From a virus: 64,000 bases of DNA. The stretch is taken from the IMG/VR virus record IMGVR_UViG_3300035701_000010, positions 33,657 through 97,656 of that record; one strand, 5' to 3'. The notes beneath the pieces are model-generated. The model did no database searches and was not told the DNA's origin. It worked only from the letters and a program-made list of their open reading frames with translations. The translations under genes and the position numbers were made by a program. Each line of letters opens with the position of its first letter. Positions within the stretch are counted from its first letter, which is position 1. This document shows, one piece after another, positions 1 through 64,000 of this stretch.

Positions 1-1055
1 ATGCCCTCTTTATATTCGGAATGCCATTCCATAGTTTTTTCTTCATCTTCTATTTCTTTACCAGAAAATTCAAAAAGAATTAATGTGGGCTTGGCCAAAT
101 AGCCATTTCTAATCATCCAGGATAAACTTTTCTTAAAAAGAACTTTCCCAGTCACGGCCCGAAGAAGCATTCCTTCTCCACTGCTTCTCATATACGTTGC
201 CGTTGTTCCAATTCTATAAACCGCATTGGTTGTTTTATAGAATACAGCTTTGAATGTCTTAGCCGGAGAGTGGTGAGCTTCATCTAAATAGACAGCATTT
301 GCGTTGACTAAAAGGTCATGAACTATCTCAGTTTTCATCGCAGGGACAAGAGTTTGATTTTTTGAAAATCGTTTTGGTGGAATAAGATAGTGATAAAGGC
401 TTTCCACACTGGCCACAGTGATTCTTTTAATATCCCATTGACCTTCGCCAACAAACCCCACAGGTTCTCCTTGAAATTTTTCTATTTCTTCCTTGAGTTG
501 TGAAAGAAGAGAAATTCCACTGGTCACGATAAGATGCTTAAAAGTGGGTTGATTTAGATCAAGACAAGAGATAATTAAATTGATAATTAATGTCTTACCA
601 GAGCCAGTAGGAATATTAATAACTCCTGTTCTATTTTCTAATGCTGACTTTAAAGCTTGGAGTTGGTATGGTCTAGGAATGATCTGCGGATGATTAGATA
701 AAACTTTTTGAATGGTGCCTTCTAAAATTTCGAGGGTTTTTCTCGTATCTTTTATCTGAAAAGAAAGATCCCGACTCTTTAGGGCTTTCAGAACTCTGCT
801 TAACATTCCGGTTGGAAAAGTTTGAGATTTAGAGTTATAAAGGCGAATATAACCATCCCACCAATCATTTCTAAATGCGGCAGAGTATTGCGCTCCAGCT
901 TGGAAATATCTTAATTCCTTATCTATGGCTTCGGTAGCTACAGGAGATAGACGACCATAGATTTTAGAATAAACGTTGCCTACGATAATTTGTAGAAGTT
1001 TATCAGACTTCAGACTGGCAACTTTAGAATTAGCAATTTTTTCTAGGATAGACAT
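1..1055 (-). CDS. Superfamily 2 DNA helicase (UvsW/DEAD-like), runs off the left window edge
   Basis: Manual translation from ATG at 1055: Q-motif PRPYQ, Walker A IPTGSGKT, motif II LDEAHH, motif III GTTAT. Not in the ORF track because no stop lies in the window. Confidence 0.9.
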   Translation of the reverse strand, partial: MSILEKIANSKVASLKSDKLLQIIVGNVYSKIYGRLSPVATEAIDKELRYFQAGAQYSAAFRNDWWDGYIRLYNSKSQTFPTGMLSRVLKALKSRDLSFQIKDTRKTLEILEGTIQKVLSNHPQIIPRPYQLQALKSALENRTGVINIPTGSGKTLIINLIISCLDLNQPTFKHLIVTSGISLLSQLKEEIEKFQGEPVGFVGEGQWDIKRITVASVESLYHYLIPPKRFSKNQTLVPAMKTEIVHDLLVNANAVYLDEAHHSPAKTFKAVFYKTTNAVYRIGTTATYMRSSGEGMLLRAVTGKVLFKKSLSWMIRNGYLAKPTLILFEFSGKEIEDEEKTMEWHSEYKEG

Positions 1056-1363
1056 TAGTCTTTTCCTTTATTGAGGCCGGAGAAATCTACTCTTATGATT
1101 AATTCCGAACCTTTACGTTCAAAAGTAAAATATTCTAAAACAGAAGCGGCTATTGCTCCGGTTTGTTTTCTTATTTTATCTTCTACACGAGCACTGGCTT
1201 CTTTGGCTACTTCATTTACGATTTTAGCAACTTCTTGGTTGATTGCGGAAATAATTGAAGACACAATAGAATCGCTGGATGAACACTTGGTATCTGATAT
1301 TCCTAGTCCCATATTTCCTCCTATAGACAACAGTGATATATTCCTCTTTGAATAATCCACCAT
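1055..1363 (-). CDS. Hypothetical protein
   Basis: ORF whose stop overlaps the helicase start (TAATG coupling). Confidence 0.55.
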   Translation of the reverse strand: MVDYSKRNISLLSIGGNMGLGISDTKCSSSDSIVSSIISAINQEVAKIVNEVAKEASARVEDKIRKQTGAIAASVLEYFTFERKGSELIIRVDFSGLNKGKD

Positions 1364-3423
1364 TCGTTAATCATAGCGGTGCCTTCTCCTTTTTCTCTAT
1401 CAAACGTAATTGATTTCTTGTCTACATCCGTATAAGCGATTTTCATTTCTATTCCATCAATCTTGAGGGTGGCTGTGTGTTCCCAATCTACATTGCGAAT
1501 CACTTCTTCAATTCTAACCAGAACTTTTTTAGCCATTTAATCCTCCTGTTGTAACAAAGTTATATACCACGCAAGATGGTCAGAGCATTAAGAAAAAATA
1601 TTTTAAGGTGAAAGAGAGAATACAAAATCTTTTTGTTGTATCATTAGTCTCTAAAACTGTATAGTTTCACTAGCAACGTTCAGAGAAAAACAATAATATA
1701 ATAAGACTCTTCTTTTCTTCTCTTTCTTTATCTTTCTTCCTTTCTACACCTTCTTCTATGACTTTTTTGAATCACGGACTCTTCTCCAATCTCTCATCTA
1801 GCTTGATTCAAAATTTGATTACTTTTAAGCCTTTCTTTTATTCCTTTTCCTTCAAGGTTTCGATCGCATCGTCTATAGTTCTATTAATAAACCAATCATC
1901 ATCATTCCACTGGACTGGGATGGTCATCTTAGGCGGTCTTCTTTCAGCGCACATGGCAGCCACCCTGTGTTGGCATTCCTTCAATCTTTCTAGAAGAGAG
2001 CCAGATTCCCTTACTTGGTCAACTAATTGTTTCTTTCTCATTAGCTTCCTCCTCGATAGGGGTGACCTGTGACAAATCGCCATAGTCAAAAACGTTATCA
2101 TCATAATCTACCAAATAAATTCTATGGCAACACGTTAAAATAACCTCACGCTGATAATTTGGATGATCTTTATCCCAATCAGAGATCGCTTGTGGCTTAA
2201 TCTTAACGGCCCGTATTTGGCCCTTACAGATAGGACACGGAACCTTTAAAATGCTTTCTGCAATCATTTAGCAGTCCCTCCTTCTCCACAACATTCGTTA
2301 AAAAAGTTTTCGTTTTCTTCTTTCTCCCATGGAATGACCTTTTCTCCCACCACGGCATTAAAATCAATAACCTGTTGAAAATCTCCAGAATTTGACATAA
2401 GCCATTGAGTGACTTGCTTTCTGGTTACGGGCAGGCCCATGCTCAGGACGGCCCCTCTTGTGAGTTCGTAGGTCATCGTGGCTTTTCCGCCGATCCAAAG
2501 CAATCCCACCACCTCAATCCAATTTCTTTCAACCACAAATTTCATTTGGTCCTCCTTTTTTATAATACACCTTTTTGCAATCATGACAGGAAAAATAAAC
2601 GGGAATTAATGGAATATAAATTCTTCCAAATAATAATTTTCCATTGGAAACGGAAAATTGACGATGAAAATGAAAAAGACAATGAGCTTGTAACTTAATC
2701 CAAGCCACAAGAAATTTCATTGTTATTTCCTCCCTTTAGGGCTGTTTAAGGTCCAGCATACAGTCTTGCAGACAGGACAAATAGGATGCCCCATATAGTT
2801 ATCGACCTTTGACAGATCAAAGGTATGAAAGTTAGAGCAGCGACTTATCGTTTGATTCTTTCTTCTTGAAGGATTTGGAACTTGACACCTAGAATGTCTT
2901 TCTTTCTTAAGGGGGGCAGAATCAAAAGCTTCGGGATAGACATCGCTTACGGCTTTTTCTGCTCTTTTTAGTTCTTCGGTGGTCGGAGTCCGGTTAAGAA
3001 TTTCCATTAACGCAATGAAAATGTATTTATGAAGAATAGTCATTACGTTCTCCTTTTGCTTACTTTCTTAGGGTACATTTTCATTTCTATATCTGCAAAA
3101 ACATCAATTCTCTTTTTCGCCGCTTCTATTGTCTTCCACGTTTTTAGACCATAAGTGATGATTACATCTTTTGAAATACTGATAGCTCTATCTCTATAAT
3201 AAATCGTATTGCCTTGCTTGCCTTTTAGTGTCATGATTTTCCTCCTTGTTTTTGAACCCATCGCTTTCTACATGCCCCTAAGGATTTTTGGTTGGGACAA
3301 GTTGGGCACTTCACGTTCCACTTATCTGCTCGATGCCAAAAGGTGCGCTTACATCGGTGACAAAACATCGTATGCTGGTTAACAACGGGGGTCCAAATAG
3401 TGTCTATGAGACTAATCTGATGC

Positions 3424-3645
3424 TCATCGAGCACTTTTTTTATCCTCTTTGTAGGTGCTGTTCCATCGCTGGCCGGTCTTAATATAGTGGATCGTTTGTT
3501 TAGAAATATGGTATTGATTAGCCAGCCTTGTTTGAATCCCCCAATGCGGAAGGCTGGAGTGTAACGCTTCTCTTATTTCGTTGACTTGTGCTTGGGTCAA
3601 TTTAGCACTACAATTCTTTTCGCCTTTTCTTTGGTACATCATCAC
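3424..3645 (-). CDS. Small HTH DNA-binding protein (type often found C-terminal to HNH endonucleases)
   Basis: GEKNCSAKLTQAQVNEIR...QTRLANQYHISKQTIHYIKTGQRW pattern. Confidence 0.7.
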   Translation of the reverse strand: MMMYQRKGEKNCSAKLTQAQVNEIREALHSSLPHWGIQTRLANQYHISKQTIHYIKTGQRWNSTYKEDKKSAR

Positions 3646-3844
3646 TCCTTTGTCGTACCGGATATTATTTCTATTAAAAGAGCGTCACATGAGGAACATG
3701 CGAAGGGATTAGATGAAGCAATCCAAGAAGTCGAACCTTTCTTATCAGCTACTGGAGTTCCATCTGGTTCAAACATTCGAAATCTGTCTCCGGTAACTAA
3801 TTCAGAAAAATCTATCTTCATCCATCGTTCGTTAACCCATACTT

Positions 3845-4693
3845 CTACTTTTCTTTGGGACATAACTGCTCCTTTAGAAAACCAAAGAGAACCTTTATGG
3901 TTACATCTATTTTGATATGTTCTGGAATCGCTGGCACTTGACATGGTTCAGCAGTCAATTCAGTGAATTGTGGATCCTTTTCAATTTTTGAAGTATGATC
4001 AACTTCTTTAGTCAGTTCAGATTGAAGATTTTCTTTGGCGGATTCATCAGAAATGGTAATGGCTATTGGAGGATCTCTGAACGGTTTTGTTTTCTTGCCT
4101 ATTTTCGGAATAATTTCAGTATTTGATTTTCTTTCTAATCTTTCTTTTCTTGATAAGATGATGTTTAAACTTCGAAAGGTGCCAACGGCATCTTCAACTG
4201 TTTGATCATCAAAAACGATGTGATATTCATAAACGTTAGCAGAGTTTGCTCGTCGCAACATGGTTGGAGGATGTTTGGTTGCGTTTAGGATCTTATATAT
4301 TCTTGAATTCAAAGCAGTGACACTTGGATAGTGCCCTCCAATGGCCTTATAGAGTTGTGAAGTCGTAAACCACTGTTCTTTATCTTTGAAGTAAAATTCT
4401 AAAATCTGCCTTAGTGCATTTTTTTGTCTTTCTTCTGCCATTTTCGCTACCTCCTCCTGCGAATAGATTTTTGTGCTAATTACCCCCTTCGGACAATTTT
4501 CCCATTTAGTTTTTCTGTAGTGAGATATAATCTTTTTTGTTTCTCTTGTTGATTTTTTGACCTCTTTTTCAATTTCAGAAGTTTTTTCTTTTTCATCTTC
4601 TCCTTTCAAAAACTCCTTAAGAGAGATGGTCTTGCCGCCAATACAGATGTTAATGCCATCCTTAGGATCTTGGCTCCCTTTTGGGTTTTCCAT
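3845..4693 (-). CDS. Hypothetical basic protein
   Basis: 282-aa ORF in the same orientation as its neighbours. Confidence 0.6.
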   Translation of the reverse strand: MENPKGSQDPKDGINICIGGKTISLKEFLKGEDEKEKTSEIEKEVKKSTRETKKIISHYRKTKWENCPKGVISTKIYSQEEVAKMAEERQKNALRQILEFYFKDKEQWFTTSQLYKAIGGHYPSVTALNSRIYKILNATKHPPTMLRRANSANVYEYHIVFDDQTVEDAVGTFRSLNIILSRKERLERKSNTEIIPKIGKKTKPFRDPPIAITISDESAKENLQSELTKEVDHTSKIEKDPQFTELTAEPCQVPAIPEHIKIDVTIKVLFGFLKEQLCPKEK

Positions 4694-5168
4694 TTTCGTT
4701 CTCCTGGGTTACTGGCTTTTCCATTAATAAGATTTCTTCATCTCCTTTCAGTTTGCCATAAAAACTCACTCTCCATCCGCTATCATAAAGAACTAGAATC
4801 TTACTCACTTCTATTTCAGATCCAACAAACTTTTTAACCTTCCAACGAACTTTTTTGTCTATGTGCGATTTAACAACACTATGAGCAATCGATTCTATCA
4901 TGGAGAATAACTGGTTGGTTGCTTTGTTCATAATGTCGTCATGAACTTGCTGCATCATTGCGTCAAGAGCTTTCAAAGCAGTTCTTTTTAATTTCTTTTC
5001 AATGAATTCTGTCATAGCGGCTCTGATCTTTTCGTCAAGAGATTGATTATCTGCTTCTAGTTGAAGAATTCTTGCTTTGGCTGTTTTTAGTCTCGTTGAA
5101 AGAGTTTCAATTTGACCTTCAAGGTCTGTTTTAACGGCTTCTAGTTCTTTTGCTTTGACCAGTAACAT
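4662..5168 (-). CDS. Coiled-coil hypothetical protein
   Basis: Heptad-rich N-terminus; RBS GAGGAGG upstream. Confidence 0.6.
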   Translation of the reverse strand: MLLVKAKELEAVKTDLEGQIETLSTRLKTAKARILQLEADNQSLDEKIRAAMTEFIEKKLKRTALKALDAMMQQVHDDIMNKATNQLFSMIESIAHSVVKSHIDKKVRWKVKKFVGSEIEVSKILVLYDSGWRVSFYGKLKGDEEILLMEKPVTQENENGKPKREPRS

Positions 5169-6000
5169 AAATAGTTCCCTCCTCAGACATTTGAATTCCT
5201 GTTTGGATGATTGTGTGTTCTATGATTTTAAACGCTTGGTTAATCACTCGTTTGTCTACTTTAAAATAAGTCGCCATAGCTCCTATGGTTGGTGTAACTA
5301 GAAATGGTCTCCTTGAATCATAAGACTGGTTAGCCTTCCTTGCTCTGCATCTAAAATCAAACATAATTATTTCTTCAAAGCGACTGTTGGTTTTATATAG
5401 AGTATCGAAAACTTTTCTTACGAAACTTCTTTTTCTTCTAATAAATCCAGTAGGTGTGTAGCGACTCGCGTCAAGTTTCTTCTTTACTCTTTTAAGGAGT
5501 TGCGAATATGAAAGTTTGAATTCAGGATTTTCTATATGAGAATCTTGAATTACGTCTTGAAGAAAATAGGATGAATTCGGTTGCTCTAAATCTACCCTAT
5601 CATTAAAAATACCAGATCCTTCATTTGCATCAGGTCTAACTCCTTTCCAGAAGAACCCAAAATTCGTTTCAAAAATTGACCGGACTGGAAAAACTTTATT
5701 ATCTATCTTTGGGATTTTGTCTCCTGTAGTTAAATGAGAGCGTTGATTAATAAAAAAGTTCTTAGCGATTTTCTTGATAAAGGTGGCTAAGCTGCTTACT
5801 TCCGGGTTATAGCTGGGAAGATTATTTAGCAGCTTAATTCTTAAATCTTGACATAAATCATCAGTTTCTATAGAGTAATCGAAAAAGAATGATGTAACCC
5901 ATTTGGAACAAATACTTTCTATTAAAGGATTGTATTGGATAAGAAGTTGTTTGACCGAAACCCGTTTGAGTTTTCCATTTTCTCTGATCAGTAATTTCAT
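5131..6000 (-). CDS. Phage RNA polymerase sigma factor (sigma70 region 2-like)
   Basis: YNPLIESICSKW...ETDDLCQDLRIKLLNNLPSYNPEVSSLATFIKKIAKNFFIN matches sigma70 region 2; possible C-terminal HTH (TIGAMATYFKVDKRVINQA). Confidence 0.75.
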   Translation of the reverse strand: MKLLIRENGKLKRVSVKQLLIQYNPLIESICSKWVTSFFFDYSIETDDLCQDLRIKLLNNLPSYNPEVSSLATFIKKIAKNFFINQRSHLTTGDKIPKIDNKVFPVRSIFETNFGFFWKGVRPDANEGSGIFNDRVDLEQPNSSYFLQDVIQDSHIENPEFKLSYSQLLKRVKKKLDASRYTPTGFIRRKRSFVRKVFDTLYKTNSRFEEIIMFDFRCRARKANQSYDSRRPFLVTPTIGAMATYFKVDKRVINQAFKIIEHTIIQTGIQMSEEGTIYVTGQSKRTRSR

Positions 6001-6021
6001 AGATTCTCCGCATATTTAACC

Positions 6022-6705
6022 TCATTTCGAGAGTTCATTGCTTCTTTTAAAGAGTTCCGAAGCCAGTTGTTCTTCTGTTATTTCAGGATTTTTGGTCATT
6101 ATTTCTTCAGCAAGAGCATTCAGCTTGTGCGTTGCTTTTAATCTTAAAGTTTTGGCCATGCCAGCAAGGAGAGCTGAAAACTTAGAGAGGTTGATTTGGG
6201 CAGGAGGCGGTTCAATTTCATCAACGTAGAGAATATTTTGAGAAGTTAAATATCGATCCCATTCCTTATCTGTGGAATGCGGGCATTTAGAGATAAGGCG
6301 TAGACAATCAGAACAAATCATTGCTCGAATTCTAATTTCTATTTCATGAAAGTTTCTAACTACTAGAGTATCTGTATCAAAGTGATAGTTAATTTCTACA
6401 TTTGAGATAAATGTCGTGTGTTCAAAAAATAGACAAAACTGAGCATAAAGCAATTTTGGTTCTTTAAGAGAAATTCTATCACATCCAATATTCGGAGATA
6501 CTCTTATCTCTGCGTCAGCAATGTACCACCAACGATCTTGTTGGTTTGCAGGTGGCCAGACAGAAAACGTGTTGGAAGGCATTTTATGAAATATTGTTTC
6601 TATTTCTTTGTTAGAGCTTAGTAAGTTGTATATTCTTGGCTGTAGCGCCTTAAATAAAGGTGGTTGATCATTAACATACAAGATTTTAATTTTCTTTTCT
6701 GACAT
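6022..6705 (-). CDS. Hypothetical protein
   Basis: 227-aa ORF within the operon. Confidence 0.6.
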   Translation of the reverse strand: MSEKKIKILYVNDQPPLFKALQPRIYNLLSSNKEIETIFHKMPSNTFSVWPPANQQDRWWYIADAEIRVSPNIGCDRISLKEPKLLYAQFCLFFEHTTFISNVEINYHFDTDTLVVRNFHEIEIRIRAMICSDCLRLISKCPHSTDKEWDRYLTSQNILYVDEIEPPPAQINLSKFSALLAGMAKTLRLKATHKLNALAEEIMTKNPEITEEQLASELFKRSNELSK

Positions 6706-7166
6706 AGTCCACCCCCAGAGAATCTCTTACGGTACTCTGTATGTCCTCTTCGCTCCATCCTTCCTCCCTTAAATCTTTAACATAATCGTCGACGATTTCT
6801 GATAGGGTGACGTCTAAACACTCGTCAATGTCTTCTAATTTTCCTTCTTTTTCTTTTTGAATCTCTCGTAATTTTTCTTCAGTTAAGAGTTTATAGTAGA
6901 TTGATTTTACGAAAAGGCTCGTTTTTTCGTAAACTTCCATAAGCCACCACTTCACTATAATCTTAAGATCAGTTATCATGTGGCATTTCTCCATCCTCCC
7001 CATTAAGATTTGGTCCGGTGTCTAACAAATCCAAACTGGCACCACAATTGGTGCAGAAAGTTGCACCCAAAATCATAAAAGAAGGGTCTTCATCATAAGA
7101 ATCCTTATGGTCGCACACTGGACATTTGATCGTCATCCCCATATCAACACCCCCGCCTTTTTATTT

Positions 7167-7195
7167 ATTGTACTATAAAGAAATGCCAGATGCAA
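7167..7195 (-). promoter_or_regulatory. sigma70-type promoter TTGCAT-N17-TACAAT
   Basis: Intergenic, exact 17-bp spacer, member of a repeated promoter family. Confidence 0.65.
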
Positions 7196-7793
7196 TAAAA
7201 AACTGGCGCATTTCCTATGCCAAAAAAGGAGTTTTGGTTTCTTGCCATGTTTGAGAAATTAGTTCGTCACTGACCCTTAACCATTTTCTTATATCTCTAA
7301 TGGCGTCTTGATCAAAATCTGTGACAATAATCGCTCCGCAATTAGAACACGCCATGATTCCACGAATCATATTGTTGCCTATAACGAGTACTGAACTGTG
7401 GAGAATACTATAGCATTGGCCGCATCCAGATTCTCCAATATCTTCAATCGCATGGAGCGAAAGATAAGTTCTTGCTTTAAAGGTAATGAAATACGTTTTT
7501 CCAATATTAACCACATCGTATCCACCTCTCGGGATAAGATCAGTTACATGATATGAAATTTTAGATTTAGATGTTGACATATTATTTTACAATAAACAAG
7601 TGTTTCACTGATCGAAGTAGATAGGTCGCTTTTGGATCATTTAGCTTCAAATCCATCGCTTTTAATCCTTGAGCAATAAGATCTTTCGTTTCTTCCATAG
7701 AAAGGTTATCACTAGATATAACCCAAAGATAATTTTCTTTGTCAACGAAGATCTTTACTTCGGCTATTGCTTCTGGAATGATTGCTTTGCTGC

Positions 7794-9647
7794 TCATCCG
7801 CTCACCATTTTCATCAGCTGCTCTTCATTAATCATTTTAATTTTCAAGAACCTTGCTTTGGCGGCTTTTGACGAGATGCTATTTTGATCTGCAATCACTA
7901 GATAGTCTAGATTTCTAGAAACGCTCACAATTTTTCCGCCATTTTGTTCAACCAGTTTAATCAACTCTTCTCTTGGTCTCGAGGCGGCTCCAGTGAATTG
8001 AAAGGTTTTTCCTTTTAAGATGTTAGTCTTCTCTACTTCAAGAAATCTTAATCCTTTACCTTTGAGAAAGGTGTAAAGTTCGTTATAGTCTGGGATGTTG
8101 TCTATGAAAGCGGAAGCAACGCTTGGTCCTATTCCTTTAACGGCAATGAGTTTATTGAACATCTCATTGATTGGCATTGTGAACATTCTGCCGAATCCGT
8201 TGCGAGCTAAGGTGTCTACAATTATTTTAGCATTCTTGATGGCGATTCCAGGAATGCCAAAAGCGGCAAGAAGATTTTCTTCTGTGGTATTCAGAGTCTT
8301 CTTTCTTTCTTCTAAAATTTTATCTGCGGATATTTCTCCCAATCCAACAGCCTTTGCAATTTGTTCCTTAGTTAAATCATAGAAATCTTCAACTACTAGA
8401 ATATTAAGCTTTTCCAACGTTGGCGTTCGAATTCCTTCTGCTCCTAGAGTTCGGATAAAATACTCTACAAATGCGAGGGCTTGTCCTTTACAGGTCAATT
8501 GGGAGTTAGGGCATATTAAATCTACACCATCTTTCTTAAGAGTCTCTTGGCAGGATGGGCAATTGGTTGGTTGGTGAAGGACTTTGGCTTTTTTGACCAC
8601 GCCTGTGATATATGGAATGACATCGCCAGAACGAACAATACTGATCACCGCCCCCCTGTCAATCATTCGCTCTGCAAGCCATTGAGCATTGTGTCCGGTA
8701 GGGTGTTGAATTTCAACTCCTTGGGTTTCAATTGCATCCACATGGACGACAGGAACAACTCTTCCGGTGCGAGTAACATTCCATTCTATTTCTGTGACCT
8801 TTGTAGATATTGGAGCATCTGAAACTTTGAAGGCTACTTTGTTTTCAGGAATTTCAACATTCTCTCGTGGAGCATGGTCGGCCATAATGACCAATCCATC
8901 CATGTCATAAGTCAAATCGCCCTTGGTTTTAATTTTATTGACCCATTTTTCAATCAGCCGATCTGTTTGCGAGATTGTTTCTTTTAAGATTCTAAACCAA
9001 GGAGTGACTTTAAAGCCGAGGAGATTAATTTGGTTGATTCGATCAAATTGAGAGGGGATTTCTTGAGGCCATTCAATGAGTTCATGAAACCAAATAGAGA
9101 TTCGCTCCATGCCTTGAAGATCATCTCTATTCATGATTCCAGCAGCGGCATTTCTTTTTGTTTTATAGCCAACCGGAACAGTTCCGGTGATAATTGCTTC
9201 TCCTCGCATGGCCACTCTTCCAGATTCACGAATGCTCATGATGGGAGTTTTGGTGATGGCTTTGGCTTTCCATAAAAGGTCTTGCCCAATATGTCCATCC
9301 CCTCGGGTACAGAAGGTAGTTAACTTGCCCTTGTTCCATTCAGCGTAGATGGAAATACCATCCAGTTTGAAGGAAGCACAAAGGTCATCTTTTTGGTGGG
9401 CACGGAGCCACTTACCGGCGTCGGCTGGTCCAATTTTATTCAGGCTACCAAGAACATAGGGCAGATGAATTTTGGAGCGTTTTACGGGCGCACCTACTTT
9501 GGCAAGCAGTTGACTGTCTGGCTTCAGTTTCTTAAGCTTGTCTATCAATTGGTCGAACTCTTGGTCTGAAATTTCGGGCTGTTGGTTGTAATACAATTCT
9601 CTGTGATGGGTAATTCTTTCTTCTAGTTTGGCAATACGATCAACCAT
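7794..9647 (-). CDS. ligA: NAD-dependent DNA ligase
   Basis: YY..QPEISDQEFDQL, KLDG adenylation motif, RGE, RNAAAG, DGLVI, OB fold (VTRTGRVVP, RSGDVIP), Zn finger, HhH, C-terminal BRCT. Confidence 0.97.
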   Translation of the reverse strand: MVDRIAKLEERITHHRELYYNQQPEISDQEFDQLIDKLKKLKPDSQLLAKVGAPVKRSKIHLPYVLGSLNKIGPADAGKWLRAHQKDDLCASFKLDGISIYAEWNKGKLTTFCTRGDGHIGQDLLWKAKAITKTPIMSIRESGRVAMRGEAIITGTVPVGYKTKRNAAAGIMNRDDLQGMERISIWFHELIEWPQEIPSQFDRINQINLLGFKVTPWFRILKETISQTDRLIEKWVNKIKTKGDLTYDMDGLVIMADHAPRENVEIPENKVAFKVSDAPISTKVTEIEWNVTRTGRVVPVVHVDAIETQGVEIQHPTGHNAQWLAERMIDRGAVISIVRSGDVIPYITGVVKKAKVLHQPTNCPSCQETLKKDGVDLICPNSQLTCKGQALAFVEYFIRTLGAEGIRTPTLEKLNILVVEDFYDLTKEQIAKAVGLGEISADKILEERKKTLNTTEENLLAAFGIPGIAIKNAKIIVDTLARNGFGRMFTMPINEMFNKLIAVKGIGPSVASAFIDNIPDYNELYTFLKGKGLRFLEVEKTNILKGKTFQFTGAASRPREELIKLVEQNGGKIVSVSRNLDYLVIADQNSISSKAAKARFLKIKMINEEQLMKMVSG

Positions 9648-9666
9648 TTGTTCCCTCCTTGAACGG

Positions 9667-9969
9667 CTATTGTTTTGTCCATCCTCTTGCTTCCATGCAC
9701 CGAGTCATTGCGTTATTGAAGCTTAATGCTTCGGTAATTCCTGCTCCGATTCCGGAACCCATTGCCCCTCCCAACGTGGCAGGGGTCATCGTTGACCCGC
9801 TAAAAGAAGCGGCGTAACTGCGAGCAGTCATTTCGCATCCAAATTTATCACTTTCAAAATCTGCTGTGGTGGCTCCAGATTTGGCGAACATAACTTTTCC
9901 CCCACACCCAAGACACGATAACACAATCAACAGCATCAATATACTTTTCATTCTTGCTCCTCCTCCCAC
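9667..9969 (-). CDS. Putative lipoprotein
   Basis: Signal peptide with lipobox-like LSCLGC; C-terminal CMEARGW. Confidence 0.6.
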   Translation of the reverse strand: MGGGARMKSILMLLIVLSCLGCGGKVMFAKSGATTADFESDKFGCEMTARSYAASFSGSTMTPATLGGAMGSGIGAGITEALSFNNAMTRCMEARGWTKQ

Positions 9970-10472
9970 TTCTTTAAAAGGTTAAAGGTCTTTTTGAAGA
10001 GTAAATAGGTCACCATCTTGATGCCAGGAATAGAGCTTTCTCTTGGACCGGCCACATTGATAACGAGTGGGGCTTTCACGATCCCATAAATATATTTAAT
10101 GGTTCCTGCAATGTGATACTCCTGCATCTTATGCGTCGGGCTGTAGACGAGAAGACGATGCTTTCTTAACTCTTCAGCCAATTTGCCTGTTAATTTGGTT
10201 CCAGGACCTCCTTTCTGATCAGGATCAATAATGATTGTGAGATCTGAATCTTGAACATTTTGTTTAGTTCTGGGTGACCATTTTTCAGAAGCATGTTCTT
10301 TCAGACCATAAATAGATCCAAGTTTAGGGCTAGGTCCATCTTCAGTCTTAAACCCTTTAGGTGCCGTTCCGCCTGTTTTTAATCCACTTTTCTTGGCTGC
10401 TTTTAAAGCTCCGAAGTCAACCCCTGTTTGGCCGCCGGATATAATTCTTCTAATGTATTTTGTGGTTCCCAT
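9948..10472 (-). CDS. SLOG-superfamily protein (MoCo-carrier/cpYpsA-like)
   Basis: IISGGQTGVD.GAL.AA, TGGTAPKG, RT..NV.DSD.T and INVAGPRES motifs. Confidence 0.85.
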   Translation of the reverse strand: MGTTKYIRRIISGGQTGVDFGALKAAKKSGLKTGGTAPKGFKTEDGPSPKLGSIYGLKEHASEKWSPRTKQNVQDSDLTIIIDPDQKGGPGTKLTGKLAEELRKHRLLVYSPTHKMQEYHIAGTIKYIYGIVKAPLVINVAGPRESSIPGIKMVTYLLFKKTFNLLKKWEEEQE

Positions 10473-11267
10473 TCTATCCTCATTGCTTGTGGAAGTAAAT
10501 GAACTGTATCTCCACTCATTGGCTTCACGGCCATTTTAGCTGGAGCAAAAAAATCATTTCTTGGAGAAGAAACTATTATTCCATTAATACGAGTCTTTTG
10601 ACCAATTGTCCAATTGGCTTTGGAAGTGTTAGAAATCCATCCTTCAGATGCAAGAGCGAATTGCACCCATCTCGGTTCGCTTAAAGAACCATCATTAAAT
10701 ATTAAGTGTATCTTAAACTTTGGAAATTTCATCTTAGAACGCTCCTGAATTTGAAAAAGAATCTCTCTGTTTTTCAAAGAAACGAAACTTCAGATTGAGT
10801 ATTCCATTTTTGGCTTTGAAATAAGCAAGTTCTTGGCTATAGTAGTCTGGGATGTCAGAAACTTTAATGTGCCAATCTGTTTTTGCTCTAAGTTCTTTGA
10901 TCAAGTTTTTAATGGACTTTTTAGCCCCGTGATCAAATAACTCAAGCTGAATTTCAATAGTGATTTCTGGGATCAATTTGACGCACCTCCTTTCTCTAGT
11001 CTTTTGTATCGATGGCGTTGAGCAGCATCCATTCCTTATCCATATCAATCACTGTAAGTTGGCCGAAAATTTGTTGGTTAATGAGCCATAAGCATTTTCT
11101 AAAGCGAGCCGCTCCTTTTGAATCTAAGAGTCGTGTTGAAAATTCAGGTTTAATTCTAAAATCCATAGCAGAGTTGGTTCTGTTTTCTTTGAGTATTTCG
11201 ATAAGACGATTGGCCATTGCAATCGTATTCACCGGCAATGCTGTTTCATGGATTGTTTCCTCAATGT

Positions 11268-11696
11268 TCATGTATTCCTCCTTTTCATTCGCTTAGGGGT
11301 TCTTATTATGGGTTGAACCTTTTTGACTGGGAATCTTCTAATCTTAGGAACTCTAGTCACCTCCTTTGCTTTTCGTATTCTCCATTCAAACTTAATCTTT
11401 TTCTTTAAGAAAGAAATGGTTTCTCTGACTTTTTTGTTCCAAACAAATTGAAAAGTTCCCAGTTTAAATTGATGCTTATCCCATTCCTGCCATGAAAGTT
11501 TTTTGTAATCACCTTTTCGGTCAATAAGATATACGAAGAGGTAAGTGGCTAGAGCCACAAGAAAATATTTTTGGTTGATTTCGACAACTGTTCCAAGTCG
11601 GCAATGGTGCCTTTGTTCTGTTTGAGAAATTCTGTAAGAACGTTTTCTTTTTTCTGAACGAAGTGGATCAATAAATCTTTTTCTTGGCATCGCCAA
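11268..11696 (-). CDS. Highly basic hypothetical protein
   Basis: 142-aa K/R-rich ORF. Confidence 0.55.
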   Translation of the reverse strand: MAMPRKRFIDPLRSEKRKRSYRISQTEQRHHCRLGTVVEINQKYFLVALATYLFVYLIDRKGDYKKLSWQEWDKHQFKLGTFQFVWNKKVRETISFLKKKIKFEWRIRKAKEVTRVPKIRRFPVKKVQPIIRTPKRMKRRNT

Positions 11697-12134
11697 CCTC
11701 TATATATGGGGCAGGTAGAATAGATTACTATTGACACTAGTCATAATTTCCTTAGCCAGGTTACATGTCTGTTCATTTCTTAAATCGTACCAGCCCTTGT
11801 CATATTTGTCTGCCCACAGTTTGATGCAGGAAAGAAAACATTCCATAATTGATTGCTGTAAGGTTGGATGAAGTTTCATAATTTCATCCGCAAATTCTTT
11901 TTCGTGAGTATCTGTTGAGTTAACCAAGTGAGCCAGTGAATCGACTACGTTCATCACCTCTTGATTGATTTCTACTAACTTTTTCTTCATCTCTGATTCT
12001 CCTTTCCCATTCTAAAATTTCTTCCTTACTTGGTTTTTTATGAGAAACTCCTACGTATCCTCTCGTTTTTCCGCTAACGTGAGATCGATGAGTTTTGAAT
12101 GCGTTGCGCTTCCTTGCCATGTTTTTCTCCCTAA

Positions 12135-12163
12135 ATTATACCGCAAGAGAACTCAAGATGCAA
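12135..12163 (-). promoter_or_regulatory. sigma70-type promoter TTGCAT-N17-TATAAT
   Basis: Intergenic, consensus -10, 17-bp spacer. Confidence 0.75.
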
Positions 12164-12446
12164 AGGCCAAACATGCCATTTCCCCCTTATAGCGGGATTA
12201 ATCCTTTTTTGCAGAGGGTATGACTTAAGAAGGCTCCAGTTGCAAAGACTTGCTTGTTCAATACAATTTCTCCATTTGTTTTGATTACTAAGAAATCTGG
12301 ATCGTCAGGGAAATGAATTTCCAAACCATCCCATTCATCAGTTAGGATGGCAATTTTGCCTGACCGCTTCAAAATTTGCGCTTCGAAATTTCGCTCATTT
12401 ATGCCGGTAATTTTTAGTCCACATTTTCCTTTCACGACTTACCTCC

Positions 12447-13103
12447 TTATGGCTTTCCAAAACTCATGGTCATAACCATCTCCCCTACTGTTTTCATTAC
12501 GGTATCGTAGTACCGATCGACCTCTTTTGAACCGAAGTAATAGGCGAGGGCGTCTTTGGTGGTTTTGTAATCTCTACACAGCTTGCAAAGAATAGCAGTT
12601 CCTAATTCTATATTGGGTTTTATTTGATAGAGGTGCATTTTGTCAGTAATCCCAAGATCTTTAGCTTCCTTAGATCCAATCCAACTTTCCATAATCTGCA
12701 TCAACCCTATGGCTCCTTTTTTGCTTACGGCCATTTGATTGTAATTTGATTCTACTTCTATAATGGCGAGAATGACTAGGGCGGAAACTCTTTTTCTTTC
12801 TCCAGCTTCTATTACATGATTAGCGATAATGAGAGCGACCATTGGATCTAATCTAGGTTGGCGAGCTAAGATGATTGGAAGGAGTTGTGGAACAGTAAGA
12901 TCTGGAAGATAAACAATTCGGTCTACGTATTCAATTCTTGGATTGTTCATGAGATCTGTAATGATAGAATTTTTGATTTGTTGCTCGTAAATGGAGTAAA
13001 TGATGATTACAATAAGAAGCATGGCTAAGAAAATTGGTCTGACTTGCTCGTACATCGGATGTCTCATTGCAATTTCCTCCTTTAATGGTTTATTCTTACT
13101 CAA
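12447..13103 (-). CDS. Lytic transglycosylase (SLT domain) with N-terminal TM segment
   Basis: AIIEVESNYN...AVSKKGAIGLMQIM...NIELGT..L...ALAYY motifs. Confidence 0.9.
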   Translation of the reverse strand: MSKNKPLKEEIAMRHPMYEQVRPIFLAMLLIVIIIYSIYEQQIKNSIITDLMNNPRIEYVDRIVYLPDLTVPQLLPIILARQPRLDPMVALIIANHVIEAGERKRVSALVILAIIEVESNYNQMAVSKKGAIGLMQIMESWIGSKEAKDLGITDKMHLYQIKPNIELGTAILCKLCRDYKTTKDALAYYFGSKEVDRYYDTVMKTVGEMVMTMSFGKP

Positions 13104-13586
13104 TCACAAAAACCATGATGGGTTCTGGATAGTCTAGTTTGGTGTTTTCTATGGCATCTATCTCTACTAATTTTCTACCGTAGAGTTCCTTGTATTCTTC
13201 TTTAAGGATCTTGACTGGTCGGCCTTTGACAAATTCATAGAGTTCTTGCCCCATCGAATCCTCATCACTTAAGAAAACAAGATACCGTCTGCTTTTGAAT
13301 TTTTCCTGTTTGGTCTTCGCCATAAGCCATCTCCTTTATTTCAATGTTACGCTTTCTAGCAGTTCAACTTCATTGTGATTGGTTGGGCTATTCCATTCTT
13401 CGATTCCAATGTAGCAAATTACTCCTCCAGTAAAGGAAAAATCTGCTGTGTGAACATAGGGTCTGAAGAATGTAATTTCTCCATCCTTAATTTGTTTCAC
13501 CACACTGTCCTGAAAGGCGGGAGATGGTTTTTCAGGGTCCCAAAATCTGATCCTATCTCCCAATTTTAATTCTTTCATTTTAACTT

Positions 13587-13874
13587 TCATTTGTCCCTCC
13601 ATACTCTGTATTCATGGTCAGCGACCTTTCTGACAATGAAGTGCTTGTTGGGAAACTTCTTGTGGTAGAGGGCAATGGACCCGTAAATCGTGTTTCGCAA
13701 CACATTTTCTTTCTTTTTAGGATTGTTAATGGCAAAGGAATCTCCAACTTTCATTTCTGAAAATGGATATTTTATTCCGTTTCTCATCCTTTGCTCTGGC
13801 ACTTTGATTCCCTTTTCAATGCCGCCCACATACGTTCCATTACTCTCTTCGGTTGTTGCTGGTGTTCTTTTCAT
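13587..13874 (-). CDS. Conserved-type phage protein (KYPF.EM.VGDSF)
   Basis: IEKGIKVP...KYPFSEMKVGDSF...YRVWR pattern common in phage hypotheticals. Confidence 0.65.
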   Translation of the reverse strand: MKRTPATTEESNGTYVGGIEKGIKVPEQRMRNGIKYPFSEMKVGDSFAINNPKKKENVLRNTIYGSIALYHKKFPNKHFIVRKVADHEYRVWRDK

Positions 13875-13884
13875 TTGGTCCTCC

Positions 13885-14409
13885 TTAACGGCTTCCTAAG
13901 CATCTAGACTTAGGATCCTTGAAAGCGGTTAGTCTTAAGGTCTCCAATATTCCCAGTTCACTCGCTCCTCCAATACTTTTCTCTCCTTGCCATAATCCCC
14001 ATTCGTTCAATTTCCAATTTCTGGATTTAGCCACCCTGCGACAATAGATGTTAAACTCCTTGTCTCCTGTAAAATGGAGTATGGAGGCTCCGATAGAGAA
14101 TTTGTTGGTGATCAGAAAATCGAATTGGACATGGTTGTGAATAAGAGATACTTTCTTATCGCCAGCCGAAATAATTTGATCTGCAAAGGCTCTTAGGTTG
14201 TGAAGAAAGACATCAAGAATCTTTGGGATCACTACAAAATCTAGATCATGGACTATTCGCTCTTCTCTCCTGTAAGAACCGCAGGCGATAAGATTGACGG
14301 AATAAGTGGCAAATCTATGTCTTATTTCTTCAACAGCCATTTGCGCTTCATCTAATGTTAACGTTCTTACTTCGTCAATGGGGTCGATTTGTTGATGGAT
14401 TGTTTCCAT
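13885..14409 (-). CDS. polX: Minimal DNA polymerase X (palm and thumb only)
   Basis: CGSYRR...HDLDFVV, QFDF, LHFTGDKEFN..R..A....KLNEWGL; 174 aa; no lyase or PHP domain. Confidence 0.88.
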   Translation of the reverse strand: METIHQQIDPIDEVRTLTLDEAQMAVEEIRHRFATYSVNLIACGSYRREERIVHDLDFVVIPKILDVFLHNLRAFADQIISAGDKKVSLIHNHVQFDFLITNKFSIGASILHFTGDKEFNIYCRRVAKSRNWKLNEWGLWQGEKSIGGASELGILETLRLTAFKDPKSRCLGSR

Positions 14410-15325
14410 TAGTCACCTCCTTTATTTTAAATTGTTTGGAGCATCTCTCCTGAATTTAATTCCTGGCTGCGTGTGGGGTGGGGTCAAGCCCACAAAGACA
14501 CTTTCTTCAGAAATTCTAGTCCAGGCTCCATGAGTCCATTCGATCCAATCCTGGCCTTGGATAAGTTCGGTGTCTTCTAATTCCCTAGTCATTTCAAAAA
14601 ACAATGGTCCTTTATTTAACATCATTTCTCCTTTCTTCTTCACTTTTACCATCTCTAAGATGAGCGAAAATGAAGATGTCTGATGAACAATTGTAACATA
14701 GGTCTAGATTTTTTGTTTTGGTATCTGTAATTTGTTGAAGACTAAAGGTGACTTCTACCAACTTATCTTTTCCTTTATCTTTCAATAATCCATGGGCGCT
14801 GCGTCTAGTTTTTCCATCAATAAACCCATCCAGCGTAATCTCTTCCCCACATCGATCACAAAAATTCTTTTTCATTGTTTTCTCCTTTTTAATTGTTGAT
14901 TTGTGAAACGACAGCCACATATTGAGGCAATAGTTTTTCTGCTTCTTTTCTGGTTTTGAAATAACATGATTCGCGGGAATAGGGTCCGCATTTGCACCAA
15001 GTTCCTATATAAAATCCAGCATTAGAATGCAGAACTTTTGGGTTTAGAACTGTTTTACAATCTGGGCAGATACTTTCAGCTCCGGTTAAAATTGTTTCTT
15101 TAGAAACAGCCATTGTTCCATCCTCCTTGTTGTTGAAATTGATAATGGTTTGTTTATTTATTTTTCACTTCGTTATCAATAATTTTTATTAGAAGAATAA
15201 TAGCGCATATCCACCCTAAAAGGGCATTCCAATTTTTAGCATAGGCACTTGCAATGATGTCTGCTATGAATAAAATTGCTAATATGATATATGTTACCAT
15301 CATGTTCTCACCCACATGCTTCCTT

Positions 15326-15592
15326 TTAAAAGTCATATTCTTGTTCAGAACATCCACAGGTATATTGAATGTATTGAACATAGAAACCTTGATCAAAGTA
15401 GAAATAATTTGCGGACCATTGTCTCCTTGGAATGCTATGGTCTACAGTAAAATATTCAATTTCATCAGGATCGCCATTTTCTTTTAACATATTGGCGATT
15501 AGATCATCACAGTCTGTGCATCCTAAAGGACCATTGTCCCCGCCACAGGAGGCCATTAGTAAGAGAAGAATAACAATAAGAAAAGTTTTCAT
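15326..15592 (-). CDS. Putative acidic lipoprotein
   Basis: MKTFLIVILLLLMASC lipobox. Confidence 0.65.
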   Translation of the reverse strand: MKTFLIVILLLLMASCGGDNGPLGCTDCDDLIANMLKENGDPDEIEYFTVDHSIPRRQWSANYFYFDQGFYVQYIQYTCGCSEQEYDF

Positions 15593-16848
15593 TGAACTCT
15601 CCTAATCTTCAAAGATTTGAGGAAGTTTGCTCATGAATTCATAGGCTTTCTCTGCCGCTTCGGTGTGGGTAAGATTTGGTTCTTTGTTCCTATAGGCGTT
15701 GCAGGTCTCTGCGACGAAGTCGACATAGCGGATTCTTTTGATTTTTTCGTCATCGGTTTTGACAAGAACTTGGGTGGCACATCTTCCAATAATGGATTTA
15801 ACGATGCTGGTATCTGTACTTGAAACATAGTCTAATTGTTCTACAAACCTTTTCTTCATGGTCATGACGGTTATAAGGTAAGCCTCTTTTTCAAGAGGAA
15901 CTTTGAGCAATCCTTTTTGTGTCTTGATTGATTCTGCATTCTTCATTTTCATGTCTCCTTTTTGCGCTTTCTGGAACTCTCCACCATTCTGAATCTTCAT
16001 CTCGAATCAAGATTCTTCCGCATTGATGGCACCACCAGTGGTCAATATACGAATCGTCATGATTTTGATGAATAAGATCCATTTCCTCATTCTTTCCGCA
16101 TTGGCATTCCATTATTCCTCCTTGGTGTTGAAACTCAAAAGGGTTTGTTCAGTCATTTCCATATCATCTACCTCTATTCCATCAATTGTTGAAATGAATC
16201 CGTAGTCCATCTCATTCACGCACTTGGTCAATTCTGTAACCGTTTTGGGTTCTTCATGTCTAAAACCGAGTTTGATTGTGACATAGACGGTTGATTTCAT
16301 GCTTCTTCTCCTTTCTTTATTTGTTGGTCAATCTCAAAAATCAGATCTCTTAAATTCTTCATCGCCTTTTTCACAAAAAATGGAAATTTACTCCAACCGG
16401 AGTGGCAACAAGCTTCCCATAAAAGCATAGTCATTAAAAAGTAAGATTTAAAGATAGGATCTTTTCGTATCATCTTATTTAACAAGAAAAGATGATACGT
16501 TTCTTCAGGTTCCAGTTCTATATCTGGCATGTTAGAACTGATAAGATTTTCTACTCCTTCATAAGCTTCAATCGCTTCAATCAGTTGTTGTTGTGTCATT
16601 CCCATTTTTCTTCTTTCTCCTTTTGGGGATAGATAGGTGTCTTATTTCCATGTTGAGCAAACTCAGTTTTTCTTTCAGCGCATCGGCTTTCGCTTGCATA
16701 ATTCTCATCTTCTTTTCAAATTCATTCACCTGTCGTACCGAAGCTTGAAGATCAATTTTCAACTTTCGCATTTGTTCTACCAATGCTCTAACTTTCAGCC
16801 ACCGCTCTTTTATATCTATAATCATAGGGGTGCCCTAAAACTAGGTAA

Positions 16849-16877
16849 ATGCTACCATAACGATTTGTTTGATGCCA
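16849..16877 (-). promoter_or_regulatory. Promoter TGGCAT-N17-TAGCAT
   Basis: Shares TTTTGCTGGCATCA...TCGYTATGGTA with the 18966 site. Confidence 0.6.
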
Positions 16878-18965
16878 GCAAAAACCATAGGCTTTCTGTG
16901 AAAGCTTTGAGTCTACAAGTTAACAAATCGCATAGGTTCTCTGTTTACCACTTCTAATTTTTCTCTAGTTCTAGATTCATTCAAGGTGGCAAGAGTGGCC
17001 GCACAGGTGGATAGGGCAACGGCATCGCGTCTAATATCGTCTGCACGCAGATACATCCTGATATTATTTTTCCCTTCCATATCTTTTCTCACTTCAGAAA
17101 CTCTTGCTTCTCTTACTTCAGAGAGATGTCTTGAAATACTTTCTATCAGAAGTCCGACAGCCATGTTTGCCGTGAAAATCATCGCTTCGAAATCTAACTT
17201 CGCAACATCGGCACATAAATCATTCTTTGTATTGTTCATTTTTTGTCCTCCTCTAATTCTTTTTTAGCCATTTCATGGAGTGTGGGTTGAAGAGCCGCCC
17301 CGATGTTATGAAGCTGCTCTATGGTCGGCGCAGGATGATCTATTAATTTTTCTAATCCTGCACTGTGAATACAAGGTCCGCAAATGTTAAATTGATTTGA
17401 GAGAAAGATGGTGTTGATAAAGAGAGGAATTTTTAGATCAGAATGTAAATTTTTAAAAAGTGTCTTGACAGTCTCCTCTCCAAACTGTTCTTTCACCACA
17501 TTCAAAATAAAGGTGAATATTGGTAAATCTTTTTCTGTCATGAACTTTTTGATCTTGGTATGAAATTCAGGATCAAAAAAGTGGGTGGGTTCGTCAATGA
17601 GGGAAAGTTTTTCCAGAGTGATTGCCATCTTGAGATAGAAGTCTCTTACATCTATTCCCTCTTTTTTGCAACAGAAACATTTAGGAGCATTGAAGACAAA
17701 TTCTTCCTTACGGCTTCTGTTCATCTTACGATCTTTTTTCTGCTCCGCTTTGATTTCTGGGGTGACTTTCTTTTGAATTTGTTCTTTTATGAACTTCTCA
17801 TTCAAAGCTGCTGCTTCAGGGTGAATTTTGCAGATGCGATCCTTTGGATTGATCGGAACTGTAGATCGTCGATTGAGTACATGACCACAAAGTGAACAGG
17901 TTACGGTTTTTGGTCTAAACAATCCTTTCTTTTCCATCTCGTCCTCCTTTTATTATATAGGATCAAACCCATAAACTTCTTTTACAAGGTATCTCATTTC
18001 TTGAATAAGGAAATATTTCCGGGCTACATCAGACGGAACTTTTTTGGGATAATCTCCTATCTGGATCATACTTCCTATCCTCCAGCATGGACAAATGGTT
18101 GTGATATGAAATTGATGAAAGAATTGCGTTTCGTCATAACCTGATAGGAAGTTGACTAGGTTAGAAAGTCCTAGGCATGTGGCTTTGCATAATCTATCTC
18201 TATCCCAAGATGTAATTAGCTGATGCCATTTTTGAAATGGACATGTAGAAAGGAATTCAGAATCTTTTTTAGTAGCAACAAACCATTCTCTGGCTAGTTG
18301 ATCTCTTTCTTTAAGAACACTGTCTATAGCCTCTCGTATTTCTATATATTTCACTTCCATCTTATCCCTCCTCATCAGTTTAGAAGAATAGCGGCCATGA
18401 TCCAGAATCCTAACCAGAACCATGCTTGTCTTCTTGCCATAAGTCACCTCCTTTTAAGAGATTATAGTTTATTTCTCAGTCCTTTCGATGTCTATGTAAA
18501 ATCTTTTTTTGTCATCCGATGTATAAGCACTCAAGATTACCCATTTAATAACAGGATTAGAAAATATTTCAATTTCTGCGTCCATCGGAACCTCTGCCAA
18601 ATCTTGAAGTAACTCTTTTTTGTTCATCTTTACTCCTTTTATTCGTCATCTTTGTCTTCTGGCTGAACAGATTTGGGACTGTCAAATCGTAGGTTGGCTG
18701 TGAATCCTATTGCAGATTCACGTCTCAGAACGGCTCTTACAAAAGCCAGATTAGTACGAAAAATTTCCACGCTGCCATCCTTATTGGTCAATCCAGGACG
18801 TCCCAAATACCTTTCCACATCCCCTTGTCGTCTAGCGCAATGAATACACTGGTTGAAAAATCCGATCTTTTGTTTCATTTTTTCATCAGGATCAAACTCT
18901 TCATCGCAATCCCTACACTTCAAATGCATCATCACCCCCCTGTCATAAAAGGTTAGCTATGGGTA

Positions 18966-18994
18966 ACTATACCATAGCGAATTAGATGATGCCA
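18966..18994 (-). promoter_or_regulatory. Promoter TGGCAT-N17-TATAGT
   Basis: Intergenic, 17-bp spacer, paralogous to the 16849 site. Confidence 0.6.
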
Positions 18995-21900
18995 GCAAAA
19001 TACTACCCTATTCCCTACCAGCCATACCACTCAAAAGGAAAAGCTTTTTTCCTGAGTTCACTATCTTTCTTCCTATCTCTCTTCCTAAAGGCTTCAACAT
19101 CTACTTTTTCTAGGTTAGAATGAGTTTCGAAATAACAATCTGCTGCGAGCTCAAAAACATCAGATCGTTTGATACTTTTAGACATGTCTGGTCTTCCCAT
19201 TTCGTCAGATAGAATCTCATCGCCAATGGCTTGCCAGACTGCTCTCAAGCCGCGAATCCATCGCTCTTCTTGCGTAATCCCTTTCATTTCAAAGCTCTTT
19301 TTAATTTTTGCTTTCATTTTTCACCTCCTATCTATTTCTTACTGCTTTGATAATCCATGCCCCGTCTTTGAGAGTAATGTCTTGTTCGGAAAGACCCCAA
19401 ATCGCTTGCCTTTTTTCATAAACTCCAAGAAGATGAGTTTTGACTCCTTCCGTTCCATGAACTAGAATTTCACTTTTCATGGAAGCTCTCTTAAGTTTCT
19501 TGATCAATTCTTCTGCCGTCATTTTTCACCTCGCTTTTCTGCTTTAAGAATTTCTTCCCAAACATCTTCTCCAAGCCCTTCTGCTGAAGAATAGTTACCA
19601 TCGGTGTAATAGTTGTGTTCTGGATCTGCATCGAGATCTTCTATATCAAAATCTATCTTGTGTCCGATGCTCCAGAAGCAGATAATCTCACCATCATCAT
19701 TAGTCAGGGTAAGTTTCACTTTGCTTATCCTCCTCTAATTCTAGAACACAAAAGATGGTTTGATGACAAAATTGACATTCTTTTTCTATCACGGTTAATG
19801 GTTCTGTTGACTTATCCAAGATAAAGATATTGGATTTTGAGCAATGAGGGCAACTAGTGACGAAAGTTATGCCACTCGTTTCAGTAGATTGAACAGTTTG
19901 TTTTTCAGGAATCTTCATTTCATACCTCCAATTTTTTAAATCCCATTGTGGTGAGAAAAGCTTCTCCTAACGTTTCTTGAAATGAAGAGACCAACAGCCT
20001 GTAGAATGCTGGAGTATGGCTTGCTTCCATTTGCCAGATGGTACCGTCGTCTTCTGCTTCAGGATTCAAATGAATCTCCATTCCCTGAGCATCGGCTATG
20101 AGAAAATAGTTTTTGCCTTCACCAATTAAGGGATCAGAGTCTGGTTCTTTAAACCTTTCTGCTCCAGCAAAGGCATACCAATCCGTTTTATCAAATTCTT
20201 TAAGATCCATCATAGTCCTCCTTTCAGATTATCATCATCTAAGGCATTTCTTCTTCAAATTGCTCTTCTTTAAAAAGGATTGCTTCGCAGCCACAATAGA
20301 AATATTTTTGCTTTTTGGTCAATATAGAACCATCGATACATTGATACTCGTCATCAAAAACTTCCATACAGACATTGTTTGGATAAAACTTTCCACAGTT
20401 CCAACACCAGAATCCAGATCCGCCACAGAGTTGTTTTTGATGTTTGTGGATAAATTCAGTGTTCGCCTTAGCACAGTCCGGACCCGTCTTTGTACACTCG
20501 CAAAAGTAATTCAGATCTTTACTTCCTGGACCGCAATGCGATCTTATCCACCATTCTTTTGGATCTTTGATTTGTTTTTCAATATACCAATTAACGATAA
20601 GACCTTGGTCATTTTTAAAATTTCCCTTTCTCATTACTTCCTCCCTCTTTCAATGTTCATGATCTCTGCCATCGCCATAAGATGGGCTACTAATCCCCTT
20701 CCTTTTGGAGGGGGCGTTGAACGATGCTCTGTTTATCTATGCCTGTTCTTTTCACGTTTCAATGCAGAAGCTTTCCGTTCTTCAAACGTTCCTCGACGCT
20801 TCGCTTGTCCCATTTAAAATGGTCACCTCCTTTTAATATTCTACATCCACGTTTGCCGCCCCATATTCCTGGCATCGCTTGCATTTTACACGATGTTTTG
20901 ATTCAAAAGCTTCTCCAATTTCATCGGTGGGTGCGCCCATCGCTTGGGTCATTGGATCGTTTAGTAACGTATCCCAGAATTTTCTCACTTCTGGACACCC
21001 TGGGTCTACTGGAGTTATCCATCTTGCCATCTTAGTCTCCTTTTCTGTTTTTCTTGTAGTCTCTGGCCATTTCTTGGCACATCTTTCTTTCTCGTTTAAG
21101 GAATTCCTTTTCTTTCTTTTGGTATTCTTTGAAGCTGGCTTTCTGTTCCTTGGTCCTCACCAATCCATGCTTTTCATAGCATTTTGGATCGCCATACGAA
21201 GAACACTTGGGACATTCTTGACAGATGCAGTCATCTGTAAATTTCCCACAGACTTCGCATGGACGGTCTGGCGGATCAATATCATTCATGCTCACTCCTG
21301 GGGGTAAACTCCATCCAAAAATTCCCATAGGTCACCTCCTTTCTTATTTTTCTTCTGTTAACTCTCGTGTGAGTTGCCTTCTTATATCATCATCAACGGA
21401 TTGGCCCTCCGGCACTTCGTCATCTTTTTCGTCTGGACTTTCCGCAGGGTAGAAAGATTTCCATAGATACCCTTCCCATTTGATGTTACACTTTTCACAT
21501 ACCATTTCTACAGAGATGGTATGAGCAGCAGGGAAGAACTCTTCTTCTTCAACGCACTCTGTTCCACAATAAGGACACAACATAGGTCAACTCCTTTCTT
21601 TATTTTCTCTCTTTTCGCCAGCGTTCAATGTATTCCTTTATTTCTTTTTTGAACGATTTTCTATAGTCCTCCTCTAAATTGGGTTTATCTCCAAAATTCC
21701 AAATCTCTATAAGGTCTTCAGCAAATGGATTAGTTTCCATTTCCGCTGCATAGAGATCAAAGACAGGAAAGAGGATGATTTGGCCAGACAATTCTGTTAC
21801 GAAATCGAAATCCTCTATTCCTTTCTCGTATCCAGTAACGTATCTTGGTACTTCAATTCCTACGGTTTTCAGGTAGTCAATAATCCAATCAAAATAGATA

Positions 21901-23000
21901 TCCTGGCAAGAAATATCGCTATCGATCCCCACCTTGTTCAGCCAACCTTTTCTGGTGTGATGTTTTTCCAATTCGCGGACTTTGACTTTAAGAAAATCAA
22001 AGATTTTGTCCTGGTCCTGAGTAATCTTTTTGATCACAGTTTTTACATCCATATCTCAACTCCTTTTTTTATGTTTCCATGGATCACACTTGTCATCACA
22101 GATGACCCTATAGAATTCAAGAAGCCCAAACCCGATGTTTTCATTAACGACTTCAGAGATGAGCGGACTTTTGCAAGAACAGAACCAGATACGGTTGAAG
22201 TGGGCAGGGGCTAGAGTGTCACTGACCATGCAATGTTCTTTCCCGAAAACGATATGGTGAGCCACACGGTTGTCATCATCAAAGAATCCTTGGTCCAAAT
22301 CTACAGCGAAGTATCGCCAATGCTTCTTGCATTTTTCACAAATGACATCCGATTCAGGATAGAACTCACCATCTCTCAAATATGAACGATCAAGCTTCCA
22401 TCTGGGCATTATTGTCTCCTATCCTTCTTTATGATTAAAGTCCTTCTTTTTCAATCCGTTTGAGTTCATCAATAATTTTTGAATATTTCTTGGGGTTTTT
22501 GCTTGACAGAATTTTGATGATATAACGGTTGATAAAGCTGGTTTCATCATGCGTGTTGCCTTCATACTCTACAAGCCTTGTATATTCACAGTAATTGTCC
22601 CAAGGGTCATAAATTCCATCATAAAAGATTTCTGACTTCAGCCCGTCGAAGTCGGCTCGCGCAAAGGTATCTCCATAGTTGATGATGGCTTTGTTGATGA
22701 ACGGTCTATACTTCTTGGTCAGATTCATCACGACCTGAAGTTGCTCTGATCGTTTCCTAACGTTAATCAGCATGATTGTCTCCTTTTAATACTCGCCGCC
22801 GTTTTCCCTCTTGTCAGCACATGAATTGCAATAATCGTACTCCGGTTTGATGATCACTGTTCTACCACATCCAGAACAGACTTTCTTCACTGATTTCAAG
22901 TGTGTTTTTCGGTAGAATTTCACCATTTCAGGATCATCCATGTTTTCCCACACGCCATAATTGTCGTCTATGAATACTCTGCTCATGGTAGTCTCCTAAG

Positions 23001-23027
23001 AAAAGGGCGGACCTTGCGATCCGCCCC
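23001..23027 (-). terminator. Intrinsic terminator
   Basis: GGGCGGA-TCGCAAGG-TCCGCCC-TTTT. Confidence 0.7.
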
Positions 23028-24310
23028 CGATTCTATGGTAGATCTTGTTTACTTCTCGGTCAGCACCACCGTCACTTCATCAGGGATTTCCATGCCCTTT
23101 TTGAAGTACAGATTGCCGACCACTCCCTGCTCCATGTCCTCGATGATGTAGGGGTGATAGCGTTTGCTGTCCACGCCCTTGTACTTCATGTTGACGGTCA
23201 GGGTGCTCTTGCCTTTCTTCGCCGGTGTTTTCTCAGCCATTTCTCTTCTCCTTTATCATTGTTTGTTTCAACATAACTCCACCTTAAGACTCTTCTTCAC
23301 GCTCTCTGTTGGTTTCTTCCTATCGGGTTACTGGTTCGTCACCTCCTTTCTAGCCCTGATACTTCGGGTCAGGGTTTGGAATTTCAGTCGCGCTTAAGTA
23401 ATAGATCTTCTTCAATTCCTCCTTTGTCTCACAAGAATAGAATGTAATGGGGACCCACTCGTCATCCAAATTCGGCTGAATATGACTAGTCGAAAAGAAG
23501 AAACGTTCTGTTTCTTCGGAACCACCATCCGCAAAAACAATCAATCTCATCTTACTTCTCCTTTCTATGCAAGGTTCACCTTGGTGTGACACCCTGCTCC
23601 TTTCTTTCTCCAAATGAGTTTGCTCGCTACCCATTCCAAAAGGCGATAGTAGAGTTTGTACCGCCCCCTGAAAGGTCCGTATGTTTGACACATGAGCTCT
23701 GTAAGGTCCAACAGAGCCATCTCCATACTCTCTTCGAGACTCTGTTGGTCGTCAGACCAGAGTGGCTTATTGGGATCAGGATCTTTCCATGCATCTGTTT
23801 CCCACGGGTCTTTGGTTTTCAAAAATTGGGCGATGGCTTCATCCCGCTCTTCCTCGCTGATGAGCCCGCTTAGACAGGCCCAATCCGCGTCAATCCGTTC
23901 TCCACCTGGATCCAATCCAATTCTTCCCATCTTTATCCTCCTCTTAAGGGTGTATTCTTTTCCTGCTCTTTAGCATCGCAAAGAGATTCTCCTCCTCTCC
24001 AAAGCTAATGTATCCCATTTCTGCCATCATCTTGAGTTGACTCTCCAGGTCGTAGACCGATCCCTCCGTCAAGCATTGTCTAACCGCTTTCTGTTCTCTC
24101 ACCCTCTTTTTGAGGTCTTCAAGAATCTCATGCTTCGCTCCTTCCGATAGACTCAGAATTCTTCCCATGTGTCTCCTCCTCTCTTTCCAGTTCTCTTCGA
24201 ACAAATCTTCTTCTCTTCATTTCCCCTTACTTCCCCTTGACTGTGATGTGATTAACCTCCTTGGGTGACCATAAGGGTGAAGGGGTAGGGGTAAAGTGAA
24301 GTAGATAAGA

Positions 24311-24434
24311 GTCTACAGATTTCCGTAAGGGTTGTACTCGGTGTCCGGCTAGAAACAGATGGGGCGTTAGGAGACTGATGATCAGGTCTACGGATTGTTG
24401 AGGGGGTTGCGCTCGGTGTCCGGCTAGAAACAGA
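24311..24434. repeat. Imperfect 49-bp direct repeat, 75-bp period, with 23-bp identical core CTCGGTGTCCGGCTAGAAACAGA
   Basis: Cores at 24337-24359 and 24412-24434. Confidence 0.85.
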
Positions 24435-24723
24435 GAAAAGATCGGAAACGTGGAGGGACCTCGAATTCCTGATTCTAGGGATTCCCCTGTGGAATCTATT
24501 CCATCGTTTCTTGCAGGATTAGAAGTTAAAGAAAAGAGAAACGAAAAAGTCAGAGTCTGTCCTTTCGCTTCAACGGCCAGTACGCCCAGGGTTATTTTTC
24601 GTTTTTTCTTCAGGTTCATGATCAATCTAAAAGGGGTGGATAGGGTCAATGGGTGAGATAGGTCCCAGTTCTTGGGGGGTAATGAAAAAATGAACTTATG
24701 TTTCGGGATTCGCATATGGCTCC

Positions 24724-24757
24724 AAAAAAGTCGGGTGGACCTTGCGATCCACCCGAC
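24724..24757 (-). terminator. Intrinsic terminator
   Basis: GTCGGGTGGA-TCGCAAGG-TCCACCCGAC-TTTTTT; same loop as the 23001 terminator. Confidence 0.8.
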
Positions 24758-24775
24758 GGGTTGCGAAACGTGGAA

Positions 24776-25378
24776 CTACTTGCTGGCGACGAGGGCGACG
24801 GCCTTCCTGATCGCCTTGGCTGGAGTCTTGGCCGCTTTCTTCTCGACCAACTCCGCTTTCACTGCCTTCCCCTCTCGCTTGAGGGCGGTCTTCTTGACGC
24901 CTGCCTCATCCGAGGCTTTGGCCATTCTGGCTTTCGCGGCGGCGGCTTTCTTGACCAGACCAGCCTCGTCCTCACGTCCCTTGTAGAGGGACGTATGGTA
25001 ATCGGCACGAGTCATCGGGTCGTTGGCCCGACCAATGAGCATCTCAGCCGTGACCTTGTCGAAGGGGACTTGGCTCAGATCATCCCATTTCCCGCCGCTG
25101 ATCTGGAAGATGCGCTTCCGATCCTTGCCCTTCCCTTCGTACATGGGGCGAGTGATGATCGCATTGCCGTCACTCCGAGCGGAGAACAGAAGACCCCGCC
25201 CGTCCTTGACCTGGATGGCCCCATGAGCATTTTCAACCAGCGTCAATCCCTTCACCTTGGTGAGAACGCTGTTGAAAATCTTTCGGATGTTGGTATAATC
25301 CGGAGCCACTTTGACCGCGACGGTCTTCATGACCTTCTTGGTCGCCTCTACCGATTTGACACTGTTTGCCTTAGCCAT
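24776..25378 (-). CDS. K/A-rich basic protein, putative DNA-binding
   Basis: 200 aa, histone-H1-like tail, GC3-rich codons, followed by a terminator. Confidence 0.75.
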   Translation of the reverse strand: MAKANSVKSVEATKKVMKTVAVKVAPDYTNIRKIFNSVLTKVKGLTLVENAHGAIQVKDGRGLLFSARSDGNAIITRPMYEGKGKDRKRIFQISGGKWDDLSQVPFDKVTAEMLIGRANDPMTRADYHTSLYKGREDEAGLVKKAAAAKARMAKASDEAGVKKTALKREGKAVKAELVEKKAAKTPAKAIRKAVALVASK

Positions 25379-25731
25379 GAGAATTCCTCCTTCTTGGCTT
25401 TCTTAAGTCCAGCCATCTCTTTACGAATGGCTGTCATCGGGGGCCTCCACGTCTTCTTAAGTGCCTTGGTCAAGTCAGCCCTTAACTTGTCCTTGGGTCG
25501 GTCAATCCCATACGTTTGACGGTATAGGGCGACCGATGTCTCTAGGTCTTCCATGAACATTTCCTCAGTCCTCGCGACGACCCAAACCCGCCAGAAATCT
25601 TGATCCCCCTCCCGAGCGATGATGTCTCTGGCGTCTCTGGTATCTTGGCTGGTCGCAAACATCCGACTCCAGCCTCCATTCCTCTCCAACGCTTTGATTA
25701 CGCTGAGCGTTGGACTTGGGTAGTCGCTCAT
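25348..25731 (-). CDS. Hypothetical protein, first major gene after the sigma54 promoter
   Basis: RBS AAGGAGG before ATG at 25731. Confidence 0.6.
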   Translation of the reverse strand: MSDYPSPTLSVIKALERNGGWSRMFATSQDTRDARDIIAREGDQDFWRVWVVARTEEMFMEDLETSVALYRQTYGIDRPKDKLRADLTKALKKTWRPPMTAIRKEMAGLKKAKKEEFSWLRQTVSNR

Positions 25732-25805
25732 AACAACCACCTCCTTTCTTGTTTGACCATTGCGCTCCTCCTGTATCCTCGCTGCCTTGCTTATGCCCTA
25801 TACAC

Positions 25806-25822
25806 TGCAAACACCATGCCAA
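25806..25822 (-). promoter_or_regulatory. sigma54 (-24/-12) promoter TTGGCATGGTGTTTGCA
   Basis: GG-N10-GC spacing matches TGGCAC-N5-TTGCW; IHF-like AACCAATAGGTTA about 25-40 bp further upstream. Confidence 0.65.
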
Positions 25823-26254
25823 TTGATGAACGCTGATATCTTATTCATAACCTATTGGTTTTATTGCCTTTTTTAAGTCCTTAAAACATCGCTGTTTATT
25901 GAGGGCTTAAAGATGTGTTAATAGTGCCGCACTTGCCTATTCATTGGGTATATTTTACCACAACGAGAGGCTTGACGCAAGCAAAAAGTACTCGGTTTCC
26001 TTTGCTGGCAGTTTTGGCCTATGGACTGGACGTGATAGGGAATCCACGAACAAAAAACTCATTGTCTTTCATGTTATAGGAAACAGATAGAAGTTTTTTC
26101 ATTTGGCCACGGCTGGGGGGAGTAGCAAACGATGGGAACGCACGAGGGGCGAGGGGTGTACGAATAAGTCAGAGATTCTCATGTGCCCTCAGGTTCTGGC
26201 CCTCTAGTTCTGAGATGAAACGCAGGTTCAAAAAGTAGGAATTGGAAAGAGATT

Positions 26255-26406
26255 AGACCACGCCGTTCCGCCGTCAACGAATAGGATTAGGAAACGCAGA
26301 ACGTGGAATAGGAAAAAGGGGAAGCCCTGAAAAATCGCGAACTCGCGAAATGAGGAAACCCCCGCCCCCTCGATGATAATAGACTACACCGTTCCGCCGT
26401 CAACGA
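26255..26406. repeat. 26-bp direct repeat AGACYACRCCGTTCCGCCGTCAACGA
   Basis: Copies at 26255-26280 and 26381-26406; third partial copy at 30617-30636. Confidence 0.85.
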
Positions 26407-27237
26407 TTTATAGGGGCATCTAGCCCTTTAGTCTCCCCAGAACCCTTTCAAATTCTGGGGAGGTAAAAGGTTAGAAACTAGCCTTTGATCTCAGGGTCAA
26501 AATGTTGGGGTTGCTTATTCTTGTATTCTTTTTCGAGTTCTGAGAGATATGGACAGTCATCGTCGTGTTGGCTGAATGCAACTTCTGCCTCATATTCATC
26601 TCGACCTTTAAATTCTTTTCCGCATTCTTTACATCTGAAAATGATCATAGTTGTCTCCATCTAATTCTTGTTTGTCAGTTCAGCAAAGAGTTCCTGAATC
26701 ACAGCCCCTTTGAACTCATTCTTGCCACAGATGTACGAAGGTCCCATCACTCGCATGGCTTCTCTAACGTACTTCTTAACATGCGGATTGATCTTACCTT
26801 CTCCACATCTTCCCTTCTCTCTAGAGAAGGCTCTACATTGTCTGCATTTTACTATCATAAGTCACCTCCTATAGTTCATTTTTGCCACAGACTGTCGGAT
26901 AACGTTTTTCAAGAATGGCTATGGCTTCTACAATGGCTTCTTTGAAGGTAAGGATCGCATTCTTATCTATCCTTACCTTATCACCACATCGGCTAGAGAT
27001 TTCAATAGCGAGGTCTCCAGGGCGATCAATGACTTTGATTACTCCATAGGTCAGCCTGTTCCCTTCACGCTCTGTAGATGGCCCAACGGCATAGATAATC
27101 TCTTCTATGCACGCCACTTCATTGCCAATACAATTGACTAGTTCAGTTGAAGTGATTAGTCCTACGTGATGCTGCTCGCAGAACCGTTTGATGTTCGTGA
27201 TCGCTTGCTTATTAGGATCTTTGTTTACCATAAATCT

Positions 27238-27282
27238 TCTCCTTGAGCAGTTTAATGTCATGCTCAGGACGGTTAAGGGTTA
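27238..27282 (-). repeat. 45-bp intergenic structured element, copy 1
   Basis: Identical to 29350-29394. Confidence 0.9.
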
Positions 27283-27924
27283 ATAGTAGCACGACACCTT
27301 GCTGGTTTCAAAATCAATGCCTCTAAACATTTTGCATTTGTAATTAGTGAAGAGTGGCTGATCGTGTGGAGCAACGCTCATGCCTCTGCAAATGCAATCT
27401 TGCATACTTTCTACAAGCCAATCAGGTTGCGGTTGAAACAGTCCAACAGGGCAGTCATTCCAATCAGTGCAGATGGCTATGCTGCTGTCATCAACTCGGA
27501 TATACGCCTTTATTATCGCCATAGTTACCACCCCCTTAGTGTGTCTGCAGAAACGCCGAATTTGTCAAATTGAAGTATGATTTCCTTTCCTTCAAAAGTC
27601 TTGCCTGTGTTGATTCTGGTTCGTTGAATAGCTTCCGTGACTGCCTTACAAGAAGGCAATCCCCTAAACCCAGTCCTTCCAGATTGACGCCATTTGCCGA
27701 CTACCCAAATGTAGATGATTGGATAGCCGTAGCCTTCTTTGCCGTCAGACACAACGGCCTTGAGGATACATGGGTTGTCCTTGCTAGGATCACATCCCCC
27801 ATATTCCTCTTTGACAATCTTGTCAATGATGCTGATCATAAGATTGTCAGCCTGTGTGGGGTTCATCAAATCGCACATAGATGTCTCCTAATTTGGGGAG
27901 CCCGAAGGCTCCCCGGAAAGTTGG

Positions 27925-28617
27925 TTAGTTACCGGCAACTGCCTCAACCGCTGCCAGAATAGCAGGGGTAGCGGTTGCAACGACCTTAGCCTTTTTCTTG
28001 GCCTTGGGTTTGGCCGTTTGCTTGGCCAACTGCATTTTGATTGCAGCGAGCTCATTCTCTACTCTCTTACGGCGGGCCTCCAAGTCCTCCGGTTGAGCCT
28101 TGCCAGCCTGAGCTCTCGGTGCAAAGCCAAGCTGTTTCGCCCATGCGGTCGAAGCCACCTTGTCCTTCAAGGCTTTTCTAAACGCCTTGTCCAGATTGGG
28201 GTCGTCATATTTCAGGATGGTGACATACACCCAACGTCCAGGAGCCTGAGCACCAAAGCCGAGTTCCGATTGCGGAAGGTAGGCAACGATGTCGTTCGAT
28301 CTCACTGCCACCTTGATCCCAACTCCGGTAAACGCTTGAAGTGCGCCAAGCCCAGACTTGGAATCGGCCTTGGCAGAAACTCTGCGTGGAGGAGCCATCT
28401 TCAACTCCTTGCAGATGTCAATCAGGATCTGCTCTGCCCTTTGGCGACCAGTCAACGGAGTCACATCCTTCTTGGCCTTGGGCTTGGGAGTTCCCTTGGC
28501 AATCGCTCTGGTTTTCGCGATCAGTTCCGGATTGCTCTTTTTCGTGGCTTCGTAGTCTGCGGTCATCTTCGTAGCCATTTCCTCAGCCGTCATTTCCTTG
28601 CCATTAAGATCTACCAT
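27925..28617 (-). CDS. Basic early protein, paralog A
   Basis: Clear similarity to 29764-30432 (SKSG.GA.QA, KVAVR..DIV.Y.PQ, W.Y, DD..L.KAFRKALKD). Confidence 0.8.
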   Translation of the reverse strand: MVDLNGKEMTAEEMATKMTADYEATKKSNPELIAKTRAIAKGTPKPKAKKDVTPLTGRQRAEQILIDICKELKMAPPRRVSAKADSKSGLGALQAFTGVGIKVAVRSNDIVAYLPQSELGFGAQAPGRWVYVTILKYDDPNLDKAFRKALKDKVASTAWAKQLGFAPRAQAGKAQPEDLEARRKRVENELAAIKMQLAKQTAKPKAKKKAKVVATATPAILAAVEAVAGN

Positions 28618-28731
28618 AGAATCCTCCGAGAATCTTTGTAACGAACGTTAGTAAGACCGGCCAGTGTATCTCCCAACCCTCTGAACAAGACAGAGTGGGC
28701 CTTAGCCGTGGTTAGCGTTCAGCGCCTAGAA

Positions 28732-29094
28732 CTAGCATGGTCTAGCTCCCTTGCGCTGCATGTCTTTAAGATGGTTTTGAAGATAGTTAGTCAGATACTC
28801 TTCTTGAGTTTTCAGATCAAACCTTCTAGGGTTACGGGTTTTATTGAAGTTAAAGTATTTTCTTGAATGGTCTTCATGCTGACAATGGCCGTGGTTGATG
28901 GCTCCAAGGCATGGACAATCCAAGAAGACTTCGGCTTCAACTTTACGAACTCTAACTAGATAGCGATGCTTCTTTACATCCTCATCTCTAAAGACAAGAA
29001 TATAACCAGGCTTCTCCAAGTAGTAGAGTTCATACCAATCGACTCTTGTTCTGGTTCTTGGTATGAAGTACCTAGCCTTTTGCAAATGGTTCAC
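28732..29094 (-). CDS. SWIM-type zinc-finger protein
   Basis: Y.V...LDCPC.......CQH motif. Confidence 0.6.
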   Translation of the reverse strand: MNHLQKARYFIPRTRTRVDWYELYYLEKPGYILVFRDEDVKKHRYLVRVRKVEAEVFLDCPCLGAINHGHCQHEDHSRKYFNFNKTRNPRRFDLKTQEEYLTNYLQNHLKDMQRKGARPC

Positions 29095-29349
29095 CTCCCT
29101 TCAGGGCATATCGCAATCATTGAATTGCGAACCAGCATACTGGTCCAGTTCATCCGCCAGGGCAGGATGGAAGACACAGTTCTGGAAGTAATACATTCCA
29201 GGGGGAGGGAGTGGAAGCCCAGACATCTCCCTTCCTTGCCAGCCATGCGAAAACTTGAAGTAATGGTGTTTAATAATCGGAAGCGATTCAAATACATCAG
29301 CTTCCACCTCTACCAGCATACAAGGGACTTGAAGCAATGGCATTTTACA

Positions 29350-29394
29350 TCTCCTTGAGCAGTTTAATGTCATGCTCAGGACGGTTAAGGGTTA
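29350..29394 (-). repeat. 45-bp intergenic structured element, copy 2
   Basis: Identical to 27238-27282. Confidence 0.9.
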
Positions 29395-29763
29395 CGGTTC
29401 AATTTGATCTTGGTCCAGTTGAAGGGTATAGCCCAATACAGACAGTTTGTGACTAGTACTGAATTGAGCAGTGATTGGTCGTCCACATTCACAGATTACC
29501 ATTTGAATTTCTCCACTGTCTTCTTTAGAGAAAGTATACTCTTTTGCAAATTCTAGGGTTCGTGTGTTAAGGGCATGAAGCTTAATCCCATCATCCAGAA
29601 TGCGATAGGGTCTCATGCATTGGCACGCCAATTCATAATCTTGCATCAAAGGCTGTGCTTCCATCAACGCATTGAACATTTTCATATCATCATTAGTCAT
29701 AAATCATTTTCTTTCTTTGTTTAATTCTGTGCGTGTAGGATGCGCACCCCCCATTAAAGATGG

Positions 29764-30432
29764 TTACGCCGTGACGGGTTCCTGAGTTGTGATTACGGCT
29801 TTGGGTTTGGCTCGTTTCTTTGCCAAGGCAGACTTTGTTGCTTTCAGTTCAGCCTGCAACTGCTTGGCCTTCTGTTCCAGAGACAGGGCATTCTGGATCT
29901 TGGTCGCAACAACCTTCCGAGCAAAGCCAAGTTCCTTTGCCCATGTTGCTCCGGATCGTGTATCTTTGAGAGCCTTGCGGAAGGCTTTCTCCAGATCAGC
30001 ATCATCCCACCGCATTTGCGAGCAATAGACCCAAGGATCTTTCGACTGACGTCCGTATCCCAATGCCTTTTGCGGCATGTAGAATACGATGTCGTGGTCC
30101 CGGACTGCGACCTTGACCCCACCAGCCACACCATGAGCCTGGAATGCTCCGATGCCAGACTTAGAAGTGGACTTAGCCTGGATGCGTGTGACCGACAGTT
30201 TCATCTCCTTGCAAACCTTCGCAAGGAGGGCTTCAGCATGTGTTCTAGCACTCATAATAGTCACCTCCTTTCTTGTGGTTTTGGACACTTTTTCGGTCTT
30301 TTTGACCGAAATTGACCGCTTTTTCTTCAGTTCGTTATACTCTTTGGTCATTCTTTCGGCCTCTGTGGTCGCTTTAACAAGTTTTTCATCAAGAATGACT
30401 GGATTAGCCTCTTTTCCTATGACGTTTTCCAT
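29764..30432 (-). CDS. Basic early protein, paralog B
   Basis: Start reassigned to ATG 30432 (RBS GGAGG); paralog of 27925-28617. Confidence 0.8.
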   Translation of the reverse strand: MENVIGKEANPVILDEKLVKATTEAERMTKEYNELKKKRSISVKKTEKVSKTTRKEVTIMSARTHAEALLAKVCKEMKLSVTRIQAKSTSKSGIGAFQAHGVAGGVKVAVRDHDIVFYMPQKALGYGRQSKDPWVYCSQMRWDDADLEKAFRKALKDTRSGATWAKELGFARKVVATKIQNALSLEQKAKQLQAELKATKSALAKKRAKPKAVITTQEPVTA

Positions 30433-30914
30433 ATTATCCTCCAGATAATGTAAAATTGTGAATAAAAAGGGCGAATTATGATCAAAATCACCATAATTCG
30501 CCCCAAAAATGGTCAAATTGTGAAGTTAACGAATTTCCTTCCAACGCTTCCGAATGACGTTGGGGTTCGCCCTAGTAGAGACAAGTTGCTTCTGTAAGGT
30601 CACCTCCCTCCCGACAAGTCTACGCCGTTCCGCCGTTTTATTGGGGAGCGTAGGCTTCATTTCTGCCAGTTTAGATTTCCAGTTCATAGGTAGTCCTCCT
30701 CAACTACGGTTAGGGTTAACGAACCAGAAGATAGCCCAATCGGTTTCTCGTCCAATGCGAACGATTTCGTAATACCCGATTGTGTTTGGAATGAAGGTAC
30801 AGATGAACCAGTCCAAAAGGCTTCTTCGCTTGATGGCCACCTTACCATTCGGGAGCAATTTGTAATTCTTCATTGCTTCTCCTTGGGGAGTCTTTCGACT
30901 CCCCAGCTAAAGGG

Positions 30915-31301
30915 TTATCTGAGTTCCTTCGGATAGGCGCACTTGACATACGTTGTGGCTGGCTCGCCATCCGGTCTAACATAATCGAACAGTTCGACAA
31001 AATGTTTACAGATTTCTGGTTTGTCTGGGTGATGGAGATAGGTCACGACACATGGACATGTTGGAATACCACTGTCGATATCCCCATCGTGCATCTGTCC
31101 TTCCACCATCACGGGGCAATTCCAATCGTCAGAAACCTCAATCCTTGTCTCTTCTCCAGGGAGACTTTCGCTGCATACTTCTGCGAATCTGAAATCAATT
31201 CTTTCGTGCGCCCTAAAAGCCGCTTCGAATTCTTCATTTGCCGCCGTTCTCTTGCTAAACTGCTCAAGAGTTTCATTTGCCATTGGTTGTTCTTTACACA
31301 T
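30915..31301 (-). CDS. Acidic Cys-rich hypothetical protein
   Basis: 128-aa ORF with RBS, flanked by hairpins. Confidence 0.6.
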   Translation of the reverse strand: MCKEQPMANETLEQFSKRTAANEEFEAAFRAHERIDFRFAEVCSESLPGEETRIEVSDDWNCPVMVEGQMHDGDIDSGIPTCPCVVTYLHHPDKPEICKHFVELFDYVRPDGEPATTYVKCAYPKELR

Positions 31302-34127
31302 GCCTTTCTCCTTAGCGGAGAGCCGAAGCCCTCCGCTCGGTTAGTTAAGCGGTGGTCAGATCCTTTCTTGGGTCATGCCTTCGCATGGTGGTTGTCGAAG
31401 TTCTAACTCTGACTTGATACCGCTTGTCTTCGTACCCAGGAAAGAGGTTTTGATCGATCACTACGTTGTTTCGTTGAAGGGTTGCTCTGGTGACATAGCC
31501 TGGATGGTGTTTATCTCCAGCCTTTACCTTTCTACTCTGGTCTACAATGTATTGCCTTAATCCTTCCATGATTGCCTCCTATCAGGCTTGGTTAAAAGTT
31601 AGACCTTGTTGATATGCACAAAGATATAGCTTCCGCAAGAGCAATATCCGACAGTCTTGCTGAAGAAGTGCCCAAAGTCTTTATCATCTTCAGGATTCAC
31701 GCCATGTTTCTTGCGATATCTTCGCGCCGCTTTCGTTTCATTAATAGGGCTATTGCATTTGTAACATCGAATAACCCCATCTCTGAATTCACTTTTCACT
31801 GCCATTGTTGTCACCTCCTTTCTAAGATAGGGATGTGCAGTCCCTTCTGTTAAGGGTTGCTAGAACTTACCTTTCTTCAGATCTTCCAAGTGTCCTTGAA
31901 AAGCCCATCGTCCATAGGCGATGTTAAGATAGGGCAATCCAAGAAGTCGAGGCTGAATGATTTTGCCCTGCTTAATGAAACGAAGAAGTATTTCTTTCGC
32001 CATTTCATAGCAGCTAATCCATTCAAGCTTCTTGTACTGATTGAGGAGATGGTCTACATCGTCAAGAGGCCAACAAGTCCCTGCAACGATGCATTTGACA
32101 TCTTGCTCATCAATCAACCCCTTAGCGATGTCCATGATGCATCCGGACAAACTAAGACCAATAAACCTTGCATTATCCATGCTAGTTCCTTTCTAGAACA
32201 GGGATGTGCAGTCCCTAGGTTAAAGGTTAGTCAATGAATTGAATGCTTGACAAGTCCAACAGATTGGCTTTGGCGAAATGCCGTAGATTCTTTACATTGC
32301 TACGATACTTGGCTAATGCTTCTCTTCTAGCTGTGATCCTCTTGATCATTTTCAGCTCAGCCTTTAGCCTGCTCTTAGCCATGCCATAATCGGGCTTCAT
32401 CTCAATCAAGTCCATCGTTGTCACCTCCTTTCCTTGTGGGTTTATTTCTGCTTATGCCGACTCGTTAGAGCAAGCATAAGCAGAAGGGCTAACATCAGCC
32501 TCCTTGAGCGGACATTAGCCCTTCCTAGTTATGCTAGAAGCAGACTACTTTTTGGCTTTCGCCTTCTGCTTCTGCTGTCCTACCCTAACCTTGCCATTGA
32601 CAACGGTTGCCGTTGCCATCCGGTTGGTTTGTGAAGCACATCCCCCAACCATTCGCTGTTTCGCAAATGGAGCCGCCCAGATAGAGCAACCAAGCCCATC
32701 AATGCGACCACATCCTGTACATGCCGACACAATAGCCAATCTAAAAAGTTCCATAGTCATCTCCTATTGGGTTAAGGTTATGAAGATAAGTTAACGATAT
32801 GAAGTAGACCGTTGTTTCTGTTGACAAGGACAACGGTCAAACCTCCGACATCCCTAAGATGTCAGTATGGAGGACGGATGCTAAAAGCTTTCGCTTTCGC
32901 ATATGGTCTTATGAAGCAATCGCACTTCGTAAGACCACCTTCGCCCTTGGGCATAATCGTGGTCTCCATAGCTGATTGATATAATCAGCCATGAAGACTT
33001 ACCGACCATGACCATGAAGCCAAGGTCATCGTCCTCGTGATCCTGCGTTCTCTCCAACGAGAACCAGAACCATTCTGTGTTGGCGCAGGTCCATTTGAAT
33101 GGTTTGCACCAACTCCAGAGCTTCCATACGAGGAAGTCTATCATGTAGTTCACCTCCTTTTTAAGGGTAGATTTAAAACTTAACCCTTAATCGAAAGCCC
33201 TGTTTCCAGGGCTTTCTGTTAAGGGTTACTCACCACGGGTACCATTGTCTGTTTCCGTGTTTCCATTCCCAGAAACAGTCATAGGCTCCGTAATACTCCA
33301 TGTTAATAACTTCTAATCTAAACCAATACTCTCTCATCTTTGTCACCTCCTTCCTGTCATGTAGTTTGCCATTTACCAACTATATATGAATTGTCTATAG
33401 TCTGACAAGCAACTATAGGCAAATTTTTTTTGTCCCCCTCAATGAAGAGGGGGACAAATTTAAAGGTTAACGGCTTCCAGGTGAGCAGTCCTGCACCATC
33501 GTCCTAAGTTGGTCTTGAGTAAGACCTTCATAGTCCGGGTCATGCAGGTCGGACAGTAGCTTCTTAGTATCGCACTTCGAAGCTACTATGCCACATGACA
33601 CGCACTTCTTTTCAGAAGCACGTCCATTAGGCATGTCCCAATGGCCCCACGGAATGCATCCACTGACTACATAGTGGGTGCAAAGGCAATCCCAATTGCA
33701 CGGATCACGATAGCGCATCCGGCACTTGGCGTTGATTGCACAATCAAAGATTGGCAGATCAGCGTGTTTCTTTGCCATATTGGTATCCTCCTTTCAGGCA
33801 AGTGAGTGTGAACAGTGACATCTCAGTAAGTGCCTATCCTTACTGAACTGTTCACACGACGGGTTATGAAGATAGGTTAATTAGTTCCCAAAGAAGATGG
33901 GAACGAGTATGGTCAAGTTCAAGAACCATACCACGATACAGATGCCTCCAACCACTATGTAGATCCATTCTCTCATCGTTGTCACCTCCTTTCCTAGAGT
34001 AAAAAGGTTTGATCTAACTATCAGTTCACAGACTATTTAGACTGCCTGCAAAGCATGGGCAGAGTACAGGCATAGTTATATGGCTATCATTTGCTTATTG
34101 TATTTGTGGTGTGGTTATGCAATTAAA

Positions 34128-34748
34128 CTACCATGTTACTGTTGCGTATTGTAGTTTAGCAATTGCATACTTATTGCAATATGCATGTATTTGTTTACCC
34201 CATAGTTTGTATACATACAGCCCAACCATAAACGTTTGCCTTATAGCACAACCGTATAGTATTGGTTGCACCATGCACACCATTGGTATATATGCAACAA
34301 GGTTAATAAGCTTTAGCTTTTGTGCTAACCTTTGGTATTTTGCACCCATTGCAAACAACGTGTATGTTACTGCGTATAGCATACTGTTAAAGCAGTTAAT
34401 TGTGCTTGGTATGTTATGCCATAGTTGGTTAGTGTATATGTTAACTGCTAATGTTAATGCTATGCCAATACTAAGCGCAATATATGGCAGCTTAGTGCTT
34501 TTAATTGGCTTGTTGCCCCATTGCCTATTGCCATACCAATTTAAAAACACAAAATATACTGTTATTGCAATGTTGCCATACCATGCAAACCACCAGCCAA
34601 ATAATAACCAGTAAATATTAATTGCCCACCCAATTTTAAAAGCATGTTTTACAACAGTTGGGCTTTTAGCCAAAAATGCAAAGTTTTGGCAGCATGTAAG
34701 CCCTGTGTATAGCCAATTGCAAATAATAATAATTACATTAATAAGCAT
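34128..34748 (-). CDS. Asp/Glu-free polytopic membrane protein, PnuC-like (nicotinamide riboside/vitamin transporter fold)
   Basis: 206 aa, about 7 hydrophobic segments; YG.IAI.VYF.FLNWYG..QW resembles the PnuC pattern; SD is AAAGGGGT. Confidence 0.55.
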   Translation of the reverse strand: MLINVIIIICNWLYTGLTCCQNFAFLAKSPTVVKHAFKIGWAINIYWLLFGWWFAWYGNIAITVYFVFLNWYGNRQWGNKPIKSTKLPYIALSIGIALTLAVNIYTNQLWHNIPSTINCFNSMLYAVTYTLFAMGAKYQRLAQKLKLINLVAYIPMVCMVQPILYGCAIRQTFMVGLYVYKLWGKQIHAYCNKYAIAKLQYATVTW

Positions 34749-34840
34749 TTAATTACCCCTTTATTATTTAATTGTTATATTGTTAAGTTAACAACCGCAC
34801 GTTATTAAGTTATGTTGTTAGTTAATTATTGTTGTTGCAA

Positions 34841-34915
34841 TTATACATACATGCAAATAACTGCAACGCCAAAAACGCCTAACCACAATACATACCAAAA
34901 ATGTTTGCTTACCAT
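34841..34915 (-). CDS. 24-aa single-TM peptide MVSKHFWYVLWLGVFGVAVICMYV
   Basis: Manual translation; preceded by G-run SD AAGGGGGGT. Confidence 0.5.
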   Translation of the reverse strand: MVSKHFWYVLWLGVFGVAVICMYV

Positions 34916-36452
34916 TGCGTTACCCCCCTTACTATGTAATTGTTAATGGCACTAATGCCCTACCCTATGCTATTGTTACACAACGCAACAATAATATATG
35001 TAGGTCATTTTCTGAATCCTCGAGATTTTTCTGGTCAATCTGGCCAGATCCTGAGTAAATCGGATAACCATCGGATAGCCCTAAAGGGGACGATCGCCAA
35101 ACTCTGAAGACCCTGAGTAAATCGATTAGACCCAAAGGAGGCATAGGGTTAGGACGGGCTGACCAAGGCTAGACGATGAAATCGACCAAGGGGGAGGCGA
35201 TAAGGCGTATAAGGGAGGTAAGGGGTTGAAGGAATCGGAAACGCAAAGGGGGAAAATCAAAAAGGGAACCCGAGAGGGTCACGAAGTTCCCCTGGGTCCC
35301 CAATAGGACGAGGGATAGAAATAGGCGGGAAAAATTTATCGAGGAGTTTTTCGGAAAAACACTGGATCAGTTTTCAATTCTTGAGCGGCTTCCTTCAATT
35401 GCTTCCTAAAACAGGCTTCGGGGGTTTTTCCATCTTTTGGAATGTTCCAGAAAGAAGGATAGCCCGTCTTTTCCCAAACCACCCAATCGATCAAGGCAGG
35501 GGTGGCTTTGGGAAAATATTCTCTTACGAGGCTTTGAATGGTGGGGCGTTTCTTTTTAGGACGCATCAGAAACTCCTTTTTGAATGGCTTCTTTGTCTAA
35601 GGTTCCCATTTCTCCACGAATAATCTTAAGACTGCCACAGTGTCCACAGAAATCTTCCCCTTTATTTCTTAAATCAAGACGAAGCTGTCCACACTGTTGA
35701 CAGAAGTATTCAGTGAGTTTCAATTCAACGAGTGGCTTCAATTCATTCATCACGCAACTCCTTTTTGGTTTAAAGTTTCTCGGCTAAAACCCATAGAAAC
35801 ATGAAGAAAAGGGCAATGACGATAAGGAGGGTGAGGTAGCAGGCGATTTCAGCTTCAATTGCAAACCCTCCAGTTTTTCTTGATTCTATTTTAATGATTT
35901 CAGCCCGCTTATTGTTATCTTTTTTGATAGGAATCATTTGGTCACCCAATTTGAAAAAAGGCACCAAGCCTTTTTCTTAGTCATGCAGTTCTTCCTCCAG
36001 CACAAAGGCATGGTCAGATTCGAATTGGTAGCCAAGAAAGAAGAGGTAGCCGTCGATCGTCTTTTCTTCAATGCCTTCAGGATGGGCCACATGCTCTTCC
36101 ATAAAGGTTTTGACATGAGCAATGGCGTTTTCAGGATCTTTGAAGAGTTTGATTTCTGGATCGGTATGTCGATCGTTACAATAAGCAATATAGACTTTCA
36201 TAGAAGACTCCTTTATTGGAGATAAATCGGGTTCATTTTTAGGAACTGGAGGAGGAAACGCAGAACCCCCTCCCCCTCCTCCCATCATCGTCACCATAAC
36301 AGCGGTGGTGCCTTCTCGAATCGTAATGGATTCACTAAAAGGCCGAATCTTTTTGGAAGCCCTCTTTTCCCTTATCTTGTCTCTAGCCCAAGAATAGACA
36401 AAGGCCGTAAGAAACGAAATGACTGGAACGAGCCATAAAAGATTTTGGTCCA

Positions 36453-36779
36453 TTATTTTCCCTTCCATTTGTCATCAATTTTCATCATGTCCAATTGATT
36501 CTTCTGGTACTCCGTTCGAACGTCTGCTGGCATCTTGATAGGATCTCTGGTATTGTATTTGGCTTCTAAAGCCCAATTGCGTTCTTGGAGTTTCTCACGT
36601 CTTCTAGAATCCAATTCTTGTTGAAAGGCAACGCCTTGTTGGTTCACCTGTTGTTGGAGTTGGGCAGCGGCTTCCGTGTGGAAAAATTCTTTGTGTCCCC
36701 ACGTGTCAATTCCGACTAGGGCTCCAGCAAGCAACATCGCTAATCCAATAGCAGAAGCAATTTGTTGAATTTTGCTCAT
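36453..36779 (-). CDS. Membrane-anchored coiled-coil protein
   Basis: N-terminal TM segment, Q-rich helix. Confidence 0.6.
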   Translation of the reverse strand: MSKIQQIASAIGLAMLLAGALVGIDTWGHKEFFHTEAAAQLQQQVNQQGVAFQQELDSRRREKLQERNWALEAKYNTRDPIKMPADVRTEYQKNQLDMMKIDDKWKGK

Positions 36780-36788
36780 GGGTTCCTC

Positions 36789-36998
36789 CTATTCATTTCT
36801 AGCAATGGAAGCGTTGGCCCACATGACGGCTTCTTCCAGTTTGGTCATCGCCACTGATTTTTCACGGCTGTCTGGACAATAGTCATCTATCAAAAGAGCG
36901 AGTCCTTTGGCAGCGGTTCGAAGATTTTCATACCGAGCGGCTTGGTCGTTTTTGGGAGGGTGATACGTAAACCGTTTGATTAGCTCTGCTGAATCCAT
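36789..36998 (-). CDS. Acb2/Tad1-like helical-hairpin protein (putative immune-signal sponge)
   Basis: FTYHPP..DQ..RYE.LR...CPDSREKSVAMTKLEEAVMWANASIAR resembles the Tad1/Acb2 hairpin. Confidence 0.55.
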   Translation of the reverse strand: MDSAELIKRFTYHPPKNDQAARYENLRTAAKGLALLIDDYCPDSREKSVAMTKLEEAVMWANASIARNE

Positions 36999-37737
36999 AG
37001 TTTTTTCTCCTTTGGGGTAATAGGGTTAAGGACTAGGAAAGACAATACTGACTTCTTTTCCAGAACGCAAAGCTTTAAAGATTGCAGAAGCAGGGTAGAT
37101 AGATTCTTTTTCGCAATAAAATTCTACTCCATGTTCTAAGCATTGGTAGATAAATTTGATAATAAAGAGATCTGAAAGCTTGGCGTCAATCATGGTTTTT
37201 TTGATCACGTTATATCACCTTCTTTCGTTTCCTTTTTTCTAAAAGATCTATGGAAAGAGTGTGTTGGCCATCCTTACTGGCTGAACATGGAAATTCGCCA
37301 TCACACGCCATGCAGTCTCCACAGTCTTCACAGAAGTCTTCTCCACAAATAAAATCATATATTTCTCCTTCTTCTGGAGCGGCTCCAAAAATTTTTCCTA
37401 GGAGCTCAATTGTTTTTTGGGTTGTTTCTTCCATGGTTTGAGTTCTCCTTTTACTTTGATGAATAGAGTAGGGTTCTTGCCATTAAATCGGACATGAGAA
37501 GGACTGGAATTGAGAATAGCCAGTTCGATTATTTTAAAAGAAACGATTTTGTGTCTAACTGGAAGAATAGTGCTGAGGGTATCCCCAAGTTTGAGATTTG
37601 AGGCGATGCGCTTAGGAAGAAATAGAAGAATCTTAGAAAAAGGAATGTCTTTGCTAAATTCCTTTTCCCCTTTGGTATATTCCATTGAGGCGATATATTT
37701 AGAGTTAATAAATTCCTTCATCTGGTCGCCCGTTAGA

Positions 37738-37773
37738 CAAAAAAAGCCGCTCGGCGTGCCCAACCGAGCGGCT
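37738..37773 (-). terminator. Intrinsic terminator
   Basis: GCCGCTCGG-N9-CCGAGCGGC-TTTTTTT. Confidence 0.8.
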
Positions 37774-37896
37774 TCCTCACCAAGAAAGGAGGAGTGACAA
37801 GGCATACCAAAGATTGCAACAACCCAACAACGAAGAACAAGAACCCATCTGCCCATAGTTACAATTTCCGTTATTCGGAATGCAAAAAAATTTTTT

Positions 37897-38112
37897 CTAG
37901 TAACGATCTTGGGCATTTTCATATTCCTCAATAAGTTCTTGGGCCTTTCTAAAGAGACGTGGATATTTTTCTTCAAACCATCCAGTTTCAGATAAAAATA
38001 TAAGATAGTCCGTTGGAACATCTTCAATATATTCCCCATTGTATTTTCCAAAGGACATGATGAGTTTGCCACTTTTCAATTTATTGATATTTGTCTTGCC
38101 TATCTTTACCAT
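37897..38112 (-). CDS. Small FGKY-motif protein (DUF3820/ExoX C-terminal-like)
   Basis: MSFGKYNGEYIEDVPTDYLIFL. Confidence 0.7.
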   Translation of the reverse strand: MVKIGKTNINKLKSGKLIMSFGKYNGEYIEDVPTDYLIFLSETGWFEEKYPRLFRKAQELIEEYENAQDRY

Positions 38113-39035
38113 TTTATGATCCTTTGCAGTTCTTCTATTTGAAATTTATTTCTCTCACGAAGTTTAACAAGTTGAAGTTTATTGGTGCCTTTGAGCAGGC
38201 TATAGGCTTCTATATACCCTAAGATTTGTTCGAATGACAATTTTATTTTTGGAACAAATAGTTCCACTTTGGGGGGAGGGACAATGGTCGTTAAAAATTT
38301 TGATTCACTTATAGAACCATCATTTTTTGCGTTGATTAATTTTTGGGCGAGGGTTGGCCTTAGCTGGTCTAAATTGAAATAGACATTTCTTACTGTTTTA
38401 TAATGCGATATAAGATCGGATGCTTTTTTGGGTCCAATTCCTTTGACGCCTTGAATATTATCACTGGCGCACCCCATGATAATTTTCATTGCAGAAAACT
38501 GTTTTGGCGTGACTCCAAATTCCTTTTTTAAATCTTCTATGGAAAAATAAGTCAGTTCTGACCGTTTTAGCTTGCTATTAAAAACAGTATTGATCAGTTG
38601 GACATTGTTATCCAACAAGGCGTAGCAATCTCTATCATTTGTGTAAAAATGAATTTCACGATTATTATCGATTCTGTTAATAATATATGAAGCTACGTCT
38701 TCTCCTTCGTACGTTTTGGCGTATAGGGAAGGAATATTTAAGTTATAAAGAATGCCCTTAATCATTTCTCTTTCATTAGCCAACGATGGAATATCCTTTT
38801 TCCTTTTTTCTTTATAAGTCTGAATTTTATCTTTTTTGTAATAAGGTGGAGTATCCCATACGCAGATAATTGTTTTATATCCGTAGTCCGTTAACGAGAT
38901 CAATTCTCTAATGAATCCAAATATTGCACTTGTGATGATCTCTTCTCCATCTCTAACTACAGATAAATGGTTTTTGGCGAATGCAAAATAGGATTTATAA
39001 GATAGATAGGACGAGTCAATAATTGATATAGCCAT
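38106..39035 (-). CDS. 5'-3' exonuclease / flap endonuclease (PolI N-terminal, T5 D15-like)
   Basis: IID, CVWD, YKEKR, YEGEDV, NDRD, GCASDNIQGVKGIGPKKA (H3TH). Confidence 0.92.
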   Translation of the reverse strand: MAISIIDSSYLSYKSYFAFAKNHLSVVRDGEEIITSAIFGFIRELISLTDYGYKTIICVWDTPPYYKKDKIQTYKEKRKKDIPSLANEREMIKGILYNLNIPSLYAKTYEGEDVASYIINRIDNNREIHFYTNDRDCYALLDNNVQLINTVFNSKLKRSELTYFSIEDLKKEFGVTPKQFSAMKIIMGCASDNIQGVKGIGPKKASDLISHYKTVRNVYFNLDQLRPTLAQKLINAKNDGSISESKFLTTIVPPPKVELFVPKIKLSFEQILGYIEAYSLLKGTNKLQLVKLRERNKFQIEELQRIIKW

Positions 39036-39320
39036 CTTTTGATTTTCTCCCTCTATTTAGTTAATGGTTTACTTTATATACCGGTCGCTGTACCTGAGGG
39101 TAAAAAATTTTTACTAATTTCTCCCACCATGTTACAGGTCAGAATTTTCTGTTAAGGCTGAAAATACTTGTTTCTTATTCCTATTCTTCAGGTATGCTTT
39201 TATATAACCTCCTTTTAGGTTCGGGTTATGCTCCATCCGATCTGTGTCGTGGGTAGGGCACATGATGGGAGTGGTTTCCGCCGACCGCTCCCATCATCTT
39301 ATAATTTCGAGGATTCGTTC

Positions 39321-39854
39321 ATGAAAAAAGATGGATTATCTCTGAGGCAAATAGAAGCGGCTGAACTGTTAGCTACAAGCAACAATACAGAAGTTGACAT
39401 TGCCGAAATGGTTGGAATTTCAATCAACACACTCAGAGCTTGGAAGAGCGACATTAAGTTTAAGGTGTATGTTTTCCAGCTTTTTGAACAGAGATTGGAG
39501 TATGAACGAAATACCAGAATTAAGAAGATGGCAAAATATCTTAGGCCGGTCTACAATGCGATAAGAAAGAAAATGGAAGATGCAACGGTTATAAGATCTT
39601 TAAGCTTAAGAGATCTTATGAAGATTATGGCTCAATTGCATTACGAGATTAGACAGGATAAGATTATTTTCAAGGGGGCTTCTGTAAGAGAAGAGAAAAA
39701 AGAAACTGGGAGAGTAGAGATAGAGGGTGGAGCCGAGGAAGACGGTAGTGAACTTGATGATATGGATGCGGTAGCCGAGGCTAAAAAGCTTTATCTTGCC
39801 GGAAGAAGAGCGGCAAGTAACAAAGTAGTTCCTATCCAACGTGCTAAGGAATGA
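39321..39854 (+). CDS. terS: Terminase small subunit (HTH)
   Basis: LSLRQIEAAELLA...IAEMVGISINTLRAWK HTH; overlaps TerL start; start reassigned to ATG 39321. Confidence 0.7.
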   Translation: MKKDGLSLRQIEAAELLATSNNTEVDIAEMVGISINTLRAWKSDIKFKVYVFQLFEQRLEYERNTRIKKMAKYLRPVYNAIRKKMEDATVIRSLSLRDLMKIMAQLHYEIRQDKIIFKGASVREEKKETGRVEIEGGAEEDGSELDDMDAVAEAKKLYLAGRRAASNKVVPIQRAKE

Positions 39855-41722
39855 AAATAAGAATTCAAAGAACACCAGTTGGGAAAAGGATAAAAAGAAC
39901 TCCAGCTTTAGGAATTAAGAGGACTCCTGTGAGTGGCCCTCTTCTTCTTATTAGGAAGAATCCAAAAGATGATCCTAAAGATTTTTCTAAAACGATGAAG
40001 GAGACTAGAGAAAGAGCTAAGAAATTCATTAAAGATATTTCAAGCGAAACAGGCTATATTGAACGATTAACGCAAACCAACTTAGAGCCTACCAAGTTAT
40101 ATTCCTACCAAGACAGATGGATGCGTGATAGAAGCAGATATCGCCATTGCGATAAAAGCAGGCAAATTGGAATGTCATATAATTTTGCTTGTGAAGGGTA
40201 CGCTAAGGCTCAACTGTTAGAAATCTATACGGGTCTATTTGTTTCAGTTAATCAAGAAGAAGCGAACAACAAAATTCAGTATGCTCGCGCCCTCAATGAA
40301 AGCACTCCTCATAAATATCGTAAAAAGTTGGCCGTTGATCGTGTAACCGCTTTGGAATGGGAAAGTAAAACAACTGATGGGCAAAGAGTTAGAACAAGGC
40401 TCATCAGTCACCCGCAGAGGGAACCTCGTGGAAAAGGATATAACACGGATGCCTTTCTAGATGAGTTTGCTCATTTTCAGTGGCCAGAAAAAATATATAT
40501 CGCGGCTGTTCCTATTATCACAAGAGGTTTTGGTCAACTTTCTCTTGCTTCTTCTCCTTTAGGCAAAGCTGGTCTTCATTATGAGATAGGTGCCAATAAG
40601 GACGCCTATTCAATGTATTCCAGACACAAGATTTTCTGGTGGGATAACCCAGATTTTTTAAACGAAGACGCTTTGAAATATGGTCTTGATGAAATAAGTA
40701 GATTGTCTATTGATATGGAAACATCGGACCGAGTACTAGAATTCGGTAACGATGCGATTCAGCAAGCCTATCACAGTATGCTTGAAGAGTATTTCCAACA
40801 AGAGTATGAGCTTAAAGCAATAGACGAGCAAGAATCATACTTTCCTATGGATCTCATTAAGCAATGTACTTTTGAAGCGCTTCGAGGTTTTGAAACTCTT
40901 GAGAATGGAGACATTTATGGAGATCATCCTGTTGTTGTAGATTCAATTTATCCTGGGATAGATTTCAAAATTTATGGGTCTCCTGAAAGCTTGTCTCATG
41001 CCATTTATACTGGAGCGGTGGGTAAACGACTTTTTGCCGGTTTTGATGTAGGAAGGAAAGAAGACAAGTCAGAAATCGTGATTTTGGAAGAAAAACCCAA
41101 TGAAACGTTCTTGCAAATTGTTCGCCTTTTCGTGACCATGAAGAGAACAGAGTTTCGAAAGCAGTTTGAGACAATAGAGAATTTGTTTAAAATTCTTCCA
41201 ATTTCAAAACTAAGGATAGATTCTACAGGCATGGGAAAGAATTTGGCTGAAGATTTGCAAAGAAGGTTTAGGAGCAGAATTGATGATATCAACTTTAATA
41301 ATGAAAATAAAGCAGGGTTGGCAACGAATCTGCGGCTTCGCATGGAAGATCGCAGCATTGCCTTCCCGAATGATAAGGACCTTATTCGGCAAATTCACAG
41401 CATTAAAAGAAAAATTACGGAAGGAGCCTTGGTAAAATTCGAAGCTGATCCTTCAGAAAGAAGAATGCATCATGGGGATAAGTTTTGGGCGCTTGCTCTT
41501 GCTTCTTCTGCTGGGGAAAAGGCTCAAATGTATCGGGTTAGACTTGTTTCTTCTGATGTCATATCGGCTATTAAAAATACAAGGCGAGTAGTTGAACTTC
41601 CACCAACAAGGGTCTTTAGAGCGAGCGGAATGGCTTTTGGAATGAATTATAAAAATTTTGGCTTGCCTCCTAATCATCAACAAGAATTTCAGAAACTAGG
41701 GGCTTTGATTTCTGGGGTATGA
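39851..41722 (+). CDS. terL: Terminase large subunit (Mu gp28-like)
   Basis: YQ, KSRQIGMS (Walker A), FLDEFAH (Walker B), SSPLG, GFDVGR.ED, IDSTGMG, HGDKFWALALA. Confidence 0.95.
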   Translation: MKIRIQRTPVGKRIKRTPALGIKRTPVSGPLLLIRKNPKDDPKDFSKTMKETRERAKKFIKDISSETGYIERLTQTNLEPTKLYSYQDRWMRDRSRYRHCDKSRQIGMSYNFACEGYAKAQLLEIYTGLFVSVNQEEANNKIQYARALNESTPHKYRKKLAVDRVTALEWESKTTDGQRVRTRLISHPQREPRGKGYNTDAFLDEFAHFQWPEKIYIAAVPIITRGFGQLSLASSPLGKAGLHYEIGANKDAYSMYSRHKIFWWDNPDFLNEDALKYGLDEISRLSIDMETSDRVLEFGNDAIQQAYHSMLEEYFQQEYELKAIDEQESYFPMDLIKQCTFEALRGFETLENGDIYGDHPVVVDSIYPGIDFKIYGSPESLSHAIYTGAVGKRLFAGFDVGRKEDKSEIVILEEKPNETFLQIVRLFVTMKRTEFRKQFETIENLFKILPISKLRIDSTGMGKNLAEDLQRRFRSRIDDINFNNENKAGLATNLRLRMEDRSIAFPNDKDLIRQIHSIKRKITEGALVKFEADPSERRMHHGDKFWALALASSAGEKAQMYRVRLVSSDVISAIKNTRRVVELPPTRVFRASGMAFGMNYKNFGLPPNHQQEFQKLGALISGV

Positions 41723-41723
41723 A

Positions 41724-43361
41724 ATGCAACAAAGCGTTAAAATCATAGATCCTAATTTTACAAAGTATTTTGATACTCAAAACTTTGACGAAGACATATA
41801 CGCAGAGCATGGGAGGAGAATGCTCAGTTTTCTTAAAAGTAGTGGAGTAGAAAAAGAAGTAAGAGATGATTTTCGAGTTTTCTTAGCCAAGAATGTGGAT
41901 GTGCTTAAAAAGACCAAAGATCTTTCAAAACTTAAACTTCCGCCAAATTATATGAAAGAGATGACTCGTCATGGTCATCCCTCTTTTGCTATGAGTTTTG
42001 GTGCTGAAACATTGGGCGTTTACAATCCAGATATTATACCTATCGATACCTACAACAGAATGAAGACTGACCCTCAAGTGGCCATTGGCATCTCCGTAAT
42101 TAAAATGCCCATAGAATCATTAAACTGGCATGTGGAATGCGACGACAAGGATATTAGGGAATTTGTTAAGGTTGCGTTAACGAAAGTTTGGCGTAAGCTT
42201 ATTCGGTCCATGCTGACGGCGGTTGATTACGGTTTTTGTAGTCACGAGGTTATCTGGGAATTACAAGAGATGATGGTCGTTTCTCAATTGCCTACTGGAA
42301 GAAGAAAAACTCACTTCAAAGGGCCTGCCGAAATTTTCAAAAAGATTAAAGCTCATTATCCAGCCACCATCAGAGTAAGAAAAGATGCGTTAACGGATGA
42401 GTTTTTAGGTATCGTCCAAATAGCCGCTGGAGGATCTCCTGTATCCTTAGATGCTGATAAATGTTTCTTTTTTGCTCTGAATGATGAGTTTGGAAATTAT
42501 TTCGGAACTAGTCGGCTTAAAGCGGCGTACAAGCCGTGGTATTGGAGAGAAGTTTTAACTCAGTTCATGCTCAGGTACTTTGAACGCAAAGGGGGACCGA
42601 CGACCGTTATTCAACATCCAACAGGCGGGGGTATTGACCGCGAGGGAAATGAATATGACAATTCTGAAATCGCTCTCAGAATAGGTCAAAACATCGTAGA
42701 AAATGGAGTGGTTACGGTTCCGTTTGAAGCGGATCGAGAAGGCAAAAATCAGTGGGGCGTGACTTATTTGCAAGATGACCGCCGTGGCGAAATGTTTGTA
42801 AACGCCCTTAACTATCTTGGCGCTCAAATTCTTCGTGGATTGTTAACGCCAGAAAGAGTTATGACACAGGATTTGTCCACAGGAAGCTTTAGCATGGCGC
42901 AATCTCACGCTGAAATATTTCTTTTGGCTGAAGAAGGGTTGGCGGCAGAGATGTGTGATGCGGTTAATCTTATTCTTGTTCCGCAATTGGTTCAATTTAA
43001 TTTTCCTGCTAATAAGATTATTCCATGTCAGGTTAAGATCGAAAAAATTCAATATGACAGAAGGAGGATTTTAAAAGAAATACTTATTGAGGTTTTAAGG
43101 AACATTAACACATTCATGAAGGGTGGCAAGATGCCTTTGATTTTGCCGAGTATTCAGGAGATGTCAGATATTTTAGGCGTTCCTCTTGTAGCGGCGGAAG
43201 AAGAGTATTACGATACTGGAGAAGTTGATCCGACAGCTGTTGGAACGGATGGCGTGGGCGGAAATCCAGCAAATCCACCAAAACCGAAAGGAAAAGAGGC
43301 TATTAAGCCTGAACCAAAGAAGGAAGTAAAAAGGGCACCTTTAAAAGTTGTTAAAAAATGA
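41724..43361 (+). CDS. Portal protein (DUF935/Mu gp29-like)
   Basis: Follows TerL; AVDYGF...E..W, GNYFGTS.L...YKPW, GSFSMAQSH, LVPQLVQFNF motifs. Confidence 0.88.
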   Translation: MQQSVKIIDPNFTKYFDTQNFDEDIYAEHGRRMLSFLKSSGVEKEVRDDFRVFLAKNVDVLKKTKDLSKLKLPPNYMKEMTRHGHPSFAMSFGAETLGVYNPDIIPIDTYNRMKTDPQVAIGISVIKMPIESLNWHVECDDKDIREFVKVALTKVWRKLIRSMLTAVDYGFCSHEVIWELQEMMVVSQLPTGRRKTHFKGPAEIFKKIKAHYPATIRVRKDALTDEFLGIVQIAAGGSPVSLDADKCFFFALNDEFGNYFGTSRLKAAYKPWYWREVLTQFMLRYFERKGGPTTVIQHPTGGGIDREGNEYDNSEIALRIGQNIVENGVVTVPFEADREGKNQWGVTYLQDDRRGEMFVNALNYLGAQILRGLLTPERVMTQDLSTGSFSMAQSHAEIFLLAEEGLAAEMCDAVNLILVPQLVQFNFPANKIIPCQVKIEKIQYDRRRILKEILIEVLRNINTFMKGGKMPLILPSIQEMSDILGVPLVAAEEEYYDTGEVDPTAVGTDGVGGNPANPPKPKGKEAIKPEPKKEVKRAPLKVVKK

Positions 43362-43378
43362 AAACGGAGGTATGAAAC

Positions 43379-43717
43379 ATGGCGATTAATGTTAAGACGA
43401 ATCCCCCATTGTTGAGAGATTTGCGGCAAATGGGGCTTCTGTCGGCAGATGCTGTGCCAGCACTTTCTGGTCCATTCAGATTGTACACGCAAGCATTCAA
43501 GGGTGGTGGTTCTGCAGTTCCAATTCATTTGACATACGCTATGGTCCCAGGAGGTCAAGTGGCTGCGCTCTATATTAAAACGGATGGAACCGCTGCTCAT
43601 TATTTCTCAAATTTGGCTTATCCGGCCAAATACACCGTAAGTGCTGATGGGACAGCTTTTCTACAAACCACTTGGCTTGGTTCAAACAACGAGATCCTTT
43701 TCACTTATGCGTATTAG
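43379..43717 (+). CDS. Hypothetical virion-associated protein
   Basis: RBS GGAGGT; lies in the head module. Confidence 0.65.
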   Translation: MAINVKTNPPLLRDLRQMGLLSADAVPALSGPFRLYTQAFKGGGSAVPIHLTYAMVPGGQVAALYIKTDGTAAHYFSNLAYPAKYTVSADGTAFLQTTWLGSNNEILFTYAY

Positions 43718-43733
43718 TGGGATTGGAGGAACT

Positions 43734-44393
43734 ATGGACTTTAGTTTTTCTAAGTTCTTAGAGGGTACGGAAACAGCGGTTCAGATTCCTGCGATCACCA
43801 CGGCAACGGGAAAAGACCACAACGATGTTCATTATCTTTATCGACTGAGGAAAGCGACTGGCCTTTTGGTTGGCGAAGAGAACATGAAAGGGTATAGTGC
43901 TTCACAACTTCAGGTGATGCATGTGGCAATTGTGAGAGGACTTATTGCTAGTGGGATCAATCATTGGTTTGACACTTATGACAGCGATTTGGATGAAAGT
44001 CTTCCAATGGATTTAAAATTGGTCAGCAGCGGCTTTGATCCTCCTAAAGATGAGAGCATTTTTGGGTTGGAAGAAGATGAAATGGCGATCCGGGCAATCT
44101 TGGAGGATAATGATTTGTTGTATTTTTGGACTGCTCCTACAGCAAGAGCCAAAGTACCGGCAAATCATTTTCTTGATCAAAAAAACAAGAAATATCCTTA
44201 CAAGGACTCTAAAGGATCGGTCAACTGTGGTGGGCTAATGGCAGCTTACAAAGCGGCTAGAGGGGCAAGAGGAGCTCCGAAGCGTCCAGAAGTTGCCGCA
44301 AAAGCCAAACGGCTTCTTACTGCCCATTGCGGGAAGTCGGTGAAGGAAAAAAAGGCTTCAGAATCGGTTTATGGAAAACTTGTAAGACTTTGA
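43734..44393 (+). CDS. Hypothetical head-module protein
   Basis: Start at ATG 43734 (RBS GGAGG); C-terminal KYPYKD..G.VN..GL.AA domain of a type seen in head proteins. Confidence 0.6.
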   Translation: MDFSFSKFLEGTETAVQIPAITTATGKDHNDVHYLYRLRKATGLLVGEENMKGYSASQLQVMHVAIVRGLIASGINHWFDTYDSDLDESLPMDLKLVSSGFDPPKDESIFGLEEDEMAIRAILEDNDLLYFWTAPTARAKVPANHFLDQKNKKYPYKDSKGSVNCGGLMAAYKAARGARGAPKRPEVAAKAKRLLTAHCGKSVKEKKASESVYGKLVRL

Positions 44394-44407
44394 TTTGAGG
44401 TGGAGGT

Positions 44408-45580
44408 ATGAAGAAAAACAAAAAGAAGATGGCTCAGTTGACCAAATATACGGCTGATAGATTCTTCAGCATAGTTTCTGTTGAAGATATTGTCGATCTT
44501 GATGATACGTCAGCGGTAGACATTGAGATGCTTCGAGTGGGTACGTTTAAGCACAAGGCGTATGGGGAATTGAAAATAACTGCTGAAATGCTCGAAGCGA
44601 TGGTTAAAAACTTTAACGATGAGGTAATTGGTAGAGAGGTTAGTTTTGATTGGAATCACAAGGCCGAAGAGGCTTCAGGTTGGCTCAAGGATCTAAAAGT
44701 AGAAGATGGTAAGTTGATTGGAACAACAGAACTTACCGACAAGGGAATTGGAAGTATTTCTGCAAAGGAATACGGCTATTTCAGCATTGAGTACAGTGAT
44801 AACTATGTTGATGCTGAAACGGGTGATGAGTATGGCCCTACAATCCTTGGTGGAGCTTTAACCAATCGACCTTTCATGACTAAACTGAAGAAAATCGAAT
44901 TTTCTTCTAAAGATGATGATGTTTCACTTTATCGGTTTGGAAAATCAGAAACTCAACAAGACGACGATGACGACGACGAGGAGGATAAATCAATGGAAGT
45001 TAAAGACAAAAAAGTTGTGGTAGAGGAGCCGATTGTGAGAACTCCTGTTAAAAAGGTTGAGGATGATGAGGGCGTCAAAAAGGCAGAGGCTGATAAGGAC
45101 GACAAGAAACTTATGGAATTCATCGACGAGCAGAAGAAAGAGATGAAGACCATGAAAGACAGCATTGTCGCTCTTCAGGAAGAAAACAAAGCCCTTCGCA
45201 ATGACAGCGATGCCAGCAAGGGTCATGCTCGCAAAATGGAAGTGCAGGTTATTTGCGAGAAACTTTTGAGGGACGATCATCATCATCCAGCGGTGGTGGC
45301 AATTGCCAAAGAGCTCATGCTCAATGATGGCGGAGCTAAATTGGTCAAGCTGACTGAGAAAAGTGGCGATAAAGAAGTGCAGGTGGAGTACACTCTGACA
45401 AAGGTCGTTGAAAAACTTCTGGAAGCTATTCCCGCTAGTCAGAGAGCAAATTACACAGAGAAAACTACAACTTCTTCTGAGAAGGAAGTTACAGAGGAAG
45501 ATCAGAAGAAGATGGAAGACAGGGCGATCGATAGAGCAAAGGCCAAAAAGGGTCTTAAGCTTGCCGTTAAGAATGGCTAG
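44408..45580 (+). CDS. Prohead protease with scaffold domain (Mu gpI-like)
   Basis: G.F, D.NH, ASGW, YFSIEY, GGALTNRPF, then an acidic/coiled-coil scaffold. Confidence 0.88.
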   Translation: MKKNKKKMAQLTKYTADRFFSIVSVEDIVDLDDTSAVDIEMLRVGTFKHKAYGELKITAEMLEAMVKNFNDEVIGREVSFDWNHKAEEASGWLKDLKVEDGKLIGTTELTDKGIGSISAKEYGYFSIEYSDNYVDAETGDEYGPTILGGALTNRPFMTKLKKIEFSSKDDDVSLYRFGKSETQQDDDDDDEEDKSMEVKDKKVVVEEPIVRTPVKKVEDDEGVKKAEADKDDKKLMEFIDEQKKEMKTMKDSIVALQEENKALRNDSDASKGHARKMEVQVICEKLLRDDHHHPAVVAIAKELMLNDGGAKLVKLTEKSGDKEVQVEYTLTKVVEKLLEAIPASQRANYTEKTTTSSEKEVTEEDQKKMEDRAIDRAKAKKGLKLAVKNG

Positions 45581-45590
45581 GAGTTAGGTA

Positions 45591-46148
45591 ATGTATCCTT
45601 CAAGTGGATTTGGTCGGCAATCTCAATATTATGATTCTGAGATTCTTCTAGATGGAACGTATCAGGTATCTTCTGTTATTATTGATTCGTCGTCTAGAGA
45701 TTTGACGAATGTTGCTGACCCGACCATTTTGAGAAAAGGGTTGCTCCTAGCGAAATCAACTGTTCTTGGTGGTAAGTATATTCCATTGGATACCTCTGAT
45801 GGATATCTTAATGGAGTAACTCCCACACAATTCATGCCTGATGTTGTGGTCTTAGCTAGAGAAGAACATATTCAATATGACTACATCATGGGATTGAGGC
45901 GAAGAAGAGTTATTCCGTTTGCTAATCGGGTTGTTCCTGTTTATTTCCACTGTCATATTTATGACACGAAGATTTATCATAACAACAGCGATTTAATCGC
46001 AATAACTGAAGATCAATGGATGCTTTGTCAAAGGATTACTCTGGTGAGTATTAATATGTATAAATTTGTTCCGTCAGATACCACAATAAGATCTTTGTTG
46101 TGGAATCTTGGTGAAGAAACAATTTTGACAGATACTGACATCAACTAG
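45591..46148 (+). CDS. Head decoration protein, paralog 1
   Basis: Between scaffold and MCP; shares SEIL..G, KG.L, NG.TPTQFM.D.VVLA with the next gene. Confidence 0.6.
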   Translation: MYPSSGFGRQSQYYDSEILLDGTYQVSSVIIDSSSRDLTNVADPTILRKGLLLAKSTVLGGKYIPLDTSDGYLNGVTPTQFMPDVVVLAREEHIQYDYIMGLRRRRVIPFANRVVPVYFHCHIYDTKIYHNNSDLIAITEDQWMLCQRITLVSINMYKFVPSDTTIRSLLWNLGEETILTDTDIN

Positions 46149-46161
46149 GAGGTATTAAATT

Positions 46162-46605
46162 ATGAAGCCGGGATATGTGTTTCAAACTGGTCAGTTCGAA
46201 AGTGAAATTCTTGCCAGCGGTGATTTTCAGCTGGTGAGTATTACTCTTGACTCTTTGGCGAGATATGCCCCTGCGGTCTACACTGACGGTTCCAATACAA
46301 AGATTATTCCTAAAGGAACGCTTGTTACGAAGGATACTGATCTTTCAGATGGGACCTATTTGCCGATCAATACTCGGGCAAGCTTCAACGATCTTAACGG
46401 TACGCCCACTCAGTTTATGAAGGATGCGGTGGTGTTGGCTGAGTCTGTGGACGTTTCAAACGGAGATGTGGTGGTCAAGGCGTATTGGGCTGGAACATTC
46501 AAGTGGACCAAGATCAGATACAACTACATGGGCACAACGACAATCACGTTGGCTCAGTGTGCAGCGTGTCAAAGACTGAAATTCATTGATGGTCCTTCTG
46601 CGTAA
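46162..46605 (+). CDS. Head decoration protein, paralog 2
   Basis: IPKGTLV...G.Y.P...VVLAESVDVS.GD typical of gpD-like decoration proteins. Confidence 0.7.
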   Translation: MKPGYVFQTGQFESEILASGDFQLVSITLDSLARYAPAVYTDGSNTKIIPKGTLVTKDTDLSDGTYLPINTRASFNDLNGTPTQFMKDAVVLAESVDVSNGDVVVKAYWAGTFKWTKIRYNYMGTTTITLAQCAACQRLKFIDGPSA

Positions 46606-46636
46606 TTATGATGAGCGGTAGTGATTAGCCATTGCT

Positions 46637-46774
46637 ATGAGATATGTTTCCAAAAAAACTAAGGAAAAGATTTCTAAATCACTTAAGAAATTTTTCCTTG
46701 AGAATCCAGAACGGAGACATTTTGGAAATAAATCGAATAGAGGTAAAAGATATAACTTTTTCTATTTGGTCTGA
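46637..46774 (+). pseudogene. NUMOD3-like homing endonuclease remnant
   Basis: MRYVSKKTKEKISKSLKK; only 45 aa. Confidence 0.4.
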
Positions 46775-46829
46775 AGATCAGGTATTTAAACATAAAATAA
46801 GAAGGCCAATAAATTAGGAGGTAGTAAAT

Positions 46830-48068
46830 ATGGACGCTTTGGTAAATAATCCTCTTCTACAGCCCCGATATTTGATGAAAGTGATCGACGATATACCAGC
46901 CCTCACAAATGTCTATCGTGGACAGGAAATGTTCCCACTTACAACTCAGCCCGGACCTCGGGTTGAATGGGATATCAGACGCCCTCTCGGTGGAATGACG
47001 CAAGCGGTGGCTCGTGGTGCTGAGTCTCCTGTTATCCATCGGAGGGGAGTCGGTCAGGCGGCATTTGAGCCTGCCCATTTCCGTGAAAAAGTAATTCTTG
47101 GCGAGTCTGATGTTACGACTCTTAGAAAACTCGGCACATGGGAACAGAGAGAAACCGCCGCTGAGATGATCGCAGGCATCATGCTCGATCTTAACTCTCG
47201 TCTCGAAACTCGTATTGAGTGGATGAGATGGCAGCCAGTGGTGAACAATGCTCTGACCATTAACGAAAACAAGGTTCAGTTTACCGTGAATTACAACATG
47301 CCCACAAGACAGAGGCCGACGGCTTCTCCGTTGTGGTCTGTGTACGCCACGGCTGATCCGATTAACGATATTCAGACATGGCTTCGGTTGGCCAGAGGGT
47401 CTGGTGGTGTTCCTAAGAAATTTTGGTTTAGCTCGTTGGTTGAGCTTCACCTGTTCAGGAATGCTAGAATTTTGAGTCTCATCGACCGTATTTTCCATTC
47501 TGCTAATGTGGGTTTGATTAGCAAGGAAATTTTGTCAACCATTATGAAAACCTACATCGGGAACTATGAGTATGAGGTTTACGATGCGGGTTATAATCTG
47601 ATCACCTATACGGCGGCTGCTCAAGCCGCTGGTGGGGTCACCACGTTGGCAGTGGACGACGCAACAGGGTATGCGACTGGCGATGTCGTTCAGATTTCAG
47701 CGGCCGATGAGAGTGCTGAGGAAAATATGACTGTCCTTAGCGTTTCTGGCAACACGATTAACTTTACGGGTTCGACGGTTACGGGCACCTATCCTGCCAA
47801 TAGTATGATCAGGTGTTACAAGACCTTCCTTCCTGACAATGTCTTCATCATCGAAATGTCATTTCCCGCTGGGTCTGGTACGGTGGGTGAGGTTATTAGC
47901 GTGGATGCGGTTTACGGGGCTGGAAATCTTATGAATCCAGTTCCTGGAAAATTTGCTGAAACGATTTTCCTCATGAAAGATCCTAAACAGATCGAGATCA
48001 TTTGCGGGATTAACGCTCTTCCTGTTCTTTATCGGAAGAGAGGGTTTGTAACAGCGACTATCGCGTAA
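46830..48068 (+). CDS. Major capsid protein (lambda gpE-like family)
   Basis: V.RGAESP, FREK, RIEWMRWQ, W....ADPINDI motifs; strong RBS; insertion domain at about aa 260-328. Confidence 0.9.
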   Translation: MDALVNNPLLQPRYLMKVIDDIPALTNVYRGQEMFPLTTQPGPRVEWDIRRPLGGMTQAVARGAESPVIHRRGVGQAAFEPAHFREKVILGESDVTTLRKLGTWEQRETAAEMIAGIMLDLNSRLETRIEWMRWQPVVNNALTINENKVQFTVNYNMPTRQRPTASPLWSVYATADPINDIQTWLRLARGSGGVPKKFWFSSLVELHLFRNARILSLIDRIFHSANVGLISKEILSTIMKTYIGNYEYEVYDAGYNLITYTAAAQAAGGVTTLAVDDATGYATGDVVQISAADESAEENMTVLSVSGNTINFTGSTVTGTYPANSMIRCYKTFLPDNVFIIEMSFPAGSGTVGEVISVDAVYGAGNLMNPVPGKFAETIFLMKDPKQIEIICGINALPVLYRKRGFVTATIA

Positions 48069-48137
48069 TTATCTAGGTTTGGCTAAACCTACAACATTTA
48101 TATTCCTTGCGACGTACAGAGTAGAAAAGGAGGGCGT

Positions 48138-48500
48138 ATGAGCACAAAAGGTAGATCGGTAATGATTCTGTTTCCGGGACTTACTCATGCTGGCAAGCTG
48201 TATGATTATGGAGATATAGAAAAAGATCCTGATGATTTCCTTCTAAGTGCTGCCAGTAGTAAGGAAACCATGTTCCATAGAGATAGTAACAAACAAGTCA
48301 GGATGTGCAAGTTTGTCGGCAGTGACACAAGAGTTCCTGAAACGGATGTTGAAATTGATGACGTTGTAGACGATTTGGAAGACATGATGGGGCCAGAACT
48401 TGAACTTCTGGCCATATCATCCGGTCTTCAAAAGAAGAAAACTAAAGAGCTTGACAAGAAACAATTGAAAAAAGTTATCAGGTTTTTTAGGAGGCTTTAA
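48138..48500 (+). CDS. Hypothetical protein after MCP
   Basis: RBS and gene order. Confidence 0.6.
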   Translation: MSTKGRSVMILFPGLTHAGKLYDYGDIEKDPDDFLLSAASSKETMFHRDSNKQVRMCKFVGSDTRVPETDVEIDDVVDDLEDMMGPELELLAISSGLQKKKTKELDKKQLKKVIRFFRRL

Positions 48501-49327
48501 TGGGCTATTGTACGGTAGATGATGTAAAGCGACTTCTTCGGATTTTGGACAGTTCGACGAATAACCAGTATAAGGTTCGCTTGTCTGATTCCCATACGGT
48601 TCCAGAATCCTTTGATACCAATCAAGGGACTGGAACCTTTTTGGGAGTTACTCAGATTAGGGATGATTATGCTGGAAGCGAGATGTGGCATGTTAAATTT
48701 TCCGATGGAAGTCGCTTTCTTCTCTACCGTGGAGACGGGCAGTTAAGTTGTGATGGAACAGGAAATATTTATCATGACTTTACTTCTTTGTCTACCAATA
48801 TTATAATCTTTAAAGATCGATGGGCTGGAACCTTCTTGGCTGATGATCGATTTAAATTTAGAACTGACTCAAACATTTCTATTGACGATACCATTGAATT
48901 TATCGATGACAGTGAAGTAATCATCGACAATATGTTGAATAAGTTTATTGAGAATACGGATCCGATGGAACCTATGTTTACGGAGGAAAATGCTCCGAGA
49001 GCAATTAGAAAAGCATCGGCTTACATCACCGCCAATTTGGTTTTTACTTCGGCGTTTTCAACCGTATCTACAGAAAACGTTCCTACTCTAGTTAGAAGAT
49101 GGTATAATCTAGGAAACAATCTGGTTGAGCAATTCTTGCAAACCATTTATGGCAAAGGGCTTCAGAAATTCATTGGATACCCTAGATTTGTTTCAAGACA
49201 ACCTTTGTTTACCAAAGTGGGGATACAAGAAACGGCTGGCATTGATAGTTCTCCAGGAGAAGTGGAGGCTCAAAACGTTGAGTACGATCGCGATTTCAAT
49301 ACTAAAGAATCGGTTGGAGCAGATTAA
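48500..49327 (+). CDS. Head-tail adaptor/connector
   Basis: MGYCTVDDVKR...FIDDSEVIID..L...P.AIRKASAYITA (gp36/gp6-like) with an insertion. Confidence 0.7.
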   Translation: MGYCTVDDVKRLLRILDSSTNNQYKVRLSDSHTVPESFDTNQGTGTFLGVTQIRDDYAGSEMWHVKFSDGSRFLLYRGDGQLSCDGTGNIYHDFTSLSTNIIIFKDRWAGTFLADDRFKFRTDSNISIDDTIEFIDDSEVIIDNMLNKFIENTDPMEPMFTEENAPRAIRKASAYITANLVFTSAFSTVSTENVPTLVRRWYNLGNNLVEQFLQTIYGKGLQKFIGYPRFVSRQPLFTKVGIQETAGIDSSPGEVEAQNVEYDRDFNTKESVGAD

Positions 49328-50892
49328 TGGTTAAAAGATATCAAGGCAGGGGATATAAATCTGAATATATTCCAGAGAAAGAAATTGAGAAACCCATAGA
49401 GGTCGATAAGGGTCGTTCTGAACTTGTTGTTAGTCTTAATGATGTTAATGTTTCTGATGATTTTCATGAATATGTAAAAACTCCTGAGGAAATATTGTTA
49501 GAACAAGAGGCCGAGGAACAAGGTCAACCTGAGGGCGGAGCCGATTTAAAAAGGATTGAAGCAGCGTTTGTTGGAAAAACCCCTGTTGAAAGAAAATCTA
49601 TGGCTGAAGAAATTGTTTCTCATATGGAATCTATGGGGTTTCATGGTGTTCGTGAAGATCGTTTAGTTGGGATTGCTCAAGTATTAGAGACGACCATTAG
49701 AGAAGCTTTTCCTAACAAAGAATCTGCATACCTTAAAAAGACTGAAGCGTTTAGCGCCACATGTGAATTAGATTTAACTGACGTGAATCTTTTTATTGAA
49801 AAGATGAGAAAAATTCAGCCATTGGACAAGGAAGATTTAGGGCATATTGCGAAAATCGTTTTTGGCAATAGAATTGCTTTGGATGGAATTCATGGCATTG
49901 TCAACGATTTCTTGACAGATCAGATAGAACAGTTGAAAAAGGTTAGTACAAGTGTGTCAACAAGTTATTACAAGCATCTTCTTTTTCTTACAAAACTTTT
50001 CAGTAATTTAGCTTCTGAAATTTCATCAATCATTAATGTCGTATCTATAAACAGGCAACATCACAATCCGGATCTTTTTAAAGCTTTTATCTTAGAGAAT
50101 AAAGACTTTTTTCTTAGTCGGTTAGGAGAAAGGGAAGATCTAGGTGAGTTTGCTTCATTTTTATACGATGAAGAGCAAAGAAAGGGAGAAGAGAGAAGAT
50201 CTAAATTGTCAATTATGGCTCATGGGTTTTTTGAAAAATCCGTTGGCCTAATTGATGAAATTCTTGAAACATTGTTCGCTTTAACTCGTTCAATAGATAG
50301 ATTGTCAAGCGAGTTACAACGGTTTATTAGTGGTGGAGATATTTCTAGATTTTTTGAATATCAACAAGAATTATCTCTAGCGGCAGAATCTGTTCAGAGT
50401 CAATGTACGAATACAATCAGTCATCTTGAAGATTTTTTAAAAGAAACGTTTTGGCTAGGGAAAATACTTCCACCAGGAGTTGCAGGATTTGGTTCTGGTT
50501 CTATTTCTCAAGGGGGCTTGTTGGTTGGAGTATTGGCAATGCTAAGGTCTGTTCATGGCCAGATGCATGTGGTTAGAAATTTTAGGGCTTACAAGATTGT
50601 TGGTGAGTCAGATTGGGAAACGCTAAAAAAAGAGTTGGATAGAAAAAGCAATAAACTTTCTTCTGTTGAAATGATTGGTTCTAAATACTCCAAAGAAGGA
50701 CCAGATTCTGCGTCATATATGCTTTATTTGGCCAAAGAGTTCACGCAAGGGTTATCCGATTACGGGTTTAGTTCGGAACAGATAGATGGAATTCGTGGGG
50801 TTGTGAGCAATGAATTTTTTGACCGAGCAGGAATTGATTCTGAAATTACCAACACAGTTGCTGATATGATTAGGGAGCATTTACAGAGTTAG
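49327..50892 (+). CDS. Large hypothetical neck-region protein
   Basis: 521 aa, coupled to the adaptor. Confidence 0.6.
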   Translation: MVKRYQGRGYKSEYIPEKEIEKPIEVDKGRSELVVSLNDVNVSDDFHEYVKTPEEILLEQEAEEQGQPEGGADLKRIEAAFVGKTPVERKSMAEEIVSHMESMGFHGVREDRLVGIAQVLETTIREAFPNKESAYLKKTEAFSATCELDLTDVNLFIEKMRKIQPLDKEDLGHIAKIVFGNRIALDGIHGIVNDFLTDQIEQLKKVSTSVSTSYYKHLLFLTKLFSNLASEISSIINVVSINRQHHNPDLFKAFILENKDFFLSRLGEREDLGEFASFLYDEEQRKGEERRSKLSIMAHGFFEKSVGLIDEILETLFALTRSIDRLSSELQRFISGGDISRFFEYQQELSLAAESVQSQCTNTISHLEDFLKETFWLGKILPPGVAGFGSGSISQGGLLVGVLAMLRSVHGQMHVVRNFRAYKIVGESDWETLKKELDRKSNKLSSVEMIGSKYSKEGPDSASYMLYLAKEFTQGLSDYGFSSEQIDGIRGVVSNEFFDRAGIDSEITNTVADMIREHLQS

Positions 50893-50893
50893 T

Positions 50894-51355
50894 ATGACTA
50901 TTCAATCTAATAATCTAGTTGATGAGTTTATTGCCAATTCAGCGGCTATTTTTTCTCCTTATTTTAAAGAGTTGGGTCTTAAAGAAGTATTTAAGGATGA
51001 TGTGCTCTTGATACCGACTATGCCTTCGTTGGCCATCTCCTGTACTTCCTTTTGGAGTGATTTAAAAACGATTGGCAGTACGAATGTGCGTTATGAATTC
51101 AGTTTTATAGGAAATCTTTGGTACTACCATTCCGCTCTTAACGAAGATTTGCATGTCAACTTAATTATGCGGAATGCCTATAGAATTGCGGAGCATGTGA
51201 TCAAGAATGCTTCGTTAAATGGGTGGCTTGTGAATACCAGAGCAACGGTGCGGTCTTGTGCTTTTATGCCTCGTAGGAGATCTGGGACGATCTTGGCAGC
51301 CGCTCGGATTACTTACATGGCACCGAATCAGCTAAGAGTAGATCAAATTTCTTAG
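50894..51355 (+). CDS. Putative tail terminator
   Basis: Size, position before the tail tube, P.MPSLAI and NASLNG motifs. Confidence 0.55.
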   Translation: MTIQSNNLVDEFIANSAAIFSPYFKELGLKEVFKDDVLLIPTMPSLAISCTSFWSDLKTIGSTNVRYEFSFIGNLWYYHSALNEDLHVNLIMRNAYRIAEHVIKNASLNGWLVNTRATVRSCAFMPRRRSGTILAAARITYMAPNQLRVDQIS

Positions 51356-51404
51356 CCTGTTGTGTACGTCGCAAGGAATATTTTGATTAACAGGAGGATT
51401 TCAA

Positions 51405-53435
51405 ATGGTTAAGACGATTGGACCGGCAGTAGGGAGTAAAGGTCAGGTTGCCTTTAAAGAAGAGTCTAAATGGGGATTTCCATGTTCCCCTCCAGACAAG
51501 TTTGTTGAATTCACGAGTGAAGGAGTGGCAAGCGAATTTACCAATTTGGTGAGCGCTTCTCTTCGTTCGGATCGTGCCGTTCATAAACAAAGAACGGGAA
51601 CAGAAACAGCTGGTGGGGATGTAAACATGGAATTTGGTCCGGAAGGAATTGAGACTTGGCTGAAACATGCCTTGGGCAAAAAACGGACCAAACGAAAAGA
51701 CGTTGCGATGGTTCTGGTCTTCACGGGAGCCGGAGCAAATGTGTATGTGGATATAAGCGCTACCAAAATGACTTCGGTCGGGGTGACCGGCGGTGGCAAT
51801 CTTGATATCACTTTTGGAAACGGCCAGACGATGACCAACTTGATTACCTTGGTGGATGGTTCTTCAAAATGGAATGCGTATGCCCCTTGGGGAACCGGCG
51901 CTAACGGGTATTTTGGTCTTCCTGCGGCGTCTGCCAAGACAACTGCTGTGAAGCTTTATGGGTCAGCAGATTTTGATGGGACTGGAACCGTGTGCAAAAC
52001 GTCTGGTGGCGTTCTGAATCTAGAGACGTTATCGCATGTTCCGATCAAACCTTCAACCAATGCCGATCGGGCCTTTTTGCCGATTTTTTTCAAGTATGGG
52101 ATTTACGAGCACACGCTTGATGCGGCTCCGACCTTGCCTGAGGGGATGAGTCTCGAGATCGGACGAGATGTGGCCGCATTTAACTATTACGGGTGCAAGG
52201 TGAATAGTGTGGCCTTGACTCTGAACCCAAGTGAAATCGCTACAGCGACCTTCAATGTGATGTCTAAGGGAGCCAGCACTTGTGGGGATCCAGCGACTTT
52301 CGGAACCAATACGGGATGGGCGAATCCTTTTCTTGCATTGCGATATGCAGGAAGCGCTGCAAATGCGTACACCGAAATCAACATCGATGGTTCAAGGGAT
52401 ATGTTCCACTTCGAAATGGGAGCAGCGGGAACTGAGCTTGAGTATTCTTTCCCGTTTACGAGAGGAACCTGTACGCATGATGGGTTCTACTATGATGTAA
52501 CCACTCTGAAAGGGTTTATCGAGTTCCTGGATCATGATGGATATTTCTCCATGACTCGGAAATCTGGATACAATCCGAGTATGATTTCCAATACGACGGT
52601 TGGCGGCCTTGCTGATTTTGCTCGAACACAGTTGTTGGCGACCGCTGATCAAACCTGGAATTTGACTGCCAATCCAGCGATTACTCCGTTGGTTCGCGGT
52701 AACTACATCGGGAGTGATGTCGGAGAAAGTGTTTCGATTTATATTGACATCACAACGGTTGGAGCCACCAATGGAACGGCAGGGTTCAAGGGGTCCAATA
52801 ACAATTCAACATGGAGTCTTGAACAGAAGATTACCAGTGGCATTTGGTATACTATTAAGTTTAACGCCGAAGTTGATTCAGGTTTTCAAGTCATGTGGCC
52901 TGAAAGTTCAACTCAAACGTTGGGCGATACTTGGGTATTCACCAGTTTTAAGGATGAAAAAGCTGGAGCAACCTTCCCCGTGAGCGAACCGTTTACTGGA
53001 TTCCAAGGAGCGGTAACGATTGACGGGGTGGCTCAGGGAATCATGAGTTTGAATTTTACCCTGACCAACAACCTTTTTGGCGACAAATTTGAGCTCGGGG
53101 ATCGCCAGAGGGCGGCTTTGATTGAGCAACGGAGAACGACAGAAGGAACCATTAACACAGAGTTTGACAACCTTGATCTGTATCGAAAGTTTGTCAACGG
53201 CACGTCTGGGAACTTGGTGGTTTCGTTGATCTCTGATCAGTATGTGAATGCGGCTCATGGGACTAAGTTTAGCTTTACGGTAAGGCTTCCCAACATCAAA
53301 TTCTCTGGAGCTACGCCGGTGATTGGGGGTGCGGACATTATCACGACAGATTTCCCGTTTAATGCGCTGTATGATGATGTCAACGTAGTTCCTGATCTTA
53401 GAATCACGATTGTAAACAGTCAGGCATACGTTTAG
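51405..53435 (+). CDS. Major tail tube protein with accessory insertions
   Basis: KEESKWG, FTSE, AGGDV..E, Y.GCKVNS..L, F.LTNNL, R..EGTI..EF, F.V.LPNIKF; 676 aa. Confidence 0.85.
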   Translation: MVKTIGPAVGSKGQVAFKEESKWGFPCSPPDKFVEFTSEGVASEFTNLVSASLRSDRAVHKQRTGTETAGGDVNMEFGPEGIETWLKHALGKKRTKRKDVAMVLVFTGAGANVYVDISATKMTSVGVTGGGNLDITFGNGQTMTNLITLVDGSSKWNAYAPWGTGANGYFGLPAASAKTTAVKLYGSADFDGTGTVCKTSGGVLNLETLSHVPIKPSTNADRAFLPIFFKYGIYEHTLDAAPTLPEGMSLEIGRDVAAFNYYGCKVNSVALTLNPSEIATATFNVMSKGASTCGDPATFGTNTGWANPFLALRYAGSAANAYTEINIDGSRDMFHFEMGAAGTELEYSFPFTRGTCTHDGFYYDVTTLKGFIEFLDHDGYFSMTRKSGYNPSMISNTTVGGLADFARTQLLATADQTWNLTANPAITPLVRGNYIGSDVGESVSIYIDITTVGATNGTAGFKGSNNNSTWSLEQKITSGIWYTIKFNAEVDSGFQVMWPESSTQTLGDTWVFTSFKDEKAGATFPVSEPFTGFQGAVTIDGVAQGIMSLNFTLTNNLFGDKFELGDRQRAALIEQRRTTEGTINTEFDNLDLYRKFVNGTSGNLVVSLISDQYVNAAHGTKFSFTVRLPNIKFSGATPVIGGADIITTDFPFNALYDDVNVVPDLRITIVNSQAYV

Positions 53436-53452
53436 CCTGATCGATTAAGAGG

Positions 53453-53486
53453 GGAAGGGTCACTCAAGTATCGTGTGACCCTTCCT
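53453..53486 (+). terminator. Hairpin/terminator after the tail tube gene
   Basis: GGAAGGGTCAC-N11-GTGACCCTTCC. Confidence 0.55.
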
Positions 53487-53745
53487 TATCTAAAAGATGG
53501 AAACTCAAACAACATTCTTAATTGCGATTCTTTCTACCTGTCTTCTTTTAGACAGGAGGGCGTTGCAAGGGCTGGTGAGCTTATTCTGGTTTCCTTATCG
53601 GGTATGGCTAAAAGGGTTGGTACGGGCATTATTTCTTTTGTCGAAGATACAATTCTGTAGGTCTCGATGGGAGACTGGATACTTATATAAGCTGTATCTT
53701 AAAGCCGTATTACGGCTATTAAAAACGAAGGAGGTAGAAGAAGCG

Positions 53746-54096
53746 ATGAAAGGAATTAGAACAGACAAACCAGTGGAGTATGTGTGCAAGTGCGATCGTG
53801 ACTTGCCAAAAGATTCTCAAACCATTTTCGTGGTGAAGCTTTTGACGCCAGAGGAACAAGCCAAGCATAGAGATCAAATGTATAGCGTCAAAGGGATTGG
53901 GGCACAGAGGAAAGAGCAATTTCTAACCGGCACCGTATCACTCGATGCGTTGAGAATGGGATTGAAGGGGTGGAAAAATTTCAAGTTCGAGGATGGAGAA
54001 GAAATTCAATTCAAGGATGAGAATCTTGCCTGTATCCCTTCAACGCAAAGAGATGAATTGGCCAATTACATCAGAGGGGCTGAAGAAGAGATTTAA
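53746..54096 (+). CDS. Tail assembly chaperone (G-like)
   Basis: Start at ATG 53746 (AAGGAGGT); LKGWKNFK.EDGEEI.F motif; lies between tube and TMP. Confidence 0.75.
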   Translation: MKGIRTDKPVEYVCKCDRDLPKDSQTIFVVKLLTPEEQAKHRDQMYSVKGIGAQRKEQFLTGTVSLDALRMGLKGWKNFKFEDGEEIQFKDENLACIPSTQRDELANYIRGAEEEI

Positions 54097-54111
54097 CGTG
54101 GGCTCTTTGGA

Positions 54112-54942
54112 ATGCAATACTCGATTATGGCGAGACTTGATCCTCGCAGCCGCTTGGAGTATGTCTGCGAAAGTGAAAGAGAATCTGAAGGCAAGACGAT
54201 TTTCTATCTTAAGCCTTTGTCGATTGCTGAGTATTTGAAATGTGAGTCGGTTGGAAGAGTACAGGCGGTTAAGGTTGGAACTTTCACTTTAAGAGCTCTT
54301 CAGTACGGATTGATCGGATGGGATAACTTCGCTGACGAAGAAGGCGGGGTTATCCCATTTGATTTGAAAAACATAAGCTATCTCCACCCTAACATTCAAA
54401 TTGAATTGGCTGAGGAGATTGTAAGAATAGCTGAACTTGAAGGAGAAATTGTAGAAGAATTGAAGTTAGTGGCTCGGTGGGGTGAATGGTTGGATAAAAA
54501 TGAAAACAGAAAACATCAATGGGAATGTGAATTTTGTTTAGAAAAGAAACTCTTTAAAAATAGAAATTGTGATGGAACCCTTCCAAACAAATGCAGCAAA
54601 TGTTCAAAAGAAACACTTGAAGATGAGTGTCCGATATGTGGCGTTAAAACCATTCCACAATTTAAATTTCGGTTCAGTTCTACGATTACAGATTGGGTGG
54701 CTCGATGTCCGGTTGCCATGTTAACGCCAAGAGCAATTCAGCTAACGAATATTGTTAATTTTACCGATAATGCCAAAGCCCTTCCGTTTCATTGTGGAGC
54801 ATTCGAACAAACCTATTTCTTTTATTTGATTCGTATGGTGGTATTGTCCGAACAGAATGCAATTCTTAAGAAAGAATTAGATCAGAAACCTGACTTTAAC
54901 CACATACAAAAAGAGAGCAAACGACATGGCCAAAGTAAATAA
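54112..54942 (+). CDS. Tail assembly chaperone paralog with Cys-rich C-terminal extension (GT-like)
   Basis: EYVCE...TIF..K.L...LRALQYGLIGWDNF.DE.G paralogous to the upstream gene. Confidence 0.7.
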   Translation: MQYSIMARLDPRSRLEYVCESERESEGKTIFYLKPLSIAEYLKCESVGRVQAVKVGTFTLRALQYGLIGWDNFADEEGGVIPFDLKNISYLHPNIQIELAEEIVRIAELEGEIVEELKLVARWGEWLDKNENRKHQWECEFCLEKKLFKNRNCDGTLPNKCSKCSKETLEDECPICGVKTIPQFKFRFSSTITDWVARCPVAMLTPRAIQLTNIVNFTDNAKALPFHCGAFEQTYFFYLIRMVVLSEQNAILKKELDQKPDFNHIQKESKRHGQSK

Positions 54943-57900
54943 AGAAATCAATTTTGTCATTAATGTGGCGTATGCGGCGCAAAAGCAAATGAAAAGCTTT
55001 ACGGATGACATTGACCGCATTAGTTTAGCTGTTCAACAAATTGACAAAATTGGTGGTAGAACAGGAGCGGATAATATCGCATTGGCTCAAGATGCTCTAA
55101 GTGGGTTTGTTAAAGAACTGAGCGAGTTAACAACGAAAAACTTTTATCAGGGTTTTGAAAATCTGGCTACTTCTCTTAGAGATATTAGACTAGCAACGCA
55201 ATCGGCTTCCGGTTCGATGCAAGAATTGCATGGCATGTTTTCAATTATGGGTAAAATTGGTGATCTATTTGAGGGAAAGATTGGGAGTATTTTTCGGGCG
55301 ACGGTTGCATTGAGAGAGTTTGCAAAGCAAGTAAGGCTAATAGGTCGTATTGAAGATGATAAATTAGAAGCCATCACATTACTTTTTGATCGAATTGCGC
55401 TTGCTTTAGGTAAATTGGGTTCTGGTAGTGTTCTTCCGCAAATTATGACAACCATTGGCAGTCAAGCGACTCAATTGAGTTCAGTCGCTGATGCTATTGA
55501 AAGGATCGCCAAGGCATTAACTCTTGAGGGAGTAAGACAAACGGCAGAGTCTATATCTAGAATTGGTCCTAATTTTCCTAAAGGGGTTCTTAGTGGAGCG
55601 CCGGTTGCTGGTGGGGGTGCTGGAACACCTGTCGTTGGGATAGGTCCTGCAGCGCAGGCCCCTGTCACAACTGGCGGAGGAATGGGAGAAACTGGAACAT
55701 TTGCGTATGATAAATATGCCGACTGGGGGGCAGCTTCTCCAGCAGGAAGTAAGGTTCTAGATAGTATCTTCAGTGGGCTACAGAAAGAGTTTGGAGGTCC
55801 AGGAGGCGCTAGTACCTTTGATGAAGATATTATTGATACGGTCATAAGTTCTATGAGAGGCCTTAATGCCAGGATAACAGATAAAAGAAAGGAAATCCTT
55901 GAACAAGGGTTGGTTGATAATACGGCAGTTATGGAAAGATTGAATTCGACTAAATTTAAAGGAGGAGTGGGAGCAACCGAAGCGACGACTATTGCCAAAT
56001 TAACAAGTGGAGCAGAATGGTCTGAAGATCTTGATCTTCCAAAAGAAATGAAAGCATTGTCTTTTGCTCGTGGGACTGCAATTCATTCTGGAATGGAGCA
56101 TGTGATTAAAAACGTAATTACGGCTAAAAATTCTATGGGCGAATTTTTACAGAAAAATTTATATATGAGTCCTGAATTTGCGAAGGGAGTAGAACAGGAA
56201 GCTATTTTTGCAGCTAATTCATTCAAAGTTCTAGTTGGGGAAGCTATTAAGAGATCAGAAACCGAAGGAACACCTATAACGATGACTAAGGAGTTGAGCG
56301 AACAAGTTAAGATTCAAGCCAACACGATTCAGAAAGCTCTTATGAACATGTTTTCCCCTAAGATGATGGAAAAAATGAAAAATGATATATCTGTATTAGC
56401 TGAAAGTAGGGGGAAGACATTGACAGAAGCCTTGCAAGCTATGACCATAGATGTAGAAAAGACGCTACAGCCACTTGTTCTTTTGGATCCTGGTATGGCA
56501 ATCCCTAAGGGAGCATCTCCAGAACAGAAAAAGTTGGTTGAAGATATGGTTGCTTTGTTAAAAGTCAAATATAAAGATGCAAACAGCAAACTTCAAAAAC
56601 TTTTTGATGAATGGAATCAAATGGGGCTTATTGTTTTTTCACAAGCTGATCTTGTGGCTCATTTTGGTGAAGACATTGGCAAAATAATTTGGGATCTTAA
56701 AACAGGAACCAAAAAAACTAAAGAAAGCGCTCAATATCAAAAAGTGCAGGGATCGATTTACCAATTGTCTGAAGCTCAGGGAACTAAGGGCGGCGTGGGT
56801 AACGTTCAATTTGAAACTATGAACCCCTTAGCTAGAGATGAAACGAATTTAATGCGAAAAGAAGGTCTTAGTGAAGAAGTTGTAAAAATGACAGAAGTCC
56901 AAGAATTAAATCAAAAGCTAATAGAAGTAGATAGACAACGGTTGACAGCAATTGACATGATGAATGTTGCACAAGAAAAATACATCAGAAAGGAAGAAGA
57001 AAATCTTAAATTAACTCAGGATCTTAAAAATACATCAAAATTTTTAGCCGAAACAGTTTATCAAAGAGATCTTCCGCAGTTGAGTGAGCCTCCTTCACCT
57101 CCAGCAAAAGGAGGAGGTGGGGGTGGGGCAGGAGGCGGAGGAGAAGGAAAAGGCAGTTTTGGTTTTTTTGGTCCTGTTGGGAATCTTGTTGAAAGAAGTG
57201 TAAAAGGATTAAATTTGGGCGGCGCACAAGGAGAGTTGGATGCGCTAACCATTGCGGTGAGTAAATATGACCAAGCCGTGACCGCTGCTTACTTGAAACA
57301 GAAAATGTTTAGCGAATCACTTGATCTTTCTATAGTTAGGTTTACAGAATATGGAAAGATCATGTCTTCTGCAGCTGACGTTTTTTCTAAATTTGTAAGT
57401 TATCAAAAAGTTGGAACCACTCAAGAAGAATTAGCAACTAATGAACTAACGAGAGGGTTCACGCTCCGTGCGGCAGCTTATGAAAAATTGATCAACGTGA
57501 TGAGGCAGTATGATACTAAAATGGAACAGAGTCGCAGCCATGAAATTGATTTGGCTGATTTAAGGCAGACGATTACAAGGCAATTAGAAAAGATTCGACC
57601 TGAAACAGCGGAGGCTTTAAAGCCGGTTCCGAAGGAACAGTTTGAAAAGCGTATCTTTTCTAAAGAATTTCAGACAGCAAAAAGTACGGGGACTATAGAT
57701 GCGGGAAGTACAGAAACAGAAACAAGTATGATTAAGAATGCTGAAGCGTATCAAGCTCAAAGAAAGGCAATTAAAGATCTTACAAGAGCTCATGCGGATT
57801 TTTCTACGGAATTAGTGAACGCAATTAATAAGCAGGGAACAGTAAGAGAAGATCTTAAAAGAACGATTGATGTTATTGCTTCTGGTGATGCAGGGTTGGC

Positions 57901-60900
57901 GGCATCTCGGGTTGGGATTACAACCACGGCGCAGGCGATTGAATGGCTTACGGAGGCATTGTCTAGAAATCAATTAAGACAGATGGATTCTATTGGTACT
58001 ATGGATAGAGTTAAGGGTGTTACAGAAAGAATGAATGCAACGATAACCGCTCTAGGAGTTAATGTTAAGGACCGTCAGTTACAATGGGGAAAGTTGTCAG
58101 AAAGTTTACAAGTTTATAACAATGTTCTTAAGACTGGGCAAACAGAACTGAACATGTATGGGGCCGGGATGACCGCCCATCTAAATAAACTTGTGGAAGT
58201 GACCCTTGCAATTAAAAAGAATGAAGAAGCTTTGGCGCTTAATGAAAAAGCGATGGCGGCTAACAATACGGCCACGACAAAAGATGTGAAATTAGAAACA
58301 GATCTTATAGCAGTAAATAAAGCGCTCAATGTGGAACTGACAAAGCAAGCTGCTCAAGTTGCTGAACTTGTGGCTGGGAGAGAAAAGATTAGCAAGGCTT
58401 CTAATGAAATGGCCAAGACAGTGAGTAGCGTTCGTGAAGGGCTAGGAGAACTTTCAAAAACAGAAAAGATGAAAATTGGGGATACGGCTGAAGCCTATCG
58501 TGGTTTTTTTAGAACAACGCTTCAAGGCTTCGCCAATATGATTCGTTCGCAAATTGCGTGGATTGCCGGTTACGCTTTGATGTTTGGAACAATGAGGGCG
58601 TTTAAAGAATCTCTTATGTCTGTGGTTACGATTCAACACGAATTTGCTCGAGCAATGAGAACGGCTCGGGATGATGCCCTGTCTACTTCTCAAATTTTGA
58701 CTATGTTTAAGACGGAAGGTGTTAGCGCAATGATTCAGTTTGGAGAATCCTCTAAGAAGGTTGGTGAAACTCTCTATCAACTGGGAAGTGCAGGGTTATC
58801 AGCTACTGAATCCGTAGCGGCTTTGAATACAACGATGAGAATGCTTGTGGCAACGGAGGAAGATGCTCAAGAAGGAGTGAAATTGGTGGCTTCGGTTTAC
58901 AATAACTTTAAGGATACGCTTAAAGGGTCAACCACTCAGGCTGAAAAATTTCAATGGATTAACGACATTATGGTGAATACGTTTGACCGTCACCAAGTAG
59001 AAATGAATGAATTGAGAGAAGGATATAAATATCTTTTAGCGATGGGAAAATTGACCAACCTTACTTTTACAGATATGTCTGGAATTTTGGCGGTATTGAA
59101 TGACAATTTGATTAAAGCGGGAGTGGCTGGTCGTTCGATGCAAAGTGTATTGTCCGAAATTGCACAGCAACCCTTAAAATTTGCGGAAATGTTTAATATT
59201 CCAATAAACCCTGAAGCGCCGTTAGATGTTCTTAAAATTCTTGAAGGTGTTAACGCACAGATGAATAATCAAAAACTTTCTGTTGACGAATTGTCTAGAG
59301 TATGGGAAACAATGGGGTTAAGAGGAGCAAGAACTTTTGTGATTTTGGCTCAGAACGTTGATAGATTAAAAGAGGTAATCGAACGGCTGGGCAAAACTTC
59401 GGTTGGAGCAAACGAAAGAATGTCAGACATTATGCTACAGAAGCCAGATGTGGCATTTAGGCGGTTAGGAGAGGCAGTAACCGCTCTTGTCAGAACGGGA
59501 TTTGAACCGCTAGTGACTGTTGGATATGGAGTGGCTTCAGTTCTTGGAGATATAGGAATGAAGGTTGCTGGAACACAAAGCGGTATTGTTTCGCTTAGCG
59601 GTTCAGTGTTGGGATGGGCCACAACCTTTATGGTATTAAAATCGGCAGTTGTTGGATTTGGATTGGTTAGAGCTCATTATTTCACTAAACTTTCTTCAGA
59701 TAAAGAATTAATAGATCAGATCAAATTCTCTGTGTGGAACTTTGCAAAGGCGTGGGTCTGGGCTGCTGCGGTGATTGGAGTTTCTATCAAAGATATAGTA
59801 GTTCAAGTTGGATTATTAATTAAAGCAATGAATTTTTCTGTAATTTTGCCTATGCTGAAGCAATTGAATTTTACTTCCGCAACTGCTTCTCTTACTCTTT
59901 TCATAACTTCTTTGAAAGCATTAAATTTTGCTGCGCTTACAGCTTCGTTAAAAAATGTGGTGACACAGATTAGTGCCATTGGAGTGGCGCTACTTGGAAG
60001 TGCTACCCTTTGGTGGTTATTGATTGCTGCAACGGCGGTATGGGGTGCCTATAAGATTTGGGATTCAATTCGTATGACCAATGAGAAATATATTAACTTG
60101 ACAGGAGCAATGGTTGAAAATAATAGAGCTGCTCTTGAAGAAATAGAATCACTAAAGGAGAGAATAGATAAATATGCCGAGATTGGTGAGTCGATGAAGG
60201 GTTTGCGCGAAAGTATGAATGTTCGCCTTAAATTTAAATTGAGTGCGGAAGTTAATAAGCTAGAAGAGGATTTTAAGAAAATACATGAGCCAGCGGCTAA
60301 ATTTACAGATGCGATAAAAGAGATGGCTGACAGTTATATCGATAACGTTGAGAATATGGCAGAAAGAACTGAAAAGGCAACGACTTCTATTTATGAGAAT
60401 ATGGCACAAGCGACCAAGTGGCTCGGTGGGGTTAATGTAAACGCTTTTGATTCAGAAAAGGACAAGAAGGCGATTGGACAATTTGGGCAGGATGTCTTTA
60501 AACAAGAGGATATTATAAGGAAACAGATTAAGCAATTGGAAGGTTTAAAGAAAGCAGGAGAAGGAGTTTTTAGTTCTGAAACGGTTGAAAAAATTGATAA
60601 GAAAATTTTACAATATACTGAAGATGTAGATAAGCTAACTGGAGCGACGCAAAGAGGACTTAATGCTATTGGTCAAGCCGTTTTTGAAGTTAAAAGAGCT
60701 TTTGATCCTAAAGAAACGTGGCATCAGGGAGCATTTTTAGAAGAAGTAACTAAGAAGAAAATAATTTCGGAACAAAGTGAATATATCCATTTATTGCACG
60801 AACAGGAGGAGTTAGATAAGAGAATTGTCAAAATGGCAAAACTGCGGGGTGAAGTTTCTGTTAATGAATTTAAAGACAAGGTGGCAACCCTTATACAAAG

Positions 60901-63900
60901 CAAGGATTTAAAGAAAATTGATCAAGAAGTTTTAACGGTCGTAGAACGGTGGCTGGAAATAGAGATTAGAAAAGGACATGCCATTAGAGAACAGCGAAGA
61001 GCAGCGGATGAACTTTCTCGTTCATATAGAAATCTCATGGACAGCATAGTTAGAGCAACTGAAGATCTAGTAATAAGCATGGCTGACTTAGGACCTCTTC
61101 AGAATATTCTAAAAGTTGATGAAAAAAATCAGAGAAAATTTGAAGAAATCAAAAAATCTGTTCAAGAGTTCATAGACAACGCAGACGTTGCACCTAAAGA
61201 TATCGTTGCGTTGTGGATGACAGACCAGGGAATTAGCACGGCGAATGAGGCTAGGAAAGCATTGGATGCGTATGCTGCTTCTTTCGAGCGAGTATCTAAG
61301 GTGCAAGCAGAATCGGCACGACGAAAAGCGTATTACGAGCAAATGGTACAAGTTCGAGAAGCTTTTGATAGTGTTAGTGATAGTATTAAAGATTTTATAG
61401 AACAAGCAAAAAAGGCATCTGGAGTGGATGAAGATTTAACAAGTACAATTAATGGGATTACTAAACAAACCAGAGATTACAAACAGGCTATCGCAGATTT
61501 GAATGAAAAGCTTGGCTATGCGGAAACGAATGACATAGAAAGCATCAATATCCATAAAGATAAAATTGCTGTGCAAAAAAATGCCATTGAACTCACTAAA
61601 CAGAATATTGCCGCAACACTCCAATCGATGCCTATTCAATTTCAAAGTGATGAATTAACCAAAAAAATGGCAGATGACTATACTGCTTTAAATAAAACTC
61701 TTAAATTTCATCAAGAAGAGTTAGAAAAAGTAACTAAGAATGAAGAAAAAGATTCGGTAGCTAGAGCAACAAATATTGCAGGAATAAAGGATCAAATTAG
61801 TTTTCAGGCGATGCTTTTGAAATCTTATATTGCTTGGGGTGAAGTTCAGAAACGAGTTGCCATGAACAAATACGCCTATACCATGATGAAGGCCAATAGA
61901 GATATAGAAGAAAGTAGGTCTGACAAGTTAGAAGAACTTGATTATCAAATGAATGAATACCACACTGTTGCACAAGAATCATATCATCAAACGTATGCGT
62001 TAAGCAAGCAAACGAGGGTTTATAGAGATGAAATAGAAGCGGTGACAGAGCAAATTAAGAATCAAGAATTGGTTTTACAAACGGCTAGAAGTCTTGGAGA
62101 TGACCATAACGAAACAATTGAAAAAAGCATTTCATTGTCTAAAAAGAAACAAAAAGCCTTGCAGGATGAATACGATTTATGGGTGCGTGTTCTTCCCGAA
62201 TTAAAAAGGCGTATTGACTTGGATACTAAAATTGCTAGTCTTCAACGAAGAGCTGAAATTTTAACGGAAGCTGGTGAAAAGAAACGAATAGGAGGAGGAA
62301 AAGATTACGAAGAACAAAGAGAGGCGACGCGATATTATAAAGAAGCATTGGATGAACGTCAAAAATTAGACTTAGCGGCTTTTGATAAAAAAATACAATT
62401 GGCGGAAGCCGAAGGATTTTCAACGAAAGAGTTGACTAAACAGAGAGAAGAGTTGCAAAAGGCTCATCTTGTAGCCCTGAAGCAATTCACGTTAACGAGT
62501 CATCAAGAAGAATTGCAAGCAATCAGAAATTCTTCTGCCTTGGAAGCTGAAATGATTGTAAGGACCGCTCAGACTGCTACCGAAACAATTACGGGGCTGA
62601 TGAAATCCGTGGTGGTGGGGCTGCAAGATTCGTATATTCAATACGAAGACATTTCCAAAAATATGGCTAGAATTGGGACTGACACATTTGAAACAGTTAC
62701 GGGCGCAATGACTTCGATGGTGGAAGCGTGGATTACAAATACTGAGAAAGGTTCTGAGAAATACAAAGCCATTATGCGGGATATGTTGAATACGATAGGG
62801 CGTGCCTTGGTTGATTACGCCTTTAAATTGATCATGATTCAAATTCTTCAAAAGGCGATAGGAATGGCCGTAAGTGCTGCAGGAGGTGCTGCAGGAGGTG
62901 CTAGTGCTGGAGCATCCGCTGGAACCATTATTGGAGGATCAGAAGGGACTTATCAGATGAGTACAATTGTCCCAGCGTTTAAGAAAGAGGGTGGCTTTCT
63001 TAAAGGTGGAATCAAAGGTAAAGACTCTATCCCAATCTTAGCTCAGGAGGGAGAGTTTATTATCCCAAAGCGAACAGTAGACAAATATGGGGTTGCCTTT
63101 TTTGAAAAGTTAAGAAGTCGGAAATATGCGGAGGGTGGAGTAGTTGATAAGAAAGATAAGGTAGCGTATAAGCGTGAAGTAAAGGATCAGGATAGAGAAC
63201 GTTTTAGAAAAGAGATTAGAAAAGAAGGCTTCATTATTCCAAAAATACTCAAAGAAAGATATGAGAAAAAGCTTATCAAGACAATAGAGAGGCAACAGAG
63301 GTTTGAGCGTGGCGGGCTTCTTAAGGAGAAGATCACGAATGAAATGGAGTTCCAAAAAGGCGGAGTGGTTAGAAGTCAGATTATTAACAACAACAGAGAA
63401 TTTCAGAAAGGCGGAGTAGTCAGAAGTCAGATAACGAATAACAACAGAGAGTTTCAAAAAGGCGGAGTAGTCAGAGAAAGAGTTGAGTCGAATAGGCAAG
63501 AGTTTAGACGTGGTGGTTCGGTTAAGAATAGTGAAATGAGAATGGAAAGAATTGAACTTGATCAATTAGAATTTCAAAAAGGTGGAATGGTTAGCAATCA
63601 GATTACGAACAACAACAGAGAGTTTCAGAAAGGTGGGATGATTAGAGAAATAAGTGATACCAGGAGGTATGAATTCACTAAAGGCGGATTAGTTAAAGAT
63701 AGAGAAAAAATTAGTGAAAAGGAAAGAGATAAAGATAAGGTCTTTGTTGAAGAAAAAGTTCATAAAAAAGAAGTGGCTATTCCAAAATTGGTGGCAAGAA
63801 GATTAGGTCCGGAATTGACTAGCATGTTGCGGAGGCAAAAGCATGAGCAAGGCGGACTGGTTACGATTGTTAAAGAATTTCAGAAAGGCGGAGTAGTCAG

Positions 63901-64000
63901 AGAAAGAGTTGAGTCGAATAACAGAGAATTTCAGAAAGGCGGAGTAGTCAGAGAAAGAGTTGAGTCGAATAACAGAGAATTTCAGAAAGGCGGAGTAGTC
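54926..64000 (+). CDS. Tape measure protein (at least 3,025 aa, runs off the right window edge)
   Basis: Frame from ATG 54926 is the coding frame at the window end and is absent from the ORF track, consistent with no internal stop. TP901-type core at about 58600-59490 (LYQLGSAG, IKAGVAGRSM); C-terminal GG...DSIPILAQEGEFIIP. Confidence 0.92.
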   Translation, partial: MAKVNKEINFVINVAYAAQKQMKSFTDDIDRISLAVQQIDKIGGRTGADNIALAQDALSGFVKELSELTTKNFYQGFENLATSLRDIRLATQSASGSMQELHGMFSIMGKIGDLFEGKIGSIFRATVALREFAKQVRLIGRIEDDKLEAITLLFDRIALALGKLGSGSVLPQIMTTIGSQATQLSSVADAIERIAKALTLEGVRQTAESISRIGPNFPKGVLSGAPVAGGGAGTPVVGIGPAAQAPVTTGGGMGETGTFAYDKYADWGAASPAGSKVLDSIFSGLQKEFGGPGGASTFDEDIIDTVISSMRGLNARITDKRKEILEQGLVDNTAVMERLNSTKFKGGVGATEATTIAKLTSGAEWSEDLDLPKEMKALSFARGTAIHSGMEHVIKNVITAKNSMGEFLQKNLYMSPEFAKGVEQEAIFAANSFKVLVGEAIKRSETEGTPITMTKELSEQVKIQANTIQKALMNMFSPKMMEKMKNDISVLAESRGKTLTEALQAMTIDVEKTLQPLVLLDPGMAIPKGASPEQKKLVEDMVALLKVKYKDANSKLQKLFDEWNQMGLIVFSQADLVAHFGEDIGKIIWDLKTGTKKTKESAQYQKVQGSIYQLSEAQGTKGGVGNVQFETMNPLARDETNLMRKEGLSEEVVKMTEVQELNQKLIEVDRQRLTAIDMMNVAQEKYIRKEEENLKLTQDLKNTSKFLAETVYQRDLPQLSEPPSPPAKGGGGGGAGGGGEGKGSFGFFGPVGNLVERSVKGLNLGGAQGELDALTIAVSKYDQAVTAAYLKQKMFSESLDLSIVRFTEYGKIMSSAADVFSKFVSYQKVGTTQEELATNELTRGFTLRAAAYEKLINVMRQYDTKMEQSRSHEIDLADLRQTITRQLEKIRPETAEALKPVPKEQFEKRIFSKEFQTAKSTGTIDAGSTETETSMIKNAEAYQAQRKAIKDLTRAHADFSTELVNAINKQGTVREDLKRTIDVIASGDAGLAASRVGITTTAQAIEWLTEALSRNQLRQMDSIGTMDRVKGVTERMNATITALGVNVKDRQLQWGKLSESLQVYNNVLKTGQTELNMYGAGMTAHLNKLVEVTLAIKKNEEALALNEKAMAANNTATTKDVKLETDLIAVNKALNVELTKQAAQVAELVAGREKISKASNEMAKTVSSVREGLGELSKTEKMKIGDTAEAYRGFFRTTLQGFANMIRSQIAWIAGYALMFGTMRAFKESLMSVVTIQHEFARAMRTARDDALSTSQILTMFKTEGVSAMIQFGESSKKVGETLYQLGSAGLSATESVAALNTTMRMLVATEEDAQEGVKLVASVYNNFKDTLKGSTTQAEKFQWINDIMVNTFDRHQVEMNELREGYKYLLAMGKLTNLTFTDMSGILAVLNDNLIKAGVAGRSMQSVLSEIAQQPLKFAEMFNIPINPEAPLDVLKILEGVNAQMNNQKLSVDELSRVWETMGLRGARTFVILAQNVDRLKEVIERLGKTSVGANERMSDIMLQKPDVAFRRLGEAVTALVRTGFEPLVTVGYGVASVLGDIGMKVAGTQSGIVSLSGSVLGWATTFMVLKSAVVGFGLVRAHYFTKLSSDKELIDQIKFSVWNFAKAWVWAAAVIGVSIKDIVVQVGLLIKAMNFSVILPMLKQLNFTSATASLTLFITSLKALNFAALTASLKNVVTQISAIGVALLGSATLWWLLIAATAVWGAYKIWDSIRMTNEKYINLTGAMVENNRAALEEIESLKERIDKYAEIGESMKGLRESMNVRLKFKLSAEVNKLEEDFKKIHEPAAKFTDAIKEMADSYIDNVENMAERTEKATTSIYENMAQATKWLGGVNVNAFDSEKDKKAIGQFGQDVFKQEDIIRKQIKQLEGLKKAGEGVFSSETVEKIDKKILQYTEDVDKLTGATQRGLNAIGQAVFEVKRAFDPKETWHQGAFLEEVTKKKIISEQSEYIHLLHEQEELDKRIVKMAKLRGEVSVNEFKDKVATLIQSKDLKKIDQEVLTVVERWLEIEIRKGHAIREQRRAADELSRSYRNLMDSIVRATEDLVISMADLGPLQNILKVDEKNQRKFEEIKKSVQEFIDNADVAPKDIVALWMTDQGISTANEARKALDAYAASFERVSKVQAESARRKAYYEQMVQVREAFDSVSDSIKDFIEQAKKASGVDEDLTSTINGITKQTRDYKQAIADLNEKLGYAETNDIESINIHKDKIAVQKNAIELTKQNIAATLQSMPIQFQSDELTKKMADDYTALNKTLKFHQEELEKVTKNEEKDSVARATNIAGIKDQISFQAMLLKSYIAWGEVQKRVAMNKYAYTMMKANRDIEESRSDKLEELDYQMNEYHTVAQESYHQTYALSKQTRVYRDEIEAVTEQIKNQELVLQTARSLGDDHNETIEKSISLSKKKQKALQDEYDLWVRVLPELKRRIDLDTKIASLQRRAEILTEAGEKKRIGGGKDYEEQREATRYYKEALDERQKLDLAAFDKKIQLAEAEGFSTKELTKQREELQKAHLVALKQFTLTSHQEELQAIRNSSALEAEMIVRTAQTATETITGLMKSVVVGLQDSYIQYEDISKNMARIGTDTFETVTGAMTSMVEAWITNTEKGSEKYKAIMRDMLNTIGRALVDYAFKLIMIQILQKAIGMAVSAAGGAAGGASAGASAGTIIGGSEGTYQMSTIVPAFKKEGGFLKGGIKGKDSIPILAQEGEFIIPKRTVDKYGVAFFEKLRSRKYAEGGVVDKKDKVAYKREVKDQDRERFRKEIRKEGFIIPKILKERYEKKLIKTIERQQRFERGGLLKEKITNEMEFQKGGVVRSQIINNNREFQKGGVVRSQITNNNREFQKGGVVRERVESNRQEFRRGGSVKNSEMRMERIELDQLEFQKGGMVSNQITNNNREFQKGGMIREISDTRRYEFTKGGLVKDREKISEKERDKDKVFVEEKVHKKEVAIPKLVARRLGPELTSMLRRQKHEQGGLVTIVKEFQKGGVVRERVESNNREFQKGGVVRERVESNNREFQKGGVV
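63340..64000 (+). repeat. Coding tandem repeats (about 48-51 bp) encoding (N)NNREFQKGGVVR
   Basis: Multiple FQKGG(V/M)V units; identical 51-bp copies in the last 125 bp. Confidence 0.9.

Follow-up and report, generated by a model that had tools for sequence, protein, structure and literature searches.

A GA- and TC-free two-gene cassette in a phage genome carrying pyrimidine-hypermodification genes

Genes and signals at the locus

The window (the whole stretch of 64,000 nucleotides analysed here, part of a 97,656-bp contig of an uncultured sediment phage) holds a short expression unit from which the dinucleotides GA and TC are wholly missing. This island comprises a putative promoter region, two genes and 40 nt of 3' tail, all on the minus strand, and its limits are set by a TC at 34087-34088 and a TC at 35005-35006. 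The features of the island and of its upstream flank are as follows.

34088..35005, minus strand: GA/TC-free island, one expression unit (dinucleotide recount and border-bridging contigs)
34128..34748, minus strand: 206-aa membrane protein of seven helices, PnuC-like in fold and devoid of Asp and Glu (predicted structure and homologs P0002-P0009)
34752..34762, minus strand: ribosome-binding site of the transporter gene, AAAGGGG
34841..34915, minus strand: 24-aa single-helix membrane peptide MVSKHFWYVLWLGVFGVAVICMYV (translation)
34918..34931, minus strand: ribosome-binding site of the peptide gene, AAGGGGGG, a Shine-Dalgarno sequence without GA
35046..35124, no strand assigned: 17-nt direct repeat AGAYCCTGAGTAAATCG in two copies, just upstream of the island border
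35267..35280, minus strand: terminator-like hairpin followed by a T run, closing the upstream operon

Both island genes are preceded by ribosome-binding sites of the GGGG type, whereas the flanking genes carry AGGAGG or GGAGG, as seen upstream of 33985 and near 33790. In a second phage, known from a contig that is 26% complete, the transporter gene has AAAGGGGG as its ribosome-binding site in the matching place. The 17-nt repeat pair is possibly an operator, and the second phage bears another repeat of 18 nt, TTTTCTCGAGCGATCAAG, in two copies at the same position. Since the terminator-like site ends the upstream operon, the island would appear to possess a promoter of its own. Rfam searches of the two islands detected neither a riboswitch nor any other RNA family and returned only chance hairpin-like matches.

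A sequence-only reading of this DNA had proposed that the segment is a leader and probably the first DNA to be injected. The layout does not bear this out: the island is an internal two-gene unit placed ~4 kb into a leftward operon, the terminator-like site precedes it, the adjoining early genes are normal in GA/TC, and two relatives that share the synteny have no such cassette at all. At 1.8 kb upstream of the island there is an anti-defence sponge gene of the Acb2/Tad1 type, which makes this an anti-defence neighbourhood. A plus-strand ORF of 167 aa (34111-34614) was discounted as antisense and as a side effect of the lack of TGA; it belongs to no family and has no counterpart in the second phage.

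The AF2 model of the 206-aa protein (pLDDT 84.5) aligns to PnuC (4qtn_A) in VIA-align with a Z score of 12.1 (rmsd 4.7 over 166 residues), the next match scoring 7.9, and 4qtn is also the best Foldseek match. Atlas feature matches point to PnuC clusters with a score of 0.83, which serves as a lead only. As judged from this predicted structure, the protein has the seven-helix PnuC fold; neither PF04973 nor any other Pfam family matched it at E<=0.1, and the profile of the transporter family found no sequence match in the PDB. The protein contains not a single Asp or Glu: the GA ban has cost the island proteins all of these residues.

Extent and conservation of the dinucleotide ban

Recounting the window gave zero GA and zero TC in the 918 bp of the island, as the sequence-only reading had reported, where ~63 GA and ~66 TC are expected from window frequencies. 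At a GA+TC frequency of 0.138 per position, the probability of finding none in 918 is ~7e-60, and for the 222 non-coding nucleotides of the island the chance of zero GA/TC is ~5e-15. Elsewhere in the 97,656-bp contig no GA/TC-free gap exceeds 48 bp, and no gap of a size similar to the island was found for any other dinucleotide pair. When the 206-aa protein was back-translated 5000 times with the phage's own codon usage, the resulting sequences had 40 GA/TC on average and never fewer than 24; the real gene has 0. GA/TC is the sole dinucleotide pair missing from both the present island and that of the second phage, while GC, CA, TG and TA are in surplus within the present one.

It had also been claimed that the rule concerns the dinucleotide and not palindromes, and indeed AAGCTT, ATGCAT and GTTAAC are retained inside the island. 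Six-base palindromes with GA/TC are not avoided in the two phages and other palindromes are (MWU p = 0.034 and 0.005), although this comparison is weak, as the AA/TT class behaves similarly and the result is confounded by AT content. The ban is absolute and strand-symmetric and extends over coding, ribosome-binding and intergenic DNA, again in agreement with the earlier claim, and these properties point to double-stranded DNA as the level that is read.

Selection acting purely on RNA, by which the message would avoid an RNase or the loading of Rho, is a very improbable explanation. Rho binds YC dinucleotides, and the mRNA strand of the island has no UC and few CC (15; observed/expected 0.68-0.72 in both islands). 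However, such selection leaves unaccounted for the loss of GA, with its cost in Asp and Glu, as well as the absence of GA and TC from ~85 nt of DNA preceding the promoter-like -10 element of the second phage.

Could the island be an artefact, that is a chimera, a synthetic insert or the product of a single hypermutation event? Beyond the oddity of the sequence nothing speaks for this, and it is already refuted. Contigs of independent public sediment-metagenome runs bridge both borders (Logan contigs of depth 2-7, covering 34685-35410 in X4 record 5, 34016-34276 in X4 record 3 and 33934-34130 in X6 record 10), so that an assembly chimera, a danger raised in the sequence-only reading, is ruled out. 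The stretch was recovered in 15 runs from 13 studies. The footprint of a TC-deaminase was rejected as well, since AA (94, with 87 expected) and TT (116, with 106 expected) lack the excess that TC-to-TT deamination would leave. Furthermore, the ban is kept between distant transporters and in strain variants. In the second phage, the peptide and transporter pair lies inside a 1158-bp GA/TC-free island, with 34% identity between the transporters and 87.5% between the 24-aa peptides, and two strain variants of the present island, each with ~20 substitutions and 3 indels, retain the peptide ORF and still have 0 GA/TC. The depletion thus holds in relatives, whose lack of it had been named as fatal to the original observation.

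A wider view of the transporter family was obtained from its cluster representatives, of which P0002-P0006, P0008 and P0009 were judged by their protein-level signature and not by DNA. The residue pairs that force a GA or TC ([MW][IMTNKS] and F[PHQ]) are absent in eight of nine representatives (P0001-P0008), where 5-7 would be expected in each (P<=0.002). Asp and Glu are wholly absent in seven of these eight, the exception being P0006 with one Glu. At the same protein level, the P0009/P0012 clade is without the constraint. The ban is old and under selection. Its conservation and the loss of Asp and Glu imply that GA/TC is read or marked by some factor inside infected cells.

A scan of viral contigs for further GA/TC-free loci recovered the second phage only; metagenome contigs gave nothing or chance matches, and genome contigs gave none. 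Neither the island DNA nor P0009 had a match in the cultured-phage collection.

Modification genes and a possible role for the island

Pyrimidine hypermodification genes form a cluster in the genome, encoding a thymidylate-synthase (TS) homolog, a DNA glycosyltransferase, a radical-SAM/SPASM enzyme, a SAM methyltransferase, DUF2284 and a YfbR-type dNMPase. At the 'PFN' position the TS homolog has Asn, as does true TS, which reads uracil with it; MilA, a cytosine enzyme, has Asp there. The matches of the TS homolog are mostly from Salmonella and Pseudomonas phages, with dUMP hydroxymethylases of the SPO1 type among its phage relatives; it is predicted to be of the uracil type and is a candidate dUMP hydroxymethylase. 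The DNA glycosyltransferase (TAGT PF20691, E 1.5e-18; phrog_842 glucosyltransferase, E 3.5e-46) provides the genome with a gene for a post-replicative, DNA-level transferase. Two neighbouring genes were weighed as context-setting enzymes: a 341-aa DUF932-like protein beside the TS homolog, and a 381-aa protein beside the methyltransferase for which no family and no Atlas match was found. The ~70%-complete genome yielded no TET/JBP dioxygenase, no 5-hmdU DNA kinase and no C5-methyltransferase. Pfam domains seen in the 101 ORFs include 5'-3' exonuclease, RuvC and Metallophos. Maribacter phage Molly_1, whose TS homolog is the closest among cultured phages, has no dinucleotide-free island.

The sequence-only reading had offered two routes to the ban, evasion of a host defence or a segment left unmodified in a GA-hypermodified genome, with 7-deazaguanine as a suggested chemistry. 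This chemistry is not supported, as DpdA/TGT and QueC gave no match at E<=1 in the ~70%-complete genome and the machinery is of the pyrimidine type. The idea of an unmodified segment, on the other hand, is the one in best agreement with the data, given that genes for DNA hypermodification are present.

The present analysis establishes the ban and its conservation, what it has cost the proteins, the PnuC fold and the presence of modification genes. We favour the reading that the cassette contains no modifiable site and would hence be ordinary DNA within a modified genome, to which we assign a probability of roughly 0.45. In the proposed mechanism, thymine would be replaced by 5-hydroxymethyluracil through the TS homolog, and the DNA glycosyltransferase and accessory enzymes would decorate this base after replication in the TpC context only. 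Selection would have purged every 5'-TC-3' from both strands of a self-contained accessory unit; with TC absent from both strands, the stretch would offer no site and stay ordinary DNA in a bulky modified chromosome. We infer that thymine is the modified base and that TpC would be its context, and the cassette would presumably need to remain unmodified. Unmodified host sigma-70 polymerase could then read it irrespective of how far the genome is modified, whether the DNA has just entered in fully modified form, has newly been replicated or is being read late in infection, and the cassette would escape a modification-dependent shut-off or a modification-dependent host attack. Since the adjoining early genes are normal in GA/TC, the modification cannot simply block early transcription. 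There is precedent for such a context: the phage T-dioxygenase 5mYOX97 prefers NTC (PMC13229309), and the hypermodified T of phages M6, ViI and phiW-14 is located in TG/TC (PMC6449724).

A further reading is that the island escapes a double-strand DNA enzyme, of host or phage origin, with a very short GA/TC target. In its favour, the strand symmetry, the coverage of non-coding DNA and the all-or-none character of the ban suggest a heavy cost for even one site. A frequent-cutting nuclease, a TC-specific deaminase, a DarT-type ADP-ribosyltransferase acting in the TC context or a CRISPR PAM such as TTC might be considered, the cassette then being the sole kilobase-sized stretch beyond the reach of the enzyme. 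We regard this as quite improbable: the other 99% of the genome is normal or slightly raised in GA/TC, and Pfam revealed no nuclease, deaminase or ADP-ribosyltransferase candidate for GA/TC targeting in the 101 ORFs, nor any such candidate among 43 small early ORFs. Such an enzyme would destroy the phage unless the rest of its genome were shielded by modification, which leads back to the favoured reading.

The ribosome-binding sites bear on another proposal, which we consider unlikely, though still a serious rival: that the island evades an enzyme, from the host or a competitor, by which GA is marked or cut in single-stranded nucleic acid. A CmdT-like ADP-ribosyltransferase would be an example. 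CmdT modifies the adenine in GA of ssRNA and, weakly, ssDNA, and GA is present in almost every Shine-Dalgarno sequence (PMC11618068). A GA-free mRNA with a GA-free Shine-Dalgarno sequence would stay translatable, a template strand without GA (that is, a coding strand without TC) would stay transcribable, and the cassette would still be expressed after the defence has fired. The GGGG-type sites of the island, as against the AGGAGG of its neighbours, and the nearby sponge gene are in line with this, and the PnuC-like importer could serve the metabolism of NAD, the co-substrate of such enzymes. Nevertheless, an extra assumption is needed to explain why the coding strand has lost TC just as completely, the stretch free of GA and TC ahead of the -10 element in the second phage tells against the proposal, and one protected cassette does not save the other messages of the phage. 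We know of no GA-marking defence of this kind, nor of a host, for the present phage.

If the cassette is indeed kept free of modification, sequence alone may reveal DNA modification in uncultured phages together with its dinucleotide context, the banned word naming the target. Phages would need certain genes to be read from unmodified DNA, which would constitute a new layer of gene regulation and provide a handle on the cost of bulky DNA modifications. As a tentative generalisation, for which we see slightly poorer prospects than for the reading itself, phages with context-specific hypermodification may keep 'modification holes', target-free expression units that are rewritten down to their amino-acid alphabet and remain ordinary DNA in a disguised chromosome. 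Such holes would define a class of genes expressed independently of the epigenetic state of the genome, represented here by a PnuC-like importer and its micropeptide partner in an anti-defence neighbourhood. A DNA-level constraint has in any case reshaped proteins, leaving a seven-helix transporter family that works without acidic residues. Should a host enzyme that reads GA/TC be responsible instead, the island would point to a strong selective agent in sediment bacteria.

Comparison with known systems

The island protein resembles PnuC, a transporter of nicotinamide riboside (PDB 4QTN), in its seven-helix fold and comparable length, but differs in having no acidic residues, in being paired with a 24-aa peptide and in the lack of a sequence-level match. 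The CmdTAC system (PMC11618068) concerns the same dinucleotide, and the GA-free Shine-Dalgarno sequences of the island are what escape from CmdT requires; CmdT, however, acts on the RNA strand only, whereas the island bans TC equally and does so in non-coding DNA as well.

Thymidine hypermodification in phages (M6, ViI and phiW-14, PMC6449724; 5mYOX97, PMC13229309) is phage-encoded and post-replicative, and selects its T by the 3' neighbour, TpC included. The present genome is alike in encoding a TS homolog predicted to be of the uracil type and a DNA glycosyltransferase. It differs in that neither a dioxygenase nor a 5-hmdU kinase turned up in the ~70% available, and in possessing a target-free island, which has not been described for M6, ViI or phiW-14.

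Early or first-transferred segments poor in restriction sites are found in T7 and T5, and in such avoidance of sites or short motifs, as in the island, a DNA word read by an enzyme has been removed by selection. Here, in contrast, the word is a dinucleotide, its loss is absolute and limited to one expression unit of 0.9-1.2 kb, the proteins have been rewritten without Asp and Glu, and ordinary palindromes persist. Finally, eukaryotic viruses exhibit dinucleotide depletion, as for CpG with ZAP and for TC with APOBEC3, and they share with the island that a dinucleotide read by a host factor is depleted from the virus; their depletion is genome-wide and partial, whereas that of the island is local and total.

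Extent, authenticity and layout of the island

A recount across positions 34088-35005 yielded no GA and no TC, against approximately 63 and 66 expected, in agreement with the sequence-only reading, which had described a 918-bp island devoid of both dinucleotides. In the whole 97,656-bp source contig (an IMG/VR virus record, linear and approximately 70% complete), the second-longest gap of this kind measures 48 bp, and no other dinucleotide pair displays a comparable gap. The probability of the island gap arising by chance is ~7e-60, and is still ~5e-15 when the 222 non-coding bases alone are considered. The possibility of a chimeric assembly was also addressed: the stretch recurs in sediment metagenomes of 13 studies (15 runs), and each of its two borders is spanned, unchanged, by contigs of independent runs, and hence the island sequence is real. 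Readings that invoke an artefact, or a constraint on RNA only, are weak or refuted. The island forms a single compact unit, listed here in 5' to 3' order.

Features of the GA/TC-free island (minus strand)
34088-35005, minus: whole island
~90 nt, minus: upstream DNA at the island start
AAGGGGGG, minus: ribosome site of the peptide gene
34841-34915, minus: 24-codon ORF encoding MVSKHFWYVLWLGVFGVAVICMYV (translation)
92 nt, minus: A/C-rich spacer between the peptide ORF and the second ribosome site
AAAGGGG, minus: ribosome site of the transporter gene
34128-34748, minus: 206-codon ORF
40 nt, minus: tail following the 206-codon ORF

Since the flanking genes carry AGGAGG-type ribosome sites, the Shine-Dalgarno sequences of the island have been respelled without GA. 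In the 206-codon gene, all Ser codons are AGY, all Arg codons AGG and all Phe codons TTT, while Ile is encoded by ATT or ATA; Asp and Glu are absent from the protein. Back-translation of this protein with the phage's own codon usage gave a mean of 40 GA/TC and never fewer than 24. The protein matched no Pfam or PHROG family; its AlphaFold model, built with nine relatives (pLDDT 84.5), has seven membrane helices and resembles the vitamin B3 transporter PnuC (4qtn_A; Z 12.1 over 166 residues, the next chain scoring 7.9). PnuC is also the top Foldseek match, and the language-model neighbours are PnuC clusters, which is taken as a lead only.

Immediately upstream lies a 330-bp intergenic region (35006-35335), pyrimidine-rich on the minus strand. 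It contains an 11-nt tandem pair and, between the island and a terminator-like hairpin (35267-35280) that closes the upstream genes, two 17-nt direct repeats.

Conservation of the constraint

The transporter family is rare: when 1.84 billion representatives were searched exhaustively, seven proteins matched at E<=1e-10. One relative, 34% identical, is encoded by a second phage (G001, an IMG/VR contig of 35.7 kb) within a GA/TC-free island of 1158 bp, the next gap in that stretch of the contig being 48 bp. The architecture is the same as that of the window's island.

Features of the G001 island, in order
TGTATAAT: promoter-like element
GGGG: first ribosome site
MPSKHFWYVLWLGVFGVAVVCIYV: peptide, 87.5% identical to that of the window
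GGGGG: second ribosome site, following a spacer
Transporter gene, followed by hairpins

An 18-nt direct repeat pair lies just upstream of the G001 island, at the place equivalent to 35006-35335; these repeats differ from those of the window and have CTCGAG cores. The 3' tail of its island includes a long, near-perfect, GA/TC-free hairpin (10655-10730 of the island-holding stretch, L004), which is probably a terminator. Both islands share a compensating surplus of GC, CA, TG, GG and TA, and neither lacks any dinucleotide other than GA and TC. Two strain variants from other runs each differ from the window in the peptide region by approximately 20 substitutions and three indels; both retain the peptide ORF and still have no GA or TC. 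In the variant contig that reaches the upstream border (X7 record 16), its position is kept to within one base.

Across the family, a protein-level signature was used: a GA/TC-free gene permits no Asp or Glu, and two sets of residue pairs are likewise barred, namely Met or Trp before any of Ile, Met, Thr, Asn, Lys and Ser, and Phe before Pro, His or Gln. The cluster representatives P0001-P0008 contain no forbidden pairs, while shuffles predict 5-7 (P<=0.002 each), and seven of these eight lack Asp and Glu, the exception being a single conserved Glu in the P0006 clade. The rule is broken by the P0009 clade alone, which has three acidic residues and five forbidden pairs. Taken together, the G001 island, the strain variants and these protein signatures indicate that the constraint is ancient and maintained, and that it was relaxed in one lineage. 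The clade of P0009, P0012 and P0013, with its acidic residues and GA-forcing pairs, constitutes a natural control within the family.

Genomic setting and modification genes

The island was previously proposed to be a leader segment, a claim that is not supported: it lies ~4 kb inside a leftward array that starts at a divergent region near 39035-39228, and the adjoining early genes have ordinary GA/TC content. Furthermore, among four relatives whose terminases are 58-65% identical to that of this phage, only G001 carries the cassette. In the relatives L009 and L011, which share the exonuclease, neither island nor transporter gene is present in the 8-10 kb covered that flank the terminase gene on the corresponding side. 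The island is an accessory cassette rather than a leader. The gene at 36789-36998 (minus), 1.8 kb further upstream, encodes 69 aa with an Acb2/Tad1 hairpin domain (E 4e-24), and its product is a candidate for a sponge that binds cyclic-nucleotide signals of host immunity.

The phage encodes a Mu-type portal and protease, an E-type capsid protein, a Pol III alpha subunit, RecA, an NAD-dependent ligase, a UDG and a sigma-70-like factor. This last, a 289-aa region-2 protein (5131-6000, minus), suggests that the phage redirects the host's RNA polymerase to its later genes. At 9948-10472 (minus) lies a gene for a circularly permuted YpsA SLOG protein, which is also encoded by Maribacter phage Molly_1 (112979-113431), the cultured phage whose thymidylate-synthase homolog is closest to that of this phage. 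At the contig end, 2.5 perfect copies of a 51-bp tandem repeat (63874-64000), preceded 400 bp upstream by a related array (87%; 63353-63475), could represent either a terminus of the genome or a break in the assembly. A modification cluster lies outside the window, at 16-24 kb of the contig.

Modification cluster (contig 16246-23496)
Thymidylate-synthase homolog, 401 aa
DUF932-like protein
DUF4326 protein; DUF2284 protein
Radical-SAM/SPASM enzyme
TET-associated glycosyltransferase (TAGT), also matching phrog_842 (annotated beta-glucosyl-HMC alpha-glucosyltransferase)
SAM methyltransferase

This gene combination matched no characterised pathway; a YfbR-type deoxynucleotidase is encoded at another location. 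Among solved structures, the thymidylate-synthase homolog has its best relative in the CMP hydroxymethylase MilA; the phage relatives of the homolog, mostly from Salmonella and Pseudomonas phages in the match list, include SPO1-type dUMP hydroxymethylases. At the base-reading position it has Asn, like true thymidylate synthases, while MilA has Asp; given the established role of this residue, we infer that uracil is the substrate, which would result in a 5-hydroxymethyluracil genome that is later glycosylated. For the 7-deazaguanine modification raised by the sequence-only reading, neither DpdA nor QueC was found in the ~70% complete genome. Nor was a TET/JBP enzyme or a C5-methyltransferase found there.

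A possible modification hole

A search of the literature returned no published description of GA/TC-free islands. With TC missing from both strands, the stretch would bear no thymidine modification in a TpC context, and we consider such a "modification hole", at roughly 45%, a tentative explanation. It accounts for why the ban is strand-symmetric and all-or-none and why it extends to promoter and tail, and is consistent with the gene content. It does not account for the choice of this cassette over its neighbours; as a guess, expression of the cassette may have to be independent of modification state, for example to escape a modification-dependent shut-off or a modification-dependent host attack.

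The chief alternative is escape from an enzyme recognising GA in single-stranded nucleic acid, of which the ADP-ribosyltransferase CmdT is the known example (PMC11618068). Such escape would also explain the GA-free Shine-Dalgarno sequences, yet the ban on TC and the inclusion of non-transcribed upstream DNA require an extra assumption. Avoidance of a double-strand nuclease, a deaminase or a PAM cannot stand alone, because GA and TC are abundant in the remainder of the genome.

For the modification hole, parallels exist in phages whose thymidine modification can depend on the 3' neighbour (PMC13229309, PMC6449724): the T-dioxygenase 5mYOX97 strongly favours NTC (PMC13229309), and the restriction-resistant sites of M6, ViI and phiW-14 indicate modified T in TG/TC (PMC6449724).

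Follow-up and report, generated by a model that had tools for sequence, protein, structure and literature searches.

The locus studied here lies in an IMG/VR virus contig of 97,656 bp, estimated to be about 70% complete, whose last 64 kb form the window, i.e. the whole stretch of DNA that was analysed, to which all coordinates refer. From position 34088 to 35005, the + strand contains no GA and no TC, hence neither dinucleotide occurs on either strand over 918 bp. This island is one of a kind in the contig: the runner-up GA/TC-free gap measures 46 bp within the window and, over all 97,656 bp of the contig, 48 bp, matching the expectation from overall density, and everywhere else GA and TC occur slightly more often than expected (odds of 1.14 and 1.17, respectively). 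A+T content is higher in the island than in its flanks.

The island extends from about 90 nt upstream of the first start to about 40 nt beyond the last stop of a cassette of two genes, both on the minus strand as are all neighbouring genes. The first (34841..34915) encodes a 24-aa single-helix membrane peptide (MVSKHFWYVLWLGVFGVAVICMYV), and the second (34128..34748) a 206-aa seven-helix Pnu-fold membrane protein, hereafter P0001, a description based on ORF length, 11 relatives, an AF2 model, a match to the PnuC structure 4QTN and matches in BFVD. This two-gene phage cassette, with the peptide first and the seven-helix membrane protein of about 200 aa second, is conserved.

The cassette and its ban in a second phage

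A search of IMG/VR revealed only one other such locus, L002, a 35.7-kb contig in which the gene lies inside its own GA/TC-free island of 1158 bp. The layout is equal, the gene of the 24-aa peptide coming first and both genes starting with a G-run Shine-Dalgarno (SD) sequence, then ATTAAA, then ATG. Synteny links the two phages, the large terminase being 62% identical, the 5'-3' exonuclease (FEN) 50%, the Pnu-fold protein 34% and the peptide 88%. The GA/TC ban is old and selected, having persisted across the distance implied by a large-terminase identity of only 62%. The L002 island extends about 110 nt beyond a terminator-like hairpin. A TC-rich tract upstream of the island, at the 96th percentile in the first phage, is ordinary in L002 and was dropped as a candidate feature. 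Searches of JGI metagenomes returned the same contig and two out-of-frame matches attributable to chance (L004, L005) and nothing else, those of cultured phages gave neither DNA nor protein matches, and those of prokaryote genomes gave no match.

The L002 copy of the peptide is identical at 21 of 24 positions, and the codon differences between the two peptide genes comprise seven synonymous and three non-synonymous changes, a mostly synonymous pattern that argues for selection on the peptide itself. The intergenic spacer (34749..34840, minus strand) includes a stretch of about 70 nt with some 85% DNA identity to the L002 spacer; no convincing RNA fold common to both phages was found in it, and an Rfam search of the island gave no match. 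Upstream of the peptide gene, a conserved motif, AACAATARCATAGGGTA, is followed by a short hairpin (34948..34977, minus strand) whose stem sequence differs between the two phages while pairing is kept, both elements having been read by eye in these two sequences only.

Coding under the ban

The absence of GA makes GAN codons impossible, which excludes Asp and Glu, and bars A-starting codons after the G-ending codons of Met and Trp; the absence of TC excludes the TCN codons of Ser, TTC for Phe and ATC for Ile. The codon table of P0001 agrees in full. The original prediction had described a 206-aa protein devoid of Asp and Glu in which Met and Trp never precede an A-starting codon, and this is correct; in addition, Ser is encoded by AGY only, Phe by TTT only and Arg by AGG only, the stop codon is TAG, and the net charge is about +16. 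Since these compositional oddities follow directly from the missing dinucleotide, they count as a single observation and not as independent ones.

TGA is likewise impossible in GA/TC-free DNA, which makes long ORFs easier to obtain by chance. Frames of at least 206 aa were found in 0 of 5000 first-order simulations of GA/TC-free DNA and in 0.02% of second-order ones (p ≤ 2e-4). An antisense ORF of 167 aa (34111..34614, + strand) is also long for chance (p of about 0.001); it was rejected as a gene and judged a by-product, because no opposing ORF of at least 60 aa exists at the L002 gene. Both cassette ORFs are real genes. That they might instead be non-genes, open frames that arose because TGA is barred on both strands, as the presence of the antisense ORF could suggest, is hardly credible in view of a length exceeding simulated ones, a protein family of 12 with 20 invariant residues, a confident seven-helix model, SD sites spaced 6 nt from the starts in either phage, mainly synonymous codon differences in the peptide gene and the absence of an antisense counterpart in L002.

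The ribosome binding sites are affected as well. Upstream of the peptide gene, AAGGGGGGT (34922..34930, minus strand) precedes the ATG at 34915 by 6 nt, and AAAGGGGT (34755..34762, minus strand) is placed 6 nt before the ATG of the large gene at 34748. Among the 142 SD-bearing ORF starts of the contig, 86 display AGGAG and 62 GGAGG, a G run being present in only three or four. Assuming a canonical 16S tail of the host, the pairing with the anti-SD amounts to -8.4 kcal/mol for AAAGGGGT and -11.8 kcal/mol for AAGGGGGGT, against -17.3 kcal/mol for a flanking gene. In these sites GGAGG has been respelled as G runs, pairing being retained through G-U wobble. The distinction drawn at the outset between G-run sites in both island genes and AGGAGG-type sites elsewhere is therefore real, and it recurs in L002, where the counterpart of AAAGGGGT is AAAGGGGGT at equal spacing.

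The protein family and the reach of the ban

Word-indexed and exhaustive profile searches identified 11 relatives of P0001, with lengths of 192-214 aa and identities of 27-82%. Across the family of 12, 20 residues are invariant: N11, N44, Y46, G51, W56, T63, Y65, F66, N70, G73, W77, Y125, T130, L131, N149, Y153, P162, L164, C167 and Q171. L002 is the sole relative read as DNA; the GA/TC status of P0002-P0009 and P0130-P0132 was judged from protein signatures alone, GA/TC-free coding being recognized by the absence of Asp, of Glu, of [MW][IMTNKS] and of F[PHQ]. Seven of the 12 members are strict in this sense, having no acidic residue, no [MW][IMTNKS] (37.7 expected, pooled) and no F[PHQ] (5.8 expected, pooled), and two members harbor a single Glu.

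A clade formed by P0009, P0130 and P0131 (support 92/93) departs from this pattern, with one to four acidic residues and one to five forbidden junctions, and its protein sequences indicate that the ban is relaxed there. In the columns where this clade carries Asp or Glu, the strict members carry Asn, Lys, Ser or Gly, differences that fit GAY/AAY and GAR/AAR exchange; the Asp/Glu versus Asn/Lys exchange anticipated on aligning homologs is hence visible inside the family, in three columns. The family tree is unrooted and gives no direction of change within the family, and relative to canonical PnuC, with about 5% of Asp plus Glu, the acid-free state is derived. The proposal of a functional gene purged of GA is thus borne out by the 12 family members and by a syntenic second phage with its own GA/TC-free island, and the purge leaves its signature at the protein level, seven members lacking Asp, Glu and all G|A-junction dipeptides where 37.7 of the latter were expected in the pool. 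Taken together, P0001 is very probably the product of a real Pnu-fold gene adapted to the GA/TC ban.

A remote offshoot of the Pnu family

The AF2 model of P0001, a prediction from nine sequences, displays seven helices with a pLDDT of 84.5 and a pTM of 0.80. The resemblance to PnuC that had been proposed from the sequence was looked for with Foldseek, whose top PDB hit was PnuC (4QTN), at ranks 1-2 with probabilities of 0.87-0.90 and E-values of 0.6-1.0. VIA-align, which is independent of Foldseek, gave 4QTN a Z of 12.1 over 166 aligned residues, the sole Z of at least 8 among 48,161 chains; helical bundles can attain such values, and it is the margin over the second rank, at 7.9, that matters. 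Phage nicotinamide mononucleotide transporters account for four of the top six BFVD rows and a fifth row has a NadR-type AAA domain, with Foldseek E-values above 0.05, while the top three neighbours in the ESM Atlas are PF04973 clusters at 0.83, which we take as a lead only.

At the sequence level, the likeness is weak. P0001 has no match in Pfam at E ≤ 10, and a profile search of PDB sequences gave nothing. PF04973 was detected in three relatives, P0009 (23.6 bits, E 5.5e-5), P0007 (16.9 bits) and P0004 (13.4 bits), the other E-values being 0.0065 and 0.079, and its gathering cut-off of 27.3 bits is reached by no family member; PHROG 1880 ('PnuC-like') was matched by four of nine members. When compared by hhalign with an enterobacterial PnuC profile of low diversity, helices 2-3 aligned at an E-value of 0.002 and a probability of only 14%, and at this same 14% probability W77, invariant in 12/12 members, falls on W88 of E. 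coli PnuC, the gate Trp, which sits on helix 3 at its cytoplasmic end.

Pnu transporters bind their ligand through a helix 6 motif, WxxW(x)3D/N (PMC5749112). The corresponding regular expression matches 0/12 family members versus 120/120 enterobacterial PnuC sequences; in helix 6 of the family, with an approximate register, N149 is invariant and both motif Trp are replaced. Global and C-terminal alignments to PnuC are unreliable, and residue-level mapping of D-to-N changes onto PnuC was consequently dropped; the reading of PSTINCFNS as a counterpart of the P..D...T of PnuC is not supported. Lys and Arg are concentrated on alternate loops and at the C-terminus of P0001, suggesting an N-out/C-in topology, as in the Pnu core.

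The structural comparisons, the viral library, the language model and the sequence profiles are independent lines that converge on a Pnu fold and on distant kinship with the family, and the large protein, as modelled and from these profile matches, is best described as having the PnuC fold and as a divergent, distantly related branch of the Pnu family. The initial claim of PnuC likeness accordingly stands for the fold (4QTN, BFVD) and, weakly, for the sequence (PF04973, PHROG 1880), and fails on the Pfam cut-off, the ligand motif and the NadR partner. P0001 was not filed as PnuC because the ligand motif is missing, no NadR-type domain was found in the contig and the peptide stands in place of a NadR partner; it is a divergent Pnu-fold protein and not a shown nicotinamide riboside importer.

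Modification genes of the phage

The contig encodes a thymidylate-synthase-family protein (PF00303, 401 aa, E 1e-18) and a TET-associated glycosyltransferase (TAGT; PF20691, 268 aa, E 1.5e-18), whose genes adjoin a methyltransferase gene; a gene of the uracil-DNA-glycosylase superfamily is located about 5.5 kb further along. These genes were read in this phage only, as the L002 fragment does not include that region. A thymidylate-synthase-family enzyme suggests a pre-replicative route, which would replace the base throughout and leave only the later glycosylation able to be context-specific. Two other routes were considered and rejected, as no Tet/JBP dioxygenase (Tet_JBP) was found in the contig for a post-replicative T-dioxygenase route, nor TGT/DpdA and QueC for 7-deazaguanine at GA.

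Discussion

That the ban is total on both strands, confined to one unit and old argues for a reader of double-stranded DNA and against mutation pressure. Thymine chemistry in phages can be tied to the TC step: the phage T-dioxygenase 5mYOX97 prefers NTC (PMC13229309), and the hypermodified T of phages M6, ViI and PhiW-14 occurs in TG/TC steps (PMC6449724). We favour an explanation, with a probability of roughly 55% as a whole, in which a Pnu-fold cassette under an old ban is kept as plain DNA within a hypermodified genome. Thymines (or cytosines) of this phage genome would be hypermodified in the TC context by means of a pathway comprising the thymidylate-synthase-family enzyme and the TET-associated glycosyltransferase, and a unit in which both strands lack TC would remain plain amid the modified genome. 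That exemption from the phage's own modification may be the cause of the ban is a tentative proposal, to which we would give somewhat less than even odds; the pre-replicative route suggested by the thymidylate-synthase-family enzyme and the lack of a Tet/JBP dioxygenase in the contig speak against it. Its extension to a general principle is more speculative: phages with context-specific hypermodification might keep single complete gene units plain by deleting the modifiable dinucleotide, plainness serving as an address read during infection, a possibility that we regard as rather doubtful.

The ban could alternatively shield the cassette from an outside TC-acting enzyme of a host or competitor, for instance a nuclease or an enzyme that deaminates or ADP-ribosylates DNA. 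A total ban on two strands would indeed suit an enzyme that is harmful at a single site; however, TC and GA are slightly enriched in the other 97 kb, where attack would still kill the phage, and protecting 1% of the genome pays little unless modification guards the remainder, which leads back to the main explanation. We consider such a shield unlikely.

As for function, the proposal made with the original prediction, namely that P0001, expressed first, would be a true nicotinamide riboside importer feeding the rebuilding of NAD+ against NAD+-depleting defences, has a precedent in NARP3, a counter-defence pathway in which a phage PnuC-type transporter is paired with a NadR-like enzyme (PMC13464706). 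The Pnu fold, the remote similarity to PF04973 and PHROG 1880 and the proven counter-defence by phage PnuC plus NadR (PMC13464706) speak for it, as does the NAD-dependent DNA ligase encoded by the phage and hence its need for NAD+, the ligase gene being a motive for NAD+ supply and not evidence of such supply. Against it, none of the 12 members has WxxW(x)3D/N, the 97.6 kb of contig (about 70% of the genome) yielded neither an AAA_28 nor a CTP_transf_like domain of the NadR type, the neighbouring gene encodes a 24-aa peptide and not NadR, and Pnu substrates also include thiamine, riboflavin and others (PMC5749112). For a kinase performing metabolic trapping, PF13521 and PF01467 were unmatched in this 97.6-kb contig, again about 70% of the genome, although a host kinase could serve. 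An importer of nicotinamide riboside is thus quite improbable. We propose instead that the large protein would facilitate the passage of a small polar solute, and that the 24-aa peptide would act with or beside it in the membrane.

A ban acting on RNA, by which a transcript without GA and UC escapes an endoribonuclease, is very improbable: in both phages the island does correspond approximately to a single transcription unit, but two separate bans would be required that are reverse complements by coincidence, and the L002 island passes the terminator-like hairpin by about 110 nt. We know of no GA- or UC-specific RNase.

If the favoured explanation, a cassette kept plain within a hypermodified genome, is true, the island would offer a sharply bounded natural test of context-specific hypermodification versus gene expression, with a plain unit in a marked genome, and dinucleotide selection would be strong enough to respell ribosome binding sites. 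It would also constitute a natural protein-design experiment, in which a transporter fold has long been kept without Asp, Glu and several dipeptides and for which the sister clade with a relaxed ban offers a comparison; a working seven-helix membrane protein of the Pnu fold would then be sustainable over long evolution without acidic residues. The Pnu-fold protein and the highly conserved 24-aa peptide are candidates for a new phage membrane function.

Comparison with known systems

A search of the published literature yielded no description of dinucleotide-free gene units or of acid-free Pnu-fold proteins, and four known systems are partly similar. With the Pnu family (PnuC, PnuT, PnuX; PF04973; 4QTN), the P0001 family shares, as modelled for P0001, a seven-helix core of about 200 aa made of two three-helix bundles joined by helix 4. 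Further likenesses are the predicted N-out/C-in topology with Lys and Arg on alternate loops in P0001, the YG...W end of helix 3 aligned with the gate Trp of PnuC (14% hhalign probability), and an invariant Asn in each of helices 2 and 6. It differs by scores below the Pfam cut-off, by the lack of WxxW(x)3D/N and of a linked kinase in the contig, and by the total absence of Asp and Glu in P0001 versus about 5% in enterobacterial PnuC.

Like NARP3, the cassette is a phage-borne two-gene unit that includes a Pnu-fold membrane protein, but it couples this protein with a 24-aa membrane peptide, and an adjacent NadR-like gene is absent. Known NARP3 carriers infect Enterobacteriaceae, and GA/TC-free DNA has not been reported for NARP3.

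Context-specific T modification, as in 5mYOX97 and in M6, ViI and PhiW-14, resembles what is proposed here in the TC context, in the involvement of both strands and in a phage enzyme, this phage carrying thymidylate-synthase-family and TET-associated glycosyltransferase genes; as far as consulted, the corresponding papers (PMC13229309, PMC6449724) make no mention of modification-free gene units.

Finally, in the avoidance of restriction sites and other short motifs by phage genomes, selection likewise removes a short DNA word. Here, in contrast, the word has two letters only, its removal is total and confined to one unit of 0.9-1.2 kb, and the cost consists of an altered protein composition and altered ribosome sites, while the remaining genome is slightly enriched in the very word that the cassette has lost.

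Sequence elements in and beside the island

The spacer between the gene for the 24-aa peptide and the Pnu-fold gene (window 34749-34840, minus strand) is about 85% identical over about 70 nt to its counterpart in L002, the syntenic locus of a second phage (positions 7861-7960), the Pnu-fold proteins of the two phages being 34% identical. Neither an RNA fold common to both spacers nor a match in Rfam was found; the conserved DNA may be a promoter or operator.

Toward the upstream edge of the GA/TC-free island, both phages carry the motif AACAATARCATAGGGTA and, after it, a short hairpin (window 34948-34977, minus strand; L002:7670-7700), whose stem differs in sequence between them while pairing is kept in both. 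The motif occurs once in the window. Immediately beyond this edge of both islands lie CTCGAG-centred repeats, with one copy in the window (35019-35024) and three in L002 (7580-7625), which may represent a protein binding site.

The island holds a third GGGGT at window 34197-34201 (minus strand), within the Pnu-fold gene and 10 nt 5' of an ATG in another reading frame, from which a frame of 16 codons runs. This occurrence is probably due to chance, since the GGGGT encodes the conserved LWGK.

Other genes of the phage

An open frame on the plus strand, 3' of the tail genes (window 54926-64000), continues past the contig end and is >3025 aa long. The phage directly needs NAD+, as it encodes an NAD-dependent DNA ligase of 617 aa with adenylation, OB, HhH and BRCT domains (window 7794-9647, minus strand). 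Before the window, the contig encodes a 401-aa thymidylate-synthase-family protein with a C-terminal extension (contig positions 16246-17451), a TET-associated glycosyltransferase (TAGT) adjoining a class I methyltransferase (the two at 21835-23562), and a uracil-DNA glycosylase-superfamily protein (28182-28736), which together look like a base hypermodification set.

Follow-up and report, generated by a model that had tools for sequence, protein, structure and literature searches.

We found that the giant tape measure protein (TMP) of an uncultured sediment phage very probably contains a true homologue of the PD-(D/E)XK nucleases at residues ~372-645. In terms of profile matches and motifs, this predicted domain is established as a diverged, cysteine-free member of the RecB family that forms an integral part of the ruler protein. 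The explanation that we favor overall, with somewhat more confidence than doubt, is a RecB-type nuclease within the TMP that is borne by the virion and would cut DNA at infection. Judging from its motifs, the predicted domain is likely to be catalytically active; by analogy with other phages, the nuclease is probably carried into the cell along with the DNA, and the odds that this virion cargo then works inside the infected cell appear about even. The cargo known so far from TMPs consists of enzymes that act on the cell wall and, from a single studied example, an RNA polymerase. If confirmed, a domain that cuts DNA would make a third class of TMP cargo, and some phages would then import a ready-made nuclease with their DNA. 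No publication describing a nuclease within a TMP was evident from the titles and abstracts in our literature search.

The window, that is, the whole 64-kb stretch of DNA analyzed here, is the terminal part of a 97,656-bp IMG/VR contig. The TMP gene comes after the tail tube gene, and its 3' end is missing at the contig end. Its product was assigned to the PhageMin_Tail/TP901 type by its core profile (PF10145 PhageMin_Tail, 68.1 bits; PHROG 167/28, tape measure), its place after the tail tube gene, and its hydrophobic segments. The relevant features are listed below, where "all four homologues" denotes the window TMP and its three relatives.

51405-53435: tail tube gene (PF18906)
54926..64000, plus strand: TMP gene, an open frame of more than 3024 codons
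54926..55573, plus strand: N-terminal helical module, aa 1-216, common to all four homologues (collinear BLAST from residue 1)
55574..55702, plus strand: Gly/Pro-rich linker 1, aa 217-259 (from the translation)
56039..56860, plus strand: predicted RecB-type PD-(D/E)XK nuclease domain, aa 372-645 (Pfam, PHROG, and ESM neighbors)
56861..57088, plus strand: helical, coiled-coil-like spacer, aa 646-721 (from the translation; low-confidence AlphaFold2 helix at aa 650-679)
57089..57154, plus strand: Gly-rich linker 2, aa 722-743
58730..59194, plus strand: PhageMin_Tail core, aa 1269-1423 (PF10145), the best-conserved block among the homologues
59756..60043, plus strand: membrane-type hydrophobic segments, aa 1611-1644 and 1682-1706 (Kyte-Doolittle scan)

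This layout bears out two points of an earlier sequence-only reading of the window, which had described Gly/Pro linkers on both sides of a nuclease domain and had placed that domain well upstream of the TP901 core. The nuclease domain is the sole recognizable enzyme in the TMP. Just 371 residues lie upstream of it, and they match no family: the N-terminal helical module (aa 1-216) had no family match in Pfam or the ESM Atlas, and a search of the ESM Atlas with aa 1-371 returned solely unnamed viral clusters.

Only three relatives of the TMP were recovered when 1.84 billion proteins were searched exhaustively. Two of them, P0002 and P0003, are full-length giant TMPs collinear with the window TMP, and the third is a 560-aa N-terminal fragment that stops within the nuclease domain. 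P0002 is encoded on a 42.7-kb JGI contig and was named a TP901 family TMP by its source. The three full-length TMPs are 23-29% identical overall, and the identity within the nuclease domain is 27-32%; P0003 is a 27%-identical relative. The domain is thus conserved in a small TMP lineage, to which the two collinear full-length proteins and the N-terminal fragment belong. Searches of a phage collection with DNA and protein queries detected no relative, no match came from word-indexed searches of proteins queried with the TMP region or, at near and longer lengths, with a two-sequence domain profile, and none from viral-contig scans with the window domain or with P0002. When P0003 or the domain alignment was the query, the viral-contig scans returned just the contig of P0003 itself and a short piece of that contig, and a metagenome scan recovered a 99%-identical copy of the window phage, from sediment samples, and the P0003 contig and no others. 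A scan of 185,579 species genomes gave no match and therefore provided neither a prophage relative nor a clue to the host.

The nuclease domain carries the following motifs of the RecB family, which the sequence-only reading had noted in RecB order; all five were recovered at the positions it gave, in one frame.

56069..56098, plus strand: motif I, RGTAIHSGME (H387, E391), aa 382-391; unchanged in all three full-length TMPs
56450..56467, plus strand: strand 1, DVEKTL (E511-K512), aa 509-514, with the E and K invariant in all four homologues
56639..56662, plus strand: motif II, SQADLVAH, with the predicted catalytic Asp D575, aa 572-579; A574 and D575 invariant
56684..56707, plus strand: motif III, IIWDLKTG (D590-x-K592-T-G), aa 587-594; D, K, T, and G invariant
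56738..56764, plus strand: motif IV, QKVQGSIYQ (Q608-x-x-x-Y612), aa 605-613; Q and Y invariant

The order and spacing of these motifs resemble those of H956/E960, D1067, D1080/K1082, and Q1110/Y1114 in RecB, residues with roles established in the literature. Judged by eye, DVEKTL parallels the RecB string V-E-M-E-F in position and order; motif II parallels F-I-D-L-V (D1067), motif III parallels L-L-D-Y-K-S (D1080/K1082), and motif IV parallels Q-Y-Q-L-Y. The distance from D575 to D590 is 15 residues, compared to 13 for the equivalent spacing in RecB. A helical insertion of ~110 aa separates motif I from strand 1. Relative to RecB, the TMP domain has ~60 extra helical residues in this interval and a further ~20 residues between strands 1 and 2. 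A chance origin of the motifs was considered and rejected: the full ordered pattern (GT..H...E / D / [DE].K[TS] / Q...Y) did not occur in any of 20,000 shuffles of the TMP, and the predicted metal-binding and catalytic set of eight motif residues (H387, E391, E511, D575, D590, K592, Q608, and Y612) shows no variation among the three full-length TMPs, compared to a background of ~16% invariant columns overall. The core pattern alone (D / DxK / QxxxY) was present in 8% of the shuffles.

The assignment is corroborated by profile and embedding comparisons. The Pfam profile PDDEXK_1 (PF12705), proposed as a check by the sequence-only reading, matched aa 301-725 of the window TMP with 24.1 bits (E 3.9e-5), just over the gathering score of 22 bits, and its envelope spans just the half of the domain that holds motifs II-IV. 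The trimmed domain of P0003 scored 35.6 bits (E 1.3e-8) with the same profile, and E. coli RecB itself, used for calibration, scored a comparable 29.6 bits. Phage exonuclease and Cas4-like PHROGs 69, 298, and 1706 matched at E-values of 2e-4 to 7e-4; among these, phrog_69 (exonuclease) matched the window domain at E 7e-4, phrog_298 covered the motif I region in P0003, and phrog_1706 (Cas4-like) matched the P0003 domain at E 2.5e-4. In addition, 25 of the 30 ESM clusters nearest to the domain are PDDEXK_1 clusters (score 0.95). A scan of NCBIfam gave nothing relevant. The ordered motifs GTxxHxxxE, strand-1 Glu, hhD, hhDxK(T/S), and QxxxY are the same as in the RecB C-terminal domain, AddA/AddB, Exo5, and the stand-alone exonucleases of phages in PHROGs 69 and 298. 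In contrast to these proteins, the TMP domain is built into a virion structural protein rather than into a helicase-nuclease or a free enzyme, and it is too diverged for a pairwise or PDB match.

With Cas4 (Saccharolobus SSO0001) and the Cas4-like PHROG 1706, the domain shares the PD-(D/E)XK superfamily and the motif set. However, Cas4 requires four cysteines that bind its Fe-S cluster, whereas no cysteine is present in the nuclease domain or anywhere in the three full-length TMPs, and a CRISPR context is lacking. The absence of cysteines implies a domain without a 4Fe-4S cluster, which would be RecB/AddA-like and not a strict Cas4. Of the earlier designation "RecB/Cas4-like", the RecB part is therefore retained, given the PDDEXK_1 match and the intact, conserved motifs, and the Cas4 part is abandoned.

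Two precedents bear on the function of such a domain. The TMP of Thermus phage P23-45, gp96, has as its N-terminal part an RNA polymerase that is active and present in the virion (PMC10770324), and cryo-EM of the tail tubes of phages 812, lambda, and Pam3 has shown contact between TMP N-termini and the end of the DNA (PMC12886913). The gp96 case, together with the contact between TMP N-terminus and DNA end in phage 812, makes virion delivery and a DNA target plausible for the nuclease. Like the window TMP, gp96 is a giant TMP with a nucleic-acid enzyme in its N-terminal part; it is present full-length in the virion and has been proposed to act at the entry pore. The two proteins differ in their cargo, which in the window TMP is a predicted nuclease and not a polymerase, with no DxDxD anywhere in the protein, and a nuclease is not mentioned in the gp96 paper (PMC10770324). 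A TMP-fused RNA polymerase module of the gp96 type, which would be marked by a DxDxD metal-binding signature and a double-psi beta-barrel near the N-terminus, was rejected, since no D.D.D string occurs in P0001, P0002, or P0003. The presence of the nuclease without a polymerase module suggests that these two TMP cargoes are separable. Muralytic cargo is known from T5 pb2 and from the Rpf motif of mycobacteriophage TM4, where an enzyme domain in the ruler is likewise used in entry. That cargo acts on peptidoglycan and is central or C-terminal and tip-proximal, whereas the window domain is a predicted DNA enzyme in a head-proximal position.

We propose that the nuclease segment, in the manner of other TMP segments, would ride in a non-native, extended state within the tail tube, adjoining the leading genome end. 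One point that weighs against the overall picture is that a folded trimer of 30-kDa domains is too large for the tube, which is ~3-4 nm wide. At infection, the segment would be expelled and would then refold at or inside the cell envelope, where the domain could cut DNA by a Mg2+-dependent RecB-type mechanism. The favored target would be the end of the incoming phage genome, which would undergo 5' resection or be trimmed at the entry pore, with host DNA as the second candidate. Such end processing could consist of 5'-strand resection for circularization or for recombination-primed replication, or of the removal of a terminal block. The specific proposal that a TMP-tethered nuclease, held at the entry pore, processes its own incoming end before phage gene expression would amount to a new delivery step, and we put it forward tentatively, as a rather unlikely one. 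If this end-processing reading is true, the nuclease cargo would be a stand-alone module, independent of the RNA-polymerase cargo of giant TMPs. The question bears on the processing and protection of incoming linear genomes in the first seconds of infection, on attack of host DNA preceding any phage gene expression, and on the storage of a globular enzyme inside a 3-4 nm tube.

The same position of the domain could suit a holder of the DNA end with little or no cutting activity, which would grip the leading end so that the DNA trails the TMP, or would shield it from RecBCD-type exonucleases. RecB-family domains are end-binding modules, the domain occupies a head-proximal stretch of the TMP, and the contacts observed in phages 812, lambda, and Pam3 place TMP N-termini at the DNA end. 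However, the domain begins 370 residues into the protein and not at its N-terminus, and K592, both Asp residues, and all other catalytic residues do not vary among TMPs with an identity of 23-29%, whereas binding-only derivatives usually lack some catalytic residues. We consider an end holder improbable.

To a weapon against the host or its defenses we assign a similarly low probability. Such a nuclease would act in the cytoplasm and degrade the chromosome, plasmids, or defense nucleic acids before phage gene expression, and the phage's own DNA would be spared by modification or sequence avoidance; such self-protection by way of GA/TC was suggested by the sequence-only reading. The intact catalytic set would fit this role, as would the T5-like traits of the phage (a FEN-type 5'-3' exonuclease and a NAD ligase), because early breakdown of host DNA is known in T5; the window also contains an island free of GA/TC at 34088-35005. 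However, this stretch is merely 918 bp long and thus cannot protect the genome, and nothing puts it at a genome end. Moreover, a virion holds only three to six TMP copies, and RecB-family nucleases are not known to be sequence-specific.

A third possibility is that no real nuclease is present, the signal being due either to chance motifs and weak matches in a long, helix-rich protein or to a decayed relic or structural spacer. Several comparisons lean in this direction. The scores are near the threshold: a six-frame PDDEXK_1 match at 56507-56926 reached 18.7 bits, under the cut-off, and PDDEXK_1 was absent from scans of the whole 3024-aa TMP, whole P0002, and whole P0003. In an hhalign comparison of the domain pair with the E. 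coli RecB nuclease domain, motif I alone was paired (RecB GTFLHSLFE; probability 1.6%), and a local HMM of the four TMP domains had no match to RecB. Searches of the PDB by sequence and profile returned no nuclease, with two of the profiles including untrimmed full-length TMP rows (P0002). AlphaFold2 models built from four-sequence alignments had a pLDDT of 57.0 for the window domain and 56.5 for the P0003 domain, the latter with a core below 50. In the window-domain model, strands were predicted at aa 507-519, 568-579, and 586-590, and in both models the D and DxK motifs lie on two adjoining strands, which speaks for a nuclease, albeit at low to moderate confidence. Foldseek against the PDB and a VIA-align wide search with the low-confidence window model returned helical-bundle matches only and were uninformative about the restriction-endonuclease-like alpha-beta-beta-beta-alpha-beta fold expected of the family. 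The frequency of the core pattern in shuffled sequences likewise favors a spurious signal. Against it stand the complete absence of the full pattern from the same shuffles, the independent and higher score of the diverged P0003 domain, the agreement of three profile and embedding resources, and the excess of invariant motif residues over the background. We therefore regard a spurious or decayed domain as quite improbable and retain the assignment to the RecB-type nucleases.

Finally, a selfish homing-endonuclease-like or intein-like insertion in the TMP gene, without a role in infection, is extremely unlikely, because the domain is in frame without a start of its own and is found at an identical position in all homologues, and the whole TMP is devoid of Cys, even though the linkers set the domain apart and, according to one study, mosaic boundaries in structural genes of phages reportedly often harbor nuclease genes. 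The shared site in every homologue and a domain identity like that of the rest of the TMP point to vertical inheritance within the protein.

A single plus-strand frame, open from position 54926 up to the end of the contig at 64000 (>3024 residues), encodes, judged by its sequence, a giant tape measure protein (TMP) with its C-terminus missing. PhageMin_Tail matched the frame at aa 1269-1423 with 68.1 bits, tape-measure PHROGs also matched, and two hydrophobic segments were found at aa 1611-1706. The presence of a RecB-family PD-(D/E)XK domain in this protein, as proposed from the sequence alone, was supported by a Pfam scan of aa 301-725, in which PDDEXK_1 scored 24.1 bits (E 3.9e-5; Pfam cut-off, 22 bits). 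The corresponding stretch of P0003, a 27%-identical TMP homologue read from its locus L002, reached 35.6 bits (E 1.3e-8); as a yardstick, the sole PF12705 match in the E. coli chromosome is the RecB nuclease domain, with 29.6 bits. Among the PHROGs, the exonuclease family phrog_69 matched the window's domain (E 7e-4), and the P0003 domain was matched by the Cas4-like phrog_1706 (E 2.5e-4) and, around motif I, by the exonuclease family phrog_298 (E 2.2e-4). The nearest ESM-Atlas clusters were PDDEXK_1 in 25 of 30 cases (score 0.95), a lead rather than a test. The PDDEXK_1 match was lost when whole TMPs were scanned, and a six-frame genome search gave 18.7 bits for the domain.

All strings quoted in the sequence-only reading are present in the TMP frame where it had placed them. 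The motifs and the flanking linkers, all on the plus strand, are as follows.

55574-55702, plus strand, first Gly/Pro linker (aa 217-259)
56069-56098, plus strand, RGTAIHSGME, motif I (aa 382-391)
56450-56467, plus strand, DVEKTL (aa 509-514)
56639-56662, plus strand, SQADLVAH (aa 572-579)
56684-56707, plus strand, IIWDLKTG (aa 587-594)
56738-56764, plus strand, QKVQGSIYQ (aa 605-613)
57089-57154, plus strand, second, Gly-rich linker (aa 722-743)

The full ordered pattern occurred in none of 20,000 protein shuffles. The D / DxK / QxxxY core by itself turned up in 8% of them; taken alone, the motif pattern would thus carry little weight were it not for motif I and the conservation.

An exhaustive phmmer search over 1.84 billion cluster representatives yielded only three proteins: P0002 (2788 aa, encoded on a 42.7-kb contig), P0003 (2477 aa), and the 560-aa fragment P0004. 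From residue 1, the window's TMP is collinear with P0002, to which it is 29% identical over 2,300 aligned residues, and with P0003, both of which are also TMPs. P0004 is collinear over its 545 N-terminal residues and terminates before motifs II-IV. Approximately 16% of columns are invariant in the three full-length TMPs; within the domain these include R382, G383, T384, H387, E391, E511, K512, D575, D590, K592, T593, G594, Q608, and Y612, a set that contains every residue picked earlier from the single sequence. Nothing else speaks as strongly for selection on the site as this conservation of the motif residues, and the nuclease site is therefore probably active. The module itself is as diverged as the rest of the TMP (27-32% identity); together with the conservation, this speaks against a selfish element that was inserted recently.

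The order and spacing of the motifs match those in the nuclease domain of MG1655 RecB, in which the roles of H956, D1067, D1080, and K1082 are established; the pairings below were made by eye, with no alignment program.

TMP GTAIHSGME, RecB GTFLHSLFE
TMP DVEKTL, RecB VEMEF
TMP ADLV-(11)-IIWDLKTG, RecB IDLV-(9)-LLDYKSN
TMP QGSIY, RecB QYQLY

Compared to RecB, the TMP domain is longer by approximately 60 residues from motif I to strand 1 and by approximately 20 from strand 1 to strand 2. In hhalign with RecB, motif I (GTFLHSLFE) was the only pairing, at a probability of 1.6%; a profile built from the TMP domains did not reach RecB, and domain searches reached no PDB sequence. AlphaFold2 gave a pLDDT of 57.0 and a pTM of 0.53 for the window's domain from a 4-row alignment (one of five models above 36), and a pLDDT of 56.5 for the P0003 domain. 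At low to moderate confidence, both models place the D and DxK motifs on two adjoining strands, the first also has a strand over DVEKTL, and the modelled strand order would fit the PD-(D/E)XK family. The extra residues were modelled as helices in the first model; with this low-confidence model as query, the only matches from Foldseek against the PDB and from the VIA-align wide search were helical bundles, which stem from the domain's insertion.

The Cas4-like label of the sequence-only reading was not borne out. Neither the domain nor any of the three full-length TMPs contains a cysteine, which excludes a Cas4-type Fe-S cluster and makes 'RecB/AddA-like' the correct label. Such cysteine avoidance is striking in proteins of this size (>3024, 2788, and 2477 aa) and may be linked to their crossing the tail tube or periplasm in unfolded form. 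Unlike P23-45 gp96, the window's TMP has no RNA-polymerase module, since the DxDxD string is absent from the three TMPs and the 371 residues preceding the domain match no family. The visible part of the TMP showed no muralytic domain, and the nuclease is the only recognisable enzyme cargo of this lineage.

TMPs fill the tail tube, exit first at infection, and help to build the DNA channel, with their C-termini located at the tail tip. Lying 370-650 residues from the N-terminus between flexible Gly-rich linkers, the nuclease module would be stored unfolded or extended near the leading DNA end, would exit the tail just before the DNA and refold, and could then cleave DNA through the usual metal-dependent chemistry with two acidic residues and a lysine. 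The position of the domain and the family's typical 5'-end chemistry make processing of the incoming DNA end the favoured role; attack on host DNA and a mainly DNA-end-holding role are both live rivals. The P23-45 gp96 RNA polymerase is likewise present in virions within the full-length TMP and has been proposed to act in the TMP pore during DNA entry (PMC10770324). The word 'nuclease' does not occur in that paper, and full-text literature searches gave, judged by titles and abstracts, co-mentions only and no report of a nuclease inside a TMP. Enzyme-carrying TMPs and RecB-family nucleases are each already known.

The window makes up the final 64 kb of an IMG/VR viral contig of 97,656 bp, for which CheckV estimates ~70% completeness. 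Its relevant features are listed below.

3-1055, helicase
7794-9647, NAD-dependent ligase
12447-13103, minus strand, 218-aa protein, C-terminal half transglycosylase- or lytic-tail-protein-like (PHROGs 2013, 669, 38211)
34088-35005, GA/TC-free island (918 bp)
38106-39035, minus strand, FEN-type 5'-3' exonuclease (PF02739 and PF01367)
39.2 kb onward, plus strand, structural module, with small and large terminase, portal, protease, and major head protein
51405-53435, plus strand, tail tube protein, 676 aa (PF18906)
Within the structural module, plus strand, two small ORFs in the tail chaperone position (by position)

The replication set of exonuclease, ligase, and helicase looks T5-like, and no second PDDEXK_1 gene was found on the contig by six-frame profile search. 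A long, non-contractile tail is likely because no sheath gene was recognised in the structural module. The tail tube protein is very long: Phage_tube_2 matched it in two stretches, of which the best spans residues 10-332, and residues 407-674 are covered by phrog_290 'minor tail protein'. These matches point to a tube protein extended by a large additional C-terminal part. The gene for the 218-aa protein sits among minus-strand genes, distant from the tail module. The link between the nuclease and the GA/TC-free island that was proposed in the sequence-only reading is speculative.

When viral contigs, metagenome contigs, and species genomes were scanned, no host was indicated and the only addition was Ga0315274_10106410, a 3.6-kb metagenome contig with a 99%-identical copy of the TMP start, including the nuclease domain. 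This contig comes from another sample, and the phage is thus present in two samples or more; the TMP lineage is rare. The visible TMP ends in tandem 51-bp (17-codon) repeats with 'EFQKGGVVR...NNR' units (63353-63475 and 63874-64000); the copies in the last array are 100% identical and continue into the contig end, and the repeats may have caused the assembly break. Just upstream, at aa ~2690-2740, lies a 'GG..G.KDS.P......GE..IP...V..YG' unit, and its P0002 counterpart matches repeats of gp16, a tape measure protein of known structure (PDB 8zdo).
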